Below, in pieces: positions 1 to 64,000 of a stretch of 64,000 nucleotides of DNA. The notes beneath the pieces were generated by a model. That model was not told where the DNA came from, did no database searches, and saw nothing but the letters and a program-made list of their open reading frames with translations. The DNA lies in NCBI GenBank assembly GCA_964016885.1, contig OZ024744.1, positions 102,238,001 through 102,302,000 of the forward strand, read 5' to 3'. The translations under genes and the position numbers were made by a program. Each line of letters begins with the position of its first letter. Positions within the stretch are counted from its first letter, which is position 1. This DNA comes from Eledone cirrhosa. Taxonomy: Eukaryota.

Positions 1-274
1 ATTGACTGTGCATCACACACATCAAAAGAACAGACAAAAGAACATTTTTCCATTTTTATGAAATGAATAAACATTTTCAATATTATGTAACATCACAGTA
101 CATTTTCCTGCATGTAAATTTGTTTTACTTTGCATGTTTTCTTTCATTTTGCTTGTTTGTAAATGACTTTAATGTTTTTTTTTCTGATTTTCTTACACAC
201 CTAGTCATACCTATCTTAATTTCACATACACCTAGATTGTTCAATCTTTAGCTTTCTCATTGGAAGGGGCGTAC

Positions 275-993
275 TATAACGGAATACTCTTACATATTAC
301 CGGCGAAGATTCGAAACTGAATCTGAGCTTTCCCGCATCTAGAACAAGCCATGGTTAGTTGTTTTCGCCTTTGTCCTGTCAACGGTGATGGATGACATTC
401 TATTTCACCTGCAACAGCAACCCCTTGGGAGATGCTAACCACAGGTCAGCTGATGGTTGTTTACGCCCGAGAGAAAAGAGGTGAGATGATATATCCATCC
501 TTCTAACTTCAACCGTTATAAATACAAGGGTTGTTTACGCCCGGGAGAAAAACAGACTACAGACAAGAAAGGAGGTTTCACTGACGCTGTTAAATCTCCC
601 TTCATGAAAAACCAGCCTGTCCACTAATCTCACATGCCATTCCCGCCTGGCTGATTGATTACTACTACTGCTAAGACAAGAAAGTATACTAATACGCATA
701 CTCACACACATAGTAAGTTCACACTGTTTGCATTTTTACACGCACCATTTCTGTTTGTCATATTGTATCTTTCAGATACAATACAAATTATATTATATAG
801 TATTCTGTGATACTTGTATTTATGTGACTCAAAGAGCCACCAACTCATTGTATGAATATTTCATGTTATAGATTTTATCATTCAATGTTCAAAATGAATA
901 TTGTTATAATAAAATAAACATTGTAACAACACAATCCTGGTATCATTCTTTGTATTGAAACCACCATACCAACAATTCCATCTATTCGTTACA
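275..993 (+). mobile_element. Probable solo LTR
   Basis: Ends TATAACGGAATA...TATTCGTTACA, a decayed TG..CA short terminal inverted repeat. Internal TATAAATA and AATAAA near the 3' end. A related 5' fragment starting TGTAATGGAATC lies at 53209. No clear TSD. Confidence 0.55.
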
Positions 994-3900
994 CATCTCT
1001 AGATCTAATTAGAACATACATCTCTAGACCTAATTAGAACATACATCTCTAGATCTAATTAGAGTATACTACATCTCTAGACCTAATTAGAACATACTAC
1101 ATCTCTAGAGCTAATTAGAACATACTACATCTCTGGACCTAATTAGAACATACTACATCTCTAGAGCTAATTAGAACATACTACATCTCTAGACCTAATT
1201 AGAACATACTACATCTCTAGACCTAATTAGACTATACTACATCTCTAGACCTAATTAGAACATATCTCTAGACCTAATTAGAACATACTACATCTCTAGA
1301 GCTAATTAGAACATACTACATCTCTGGACCTAATTAGAACATACTACATCTCTAGAGCTAATTAGAACATACTACATCTCTAGACCTAATTAGAACATAC
1401 TACATCTCTGGACCTAATTAGAACATACTACATCTCTGGACCTAATTAGAACATACTACATCTCTGGACCTAATTAGAACATACTACATCTCTGGACCTA
1501 ATTAGAACATACTACATCTCTAGAGCTAATTAGAACATACTACATCTCTAGAGCTAATTAGAACATACTACATCTCTGGACCTAATTAGAACATACTACA
1601 TCTCTAGACCTAATTAGAACATACTACATCTCTAGACCTAATTAGAACATACTACATCTCTAGACCTAATTAGAGTATACTACATCTCTAGACCTAATTA
1701 GAACATACTACATCTCTAGACCTAATTAGAACATACTACATCTCTAGACCTAATTAGAGTATACTACATCTCTAGACTTAATTAGAGTATACTACATCTC
1801 TAGACCTAATTAGAACATACTGCATCTCTAGACCTAATTAGAACATACTACATCTCTAGACCTAATTAGAACATACTACATCTCTAGACCTAATTAGAGT
1901 ATACTACATCTCTAGACCTAATTAGAACATACTACATCTCTAGACCTAATTAGAACATACTACATCTCTAGACCTAATTAGAACATACTACATCTCTAGA
2001 CCTAATTAGAACATACTACATCTCTAGACCTAATTAGAGTATACTACATCTCTAGACCTAATTAGAACATACTACATCTCTAGACCTAATTAGAACATAC
2101 TACATCTCTAGACCTAATTAGAGTATACTACATCTCTAGACCTAATTAGAACATACTACATCTCTAGACCTAATTAGAACATACTACATCTCTAGACCTA
2201 ATTAGAGTATACTACATCTCTAGACCTAATTAGAACATACTACATCTCTAGACCTAATTAGAACATACTACATCTCTGGACCTAATTAGAACATATCTCT
2301 AGACCTAATTAGAACATACTACATCTCTAGACCTAATTAGAACATACACCTCTAGACCTAATTAGAACATACTACATCTCTAGACCTAATTAGAACATAC
2401 TACATCTCTAGACTTAATTAGAACATATATCTCTAGACCTAATTAGAACATACATCTCTAGACCTAATTAGAACATACTACATCTCTAGACCTAATTAGA
2501 ACATATCTCTAGACCTAATTAGAACATACTACATCTCTAGACCTAATTAGAACATACACCTCTAGACCTAATTAGAACATACTACATCTCTAGACCTAAT
2601 TAGAACATACTACATCTCTAGACCTAATTAGAACATATATCTCTAGACCTAATTAGAACATACATCTCTAGACCTAATTAGAACATACTACATCTCTAGA
2701 CCTAATTAGAACATACACCTCTAGACCTAATTAGAACATACTACATCTCTAGACCTAATTAGAACATACTACATCTCTGGACCTAATTAGAACATACATC
2801 ACTAGACCTAATTAGAACATACTATATCTCTAGACCTAATTAGAACATACATCTCTAGACCTAATTAGAACATACATCTCTAGACCTAATTAGAACATAT
2901 ATCTCTAGACCTAATTAGAACATACTACATCTCTAGACCTAATTAGAACATACTACATCTCTAGACCTAATTAGAACATACTACATCTCTAGACCTAATT
3001 AGAACATACTACATCTCTAGACCTAATTAGAACATACTACATCTCTAGACCTAATTAGAACATACTACATCTCTAGACCTAATTAGAACATACTACATCT
3101 CTAGACCTAATTAGAACATACTACATCTCTAGACCTAATTAGAACATACTACATCTCTAGACCTAATTAGAACATACTACATCTCTAGACCTAATTAGAA
3201 CATACTACATCTCTAGACCTAATTAGAACATACTACATCTCTAGACCTAATTAGAACATACTACATCTCTAGACCTAATTAGAACATACTACATCTCTAG
3301 AACTAATTAGAACATACTACATCTCTAGACCTAATTAGAACATACTACATCTCTAGACCTAATTAGAACATACTACATCTCTAGACCTAATTAGAACATA
3401 CTACATCTCTAGACCTAATTAGAACATACTACATCTCTAGACCTAATTAGAACATACTACATCTCTAGACCTAATTAGAACATACTACATCTCTAGAACT
3501 AATTAGAACATATCTCTAGACTTAATTAGAACATATCTCTAGACCTAATTAGAACATACACCTTTAGACCTAATTAGAACATACTACATCTCTAGAACTA
3601 ATTAGAATATATCTCTAGACCTAATTAGAACATACACCTTTAGACCTAATTAGAACATACATCTCTAGAACTAATTAGAACATACATCTCTAGACCTAAT
3701 TAGAACATACTACATATCCACACCTATTTAAAACATATCTCTAGATCTAATTAGAACATATCTTTAGACCTAATTAGAACATACGTCTCTAGACCTACAT
3801 ATCTAGACCTAATTAAAACATATCTCTAGACCTAATTAGAACATATCTCTAGACCTAATTAGAACATATCTCTAGACCTAATTAGAACATATCTTTAGAC

Positions 3901-4077
3901 CTAATTAGAACATATCTCTAGAACTAATTAGAACATACTACATCTCTAGACCTAATTAGAACATACTACATCTCTGGACCTAATTAGAACATAGTACATC
4001 TCTAGACCTAATTAGAGTATACTACATCTCTAGACCTAATTAGAACATACTACATCTCTGGACCTAATTAGAACATA
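994..4077. repeat. 28-bp minisatellite (CTCTAGACCTAATTAGAACATACTACAT)n with 23- and 25-bp variants
   Basis: Directly visible tandem array of roughly 110 units. Confidence 0.97.
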
Positions 4078-4370
4078 AGTCAATGTAGTCAATAGGACGA
4101 TATTAAGTGTTGGCTTCTCATCTTCTGAAAGAATCCCTGTCATACTTAATGGGGAGATTCTGTAAAAAGTTGATCAATTCAAGTATCTTGGCACCAAAAT
4201 ATCAGCAATGCTCTGGGGTCAATTTAATTGACCTTCCCCTTCCCCTCAAACTGTTGGCGTTGTGCCTATATTAATAACCATTATTTGAAATATAAATAAA
4301 TCAACTTTTAAAAGGAAACAATATTGAAGCCATTTCCCTATATACATGCCCTCACTAATTCATTACATAC

Positions 4371-4430
4371 CTGGTTTTATTAAGCCACAGCATTCTTTAC
4401 AATGTGGGATCTCATCGTTGAAAATTTTCT
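4371..4430 (-). CDS. SIRT2: Sirtuin-2-like exon 9 ((E)KIFNDEIPHCKECCGLIKP), second Zn-binding CxxC
   Basis: ttttctacag acceptor, gtatg donor, 60 bp, phase 1/1; resembles SIRT2 EKIFSEVTPKCEDCQSLVKP. Confidence 0.9.
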
Positions 4431-4776
4431 CTGTAGAAAAGATAATTTAAAGATAAAATTTATAGAAGTTTGATTGAAATTAGATTAAAGTTACTGAAAT
4501 ATCTATTTTTAAGATACTAAAACTTGGAATATCTTTATATTACCTCAATGATCCAAATAATTTGCATATTTATTGAGAAAATTCTATGTGAAATAGTTCC
4601 ATTTAGAAATCATGACTTTGCTTAATTATCTCATTAACACTTCTTTTGTGAACAGTAACAAATGTCAATTTATTATCTTCAATCAAAACTGTAAACTTGA
4701 TAGCTACGCTCAAACAAGACATGGTTAAGCTCAAATGCAGAGCTAAGAGACAACCTTACTGTATTTGATACATTTA

Positions 4777-4996
4777 CCGTATATACTTGAATATAAGCTG
4801 ATCTGAATATAAGCACCCCCAACATCACCCTTCTATTTTATGTCTGGGAAATGGGTAAAAACCCAAACCCCATTTATAAGCCAAGGTAGCTAATCAACAC
4901 ATTATGTTTAGATGGTGTATATAAGCCAACTTTACCATTTTACAATAAATTTTTTGGGGGTCACATATTCCTCAGCGTACATTCGAGTGTGTAAGG
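4777..4996. mobile_element. Tc1/mariner(pogo)-type MITE
   Basis: TA-CCGTATATACTTGAATATAAGC left end, decayed complementary right end; related copies at about 12847-13043 and 21771-21971. Confidence 0.6.
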
Positions 4997-5023
4997 AAGC
5001 TATATATAAATTTGAGTGACTTC

Positions 5024-8000
5024 CGTCACACACTAGAGATGACTGAGGAAAGAAGGGGTGATGACGTCACACACTAGAGATGACTGAGGAAGGAAGGGGT
5101 GATGACGTCACACACTAGAGATGGCTGAGGAAGGAAGGGGTGATGACATCACACGCTAGAGATGACTAAGGAAGGAAGGGGTGATGACGTCACACACTAG
5201 AGATGACTGAAGAAGGAAGGGGTGATGACGTCACATACTAGAGATGACTGAGGAAGGAAGGGGTGATGACGTCACACACTAGAGATGACTGAGGAAGGAA
5301 GGGGTGATGACATCACACGCTAGAGATGACTAAGGAAGGAAGGGGTGATGACGTCACACACTAGAGATGACTGAGGAAGGAAGGGGTGATGACATCACAC
5401 ACTAGAGATGACTGAGACTGAGAAAAGAAGGGGTGATGACGTCACACACTAGAGATGACTGAGGAAGGAAGGGGTGATGACGTCACACACTAGAGATGAC
5501 TGAGGAAGGAAGGGGTGATGACATCACACGCTAGAGATGACTAAGGAAGGAAGGGGTGATGACGTCACACTAGAGAGGACTGAGGAAGGAAGGGGTGATG
5601 ACGTCACACACTAGAGATGACTGAGGAAGGAAGGGGTGATGACGTCACACACTAGAGATGACTGAGGAAAGAAGGGGTGATGACGTCACACACTAGAGAT
5701 GACTGAGGAAGGAAGAGGTGATGACATCACACGCTAGAGATGACTGAGGAAGGAAGGGGTGATGACGTCACACTAGAGAGGACTGAGGAAGGAAGGGGTG
5801 ATGACGTCACACACTAGAGATGACTGAGGAAGGAAGGGGTGATGACGTCACACACTAGAGATGACTGAGGAAAGAAGGGGTGATAACGTCACACACTAGA
5901 GATGACTGAGGAAGGAAGAGGTGATGACATCACACGCTAGAGATGACTGAGGAAGGAAGGGGTGATGACGTCACACTAGAGAGGACTGAGGAAGGAAGGG
6001 GTGATGACGTCACACTAGAGAGGACTGAGGAAGGAAGGGGTGATGACGTCACACACTAGAGATGACTGAGGAAGGAAGGGGTGATGACGTCACACACTAG
6101 AGATGACTGCGGAAAGGGGTGATGACGTCACACACTAGAGATGGCTGAGGAAGGAAGGGGTGATGACATCACACGCTAGAGATGACTAAGGAAGGAAGGG
6201 GTGATGACGTCACACACTAGAGATGACTGAAGAAGGAAGGGGTGATGACGTCACACACTAGAGATGACTGAGGAAGGAAGGGGTGATGACGTCACACACT
6301 AGAGATGACTGAGGAAGGAAGGGGTGATGACATCACACGCTAGAGATGACTAAGGAAGGAAGGGGTGATGACGTCACACACTAGAGATGACTGAGGAAGG
6401 AAGGGGTGATGACATCACACACTAGAGATGACTGAGACTGAGAAAAGAAGGGGTGATGACGTCACACACTAGAGATGACTAAGGAAGGAAGGGGTGATGA
6501 CGTCACACTAGAGAGGACTGAGGAAGGAAGGGGTGATGACGTCACACACTAGAGATGACTGAGGAAGGAAGGGGTGATGACGTCACACACTAGAGATGAC
6601 TGAGGAAAGAAGGGGTGATGACGTCACACACTAGAGATGACTGAGGAAGGAAGAGGTGATGACATCACACGCTAGAGATGACTGAGGAAGGAAGAGGTGA
6701 TGACATCACACGCTAGAGATGACTGAGGAAGGAAGGGGTGATGACGTCACACTAGAGAGGACTGAGGAAGGAAGGGGTGATGACGTCACACACTAGAGAT
6801 GACTGAGGAAGGAAGGGGTGATGACGTCACACACTAGAGATGACTGAGGAAAGAAGGGGTGATAACGTCACACACTAGAGATGACTGAGGAAGGAAGAGG
6901 TGATGACATCACACGCTAGAGATGACTGAGGAAGGAAGGGGTGATGACGTCACACTAGAGAGGACTGAGGAAGGAAGGGGTGATGACGTCACACACTAGA
7001 GATGACTGAGGAAGGAAGGGGTGATGACGTCACACACTAGAGATGACTGAGGAAAGAAGGGGTGATGACGTCACACACTAGAGATGACTGAGGAAGGAAG
7101 AGGTGATGACATCACACGCTAGAGATGACTGAGGAAGGAAGGGGTGATGACGTCACACACTAGAGATGACTGAGGAAGGAAGGGGTGATGACATCACATA
7201 CTAGAGATGACTGGGGAAGGAAGGGGTGCTGACGTCACATACTAGAGATGACTGAGGGAGGAAGGGGTGATGACGTCACACACTAGAGATGACTGAGGAA
7301 GGAAGGGATGATGACGGCACATACTGGAGATGACTGGGGAAGGAAGGGGTGATGACATCACATACTAGAGATGACTGAGGAAGGAAGGGGTGATGACATC
7401 ACATAGTAGAGATGACTGAGGAAGGAAGGGGTGATGACGTCACATACTGGAGATGACTGAGGAAGGAAGAGGTGATGACGTCACACACTAGAGATGACTA
7501 AGGAAGGAAGGGGTGATGACGTCACACACTAGAGATGACTGAGGAAGGAAGGGGTGATGACGTCACACACTAGAGATGACTGAGGAAGGAAGGGGTGATG
7601 ACGTCACACACTAGAGATGACTGAGGAAAGAAGGGGTGATGACGTCACACACTAGAGATGACTGAGGAAGGAAGAGGTGATGACATCACACGCTAGAGAT
7701 GACTGAGGAAGGAAGGGGTGATGACGTCACACACTAGAGATGACTGAGGAAGGAAGGGGTGATGACATCACATACTAGAGATGACTGGGGAAGGAAGGGG
7801 TGCTGACGTCACACACTAGAGATGACTGAGGAAAGGGGTGATGACATCACATACTAGAGATGACTGAGGAAGGAAGGGGTAATGACGTCACACTAGAGAG
7901 GACTGAGGAAGGAAGGGGTGCTGACGTCACATACTAGAGATGACTGAGGAAGGAAGGGGTGATGGTGTCACACACTAGAGATGACTGAGGAAGGAAGGGG

Positions 8001-8333
8001 TGATGACGGCACATACTGGAGATGACTGGGGAAGGAAGGGGTGATGACATCACATACTAGAGATGACTGAGGAAGGAAGGGGTGATGACATCACATAGTA
8101 GAGATGACTGAGGAAGGAAGGGGTGATGACGTCACATACTGGAGATGACTGGGGAAGGAAGGGGTGATGACATCACATACTAGAGATGACTGAGGAAAGG
8201 GGTGATGACATCACACACTAGAGATGACTGAGGAAGGAAGGGGTGATGACGGCACATACTAGAGATGACTGGGGAAGGAAGGGGTGATGACATCACATAC
8301 TAGAGATGACTGAGGAAGGAAGGGGTGATGACA
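5024..8333. repeat. 41-bp minisatellite (GTCACACACTAGAGATGACTGAGGAAGGAAGGGGTGATGAC)n
   Basis: About 80 tandem units. Higher-order block duplication: the same GACTGAGACTGAGAAAAG variant occurs at about 5410 and 6430. Confidence 0.97.
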
Positions 8334-8371
8334 AACTACAGAAAACAGTGTCTAACATTCACTACACTTGC

Positions 8372-8722
8372 GTATGAGTGTATGTGTATGTTTGTGAGGA
8401 AGTATGTGTGTTTGTGAGGATGTATGTGTGTATTTGTGAGAACGTATGTGTGTATTTGTGAGGATGTATGTGTGTATTTGTGAGCATATATGTGTGTATT
8501 TGTGAGCATATATGTGTGTATTTGTGAGCATATATGTGTGTATTTGTGAGAACGTATGTGTGTATTTGTGAGAACGTATGTGTGTATTTGTGAGAATGTA
8601 TGTGTGTATTTGTGAGAATGTATGTGTGTATTTGTGAGAATGTATGTGTGTATTTGTGAGAATGTATGTCTGAGTGTATTTCTGAGAATGTATGTCTGAG
8701 TGTATTTTTGTAAGTGTGTCTG
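8372..8722. repeat. 22-bp minisatellite (GTATGTGTGTATTTGTGAGAAT)n
   Basis: Visible tandem array. Confidence 0.9.
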
Positions 8723-8875
8723 TGTTTGTACATATATATTTATACACTCATATACATGCCAGCGTATTGAAAAAATATTCTATGTTTTTAAATTTCAGTA
8801 AAATATACTTATGTCAACTATCAGATAAGGACTAGAATTGAGAATTATTTGTATAATATCCATTCTAAGCCTTAC

Positions 8876-8999
8876 CTTTAATCCATTCTAAGTCATATTC
8901 ATGCTTGCAATTTACGCAATGACTTGTCTGGAATGTTCCATGCCCTTCAACAATTTTTTCCATATCAATCCCAGCCATTCTCTCTAATCCATCAACATT
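8876..8999 (-). CDS. SIRT2: Sirtuin-2-like exon 8 (NVDGLERMAGIDMEKIVEGHGTFQTSHCVNCKHEYDLEWIK)
   Basis: attctag acceptor, gtaag donor, 124 bp, phase 0/1; NxDxLE motif, catalytic HG, first CxxC. Confidence 0.93.
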
Positions 9000-9262
9000 C
9001 TAGAATTGAATAGAAACATCATCATCATCACCACCATTACCATCACCAGTTTGTAAGATTGTTTATATACTTGGTAAAGACCCCCCCACTTCAGTCATGA
9101 ATAACCATGGGATTTGCATCGAGGCACAAGTCCGGGCATGGCAAGGTTGTTTTATGGAAGACCAGCAGTCGCCCATGCATACCAGTCTCTCCTCTCCACA
9201 CCACCAATGTTGTCCAAGGAAAAGGCAAAGGCCAATACAACTTGGCACCAGTGATGTCCTAA

Positions 9263-9401
9263 CTCATTTCTACAGCTGAGTGAGCTGGAGCAATGTGAAA
9301 TAAAGTGTCTTAATGACACAATGCATCACCAAGTCCGAGAATCGAACTCACAACTTCAGAATTACAAGCCCAATGCTCTAACCACTAAGCCATATGCCTT
9401 C
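9263..9401 (-). mobile_element. tRNA-derived SINE family 1, diverged head and central domain
   Basis: Reverse complement of the SINE head seen at 28222, 41717 and 61181. Confidence 0.75.
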
Positions 9402-9404
9402 ATG

Positions 9405-9442
<38 letters not shown>

Positions 9443-9602
9443 TATATACACACACATATATATGAGCATCATCATCATCATTATAGGTCCATTTTTCCAC
9501 GGTGGCATGAGTTAGACGAGTTGTCTTGTTGTGGGCAATGTTAGGTCAGGTGACCATATTTTGCTCATACAGAACTGAAAAGCGGACATAAAATGATGAT
9601 GA

Positions 9603-9664
<62 letters not shown>

Positions 9665-9910
9665 AAAATTAAGATAAATCAAATGAATTTAATCTAAATC
9701 AAAATTATGGGTGTCATGCCAGAAAGACATGCGGCATATCACCCGTAAAATAAGCTCTAAGATTCTAACGAGTAGATCCGAGCATTTTATAATAACTAGA
9801 GATTGATTAACATATAAATAAACATGAATAATCACAGTAGATAATTTTTACAAGTGTATAACCACACATAGATATAGATATATAAATATGGATACAGATA
9901 TATTGGATAT

Positions 9911-9937
<27 letters not shown>

Positions 9938-9944
<7 letters not shown>

Positions 9945-10302
9945 AAAAAAAGATGAAATCGAAAATGCAACTGGAGTCTTATTTTTTTTTTAAATATATA
10001 TATTTATTTGGTTACTTTACCGGTTTCGCAGTTCTTCTGCTTTTCAAAAGTAGAGTTGAGATGGAGGGTCTGTGGTTTTTCTCACATCTGATGTGAGAAA
10101 AACCACAGACCCTCCATCTCAATTCTACTTTTGAAAAGCAGAAGAACTGCGAAACCGGTAAAGTAACCAAATAAATATATATATTTTTTTTTTAAATAAG
10201 ACTCCAGTTGCATTTTCGATTTCATCTTTTTTTCTTTATACTTTCACTCGTGTAGGACACCTCGGTTATTTTTCATTTTGTAAAAAAAAACTCACTTTCT
10301 AA
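9938..10302. mobile_element. Fold-back Penelope-like mini-element (about 150-bp arms, centre 10089) in (TA)n
   Basis: Near-perfect palindrome 9938-10088/10090-10240 plus a unique right tail; hammerhead motif in each arm. Confidence 0.75.
10126..10165 (+). ncRNA. Minimal type-I hammerhead ribozyme, U3-A8 core variant (mirror copy at 10013-10052, minus)
   Basis: TACTT-TTGAAAA-GCAG(AAGAA)CTGC-GAAA-CCGG-TA-AAGTA: 5-bp stem I, 4-bp stem II, palindromic stem III, GUA cleavage triplet. Confidence 0.72.
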
Positions 10303-10778
10303 TATATAGATATATATATAGATATAGATATATATATAAATTGGATATAGATATATAAATACGGCTCCTTAATTGTAGAGTTAACTCTGTTGAAAGGACT
10401 CGACTGCTGTTTCTAGTTGTCGATAACCCTATTCACGCCACTGGAACGAAGCTAGTATGATGTGTGTATTTCTAGTAAATACTACACATGTTGGCCAGTC
10501 ACTGATTTGAACTTGAAGTGTAAACACGGATTGCTGGAAACTTCTTCCTTGTTGATAATTCAAGTCTCCACTTCTGTGGTTTACCATCCGATTAATTGGT
10601 GAAATATATTTCTTTAATGGAATATATACAGGGAAGATTAATCATATTATAAGGTATCTATTTTTGAAGTTCTGGTCAACTTTATTTAGTTACCTACCTA
10701 GCTATGTGTGGTTACACACTTGTAAAAATTATCTCCTGTGATTATTCATGTTTATTTATATGTTAATCAATCTCTAGT

Positions 10779-10814
<36 letters not shown>

Positions 10815-11420
10815 TATACCAGGATTACTGGGTACATATATATATATATATATATACCCAGTAATCCTGGTATATATGAGATACCAATCCTTGAATCTAA
10901 TAAGTAGATATATTCAACTGTCATTATTGGAGGCATAGATGCATTAGTTGTTTAATAATTACAATAAACAACAAATTATGTATATTTATAATTGCTGTCA
11001 TAAAACATAATACTGTAAAAGTGTCAAAGTACATAGGTGTATTTTGTTTCTTATGCTGTTGCTTTTTAGATCCAGTCAACCTCGAACAAGACATTCCAGC
11101 CATGGCCATCTTATCTTTTTTTTCTATGTATGGTATACTCACGACTGTGTTATTTTATCCAATAATGATAGAATGTAATTTGAGGGAAATTTGGCTGATA
11201 TTTCTAGCAAGTCAATCGACCACATTGAAATTCCATTTTTTAGAGTTTTCTACAAGTGTTCAACTCTTTCAAATGATTTTCATAAATAATTATATAGAAC
11301 CTAATTACAGGGACCCTAATAATTTAAAATGTTAATGTATATTTACTATTCAGTCCAATGTTAGCCATTACTTAAAAGAAAATTGTTGGTTATTTGGTAA
11401 CCAACACAGTCAGAACCTAC

Positions 11421-11489
11421 CTGAGTAAAATGACGAAGGAGTATTCCTTTCTCATTGAGTAATTTCAGAAAATAGTGTGCAAGGGTTGG
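11421..11489 (-). CDS. SIRT2: Sirtuin-2-like exon 7 (PTLAHYFLKLLNEKGILLRHFTQ)
   Basis: Polypyrimidine tract + cag acceptor, gtagg donor, 69 bp, phase 0/0; resembles SIRT2 PTICHYFMRLLKDKGLLLRCYTQ. Confidence 0.93.
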
Positions 11490-11600
11490 CTGAAGTAGAA
11501 AAAAAAATGGAAAAAGAAAAAGTAAATAATAAGGAAACCATTGATTGAACTTGGTCACATATACATGTATGTATGTATGTATGTGTATAAATATATATAT

Positions 11601-12021
11601 ATAATTCAAAATGTTAACAAATGAAAAATATTCTCATAATCAAAATATATACTTTATTATATATATTTCAAAGGTACTGTGTTGTTTTTTCAGTACATCC
11701 TCATCAGACAAAATATATGATTTGATATATGACACACTGCTACGTTCTTGATTATTCAATTCCAGTACTGCCAATACTGGAATTGAATAATCAAGACTGC
11801 AGCGGTATGTCATATATCAAATCATATATTTTGTCTGAAACAACACAGTACCTTTGAAATATATATAATAAAGTATATATTTTGATTATGCGAATATTTT
11901 TCATTTGTTAACATTTTAAATAATATTAAAAACTCCAGGAAAACCTTGACTGTTGAGTGCTTCTAATCTATTGTAAAATTGTATTCGTTGAGTAATCAAC
12001 GAACCATACTAATCTTTGGTT
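11601..12021. mobile_element. Fold-back element (arms about 11608-11767/11775-11917 plus tail) in (TA)n; same family as 60913-61172
   Basis: Long imperfect inverted repeat; the left arm has a CTGATGA...GAAA remnant on the minus strand. Confidence 0.65.
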
Positions 12022-12041
12022 ATATATATATATATATATAT

Positions 12042-12846
12042 TTCATTGCACGTCCCTGAACATTTTCCAGGAGATCCATATTCTGAGCAAGATAGGGGTT
12101 CCAGACTGGTGATGCAAATTCTAAGTGTGGACACACCATAGCTATATACAGTTTTAAATAGATAGCTGGAGAGTGGCTGACAGAGGTCTTACTGAGTGAT
12201 TCTATAATACCCTTGGCCTTCTTAACAATTTTATAGAAATGCTTTGTCCAATGAAAATCGTCGTTGACATAATGCCCACGTCACGTTCACAAGAAGACTT
12301 CTTGATATTAGTGTTGTGGAGGGAGTATGTGGACGCTGGGTTTTGACTCCCAAAATGCATGGTGGTACACTTGTTCACAGCCAACATGAGTTGCTAGTCC
12401 GTGATCCATTATTGCATAGCGTCCAGGTCTGATTGCAGGAAAGATCTATGGTGTTCAGGATCTGTCCTTTTTATCTCAAGGTACAGCTTGATGTCATCTG
12501 CATATTTCAGTACTGTGGCATTCTTTAAGTTGGCATCTATGTCATTAATATATACCACAAATCCCTGCTGTACACCAGATGTCATCTCATAGGGTGAAGA
12601 ATGCTGTCCTAGAACCGTGACTACCTCTTTTCGACTGACAATGAAGGACTTCAACTAGTTATAAAGATCATCTCTCACACTCATTGCAAAGAGTTTTGCC
12701 ATAAGTCTTTTGTGTGGCACAGTATTAAAAGCTTTAGCAAGGTCAAGATAAATAACATCCACCCATGAGCCACCATAGTGATTCAGGTAATGTCTTCAAG
12801 AAACTCAGAGTTGATCACAGCAGCTGGAGTTAGGGATAAATCCAAA
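12042..12846 (-). mobile_element. CR1/L2-group LINE RT fragment (decayed)
   Basis: Translates to VDVIYLDLAKAFNTVPH, SGVQQG and KYADDIKLY...LQSDLDAMQ. Confidence 0.85.
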
Positions 12847-13206
12847 AGCAGATCCAAATATAAGTCGACACCCCAACCCCCCTATTTTATGTCTGGAAAA
12901 TGGGTAAACATCCAAATCCCATTTATAAGCCCAAGCAGCTAATCAACACATTATGTTTAGATGGTCTATATAAACTGAGCGCACCGCCATTTTACCATCA
13001 ACTTTTTTTTTTGTCACAAAATCCTTGGCTTATATTTGAGGTAACTTTGAGCATATTTACTTATCTACTTGATATTAGTGAATTCTAATACTACAATATT
13101 GTGTGTGTGTGTGTGTGTGTGTGCATGCGCGCGTGTGCATGCATGTGTGTATGTGTGTACGTATAGCCCCCACCCAAACACAGAGTGGCATTAATTATTA
13201 ACTTAC

Positions 13207-13263
13207 CTTCAAAGTGGAAGGCCATATACTTTTAATAAGCTTGTAGAATGGTTCAGGAAATTC
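13207..13263 (-). CDS. SIRT2: Sirtuin-2-like exon 6 (EFPEPFYKLIKSIWPSTLK)
   Basis: tttttacaaag acceptor, gtaagt donor, 57 bp, phase 0/0; PEPFY motif. Confidence 0.9.
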
Positions 13264-13397
13264 CTTTGTAAAAAAATATATGAATGTGCACTATAAGATA
13301 TACAAGATCTATATTTACATTACATGTAGGATTATTATTTGACGAATATCTTCTTAAATGAATTTTCTTGATAGCTACAATTCAGATATATTGGATC

Positions 13398-16144
13398 TGT
13401 AGCAACCTACATTCCGAGGGCTCATGGATACATTCTCCATACGTTGTCTGGCTCAGTTCAGCCAATCACTACCAGCGTTGGGAGATGTATCTCAACTTCT
13501 GCCCAGAGGGAAAAATTCCCACTTCTTTTCGATAAATTCTCTCTTGCAGCTCGACACCGTGAAGGTAAACATCTCTTGATTTCGTTCCTCAAGCATAGAC
13601 AATATGTAGCAACAAATATCACTACGAGTCTGGCTAACGCCTCAGCCAGTTGACCGTACCTCCTTAAGCTCTTAATTTGTCTATTCACTTCTCTTGGTAT
13701 GCCAGCTAAACCTTTAATCGGTTTGTAAATAAATTATATATTATAAACATTACAAGTCGTATGATGCTATTTTCCACAACATTGCTTTTAACATCTTCAA
13801 TGGTGACTTCTGTGATACAATACACAAATACATACATTCTCAACACATAAATAATATGTATCATCTATTAACTTCTTCCAAAATACTTATTTCTAAATTG
13901 GTGACCCCGCCGAGGGAACGAAAAGTTCCCCTAAAAAAAGATAAGAAGTAGTAGTTTTAAAAAGAGAACACGCAAGCGTTTTGGTATTGTATTGTATCAA
14001 AACCATCTAAAAACATTTCTTGTTGATTAAACATCACATGGTTCATCTTCCATGAACCCGCCTGAGAAAACATTCTTTGAAAAAAAGAAAAATTAGCTGA
14101 ATTTTAAAAAATTACAGCGAGAGGAAAAAATTATTTTCTTTCAACATGACAACATCAACAAAACTTTCAGCAGCAGCAGCACATTTGGTTAGCCACTAAC
14201 CATAAACAGGGAACAACGATGTGGCACCTTTATTGTCTTACCGACGCAACCCACCACACCTTCTCATATTGTTTACTTCTATACTTCACCTATTCTATCG
14301 TCTCTGTCATTATAACCGCTACAACTTCTCACTGTCTCGCTACAATGGTGACTCGAGAATTAAAACAACAACAACCTTCTCACTACAAATGGTGATCCGA
14401 GTTAAAACAACAGCAGCCTTCTCACCACATAATTGTGAATTCGCTTCAACGCTCGACTTCGATTCTATTGATCATTTACTGTGACTTTGCTTTGATAACA
14501 AGAACTCTACTAGCTTCCTAGTAAGAACGAGAACATTCTTATCCCAAAGAAAAGAAAAATTGAATTTTTTTTTTACAGGCAATGTTTCAACATTTATTTC
14601 TTTTAAACTGTATAATATGAACATTCATTTTTTCTATCATTGTATATATGACTGCACGCTCACATTTTCTTTGCTGTATTACATGCCTGTATATGCACAC
14701 ACATTTCTTTGTCACACACCAACATGTTGTTGTCTATAGTATATATTCTTCAAATGTCGTAATATTCTGCAAGATCCCTTTTAACCTGGTTGAGGTACCG
14801 AAACATGCTATTGACACATGCACCTTAATTCGCCTGGATTCAAACAGGACCACAACACGAGAACTGATAATCGCAGCTGGATTCAAACAGCTTCGTATCT
14901 CGTTGCACACTCATCGTCCTATAACATAAAAACCTCAATCTTGTTACTTTACCCGATTCACTGGCAAAGCATTCATGGAACTGGACCTGCCACCAGTTCC
15001 CTCTGTTTCTCCGATGGACTCACCAGAATTACGGGATTACAGCTTCAACTACTACCCACCTACAGATTCAATTTTTTGCTTTCAAAGCAACTTTAGCCAT
15101 TTATTCTGGCTGCCTAGCACTTTCGGCAATTCATATGGGAGGCTGACAATTTCTCGCCTACCCATCATCATCTTGCCAGCTCTGGTACAACACTTACCAC
15201 AACAGCTACACAGCTCTAGTACAACATTTACTATAACAGCTACACAACTCTGGTACAACACTTACCATAACAGCTACACAGCACTTAATGCAAGAACAGC
15301 AACTTTTCCCATGTCAGACTTTATCCATTTTTTGTTAGACCTCGGGTGGTCATGCATAAATAGCAAAACAGCTAGTCATTTGACACAGCGGCTCAACAAG
15401 GCCTTTAGCACCTCACTTTTCTTCTATGTCAGACTTTATCCATTTTCTGTTAGACACCGGGTAGTCACGTTTAAATAGCAAAACAGCTAGTCATTTGATA
15501 CAGCAGCTCAACAAGGCCCTTAGCGCCTCACTTTTCTTCTTGTATGCATTCTTTTCAATTTTTTCATTGATGTGCTCTCTTTCAGCGTTTTCCTGATAAT
15601 TCAATCTTATGTATAGTCTTCCAGGCTAAATAGGGCGTATTGTAGCGACCTACATTCCGAGGGTTCATGGATACATTCTCCGTACGTTGTTTGGCTCAGT
15701 TCAGCCAATCACTACCAGCGTTGGGAGATGTATCTCGACTTCCGCCCTGAAGGAAAAATTCCCCGCTTCTTTTCGATAAACTCTCTCTTGCAGCTCGACA
15801 CCGTGAAGGTAAACATCTCTTGATTTCGTTCCTCAAGCATAGACAATATGTAGCAACAAATATCACTACGAGTCTGGCTAACGCCTCAGCCAGTTGACCG
15901 TACCTCCTTAAACTCTTAATTTGTCTATTCACTTCTCTTGGTATGCCAGCTAAACCTTTGTAATCTGTTTGTAAATAAATTATATATTATAAACATTATA
16001 AAGTCGAATGATGCTATTTTCAACAACATTGCTTTTAACATCTTCAATGGTGACTTCTGTGATACAATACACAAATACATACATTCTTAACACATACATA
16101 ATATGTATCATCTATTAACTTCTTCCAAAATACTTATTTCTAAA
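13398..16144 (+). mobile_element. Non-autonomous LTR retroelement: LTRs 13398-13897 and 15641-16144, tRNA-Trp-like PBS, GATC target-site duplication
   Basis: Two about 500-bp direct repeats, about 96% identical by eye. TGGTGACCCCG at 13899-13909; GATC on both flanks; no gag/pol motifs in the 1.74-kb interior. Confidence 0.9.
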
Positions 16145-17137
16145 GATCCACTTATGAAATAGAAAACTCAATCTCATTTCCATTTATCATAATGGAAAAC
16201 AATTACAACAGTAGATGGAACAAGTGAATGTGTGCTTATAAGTTAGTTGTTATGGTTGGACAAATTTGTTTTGGATGTGATATAAGTACCAAAAATATGT
16301 AGAGATAACTAGGAATGACAAAGAATGGAAATATTATTAGTTTTTCTAGTTTATATTAAGCAAAGTTTAGACTAATTATAATTAGAATACTTAGTCCCAC
16401 CCTTGCAAGCATGGAAAAGCAGACATTAAATGATGATGATGATGATGTAACAAACTGCTGTTCACTAAAAAAAAAATACAGAGCTGTTTATTTTGAAATA
16501 TGATATCTATAATTTTTAAAGTTTTAAGAAGTTTACTATTTACATATGTTTGCATATGTTTCCAATTTCATAGCAAATTCAAGGCTTTTGAAATGTTTAT
16601 TTATAAACATACCATATATCGCCAGATATACAAATTCAAGTACTTCATATAGAAAGCTATGTTAGAGTTAATGCCCTTATTTTATTTTCCGGCCAAGCCA
16701 GCTGATAGATCTATATGTAAATGCGGCTGATCAGTCCATGTACATAGGGTTCTAAACTATGTTTTTGTCTATGTTAAGTTCCAGCAGTAAGCAGGTCAAG
16801 GAGCTCTAGCTTGATAATGACCAGAGTCAGAAATGATGACATCATTATCGCTGATTAACTATCCTTAACTTCTGCTGGAACACACAAGATGGTGCTATGC
16901 TATCAGTTTCCAAATTCATAGCTGAAGGCTTTCAAAATGTTTATTTATAAACATACCGTATATCACTAGATATACAAATTCGCATATTTCATATACAAAG
17001 CCATGTTAGAGTTAACACCCTAAAAATAAATACATTATGTCCTGAAATAAACAACATTTAAAAAAATAAATATTTGAAGAAATAATTATAAAGGAGACAA
17101 AATATGTCAAATATAAATATCACCATGTGAACATTAA

Positions 17138-17343
17138 CCCTTTAGCATTTGAACCGGGCATATCCAGCCAGAATTCTCTCACCTCTTTCTGTTCAAACTG
17201 GCTATAACTGACCACTCATACCGACGTTAAAGTATTATTTTCCAAATAAATAACATCAAGATTTGATATTATGAGATAATTATGTTAAAGTGTTTACCAT
17301 GAAAATACAATAGTATATATAGAGTAATGTAAATGCTAAAGGG
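17138..17343. mobile_element. piggyBac-type MITE copy 1
   Basis: TTAA-CCCTTTAGCATTT...AAATGCTAAAGGG-TTAA. Confidence 0.85.
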
Positions 17344-17426
17344 TTAAATATAAATGTCACTATGTGAACATTAAATAATAAACTAATCTACATTAATATG
17401 AATATTTGTAAAATTTACTGATTTAC

Positions 17427-17533
17427 CATAAAATAATTGATATCAAAAATTGCTTGTGGGTGGGGAAGATTGTATTTTTCTAAATTAGCATATAAACCCG
17501 TCACTGGTCTTCGGAAGTCAGGGATTCCAGCAG
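17427..17533 (-). CDS. SIRT2: Sirtuin-2-like exon 5 ((A)[35 protein letters not shown])
   Basis: tatttag acceptor, gtaaat donor, 107 bp, phase 1/0; GIPDFR motif; lies in ORF 17415..17612. Confidence 0.95.
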
Positions 17534-17699
17534 CTAAATAAATAAATAAAAATAAGATAAATAGAAGAAAAATAAATTGAGTTTTGAAATAAAGAATATT
17601 TTTCATGAACAATTAAAGATGGAGAATATATATTATTTCATATCTTTTAGCAATTTTTTGCAATTAGTTACAAATAGTTACACCCAGTCCACACTAAAG

Positions 17700-17961
17700 T
17701 GATCATGCAGGTATCACGACAAAAAGCACCCAGTCCACACTGTAAAGTGGTCGTGTAGGAGACATGGTAAAAAGGCTCTCAGTCCACACTGTAAATGTGG
17801 TTGGTGTTAGGAAGGGCATCCAGCTGTAGAAAACCTGCCAGATACAGTCCTATATGAGCGAGACACAGTCACCCGATCAATCTTGCCTCAACTGGGACAA
17901 TTCCTGCTAACCCATGCTAGTATGGAAGATAGTTGTTAAACAATGATGATGATGATGATGA
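17700..17961 (+). mobile_element. RTE 3'-UTR/tail fragment ending in (GAT)n
   Basis: GGAAGGGCATCCAGCTGTAG module, CCATGCTAGTATGG hairpin and GAT tail. Confidence 0.8.
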
Positions 17962-18251
17962 TGGCGGTGATGAATTCTTAAAGTCCTGTGCCACATGAAT
18001 CCACATTGGCAAGATGTTAAAATATACAAAACAACACTATGACTGCATCACATTAAAAATTGCAGTCTTTAATTTAACACTGCATATTTTCACAACAATC
18101 CCTTCAGTAATAAAGATACTATAAACATTTGAATTGACAAACCTGTTTTTATATATCTTCTAAACACTAGGCAAAAAGTTACTGGATAGCAATAACAGAG
18201 AAGAAGTATTGTGAAATTACAACTGGTTTTTGTTTAGAGACATATGTTTAA

Positions 18252-18467
18252 CCCTTTAGCATTTAAACCGACTGCATCCGGCCAGAATTCTGTCACGTCT
18301 TTGTGTTCAAATTGGCTGTAACTGGCTACTCATACTAGTGTTAAGGTATTGTTCTCAAAATAAATAATATCAAAATCTCAGATTCGATATTATGTGAGAT
18401 TAAGTGAGGTAAAGTGTCTCCCATGAAAATATAATAGTATATATAGAGTAATGTAAATGATAAAGAG
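18252..18467. mobile_element. piggyBac-type MITE copy 2
   Basis: TTAA flanks; same TIR and internal sequence as 17138. Confidence 0.82.
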
Positions 18468-18772
18468 TTAATGGTATGAACATATGATGACTGTAGATGG
18501 AAGTTAGCAAAGAAGAGGGTCATGTAATCATCATCATCATCATCTAATGACTATTACCTATGCTTACATGGGTTAGACTGGTTGTCATATTATGTAGCTA
18601 AACAGTTAAGATAACAACATCTTGCATATACAATGTTTTGGGCTTAGTTTTCTATGGCTGGATACCCTTCTTAATGCCAACCACCTTACAGGCTGCACTG
18701 GATGCTTTTTAACCAACCTTACAAGGAGGACTGGGTACTTTTTTTTTTATGTCACCAGTATGATCACTTTAA

Positions 18773-18990
18773 CCCTTTAATGTTCAAAGCGGCCAAAACC
18801 GGCCAGAATTCTCTACCTCTTTCTGTTGAAACTGGCTGTAACTGGTCGCTCAAACTGATGTTAAGGTATTGTTCTCAAAATAAATACTTTCAAAATCTCA
18901 TAGATTCGATATTATGTGAGAAATATGTGAGGTAAAGCCTTTACCATGAAAATATAATAGTATATATAGAGTAATGTGAATGCTAAAGGG
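18773..18990. mobile_element. piggyBac-type MITE copy 3
   Basis: TTAA flanks, same family. Confidence 0.82.
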
Positions 18991-19209
18991 TTAAAGAGTG
19001 GACCAGATGCTTTAGCTGTGGCTCAAACACAACCACATGTATATATTATGTATTTATAGATTGTGCATCATTGAAATCATAACTAAATATTTATATTTCA
19101 AAATATTTTATAGGTTTGTCTCTGGTTTAGAGAATTCCCAAAATATTTATTAAAAGAAATACTCAATAACAGAAATGGTAGAATGATCACAGACAAAAAT
19201 GTGACCTAC

Positions 19210-19356
19210 CTGTACATAATCCAGCTCCAGCTAATGTTATGATATTTTTACATTTACCATTTTTAATATATTGAGCTACACCTTCAATAGATAGTTCACT
19301 GAGAACTTGCTCTGAGCTGAGGCTCAAGTTTTCAAATAGGTTGCGAAGCCAAGAAC
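19210..19356 (-). CDS. SIRT2: Sirtuin-2-like exon 4 ((S)SWLRNLFENLSLSSEQVLSELSIEGVAQYIKNGKCKNIITLAGAGLCT)
   Basis: ctttttcag acceptor, gtagg donor, 147 bp, phase 1/1; SIRT2-type LRNLF and L..L.IEGVA.YI helices, GAG motif. Confidence 0.92.
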
Positions 19357-20138
19357 CTGAAAAAGGAGTTGATTAATTATTTGAACATAGCAATTAATGA
19401 AGGATGGTCAAACAATCAAATATTTAGTCAAGAGTTTAAAATTTAAATGTTATTGATTAACCCTTTTAATATCAAACAACCTGAAACTGCTCTTGCTTTT
19501 ATGATACAAAATTGCTGGTTTTAAAGTATACTCTTTTACCTGCTCCAGCCATCCGGCTGAGGCCATTTATCTTCTTTGCTCCCTTATTCCTGGGATCATT
19601 GGGAGGGGCCCTATTTCTCGACAGAGCTGTTCTGCCAGAGAATGGGTCAAAAGTGGCAGTCAGCGATAGTCACCAGATATGATGATTAGTTGCGATATAA
19701 GAGGGTTCCTGATGGACAAATAAGCAACCCTGGACCAACAGCTGTAAAGTACTAGAGGAGATGGAGCAATGGGTGGAACAGTTAGCTCCCAAGAAAACTC
19801 AGACAACTCAGTGATGTAGCTATGATGAGGCTAGTAAAGGCTGCCTATAAAAATGCCTTGCCTTCGGGGGTCTGAGAAAAATACCAAATTGGTGACTGGC
19901 ACAAATAAGACCACCAAAAGCTACAGTAGCGTTAGATACAATAAAAACATTCATACCATATCATACTTTGAGTGGGGTAACAAGGGATGTGTTCAGGCTT
20001 TTAGTAGAGGGGCCTGTTTGAAAAATATATCATAATCTCCATCTGACACTGTGAGAACTGGCGATGGGCCTGCAACATGCCCTGGGAGATGTGGTATGGA
20101 CGCTTATATTTATGAAAAAACCTTTCATCATAATTTTA

Positions 20139-20630
20139 TACTAGAAAAATCATAATAATAATGAAATTATTGTGTACAGTACTCAAGTGCACTACAACTC
20201 ATCAAAGGTGCATGTATAGTACATATAATAATATACAAATGTCAGGAAAGTGAACAGTGTATGAGCCATGATATACATGTGTGGATGTGTATGGAGGGAG
20301 GATATCAGGTGTAGTGTTGGGGAATCTCAGGAAGCATTGAGGCTTTAAAGGATGCAGTGTCTCGACAGCTAACAACTGATGCAGGTAGTTTGTTCCATGA
20401 TTCAGCAACTCTGAGCATGAAAAAATGTTTCCGAAAGTCATGGGAGCTGTGCTGTTTTCTGACTTTGTAGGCACGCCCACATATGTTAGACACATGGAAT
20501 TCAAAATGGTACTCAGGGTTGTTGTTGGCAAGATGGTTAACAATTTTGTGGGTGTTTACCAAGAAATTCTTCATGATATTCAATTATTTGAAGACGAAAT
20601 GCAGTATCTTTCATTAGAAACACGGTAACG
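20139..20630 (-). mobile_element. CR1-group LINE 3' end
   Basis: ORF 20305..20583, RKHFFMLRVAESWNKLPASVV, typical of the CR1/L2 C-terminus. Confidence 0.8.
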
Positions 20631-20650
20631 ATAAAGTTAAATTAATATTC

Positions 20651-20731
20651 TTGATACATCAGGTTTCCCTTGATACATCAGGTTTCCCTTGATACATCAG
20701 GTTTCCCTTGATACATCAGGTTTCCCTTGAT
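20651..20731. repeat. 19-bp tandem repeat (TTGATACATCAGGTTTCCC) x4
   Basis: Four perfect units. Confidence 0.95.
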
Positions 20732-20868
20732 GGTTGGAGAAAACTTGTGGCCTATGTTTCCGAGGGGACGAGGGTTCCAAGGTAAAACTGAAAAACTAAA
20801 CAGGTGGTACTGCATGTGTTCTATAGAGTTGAGGCATAACTATTGCTGGCTGAAAACCGTTTACTTAC

Positions 20869-20896
20869 TTGTACTGCCAGGATGTGGCCCATCAAC
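20869..20896 (-). CDS. SIRT2: Sirtuin-2-like micro-exon 3 (VDGPHPGST)
   Basis: tctattgtag acceptor, gtaagt donor, 28 bp; phase 0/1 exactly bridges the flanking exons. Confidence 0.65.
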
Positions 20897-22321
20897 CTAC
20901 AATAGACAAATTTCTTTCGATTCAAAATTTTGTTAAAAAAATACGTTCTGAAACAAATTTGAAAACACTATATTAACATTTTATGCCCCTATTTATATGG
21001 AAGAGATATAAAAAGTAAAATGTTTATAAATATATCTTTACCCACTTATTCCTGAGAGGGTCGTGGGGGAAGAGTCCTCAAACACTCCTACCAGAGGGTC
21101 CTGTCAGAAGCAACCATCTTCAAGCTAATCGGGTTGGATCCCCAAGAGAGAGACCAACCAAGCTCATTGATGTTATCCAACCATCTTGCTCCAGGTCTAC
21201 CCCTGCGTCTCTTGACATTCTAACCACATGCCCATAGTATCGGAGCTGTAATCTCTCAATTCAGAGAAGTGGCGAGTCTTTGATCTTCAAGCTACACGCT
21301 ATAATGTAATGTTACTCCAAAGACTCTACAGGAGGAACCCCATTTCAGCCGCTTATAATTCTTGAATTAAATTCAGTAGAGACATGACCAATGATCATGC
21401 TAGTAGGAGAAAAGACAGTTTATCAGAAATTTACATTTTGAAAGAATCAGATGCAAAGCGATTTAATTATTGCACTTCATTATATAAACAAACGTATTAC
21501 AAATAACACATGGGAGAGAACTCCGATAATTTACTCAACAAAAACATGGGTGAGTATTGTAATTATTCTCGAGTCCCAAGTACCAGAGGGAAGGGGACTA
21601 AGCAGGGCATGTGGAATATTTTAATTTTCTTTAGACGTTAAAAAACATTATACATGGCAATAAAGTACATTACTAGAAATCCTATATGCTATAAAATACA
21701 TTGGATGGGTTGGGAACTCAATAATTCTGGTTTTTAAAAAATATCAACTGAGACAACCTAGAAAAATTAAGCAGATCCGAATATAACCCCTACCTCACAT
21801 ATTTTATGTTTGTGAAATAGGCAAAAATCCAATCCCCATTTATAAGACAAGGCAGCTAGACTAATCAACCCATTTTTTAGATGGCGTATATAAGCCAACC
21901 CCCATCACCACCATTTTACTATCGATTTTATGGTCACATATTCCTCAACTTACATTCAAGTATATACGGTAGATGGTAGAAGAGAGCTATGAATACCGAG
22001 AGATAATGGGAAAAGATGAAATCTCAAAAGCAGGAGAACTAAAATAATGTTAAAGAAATGATTTTTTACAATCTAATTGCAATGATTACAGACAGATCTT
22101 TAGAAAAAAAATAACTGTATTTATAGTACAGATAATGTTTAGTTATTATATATATATATATATATATATACATATATATACACACACACGTGTGAGTATG
22201 TGTGTATATATATACATATGTGTATATGTTTACATATGTGTGTGTGTGTGTGTATATACATATGTGTATATATATATATATATATAAATGTGCATGTGTA
22301 TATATACATACATATGTATAC

Positions 22322-22650
22322 ATGATGGCTGCAACTTGATTTCGAGTAATGCCATTGCTTGATACTTAAGAATGGGCATCACAGACGTGGCTTTTTAGTC
22401 CAGCTAGGGACTTGCCTATGGCCAGCAATACCATGCATCGCAAATAATGTCATATCAAGCAATGCCTGTGCTTGAAGCTTTTTTAAGTGATGAATGGCTT
22501 TACACACGGCCAATCCCACTCTCTGAACAGTGGATGCCTTTACCCAAAAAGAAGAACTGGTCTACATATTGAATACAAATGAAGTCGCAGGTTTTATACC
22601 AAAGTGACGACTTCAAGAGAGATGTCTTAATAAAGACTAGGGGTCTCTCG
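22322..22650 (-). mobile_element. RTE (BovB-like) LINE 3' fragment
   Basis: 3' end ...GCAGCCATC similar to the copy ending at 48398; decayed RPLVxLRHL...WPxASPxLD coding remnant. Confidence 0.6.
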
Positions 22651-23244
22651 CTCCACAAAAAAAAAAAAAAAAAATGAAAAAAATATGAAACAACATGGAA
22701 GATAAAGTCTCTCTGACATGTCTAGCATAACAACCTGTCCAACCCATACCAGCATGGATAGGGAACACACACACACTCACACACTAGTTTGAGTCCCATC
22801 AGTGAACCTGATTCTTTTTTCTGTCTCAAACTAGTGCTTATAATATCCAATGGATGCATGGCCCCATGACTCCTAAGGGTGTCGTAGAGGCACCATATAG
22901 ACATATGCATTTCTAGGGCATTTTAAAACCTGACGGAGCCCATCCCCCTCACCAGGTCTGAATACAGTAGATTTCTTCCAGAGAATGATAGAGAGCTTGA
23001 GAGAATGGAAGAAAGAGATAGAGAGGAATAATTGACCCCAGAACTAGACTGGTACTTATTTTATCGACCTTGAATAGATGAAAGGCAAAGTTGCTCTCAG
23101 TGGAATTTGAACTCAGAGTGCCAAAATGAATACTGCAAAGCATTCTATTCGACGGTCCAACAACTGCCAATTCGCTGCCTTCACAATATCCAATAGCATG
23201 TTTGAATATGTTTATATCTATAAAATTTACTCTAACATCATTAA

Positions 23245-23457
23245 CCCTTTAGCATTTAAACCGGTCATATCCAGCCAGAGTTCTTTCACCTCTTTCTGTT
23301 CAAACTGGCCACTCATACTGACGTTAAGGTATTACTCTCAAAATAAATAATATCAAAATTTCATAGATTTGATATTATGTGAGATAATTATGTGAGGTAA
23401 AGCCTTTACCATGAAAATATATAATAGTAAATATACAGTAATGTAAATGGTAAATGG
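23245..23457. mobile_element. piggyBac-type MITE copy 4
   Basis: TTAA flanks, same family. Confidence 0.82.
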
Positions 23458-23813
23458 TTAAATAAGTTCACATCTAAAATTTACTGCAACATCATTAAAC
23501 AGAACAAACATTTATTGTATCTTCTAAAAAAGCAATTTTGTTACACCACTGCTAATTTCTTAGACTCCATTCAAAACATTATACCTAATTTTCTTTAATA
23601 GGACAACATGCACTACAACAAAATCCACTGCATATTATTTTCCTTTGAGACTTAATCTAAAGAAAGCAATTAACCCATTTGAGTAAATCCTTCAAAATTC
23701 TGCATTAATTAATTGAAAGCGAGTATAGTCCATTGTAAATACAGTAATGAAAGGGTTAATCATAAATCTTAATACTATATCTTCAGAAGTATCATACAAG
23801 TCATTGTACTTAC

Positions 23814-23854
23814 ATTTCCTGTGTTCTCAACATTTGGTTCATCTCTATTATCAC
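23814..23854 (-). CDS. SIRT2: Sirtuin-2-like exon 2 ((S)DNRDEPNVENTGN)
   Basis: Long T tract + attag acceptor, gtaagt donor, 41 bp, phase 1/0; acidic N-terminal tail. Confidence 0.65.
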
Positions 23855-23980
23855 CTAATTGTAAAAAAAAAAAAAAAGAAAAAATTGAAAACTGCATAAT
23901 AAGCACCAGATAAGCCCTTTTGGTATCAACCCACCCAAAACTACTACTGATTCTATAAAAACAAAAAAACAACATTTTAA

Positions 23981-24186
23981 CCCATTTACATTTAAACAGT
24001 CTATATCTGGCCAGAATTCTCTCACCTCTTTCTGTTCAAATCGGCTGTAACTGGCCACTCATACTGATGTTAAGGTATTGTTCACAAAATAAATAATATC
24101 AAAATCTCAGATTCAATATTATGTGAGGTAAAGCCTTTACTGTGAAAATACAATAGTATATATAGAGTAATGTGAATGCTAAAGGG
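23981..24186. mobile_element. piggyBac-type MITE copy 5
   Basis: TTAA flanks, same family. Confidence 0.82.
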
Positions 24187-24330
24187 TTAAATGAGTTCCT
24201 ATTTAAATTAAAACTTCCCACTGTAAGGTGTAGTAGTTTACTTAAAGCTTTGTATAAAGTCTAGAAAATGGTGTGTTTTATTATTAGAAGGCGACAGCAA
24301 TGGAAATAGGACAATAAGTGTTTAAAATAA

Positions 24331-24548
24331 TGATTTCTACAATAGGCACAAGGCCAGCAATTTGGGAAGAGGGGAAAGTCTAATAAAATCAACCCTAGCG
24401 CATTACTGGTGCTTTATTTTATCCACCCTGTAAGGATGAAAGGCAAAGTTAACCTCGGCAGGATTTGAACTCAGACTGCAAAGGGACGTAACTATATGCT
24501 GCAAAGCATGGTGTCCGACACTCTACCTATACTACCAATCCACCGCCA
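24331..24548 (-). mobile_element. SINE family 2 copy
   Basis: Reverse complement of GGCGGTGGATTGG...GAGTTCAAATCC...GCCTTTCATCCTTAC...TTGTGCCT; another diverged copy at about 22985-23182. Confidence 0.8.
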
Positions 24549-25218
24549 AAGATGTTGATATCTTGTGTCATTCTTATGCTGTCATTTTTAAAGAAATCTG
24601 CTCCAAATTAGTTTCCTCAACTGTTCTTTTGATAAATGGATTTTATTAAAAATTATTAAGGACTATTAAACAACTCCAAGGTTTCATCCCAACTCACGCC
24701 AACATTTTTGTTATTTTTTTTTTAACGCAATGACCTATTTGCATTGCTGTATATTTCTAATAAAACACATTTTCCAACATAATTTTATATAAGAACATTT
24801 CATTATGTTACAAATACCATCATACTGAAATGATTTTAGTAAATCCTTCTGAAATTCTTCATTCATTAATTAAAGTATTTCATTAGGAAAAACAATAACG
24901 AAATGGTTAAGATCATATAGATTAGCAAATTAACAAAATATACCTGCAATTTACAAAGTACAGCTGTTTCTGAAAATTATTCTTTAACCATACTCACTCC
25001 TCAGTTTACTGACCTGCCTGGAACAATACATCGGTCTATTTACAATAAAAAAAACATCCCAGAAAGCAAAGCAATCCAAATATACATACACATATATATA
25101 TATATAAATAAGTTGCAATGTACATCTGTGAAGATGGCAGACTCCTAGTTCTGCCGTCATACCTTAAGTCAGTCTGTGACACACTAATAGTACACATAAA
25201 GCAATTGATGCTCTCAAT

Positions 25219-58900: not shown

Positions 58901-59060
58901 ATTCTCGTCTGGCAGCAGGAGGTGAATTTATCTTTATCTGTGACATTGTCATTGAGTGTTCAGACTCTCCAAATTCCGCAGTCCATTTAGCAAACCGAAA
59001 AGTAACCAGGTCTAAACTTAAGGAGTAATAACTGAAGTGGTGGCTTTGCTATACAGATTG
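55980..59060 (-). mobile_element. RTE LINE family 3: near-full 5' end with a large internal deletion (about 56670-59060) plus a second 3' end (55980-56548)
   Basis: APE motifs GTMNVGTL, AYAPQ, GDLNGHVG, QIDYIL; RT C-half ORF 56793..57758; GRVT fused to ITEEFKTGCP. Confidence 0.92.
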
Positions 59061-60060
59061 GTAAGAAGAACTTACTATAAACCACTGAGTTATGATTGGA
59101 CAAAATAGCAATGGGGGGGGGGGGGTAACTTTAGGAGAAGGTTAGTTTTTAGGAAGGGTCCAACAGAATGAGGGATATACGGGATTGATAAAATAAAGTA
59201 CTAGTAATACACTGGGATAATTGCTGGCCTTGTGCCAAAAGTAGAAACAATTATTAAAAACATGTGAAATAGAAAAGGAAAATCTGAGAGAAAAAAGAGA
59301 TTAGATTCTAAACGGACATAACAGATTAAATATTACTGGCCAAATGGAAAAACAGACAAAAGTGGGTTGCTTACATTCTCAAATCGACAAGTTGGCAGCA
59401 AAGAGATTAGATAAATTCTGGCCTTAGAACCCTACAGAGTTTATTTTATATTTGCGGAGAGAAGAGGGGGGGGGTGTCAGTGAGAAGGTGTAAGCGTATA
59501 AACAATATGTGAGAGAGAGAGAGAGGGGAGGAAGATTCTAGAAATAAAATAATAATAACAATGGGGTAACTTTAGGAGAAGGTTAGTTTTCAGGAAGGAT
59601 CCAACAGAACGAGGCATATTATTTTTTTTAAAAAAATGAGTTATATGCTTTGTTGATTATTCAACAGAGTTATGTTCATAACAGATATGAAGCACTCTAC
59701 AGTAGAAATTTTATCTGGAGTATTATAATATTATTAATAGTAATAAATGGAAAATATCACTATAGCATCCTATATATTTTTATTATACGTATTTCAAGGA
59801 TGCTAAATTATAGTATGCTTTCATCAGATAAAATATAATTTTTGATGTATAAGATAGTGACATACCTGAAATATAAGCCTTTAACTTTGGCTTACAGTGG
59901 GCATGTCGTTGGACCATATATATATCAAAAGTAGAAAAAATTATATTCGAATCTCATATGAGAGTATAGATAGATATATGAGATTAAATGCTTGGCGTAA
60001 ACGTATTTAATAAACGTAACTTGATTCTCCTACTTTAAATCCTGATTATATATATATATA

Positions 60061-60836
60061 GTGGTGGAACACTGGAAGGTAATATCCGTAGTAGTAGAGC
60101 ACTCAGTCCATGGGACGAGTTAGGTAGAAGTGGTTACACAACAGTTAGTTCACCATACCGAGAACAATTGTTTCACCTTCGCGGATCTTCAGCTCGGGAT
60201 GTGTATAATTATAGGAACAGGAAGGACAACCGTACGAACGCGCATGCGCAGAAACTCGATCACTTCACACAGGCAATACTAGACTGCGTGCGGGAGGTGT
60301 AAGGGAGAACCACCAGTCTACCTTCAGATACCCGGACAGATGTTCATCCACGTATGGTCCCTCAAGGACTCAAGTCTAGGGTACTCCATTCAATGGAAAG
60401 CCATCACTAAGTCCAAGCCATACGCAAGGGGAAATCCGACGTCTGGCTTATGTATTGACGAACGAATAACTATCCTAAAGAGATTACACAATAGTGATTG
60501 CCTAAACACGAGGAGTGAATTTTTCACACGTTGTCCACACATCACCAAACATCTATTGCATAACTACAAGGCTCCAGATTGATTCTTTGTAATTTTATTT
60601 TAAATTTTTTAAAATTTTATTTACAACCTAAAAACTTTCTGGACTTTCGCAGTTATCTCCCTTACACCTCCTGCACGTAGTCTAGTATTGCCTGTGTGAA
60701 GTGACCGAGTTTCTGCGCATGCGCGTTCGTACGGTTGTCCTTCCTGTTCCTATAACCATACACATCCCGAGCTGAAGATCCGCGAAGGTGAAACAATTGT
60801 TCTCGGTATGGTGAACTAACTGTTGTGTAACCACTT
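60061..60836 (+). mobile_element. Penelope-like element remnant: GIY-YIG C-terminus between 181-bp inverted pseudo-LTRs, in (TA)n
   Basis: Arms 60128-60308/60656-60836 (5 mismatches); ORF 60340..60582, HVWSLKD..YSIQW....KPY...LCIDE...LNTRSE...CPH; hammerhead in each arm. Confidence 0.85.
60767..60806 (+). ncRNA. Minimal type-I hammerhead ribozyme (mirror copy at 60158-60197, minus)
   Basis: CCGAG-CTGAAGA-TCC(GCGAA)GGT-GAAA-CAATTG-TT-CTCGG; palindromic AACAATTGTT stem III. Confidence 0.78.
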
Positions 60837-60912
60837 ATATATATATATGGAATACTGTTAGCTTCTCGCTAAAACAATTTCTATACCTTTCATTTATATA
60901 TATATATATATT

Positions 60913-61172
60913 TAAAGGTAAAACAAGATTCAATGAATAAATCAAAGAATGAGTTTTACAATAGATTGGAAGCACTCAACAGAAGTGCTTTTCCGGAGTT
61001 ATTAATATTAATTCAAAATATTAACAAAAATAGACATTCGTGTGATCAAATATATTTTATTATACATATTTCAGAGGTACTGTTGAAGATAGCTCAGTAC
61101 CTCTGAAATATGTATAATAAAATATACTTGATCACATGAATGTCTATTTTTGTTAATATTTTGAATTAATAT
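60913..61172. mobile_element. Fold-back element (78-bp arms, 61005-61082/61095-61172); same family as 11601-12021, opposite orientation
   Basis: Inverted repeat with 2 mismatches; the tail is homologous to the reverse complement of 11920-11985. Confidence 0.7.
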
Positions 61173-61180
61173 ATATATAT

Positions 61181-61511
61181 GGAGGCACATGGCTTAGTGG
61201 TTAGAGCATTGGCCTTGCAATCAAAAGGTTGTGAGTTCAATTCTCAGACCGGGCAATGTGTTGTTTCCTTAAGCAAGACACTTTATCTCACATTGTTCCA
61301 GTTTACTCAGCTGTAGAAATGAGATGATAGGGACTGGGGTCCATATCATTCCACTGCAAAATGGACGTGGAGGTGCCACGGCAAAAAAGTACCCAGCACT
61401 CACTGTAAATGAGATTGGTGTTAGGAAGGGCATCCAGCTGTAGAAATCAAGCCAGAATCAGTTCCTGTCCCACCCTTGCAAGCAGGGAAAAAGTGGACGT
61501 AAAATGAATGA
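61181..61511 (+). mobile_element. tRNA-derived SINE family 1 (full length)
   Basis: Matches 28222-28570. Confidence 0.9.
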
Positions 61512-61522
61512 ATATATATATA

Positions 61523-61765
61523 AACAAAGTGAGAGTGAGGAGATACAGAGGAAGGTATAAACTTGACTGTCACCCCAAGTGGTTTCGGCTTGTGTTCAGC
61601 AAGCCTTTCAAAGGGTGTACACCCGTGCAAAGGCTTGCTGAACATAAGCCGAAACCACTTGGTATTGCAGTCAAGTTTTAACCTTCCTCTATATCCACTC
61701 TGCTTCTTCCGATGCATTCAGTATTCCCATATGTGGTCTACCTGGTCACTGCACCATAGGTTTTC
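61523..61765. mobile_element. Fold-back element (palindrome 61542-61695, zero spacer) with degenerate hammerhead arms
   Basis: Centre GGGTGT|ACACCC; each arm has GGCTTG..AAGCC-GAAA-CCACTTGG. Confidence 0.62.
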
Positions 61766-61869
61766 TCTTTCTCTCTCTATATATATTATACTGAGAATTG
61801 TGTTGGAACAATTGTAAAGGATTAAATGTTTTAAGAACTCTTATCTCAATTTGTTCATGTATGTGTGTT

Positions 61870-61903
<34 letters not shown>

Positions 61904-62021
61904 ATTGTTTCTACTTTAGGCACAAGGCCAGCAATTACCCATAATATATATATAATGTATACATAATATATATACACATAATGTATACATATATATTTCT
62001 ATACATGTGTATATATATATA

Positions 62022-62410
62022 TATGGTGGCTGCCAACTCGTTTTCGAGTACGGCCACTACTTTATATCCATGTAGGAGAACCCCTACCGAAGCGCTGAAC
62101 GAGTGTGACTTGAAAACTCTAGTACTTGAAAACTCTATACTTGTGACAATTATTGACACATAGTGCTGGGCCCTTGGTACCATGTGACGACAAGTACAAA
62201 GAGATCTCCAGATATAAAGCAATGAGTACCGTGAAGCTTTTATAGTGAGCAAAGGTACTGCACAAAGCCAGTCCCACTCTCTTAACCAAGATGATATTTA
62301 CCAAAAAGAAGAACAAGTCAACATCATTGGATACCATCAGGGTTGCAGGTGTTATATCAGAGTTTTCCTTCTCCTAGAATTCTGCCTTGACAAAGGCTAA
62401 GGGGTCATCT
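62022..62410 (-). mobile_element. RTE (BovB-like) LINE 3' fragment
   Basis: 3' end GGCAGCCACCAT; C2H2-like CTCRH...FSSTRVFKSH remnant. Confidence 0.55.
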
Positions 62411-62691
62411 CTCCCGGTGATTTTGGATGGCCATTGACTCATAAGAGCTCCTTTGCCATTTGACAGGTTTTGTTTTTAGTCCTGCAGGATGTCCAAAGTC
62501 ACCCTCCTCACCAAGAAACCTTGGTGGGGTTGCCAGTTTAGTCGCCAACGACCCGACCATGGGACAGGTTGTACTGGAATACATGTTACCAGTAGCACCA
62601 ACTGGTGACCTGACATCATCATCACCGTTTTATGTCCGTTCTTCCACGTTAGCATGGGTTGTGTGTATATATATACATATGTGTGTATATA

Positions 62692-62874
62692 TATAATTGT
62701 TTCTACTTTTGGCACAAGGCCAGCAAATACCCAGTACATTACTGGTACTTTATTTTATCGAACCCTTAAGGATGAAAGGCAAAGTTAACCTCGGCGGGAT
62801 TTGAACTCAGATCGTAAAGGGACGTAACTCCTTTCGTCAAAGCATGGCGTCCGACCCTCTACTGATACTGCCAA
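62692..62874 (-). mobile_element. SINE family 2 copy
   Basis: Reverse complement of the family consensus. Confidence 0.85.
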
Positions 62875-62880
62875 ATGTAT

Positions 62881-62916
<36 letters not shown>

Positions 62917-62968
62917 GTGTATATATATATATATGTGTGTGTATATATATACATGTGTGTGTGTGTAT

Positions 62969-63268
62969 ATCATCATCATTTTACATCCGCTTTTCCGTTT
63001 GCAAGGGTGGGACTGGAACTGATTCTGGTTTGATTTCTACAGCTGGATGCCCTTCCTAACACCAACCTCATTTACAGTGAGTGCTGGGTGCTTTTTTTCC
63101 GTGACGCCTACACGTCCACTTTACAGTGTGGGCTGGTGCTTTTTTGCCGTGGCACCTCCACGACCACTTTGCAGTGGAATGATAGGGACCCTAGTCCTAT
63201 CATCTCATTTCTACAGCTGAGTAAACTGGAGCAATGTGAAATAAAGTGTCTTGCTCAAGGAAACAACA
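62969..63268 (-). mobile_element. SINE family 1, 5'-truncated, with an extra 3'-UTR module
   Basis: Reverse complement of the SINE body and tail. Confidence 0.85.
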
Positions 63269-63448
63269 TATATATGTACATTACATATTTATATATGTAA
63301 TGTACACACACACACACATATATATATATATGTACATTACATATACATATATATGTACATTACATATATATATATATATACATGTATATATATATATGTA
63401 CAATATATATACATGTGTATATATATATATATGTGTACTTTATATGTG

Positions 63449-63483
<35 letters not shown>

Positions 63484-63933
63484 TCGCCAATTAAAAAATC
63501 AAATCAAATTACATGCATGCACAACAATAATTAATTTAGTTACGAAAAACAATTGAAAATTTCTTAATCATTCGTGTGTACAAAACTGTATTTTCTTTTT
63601 TTTTGTTTTGTTTAGATTTTCTTATAATAATCGAAAGTTAAGATAAAATAGTAGCGAATTTACTATATATACATATATATATATATTATCAGATTTGGTA
63701 AAGATTTAACTGATAAATATAAGCCCGCCACTCCATTCTAAAGTGGAATTTAAGAGTAAGCAATTAGCTATTATTATTTTATACAGTAAGAAAGTATAAG
63801 TGAGTGAGTGCGTGTAAGAGATACGAAACGGTGACTGTTTTTTATTAAAGAAAAGGCGGAAAAAAGATATTTAAAAGGCTGTATGTAAGCAATGCTATCC
63901 CACAGTGCAGTTTGTTACATGTGAACGCTAGCC

Positions 63934-63968
63934 ATGGCGTCAAGGTTTCAGGTTGGAGATCTCGTATG
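63934..63968 (+). CDS. First coding exon of a PWWP-domain protein (GLYR1/NPAC-like), MASRFQVGDLVW
   Basis: Kozak GCCATGG; F.VGDLVW is the PWWP start; Trp codon split TG|gtatgt as in GLYR1 exon 1. Confidence 0.7.
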
Positions 63969-64000
63969 GTATGTTTAGTTAAATTGTTTATACTTTCCTT

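What the first reader, a model, noticed from the sequence alone, without database searches (positions are those of the whole stretch)
10013..10165. Mirror pair of U3-A8 covariant hammerheads inside a sirtuin intron
Seen: the core is UUGAAAA instead of CUGANGA, so the C3-G8 tertiary pair is replaced by U3-A8. Stems are perfect (UACUU/AAGUA, GCAG/CUGC), stem III is the palindrome ACCGGU, and the site is GUA. The motif is present on both strands because the element is a near-perfect palindrome with about 150-bp arms and a 1-nt spacer. Known: U3-A8 is a tolerated natural variant. Inference: the minus copy is sense to the sirtuin pre-mRNA and could cut it, but the long hairpin should mask it, giving a self-silenced ribozyme that A-to-I editing or co-transcriptional folding might unmask.
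Basis: partly seen in the sequence, partly recalled or inferred. Interest (0 to 1): 0.72.

Follow-up and report, generated by a model that had tools for sequence, protein, structure and literature searches.

The report
Penelope retroelement stub carrying hammerhead motifs
The mirror-image stretch is a back-to-back insertion of the short end piece of a very abundant Penelope-like jumping gene, and its hammerhead motif, of a type already described for such elements, is likely an inert passenger in this sirtuin intron, so the finding is real but ordinary.

Summary
A palindrome (arms 9938-10088 and 10090-10240, 1-nt centre) carries an identical 40-nt type I hammerhead-like motif on each strand (10126-10165 +, 10052-10013 -). 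The core is UUGAAAA (U3-A8), helix I has 5 bp, helix II 4 bp, helix III is the palindrome ACCGGU, and the site is GUA. It lies between two SIR2-domain exons on the minus strand.

It is not a special device of this gene. The arm is the 3' end of a Penelope-like retrotransposon (reverse transcriptase plus C-terminal GIY-YIG endonuclease). The motif's 35-nt core occurs 10,700 times in this genome. 645 loci share the window's palindrome axis, and 13 of 13 palindromes examined pair one long arm with one short arm. The flanks are (TA)n-type microsatellite. These are published hallmarks of Penelope-like insertions. The U3-A8 hammerhead variant and opposite-strand motif pairs were reported for Schistosoma Penelope-like elements in 2014.

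The axis sits 71 nt upstream of the predicted cut, 30 nt after a TATAAAA box. Only 4 loci have an axis at the cut. At this locus the motif is buried in a hairpin of about -230 kcal/mol and has no same-sense partner in the window. No RNA data were available. Verdict: new member of a known kind, low to moderate interest.

The parts
9867..9937 (.). Left flank: (GATATA)n/(TA)n microsatellite, the insertion target. 9867-9923 resembles 10305-10361 in direct orientation, so this may be a target-site duplication (uncertain).
   Evidence: family D8; local alignment score 69 against 18.8 +/- 3.7 for shuffles; low-complexity caveat.
9938..10089 (-). Short arm: Penelope-like element stub in minus sense, unit positions -1 to 151. 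It ends at ...TTTCTTTAT and runs into (TA)n. Base 10089 is the A just before unit position 1.
   Evidence: 42 of the first 50 listed same-axis loci have the same 1-nt A/T centre.
10013..10052 (-). Hammerhead-like motif (U3-A8), minus-strand copy, sense to the sirtuin gene. Predicted cut between 10018 and 10017.
10090..10305 (+). Long arm: Penelope-like element stub in plus sense, unit positions 1 to about 216. It ends at ...CTCACTTTCTAATAT and runs into microsatellite.
   Evidence: In L035 and L010 the same end is followed directly by the 5' end and ATG of a full element, which is the pLTR arrangement.
10126..10165 (+). Hammerhead-like motif (U3-A8), plus-strand copy. Predicted cut at 10160|10161.
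10241..10305 (+). One-sided 'tail': about 65 nt present only on the long arm.
   Evidence: 13 of 13 resolved palindromes pair one long arm with one short arm. This fits the tail and the two reverse-transcription start sites described for Penelope-like elements (PMC8557442; PMC11167929).
10306..10361 (.). Right flank: (TA)n/(GATATA)n microsatellite.
8868..8999 (-). Sirtuin exon (SIR2 profile positions 85-124).
17418..17612 (-). Open frame holding a sirtuin exon (SIR2 profile positions 7-43).

Best explanation
The 303-bp palindrome is a head-to-head pair of short 3'-end copies ('stubs') of a Penelope-like retrotransposon whose motif occurs more than 10,000 times in this genome, inserted in a (TA)n-type microsatellite between two sirtuin exons; its two hammerhead motifs are the family's own U3-A8 hammerhead, which at this locus is likely an inert passenger.

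Shown directly:
- In at least two loci the long form of the arm sits directly in front of the 5' end and ATG of a full element, which is a pseudo-LTR (pLTR).
- Head-to-head pairs are the rule and tail-to-tail pairs are rare.
- Every resolved palindrome has one long and one short arm.
- The axis is fixed at unit position -1/+1 in 645 loci.

Inferred:
- Position -1/+1 is the transcription start of a promoter in the pLTR. TATAAAA lies at -30 to -24, and CCA(+1)GATG resembles an initiator.
- The stubs would then be complete cDNA copies of a roughly 250-nt RNA running from that start to the element's 3' end.
- The element's endonuclease would cut both strands of the (TA)n target, and each DNA end would prime reverse transcription at a different one of two internal start sites (long or short). 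The two cDNAs would run to the RNA 5' end and be joined head to head.
- The stubs lack the promoter, so they are dead on arrival.
- In a transcript the hammerhead would lie at +37 to +76 of the leader. It needs a second same-sense copy to build helix III.
- In the sirtuin pre-mRNA it is paired with its own antisense arm and is predicted not to fold.
For: Family size:
- 49 matches and 568 first-look candidates for the arm.
- 10,700 exact copies of the 35-nt motif core (5,391 forward, 5,309 reverse), with 0 for the reversed-pattern control.

Penelope-like identity:
- tblastn of a 511-aa RVT_1 + GIY-YIG frame hits L031 7732-8978, directly upstream of the arm's 3' UTR, at 38-53% identity.
- L035 holds arm(long) - ATG - frames of 332, 334 and 415 aa - 3' UTR - arm.
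- The 415-aa frame has GIY-YIG (E 3.5e-5) and weak RVT_1 (E 0.0023, below Pfam's cut-off), and contains YLDD. It is 48% identical to the 511-aa frame.

Architecture:
- Of 29 places found by DNA search, 7 are close palindromes, 2 are wider head-to-head pairs and 20 have no head-to-head partner.
- Among the first 100 listed motif matches there are 15 close (-,+) pairs and 7 wider (-,+) pairs. There is only 1 (+,-) pair within 5 kb, and 2 same-strand pairs lie 3-5 kb apart.
- Long plus short arms: 7 of 7 and 6 of 6.
- Axis at position 1 in 645 loci, against 4 loci with an axis at the hammerhead cut.
- TATAAAA and the initiator-like site are read.

Literature (passages read):
- Inverted 5'-truncated copies, a one-sided tail and a (TA)n target bias: PMC8557442.
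- Cleavage and extension of both strands, two internal reverse-transcription start sites matching the tail, and hammerhead cleavage not required in vitro: PMC11167929.
- Hammerheads in pLTRs with short palindromic helix III that act as dimers, the U3-A8 variant, and motif pairs on opposite strands 100-700 bp apart: PMC4209133.

Inertness here:
- Hairpin of -229 to -234 kcal/mol against -7.1 for the motif alone.
- No other family copy in the window.
- Private changes hit the core as often as the flanks (0.8% against 1.4%, p = 0.40, 38 arms).
Against: - No RNA evidence of any kind. No RNA run was listed and only contigs could be laid.
- No Rfam hammerhead hit, although the control shows Rfam also misses a canonical minimal motif.
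- The transcription-start reading rests on sequence motifs and on the clustering of 5' ends only.
- The clade of the element was not placed by phylogeny.
- The second-largest subfamily (4,117 copies) has an A.G mismatch in helix I. The motif is therefore not uniformly well paired, and catalytic competence is unproven.
- An alternative origin by cDNA snap-back is not excluded.
Confidence: 0.85

Rival explanations
1. One reading: a self-silenced ribozyme that can cut the sirtuin pre-mRNA when A-to-I editing or co-transcriptional folding frees the minus-strand copy from the hairpin.
For: The minus-strand copy is sense to the gene. The motif is intact. The 5' arm is transcribed before its complement, so a short time window exists (inference). 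A perfect 150-bp intronic duplex would be an editing substrate where ADAR exists (established knowledge, not tested here).
Against: The motif cannot form helix III alone and needs a second same-sense copy (PMC4209133). There is none in the 64-kb window. In the pre-mRNA the minus-sense motif lies in the 3' arm (10052-10013 is transcribed after 10240-10090), so its antisense partner is already present when it emerges. The locus is one of 645 same-axis insertions. Inserted copies decay neutrally. Hammerheads of this class cleave poorly even as dimers in vitro (PMC4209133).
Confidence: 0.03
2. The motif is not a working ribozyme in this family. It would be a relic or a merely hammerhead-shaped sequence that the element carries without using its cleavage.
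For: No Rfam hit. Only 4 palindromes have their axis at the predicted cut, against 645 at position 1. 4,117 copies carry an A.G mismatch in helix I. Canonical C3-G8 is absent: 0 copies. Published work found hammerhead cleavage unnecessary for insertion in vitro and found no RNA-seq ends at the site in Anolis (PMC11167929).
Against: All core boxes, G10.1-C11.1, the GUA site and a palindromic helix III are present together, where chance gives 0.01 per window. The motif sits in the pLTR where such hammerheads are known. The double hammerhead is the cofold optimum (-21.7 against 2 x -7.1 kcal/mol). The core carries no shared subfamily variants (0.8% non-consensus against 2.6% in flanks, p = 0.01). 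U3-A8 keeps the 3-8 pair.
Confidence: 0.25
3. A class II fold-back element or MITE with long terminal inverted repeats, unrelated to retrotransposition.
For: Perfect palindrome, AT-rich target, and miRNA-hairpin-like Rfam scores below threshold.
Against: 20 of 29 places have a single arm that ends sharply at the palindrome centre. 14 arms continue inward into the 3' UTR and coding sequence of a Penelope-like element. The arms are unequal (long and short) in 13 of 13. The outer ends are not matched terminal repeats.
Confidence: 0.02
4. Assembly artefact (a falsely inverted duplication).
For: PMC8557442 notes that such structures trouble assemblies.
Against: The same axis occurs at 645 loci. The arms differ from each other at a few positions and in length. 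Contigs of other runs show the same junction types, though these are possibly from the same sample and so are not independent.
Confidence: 0.01

Closest known systems
Minimal / type I hammerheads in the pseudo-LTRs of metazoan Penelope-like elements (Cervera and de la Pena 2014, PMC4209133)
   Same: Type I topology. Short helix III with a palindromic sequence that implies action as a dimer. G10.1-C11.1 is present. The motif lies in the pLTR and occurs in very large numbers, mostly as single motifs or opposite-strand pairs 100-700 bp apart. The U3-A8 core variant was reported for the Schistosoma Cercyon element, with about 1,300 hits.
   Different: [quoted passage not shown] Helix II has 4 bp rather than 7-8. 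U3-A8 is here the only state of a family with about 10,650 exact copies (canonical C3-G8: 0 copies). The host is different.
Insertion anatomy of endonuclease-bearing Penelope-like elements (Craig et al. 2021, PMC8557442; Frangieh et al. 2024, PMC11167929)
   Same: Reverse transcriptase plus C-terminal GIY-YIG, pLTR by partial tandem, an inverted copy joined head to head, a tail on one side only, and a (TA)n target.
   Different: The tail is about 65 nt rather than 30-40. The inverted partners are not randomly truncated but share a fixed inner end (645 loci), which I read as the RNA's own 5' end. The clade (Hydra, Neptune or other) was not determined. The endonuclease copies I read lack a CxxC between GIY and YIG and have a C-x2-C linker.
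Metazoan non-LTR retrozymes (Cervera and de la Pena 2020, recalled; Li, Clavereau and Pollet 2026 preprint, abstract read)
   Same: Small non-coding units bearing a hammerhead and linked to Penelope-like elements.
   Different: No head-to-tail tandem arrays were seen: 0 close same-strand pairs among 100 listed matches. The unit is the end of an autonomous element and not a separate circular-RNA monomer.
Double hammerheads of avocado sunblotch viroid and newt satellite 2 (Forster et al. 1988, cited in PMC4209133; otherwise recalled)
   Same: Helix III is too weak in cis, and the active fold is built from two copies.
   Different: Those RNAs are made as same-sense multimers. At this locus the second copy is antisense.

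Membership tests
Hammerhead ribozyme, type I (metazoan / Penelope-like element class) | Core boxes C3-U-G-A-N-G8-A, G12-A-A and a N-U-H cleavage site | tested here: met
   UUGAAAA, GAA and GUA are read and found by the descriptor. Positions 3 and 8 are U and A instead of C and G.
Hammerhead ribozyme, type I (metazoan / Penelope-like element class) | Watson-Crick pair between positions 3 and 8 | tested here: met
   U3-A8 keeps the pair. Genome counts: U/A about 10,651, C/A 33, U/G 16, C/G 0. The variant is published (PMC4209133).
Hammerhead ribozyme, type I (metazoan / Penelope-like element class) | Helices I and II, with G10.1-C11.1 | tested here: met
   UACUU/AAGUA and GCAG/CUGC at this locus. 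In the family, position 2.4/1.4 reads C/G 6,009, A/G 4,117, A/U 32 (the window's type) and C/U 14, so helix I is imperfect in 39% of copies.
Hammerhead ribozyme, type I (metazoan / Penelope-like element class) | Helix III | tested here: inconclusive
   In cis only A-U plus a CCGG loop can form. Between two copies ACCGGU/ACCGGU gives 6 bp, and cofold of two 53-nt segments gives the double hammerhead as optimum (-21.7 kcal/mol). This matches the published dimer class.
Hammerhead ribozyme, type I (metazoan / Penelope-like element class) | Match to curated covariance models (Rfam) | tested here: not met
   No hammerhead family at E <= 10 in 9000-11500. Control: the canonical CUGAUGA minimal motif at 31133-31168 is also missed in a 501-nt search, so this test has little power for the class.
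Hammerhead ribozyme, type I (metazoan / Penelope-like element class) | Compensatory change in helices | tested here: inconclusive
   U at position 1.4 goes with A at 2.4 in 32 of 46 copies, against 41% A among G-carrying copies, but the copies are related. One arm (L024) has CCGG changed to TCGA, which keeps the palindrome.
Hammerhead ribozyme, type I (metazoan / Penelope-like element class) | Site-specific self-cleavage | not testable with these tools
   No RNA run was available. The genomic proxy (palindrome axis at the cut) gives 4 loci against 645 at position 1.
Penelope-like element | Reverse transcriptase with GIY-YIG endonuclease in one element contiguous with the repeat | tested here: met
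Penelope-like element | Pseudo-LTR by partial tandem, with the hammerhead inside it | tested here: met
   In L035 the long arm is followed directly by the 5' end and ATG, and the arm appears again at the 3' end 4.9 kb later. The same junction is seen in L010.
Penelope-like element | Inverted copy joined at the 5' side; tail on one side; microsatellite target | tested here: met
   with flanks.
Penelope-like element | Placement of the reverse transcriptase in a named clade by phylogeny | not tested
   No named reference sequences were at hand. The Atlas look-up gave only RT / GIY-YIG / HTH_animal clusters.
Metazoan non-LTR retrozyme | Head-to-tail tandem array of hammerhead monomers | tested here: not met
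   No close same-strand pairs among the first 100 listed matches; 2 same-strand pairs lie 3.1 and 4.9 kb apart.
MITE / fold-back DNA transposon | Element bounded by matched terminal inverted repeats, with copies sharing both ends | tested here: not met
   Single arms end at the centre, and the arms are unequal.

The most novel reading that the evidence does not exclude
This family leaves a genomic record of how Penelope-like elements copy themselves in vivo. The copied RNA begins at a start site defined by a TATA box and an initiator-like sequence, 71 nt upstream of the hammerhead cut (645 palindrome axes there against 4 at the cut). Uncleaved RNA is therefore the template, and the U3-A8 hammerhead does not make its 5' end. 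In addition, each double-ended insertion uses two different reverse-transcription start sites, one per DNA end (13 of 13).
Probability: 0.5. Interest if true: 0.5.

Novelty: new member of a known kind. Interest (0 to 1): 0.3.

Why it matters
For the sirtuin gene it probably matters little: the element is one more intronic retroelement stub, at most a long double-stranded RNA hairpin in the pre-mRNA.

For retroelement biology the family is a useful natural data set in three ways:
- A Penelope-like element has amplified to more than 10,000 motif copies with only the U3-A8 hammerhead core.
- Its palindromes have a fixed axis and fixed but unequal outer ends.
- Together these bear on open questions: whether hammerhead cleavage is part of the transposition cycle, where the template RNA starts, and how both ends of a break are used for priming. 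They agree with recent in vitro work on an Anolis element.

Tried and rejected
- Rfam at E <= 10 on 9000-11500: 51 matches, all hairpin-shaped miRNA-like or other families below their thresholds, and none a hammerhead. The control on 30900-31400 also missed a canonical minimal motif, so the miss carries little weight.
- RNA evidence: no RNA holder was listed. Four runs were laid. All are contigs. X8 and X11 cover the repeat at very high summed depth, X1 laid nothing, and X6 laid only on the low-complexity stretch 9975-10015. Nothing can be said on expression, ends or editing.
- Earlier findings by place (near) and by sequence: nothing.
- ESM Atlas: RT / GIY-YIG / HTH_animal clusters, not decisive for clade or host.
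- A relaxed motif scan of the 3' UTR of the second Penelope-like family in L031 (6700-7800) gave no hit. By eye it has UUGAAAA and GAAA boxes with a long insert, which I did not resolve.
- The single long arm folded as RNA is not unusually stable (z = +0.75), and the 51-nt motif alone has z = -1.1.
- The readings as a MITE and as an assembly artefact were rejected (see rivals).
- Exon search between the two SIR2 exons: I scanned 100 of 147 minus-strand open frames of 28 aa or more in 4000-24000 and found no exon for profile positions 44-84. The exact intron borders therefore remain unset.
Counts of helix III variants and a full 5'-end census could not be made.

Full report
**The observation**

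The stretch 9938-10240 is a near-perfect palindrome with a single central base, 10089. The inner 97 nt of the arms are 99% complementary and the outer 47 nt are 100% complementary. The arms differ mainly in a T/A run between these parts, so over 151 nt they are 94.7% identical. As RNA the region folds into one hairpin of -231.7 kcal/mol (z = -38.7).

On each strand the arm carries the same 40 letters, at 10126-10165 (+) and 10052-10013 (-). They read as a type I hammerhead:
- helix I UACUU/AAGUA;
- core UUGAAAA;
- helix II GCAG/CUGC with loop AAGAA;
- GAA;
- ACCGGU;
- A17, with the predicted cut after it.

I wrote a descriptor that accepts C3-G8 or U3-A8, helix I of at least 4 bp and helix II of at least 3 bp. 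It finds 0.01 hits per dinucleotide-shuffled window. A strict version finds 0 hits in 200 shuffles. The motif is therefore not a chance match.

Pfam SIR2 matches lie on the minus strand at 8868-8999 and 17418-17612. They place the palindrome between two exons of a sirtuin gene, with the minus-strand copy in sense.

**What it is**

The arm is a repeat. A DNA search of the window's own genome gave 49 matches at 91-100% identity from 568 first-look candidates, of which 40 were scored. The 35-nt motif core occurs 10,700 times exactly, and the reversed control occurs 0 times.

The 30 loci fetched represent 29 distinct places, since two of the loci are the window itself. They sort as follows:
- 7 are close palindromes like the window;
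- 2 are wider head-to-head pairs;
- 20 have no head-to-head partner.

An alignment of 38 arms (L012 and L015 left out) shows three kinds of inner end:
- 14 arms run on into conserved sequence;
- 8 start at unit position -2 to +3, directly after microsatellite or unique DNA;
- the rest meet a partner arm head to head.

The conserved inward sequence extends about 1.8-2 kb. In L031 it is homologous, at 38-53% protein identity with frame shifts, to a neighbouring 511-aa frame that has RVT_1 and GIY-YIG domains.

L035 holds a nearly complete element:
- the long arm;
- then directly the 5' end with an ATG;
- frames of 332, 334 and 415 aa, the last with YLDD and GIY-YIG and 48% identical to the 511-aa frame;
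- about 1.3 kb of 3' UTR;
- the arm again, 4.9 kb downstream.

This is the published organisation of a Penelope-like element with a pseudo-LTR.

**Match to the published anatomy of such insertions**

Craig et al. 2021 (passages) describe inverted truncated copies joined at the 5' side, a tail present at only one end, and (TA)n targets. Frangieh et al. 2024 (passages) show that an Anolis element cleaves and extends both DNA strands and starts reverse transcription at two internal sites whose spacing equals the tail.

The same features appear here:
- The flanks are (TA)n/(GATATA)n.
- Among the first 100 listed motif matches there are 22 (-,+) pairs, 15 of them within 325 nt. There is 1 (+,-) pair within 5 kb and no close same-strand pair.
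- Every palindrome whose two arms I could resolve pairs a long arm (ending ...CTCACTTTCTAATAT) with a short arm (ending ...TTTCTTTAT). This holds for 7 of 7 and 6 of 6. Two further pairs, L042 and L050, returned only one arm under my filter and were left out.

**The hammerhead in context**

Cervera and de la Pena 2014 (passages) report the following:
- Metazoan type I hammerheads have a helix III of 1-2 bp capped by a 2-4-nt palindromic loop and work as dimers.
- Such motifs sit in the pLTRs of Penelope-like elements.
- They cleave poorly in vitro.
- In Schistosoma a U3-A8 covariant core gave about 1,300 hits.
- Pairs on opposite strands 100-700 bp apart occur.

In my full-text searches only this paper holds the term U3-A8 together with hammerhead.

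Two 53-nt copies of the motif cofold into the double hammerhead as the optimum: -21.7 kcal/mol against 2 x -7.1 kcal/mol.

Within the family U3-A8 is the fixed state. The counts are C3/A8 33, U3/G8 16 and C3/G8 0 out of 10,700.

The perfect helix I of the window is a minority type. At positions 2.4/1.4 the counts are C/G 6,009, A/G 4,117, A/U 32 (this locus) and C/U 14.

In the 38 arms that were not fetched by a motif pattern:
- private changes hit the 13 core positions about as often as the flanks (0.8% against 1.4%, p = 0.40), as expected for dead copies;
- shared variants are absent from the core (all non-consensus 0.8% against 2.6%, p = 0.01), a weak sign of constraint on the source copies.

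**Where the copied RNA starts**

The palindrome axis is not random. 645 loci have both arms starting at GATGTGAG with 0-6 nt between them. Of the first 50 such loci listed, 42 have the same 1-nt A/T centre as the window.

In copies that continue inward, TATAAAA lies at -30 to -24 from the A before position 1, and CCA(+1)GATG resembles an initiator. I infer that this is the transcription start of a pLTR promoter. The stubs would then be complete copies of a roughly 250-nt RNA. This is untested.

Only 4 loci have an axis within 6 nt of the predicted hammerhead cut. The genomic record therefore gives no sign that cleaved RNA is the template. This agrees with the in vitro result of Frangieh et al.. 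It does not show that the ribozyme is inactive.

**This locus**

The arms start at -1/+1, so both lack the promoter. In the sirtuin pre-mRNA the sense motif lies in the arm that is transcribed second. Its full complement is therefore already present, and the window holds no second same-sense copy.

A cutting role is thus improbable. The masked state is simply what a head-to-head insertion gives. Editing or dicing of the hairpin is possible in principle but could not be examined.

**Earlier notes of this scan**

After I had formed this reading, a look-up showed that other agents had reached the same general conclusion for other families of this genome: Penelope-type stubs in (TA)n with one-sided tails. 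Those notes are leads, not support. I tested the one-long-one-short rule and the stub reading on this family myself.

**Verdict**

The hammerhead identity is supported as membership of a known class. The gene-regulatory interpretation is not supported. This is a new member of a known kind.

Noticed in passing
window 31133-31168 (+): A canonical minimal hammerhead motif: CUGAUGA, an extra A before helix II, GGAC/GUCC, GAAA, helix III ACGU, site GUU. It lies about 170 nt upstream of a 414-aa open frame (31339-32580) that is followed by RVT_1 fragments (32499-32966, 33678-34097). It is probably the pLTR of another Penelope-like element. Rfam did not detect it.
   Followed up: partly
window 16807-16853 (+); L011 454-498 (+); L020 2597-2640 (-): A second kind of U3-A8 motif with core UUGAUAA and site UC. 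Helices I and II differ between the three examples, and in the window copy helix III is a real 5-6-bp hairpin. This suggests several U3-A8 hammerhead families in this genome.
   Followed up: no
window 9788-9874 and 10699-10785; 10814-10877: An 87-nt inverted repeat (97%) brackets the palindrome off-centre, and a further small (TA)n-centred palindrome lies at 10814-10877, with miRNA-like Rfam scores below threshold. These look like nested fold-back insertions of other repeats.
   Followed up: no
window 9980-9993 and 10185-10198 (unit positions about 96-108): The T-run/A-run boundary differs between the two arms of the same palindrome (about T10-A3 against T2-A10). It does so in several other palindromes as well (L016, L027), although the rest of the arms is nearly identical. 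Unexplained.
   Followed up: no
window 9867-9923 and 10305-10361: Direct similarity of the two microsatellite flanks (48 of 58 aligned positions, including ATTGGATATAGATATATA). This may be a target-site duplication of about 55 nt or merely the periodicity of the target.
   Followed up: partly
L031 4523-6769 and 6772-7730: A second Penelope-like family: a 511-aa RT + GIY-YIG frame with CPNC inside the GIY-YIG core. It has an inverted truncated partner at 4523-5179. Its 3' UTR shares the box GAGCCAC-T-run-TATAAAA with the window's family and has UUGAAAA and GAAA boxes separated by a long insert.
   Followed up: partly
L024 1537-1576: One arm has helix III CCGG changed to TCGA, a double change that keeps the palindrome.
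   Followed up: no
window 39553-40260, 44287-45855, 56796-57773 (-), 12412-12795 (-): Other retroelement remains: frames with RVT_1 plus a PHD finger, a PHD-finger frame on the minus strand, and a reverse-transcriptase fragment inside the same sirtuin intron region.
   Followed up: no

What the first reader, a model, noticed from the sequence alone, without database searches (positions are those of the whole stretch)
60061..60836. Key element: Penelope-like GIY-YIG remnant between inverted pseudo-LTRs, each carrying a hammerhead ribozyme
Seen: 181-bp inverted arms in a (TA)n tract. Each arm has a complete minimal type-I hammerhead (CUGAAGA/GAAA core, 5-bp stem I CCGAG/CUCGG, palindromic stem III AACAAUUGUU, GUU site; stem II is weak). 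The arms bracket an 80-aa ORF resembling the C-terminus of PLE GIY-YIG endonucleases. Known: PLE pLTRs carry small hammerheads that cleave as dimers, and PLE copies often have inverted pLTRs. Inference: this copy links the protein-less palindromes elsewhere in the window to PLE retrotransposition.
Basis: partly seen in the sequence, partly recalled or inferred. Interest (0 to 1): 0.8.

Follow-up and report, generated by a model that had tools for sequence, protein, structure and literature searches.

The report
Dead back-to-back Penelope-like retrotransposon copy
This is a broken, back-to-back copy of an abundant Penelope-like jumping gene whose ends carry a predicted but untested hammerhead ribozyme; the copy is ordinary, but its relatives almost always pair one long end with one short end, which likely reflects how these elements insert.

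Summary
The 776 bases are a 5'-truncated, back-to-back insertion of a ~2.58-kb Hydra-clade Penelope-like element (PLE) in (TA)n. Full-length relatives encode RT plus a C-terminal domain whose model matches GIY-YIG nucleases (I-TevI, Z 9.3) and sit in pLTR–ORF–pLTR tandems. The genome holds 5,786 exact copies of an end 30-mer. Corrections: the 80-aa ORF is debris (its ATG and frame are copy-specific; the GIY-YIG motif is absent). The two hammerheads lie on opposite strands, so they cannot form a cis dimer. Stems show no covariation within the family. The hammerhead has the Hydra-type U·U and only 2 Watson–Crick pairs in stem II; activity is untested. New here: in a position-ordered sample, 36 of 38 classifiable back-to-back pairs had one tailed and one short end (about half expected by chance). 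Both arms usually came from one subfamily, and copies rarely start at the ribozyme cut site. 36 of 42 pairs are short palindromes without ORF. One other window palindrome is tied to a different PLE family; two are untied. New member of a known kind; modest interest.

The parts
60047..60060 (.). (TA)n target, left side
   Evidence: sequence
60061..60127 (-). PLE tail (64-67 nt), long 3' end of the left arm; in tandem copies it runs on through a 156-nt 5' UTR to the ORF's ATG
60128..60308 (-). Left arm: inverted, 5'-truncated pLTR/3' UTR
60158..60197 (-). Type-I minimal hammerhead motif, left arm; predicted cut 3' of 60163 on the minus strand
   Evidence: activity untested
60307..60308 (.). 2-nt microhomology (GA) at the junction of the two arms
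60307..60582 (+). Dead 3' end of the RT-EN ORF: C-terminal part of the GIY-YIG domain (conserved E, N, CxH kept; CxxC changed to SxxC; 16-nt deletion; GIY-YIG motif absent). The ATG at 60340 is copy-specific
60583..60836 (+). 3' UTR/pLTR of the right copy, ending at the short 3' end; 60656-60836 is the part mirrored by the left arm
60767..60806 (+). Type-I minimal hammerhead motif, right arm; predicted cut after 60801; the commonest form among the fetched loci
   Evidence: activity untested
60837..60848 (.). (TA)n target, right side
   Evidence: sequence

Best explanation
This is a dead, 5'-truncated, back-to-back insertion of a Hydra-clade Penelope-like retrotransposon in a (TA)n tract, likely made when the element's protein primed reverse transcription from both cut DNA ends at two fixed sites of an uncleaved tandem RNA. 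Shown: the family (RT + GIY-YIG ORF, ~2.58-kb tandem unit, order 3' UTR - hammerhead - tail - 5' UTR - ATG), the TA target, two discrete 3' ends about 67 nt apart, the one-tailed/one-short rule in back-to-back pairs, and the 2-nt junction microhomology. Inferred: the endonuclease cuts both strands of (TA)n; one end primes at the long site and the other at the short site; both cDNAs stop early (248 and 530 nt here) and are joined by microhomology. The hammerhead is a lineage feature that would work only as a dimer or with the element's protein, in tandem transcripts. In this inverted copy it is most likely silent.
For: Relatives at 92-94% identity continue into RT-EN ORFs. Hydra motifs in 112-120 of 120 homologues. 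The model of the intact EN domain has GIY-YIG nucleases as its top hits: I-TevI Z 9.3, rmsd 2.4, 90 aligned; T4 EndoII Z 7.2; UvrC Z 6.1. Tandem continuity through the tail to the ATG in most of 30 loci; hammerhead spacing 2577-2584 nt at three C1 tandems. Position-ordered sample of 128 arms: 59 short and 62 long ends. Strict re-classing of 42 back-to-back pairs: 36 short+tail, 2 tail+tail (one is two separate insertions), 0 short+short, 4 unclear; a binomial test on the first classing (35 of 37) gave p 5e-9 against 0.5. Arms agree in subfamily marks: loop II 19 of 19, downstream 21 of 23, N7 22 of 26, against shuffled means 0.61, 0.47, 0.47. 5,786 of 6,477 end matches keep the 4 nt 5' of the cut; of the first 100, only 2 begin within a few bases of it. 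Two RT start sites bounding the tail, cutting of both strands, a predicted dimer and uncleaved RNA as main template were reported for a Poseidon PLE (PMC11167929).
Against: No biochemical test of priming or cleavage was possible. Arm agreement cannot tell one RNA from two RNAs of one source locus, or from later gene conversion; some older palindromes have arms that differ at N7 or stem III (L162, L170, L173, L179). The sample is one 56-Mb stretch of contig C1, chosen by an exact 30-mer. No compensatory stem changes within the family; stem II has only 2 Watson-Crick pairs; Rfam does not recognise the motif. The best predicted dimer is a fully self-complementary duplex (-22.2 kcal/mol), below the hammerhead dimer (-17.2). 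Foldseek found no match at E<=0.001 and Pfam did not recognise the family protein. Clade placement rests on motifs and a by-eye comparison, not a tree.
Confidence: 0.9

Rival explanations
1. Same element, but the inverted arm arises by self-priming or fold-back (on a cDNA or an antisense template) rather than by priming from both DNA ends.
For: Proposed for rotifer Penelopes because of palindromes at inverted junctions (PMC3846280, passages). Arms mostly share subfamily and sometimes private variants (L266, L273, L278). Family C palindromes in the window share a fixed hairpin centre.
Against: Junctions in this family vary from copy to copy and often lack a hairpin. Here the junction is a 2-nt microhomology between unequal arms. 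Simple fold-back does not by itself explain why the short arm stops at one fixed site.
Confidence: 0.25
2. The hammerhead motif is a decayed, inactive relic, kept because the same bases serve as a protein-binding or promoter site in the pLTR.
For: 2-bp stem II, no G10.1-C11.1 pair, no covariation, z-score 0.20, templates read through the cut site. The bases just downstream look equally constant.
Against: Subfamily-level changes fall at N7 (G 53, A 49, T 3, C 1 of 106), loop II and the outer stem I pair. Core positions other than C3 depart in at most 7% of arms; C3 departs in 18%, partly at truncation junctions. The same U·U architecture occurs in 14 of 25 Hydra families in the published table (counted by eye).
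Confidence: 0.25
3. A DNA transposon or MITE with terminal inverted repeats that captured a PLE fragment.
For: Inverted arms and TA flanks.
Against: The arms are 3' ends of a retroelement with variable 5' truncation, unequal ends, solo copies (44 of 128 arms) and head-to-tail tandems.
Confidence: 0.01

Closest known systems
Hydra-clade PLEs, including Hydra-1_Obim (Craig et al. 2021, PMC8557442; section 11, passages, supplement parts 1-2 and search hits seen)
   Same: Under 3 kb, single ORF, RWK-like and DKT motifs, CxCX5C linker, CxxC and CxH around E/N, no CCHH, hammerhead in the 3' end, (TA)n targets, inverted truncated 5' copies; N-terminus clearly alike by eye.
   Different: Different family: the hammerhead differs from the Hydra-1_Obim row, and an 11-nt hammerhead word and two peptide words gave 0 hits in the supplement. 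Stem II has 2 pairs against 3-7 in the table.
Minimal type-I hammerheads of metazoan PLEs (Cervera and de la Pena 2014, PMC4209133; parts 1-2 of 4 read)
   Same: Located in the pLTR, 5-bp stem I, palindromic stem III suited to dimers; opposite-strand pairs 100-700 bp apart were already noted there.
   Different: That consensus has a long stem II (7-8 bp in Schistosoma) and G10.1-C11.1; here U·U plus 2 pairs.
PAc, Poseidon-clade PLE of Anolis (Frangieh et al. 2024, PMC11167929; parts 1-2 of 4 read)
   Same: Two RT start sites that bound the tail, AT-rich targets, uncleaved RNA as template.
   Different: Different clade. Tail 64-67 nt here against 30-40 typical. Hammerhead about 255 nt upstream of the ATG here, overlapping the ATG in PAc. 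The parts read do not report that the two sites are paired within one insertion.
Non-LTR retrozymes (bioRxiv 10.64898/2026.07.22.740005; part 1 of 5 read)
   Same: Protein-less, hammerhead-bearing, PLE-related.
   Different: Retrozymes are head-to-tail tandem repeats; the short forms here are back-to-back truncations of the autonomous element.

Membership tests
EN+ Penelope-like elements | Single ORF with RT and C-terminal GIY-YIG endonuclease | tested here: met
   In relatives: 656-aa open frame from the ATG in L093, RT motifs, EN to the stop in L003/L009; fold match to I-TevI Z 9.3. The window copy keeps only the last ~90 codons, broken.
EN+ Penelope-like elements | Partial tandems forming pLTRs, inverted truncated copy, tail at one end | tested here: met
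EN+ Penelope-like elements | Hammerhead motif in the pLTR | tested here: met
Hydra clade | RWK-like motif and DKT instead of DKG | tested here: met
   RWR and DKT in family ORFs; 118 of 120 homologues each
Hydra clade | CxCX5C linker; CxxC and CxH flanking E/N; no CCHH | tested here: met
   CSCRKPEAC, CGLC, CPH in family ORFs; invariant columns C97, C100, E103, N118, C127, H129 in 38 sequences; absence of CCHH judged by eye
Hydra clade | Under 3 kb and inserted in (TA)n | tested here: met
   unit about 2.58 kb; TA follows 101 of 121 classed ends, TC 11, other 9
Hydra clade | RT phylogeny groups with published Hydra families | not tested
Type-I hammerhead ribozyme | Core CUGANGA/GAAA/NUH and three stems | tested here: met
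   N7 and loop II are the variable sites; stem II only 2 pairs
Type-I hammerhead ribozyme | G10.1-C11.1 at the base of stem II | tested here: not met
   U·U here; the same in 14 of 25 published Hydra families
Type-I hammerhead ribozyme | Covariation in stems | tested here: inconclusive
   0 of 11 pairs with two-sided change in 32 of 167 distinct arms; the stems hardly vary within the family, while stems I/II differ and still pair across published Hydra families
Type-I hammerhead ribozyme | Match to an Rfam hammerhead model | tested here: inconclusive
   No hammerhead row at E<=10; a minimal motif may fall outside the models
Type-I hammerhead ribozyme | Self-cleavage | not testable with these tools
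   needs an in vitro assay

The most novel reading that the evidence does not exclude
PLE insertion is obligately two-ended: a dimeric RT-endonuclease assigns one cut DNA end to the long start site and the other to the short start site of the same uncleaved RNA. That rule, seen in 36 of 38 pairs, would explain the PLE tail, the inverted pLTRs and thousands of hammerhead-bearing palindromes in this genome. The family would also carry a working hammerhead with only two Watson-Crick pairs in stem II.
Probability: 0.45. Interest if true: 0.55.

Novelty: new member of a known kind. Interest (0 to 1): 0.3.

Why it matters
The copy itself is ordinary transposon debris. The family is useful because thousands of short insertions record both ends of each event. 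The near-strict pairing of a tailed with a short end puts a number on a feature known only as 'optionally present at one of the inverted pLTRs' (PMC3846280) and gives a testable constraint on the unsolved PLE integration mechanism. It also warns that many AT-flanked hairpins in this genome, which look like MITEs or miRNA precursors, are PLE ends.

Tried and rejected
Rfam: the whole-window scan was swamped by AT-repeat miRNA hits (only 150 of 379 rows shown); the local scan found no hammerhead. Pfam missed the ORF and the family protein. Foldseek found nothing at E<=0.001; T4 EndoII was rank 9. Rejected: that the ~250-nt palindromes are a separate non-autonomous family; L189 shows their leader continuing into a diverged form of the same 3' UTR. 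Not supported as a rule: that the two arms come from different templates. Not supported: that 5' truncations cluster at the ribozyme cut. No ORF link for family C: Hydra ORFs near 30 tail loci were neighbours or inverted pieces, and the one followed to its 3' end (L292) did not match family C or the window. Palindrome 61542-61695: 213 candidates, no hammerhead seen, no ORF link. The first end classing mislabelled L196; it was redone strictly. L196 and L269 were left out of the concordance count. Lunse et al. 2017 (PMC5785218) was not held and was seen only as cited in PMC6765202 (passages); it may describe hammerheads with such short stems II. Earlier findings of this scan: none returned. Literature searches turned up no count of tail pairing; papers were read only in part and most subscription papers are not held.

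Full report
Observation. The window holds two 181-nt inverted arms (60128-60308, 60656-60836; 5 substitutions) between TA runs. Each carries the same 40-nt type-I hammerhead motif, on opposite strands, with a predicted cut after 60801. Rfam did not recognise it and it folds no better than shuffles. The 80-aa ORF exists, had no Pfam hit, and scored 56 bits against an HMM of 119 outside homologues.

The family. A search of the own genome gave 3,903 candidates, 40 scored, with 92-94% identity over the right 530 nt. Upstream these continue into an RT and endonuclease ORF. The longest frame from the ATG was 656 aa (L093); no fully intact ORF was seen in the 20 near-full-length loci examined. It found 1,080 homologues at E<=1e-10 among 7,999 scored candidates. 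A model of the intact endonuclease domain (pLDDT 92.9) matched I-TevI (Z 9.3, rmsd 2.4, 90 aligned), T4 EndoII and UvrC in the wide structural search; Foldseek alone found nothing significant. The motifs (RWR, DKT, CxCX5C, CxxC, CxH, no CCHH), the size and the TA target fit the Hydra clade as defined in PMC8557442. Hydra-1_Obim is a visible relative by eye but has a different hammerhead. The host was not identified.

Architecture. Copies with a 5' end show the canonical partial tandem: 3' UTR, hammerhead, tail, 156-nt 5' UTR, ATG, with a unit of about 2.58 kb. So 60061-60127 is the tail. The window copy is a tailed 248-nt arm joined back to back, through a GA microhomology, to a 530-nt arm that ends at the short site. 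Its ORF is debris: a C>T change makes the ATG, a 16-nt deletion between short repeats shifts the frame, CxxC is broken and the GIY-YIG motif is missing.

What the relatives add. An end 30-mer occurs 5,786 times exactly. I took the first 100 matches on C1 with their surroundings, which gave 128 arms. Ends are bimodal: 59 short, 62 long, 7 other. Of 42 back-to-back pairs, strict classing gave 36 short+tail, 2 tail+tail (one being two separate insertions), no short+short and 4 unclear; independent choice would give about half mixed. Only 21 of 128 arms have sense ORF sequence within up to 900 nt upstream, and 36 of 42 pairs have under 140 nt between cut sites, so protein-less palindromes are the commonest form of this family. 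Arms agree in subfamily marks far above shuffles, with exceptions among older copies. Few arms begin at the cut site: 5,786 of 6,477 matches keep the 4 upstream bases, and 2 of the first 100 start within a few bases of the cut. A tail on one of the inverted pLTRs (PMC3846280) and two RT start sites bounding it (PMC11167929) are published; I found no count of their pairing in searches.

The ribozyme. Across subfamilies the variable sites are N7, loop II (GCGAA, GCUAA, GCAUAA, GAAUAA), the outer stem I pair and the centre of stem III. There are no compensatory changes. The U·U at the base of stem II occurs in 14 of 25 Hydra families in the published table and a U at the cut site in 10 of 25, but stem II there has 3-7 pairs against 2 here (counted by eye). 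The monomer hammerhead fold is weak (-1.7 against an MFE of -6.7 kcal/mol); the dimer form is -17.2 against -22.2 for a competing duplex; in the whole insert all 40 bases pair with the other arm. Activity is plausible by analogy and is untested.

Other palindromes. None is homologous to this family. 9938-10240 carries a U3-A8 hammerhead variant (covariation described in PMC4209133). In 8 of 31 fetched loci of its family (some overlapping) that end follows a GIY-YIG ORF about 1.1 kb upstream or on the inverted arm; its linker looks Neptune-like (recalled, not tested). 11599-11926 and 61005-61172 belong to a hammerhead-, tail- and TA-bearing group with thousands of ends whose ORF I did not find.

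Verdict. A real, correctly recognised PLE remnant: a new family in a known clade, with a known ribozyme type and a known architecture. Confidence in identity about 0.97; in two-ended priming about 0.6; in ribozyme activity as a dimer or with protein about 0.65. Interest 0.3.

Noticed in passing
window 9938-10240 (long end to about 10341): Back-to-back ends of a second PLE family with a U3-A8 variant hammerhead (4-bp stem II, palindromic stem III); relatives L156, L157, L113 carry a GIY-YIG ORF about 1.1 kb upstream; 569 candidates.
   Followed up: yes
window 11599-11926: Hammerhead-bearing palindrome family C, 2,240 candidates; many copies share one fixed fold-back centre at a small hairpin, unlike the variable junctions of the main family; short and tailed ends in TA; no ORF found.
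   Followed up: partly
window 60920-61177: Relative of family C right beside the finding: palindrome centred in stem II of its hammerhead plus a tail at about 60920-61004; the tail 17-mer occurs 2,264 times exactly.
   Followed up: partly
window about 59660-59840 (-): Degenerate hammerhead-like motif (core at 59827) and a tail-like match to 60946-60992; probably an old family C relative.
   Followed up: no
window about 31133-31168 (+): Isolated minimal hammerhead motif with a 4-bp stem I and palindromic ACGU stem III; similar short repeats appear in L096.
   Followed up: no
window 61542-61695: 154-nt imperfect palindrome, family of 213 candidates at 70-87% identity, no hammerhead or ORF link seen.
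   Followed up: partly
window 9788-9888 and 10683-10785: A further pair of 103-nt inverted arms (92%) enclosing the 9938-10240 palindrome.
   Followed up: no
L155 about 4990-7155 (+); L158, L159, L292, L302, L305, L309, L313: Several other Hydra-clade families in the same genome, some near full length.
   Followed up: partly
L077 and other tandems, between hammerhead and ATG: A GT donor-like site inside the 3' strand of stem I and a pyrimidine-AG acceptor-like site in the 5' UTR hint at an intron as in Drosophila Penelope; seen by eye only.
   Followed up: no
L196 and L278: L196: both arms continue into the same foreign sequence instead of TA or tail. L278: both arms share one tail deletion and both are tailed.
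   Followed up: no
window 42137-42495: Three 152-nt tandem units, each with a 55-nt hairpin; pieces recur near 59178-59254, 61886-61941 and 62678-62768.
   Followed up: no
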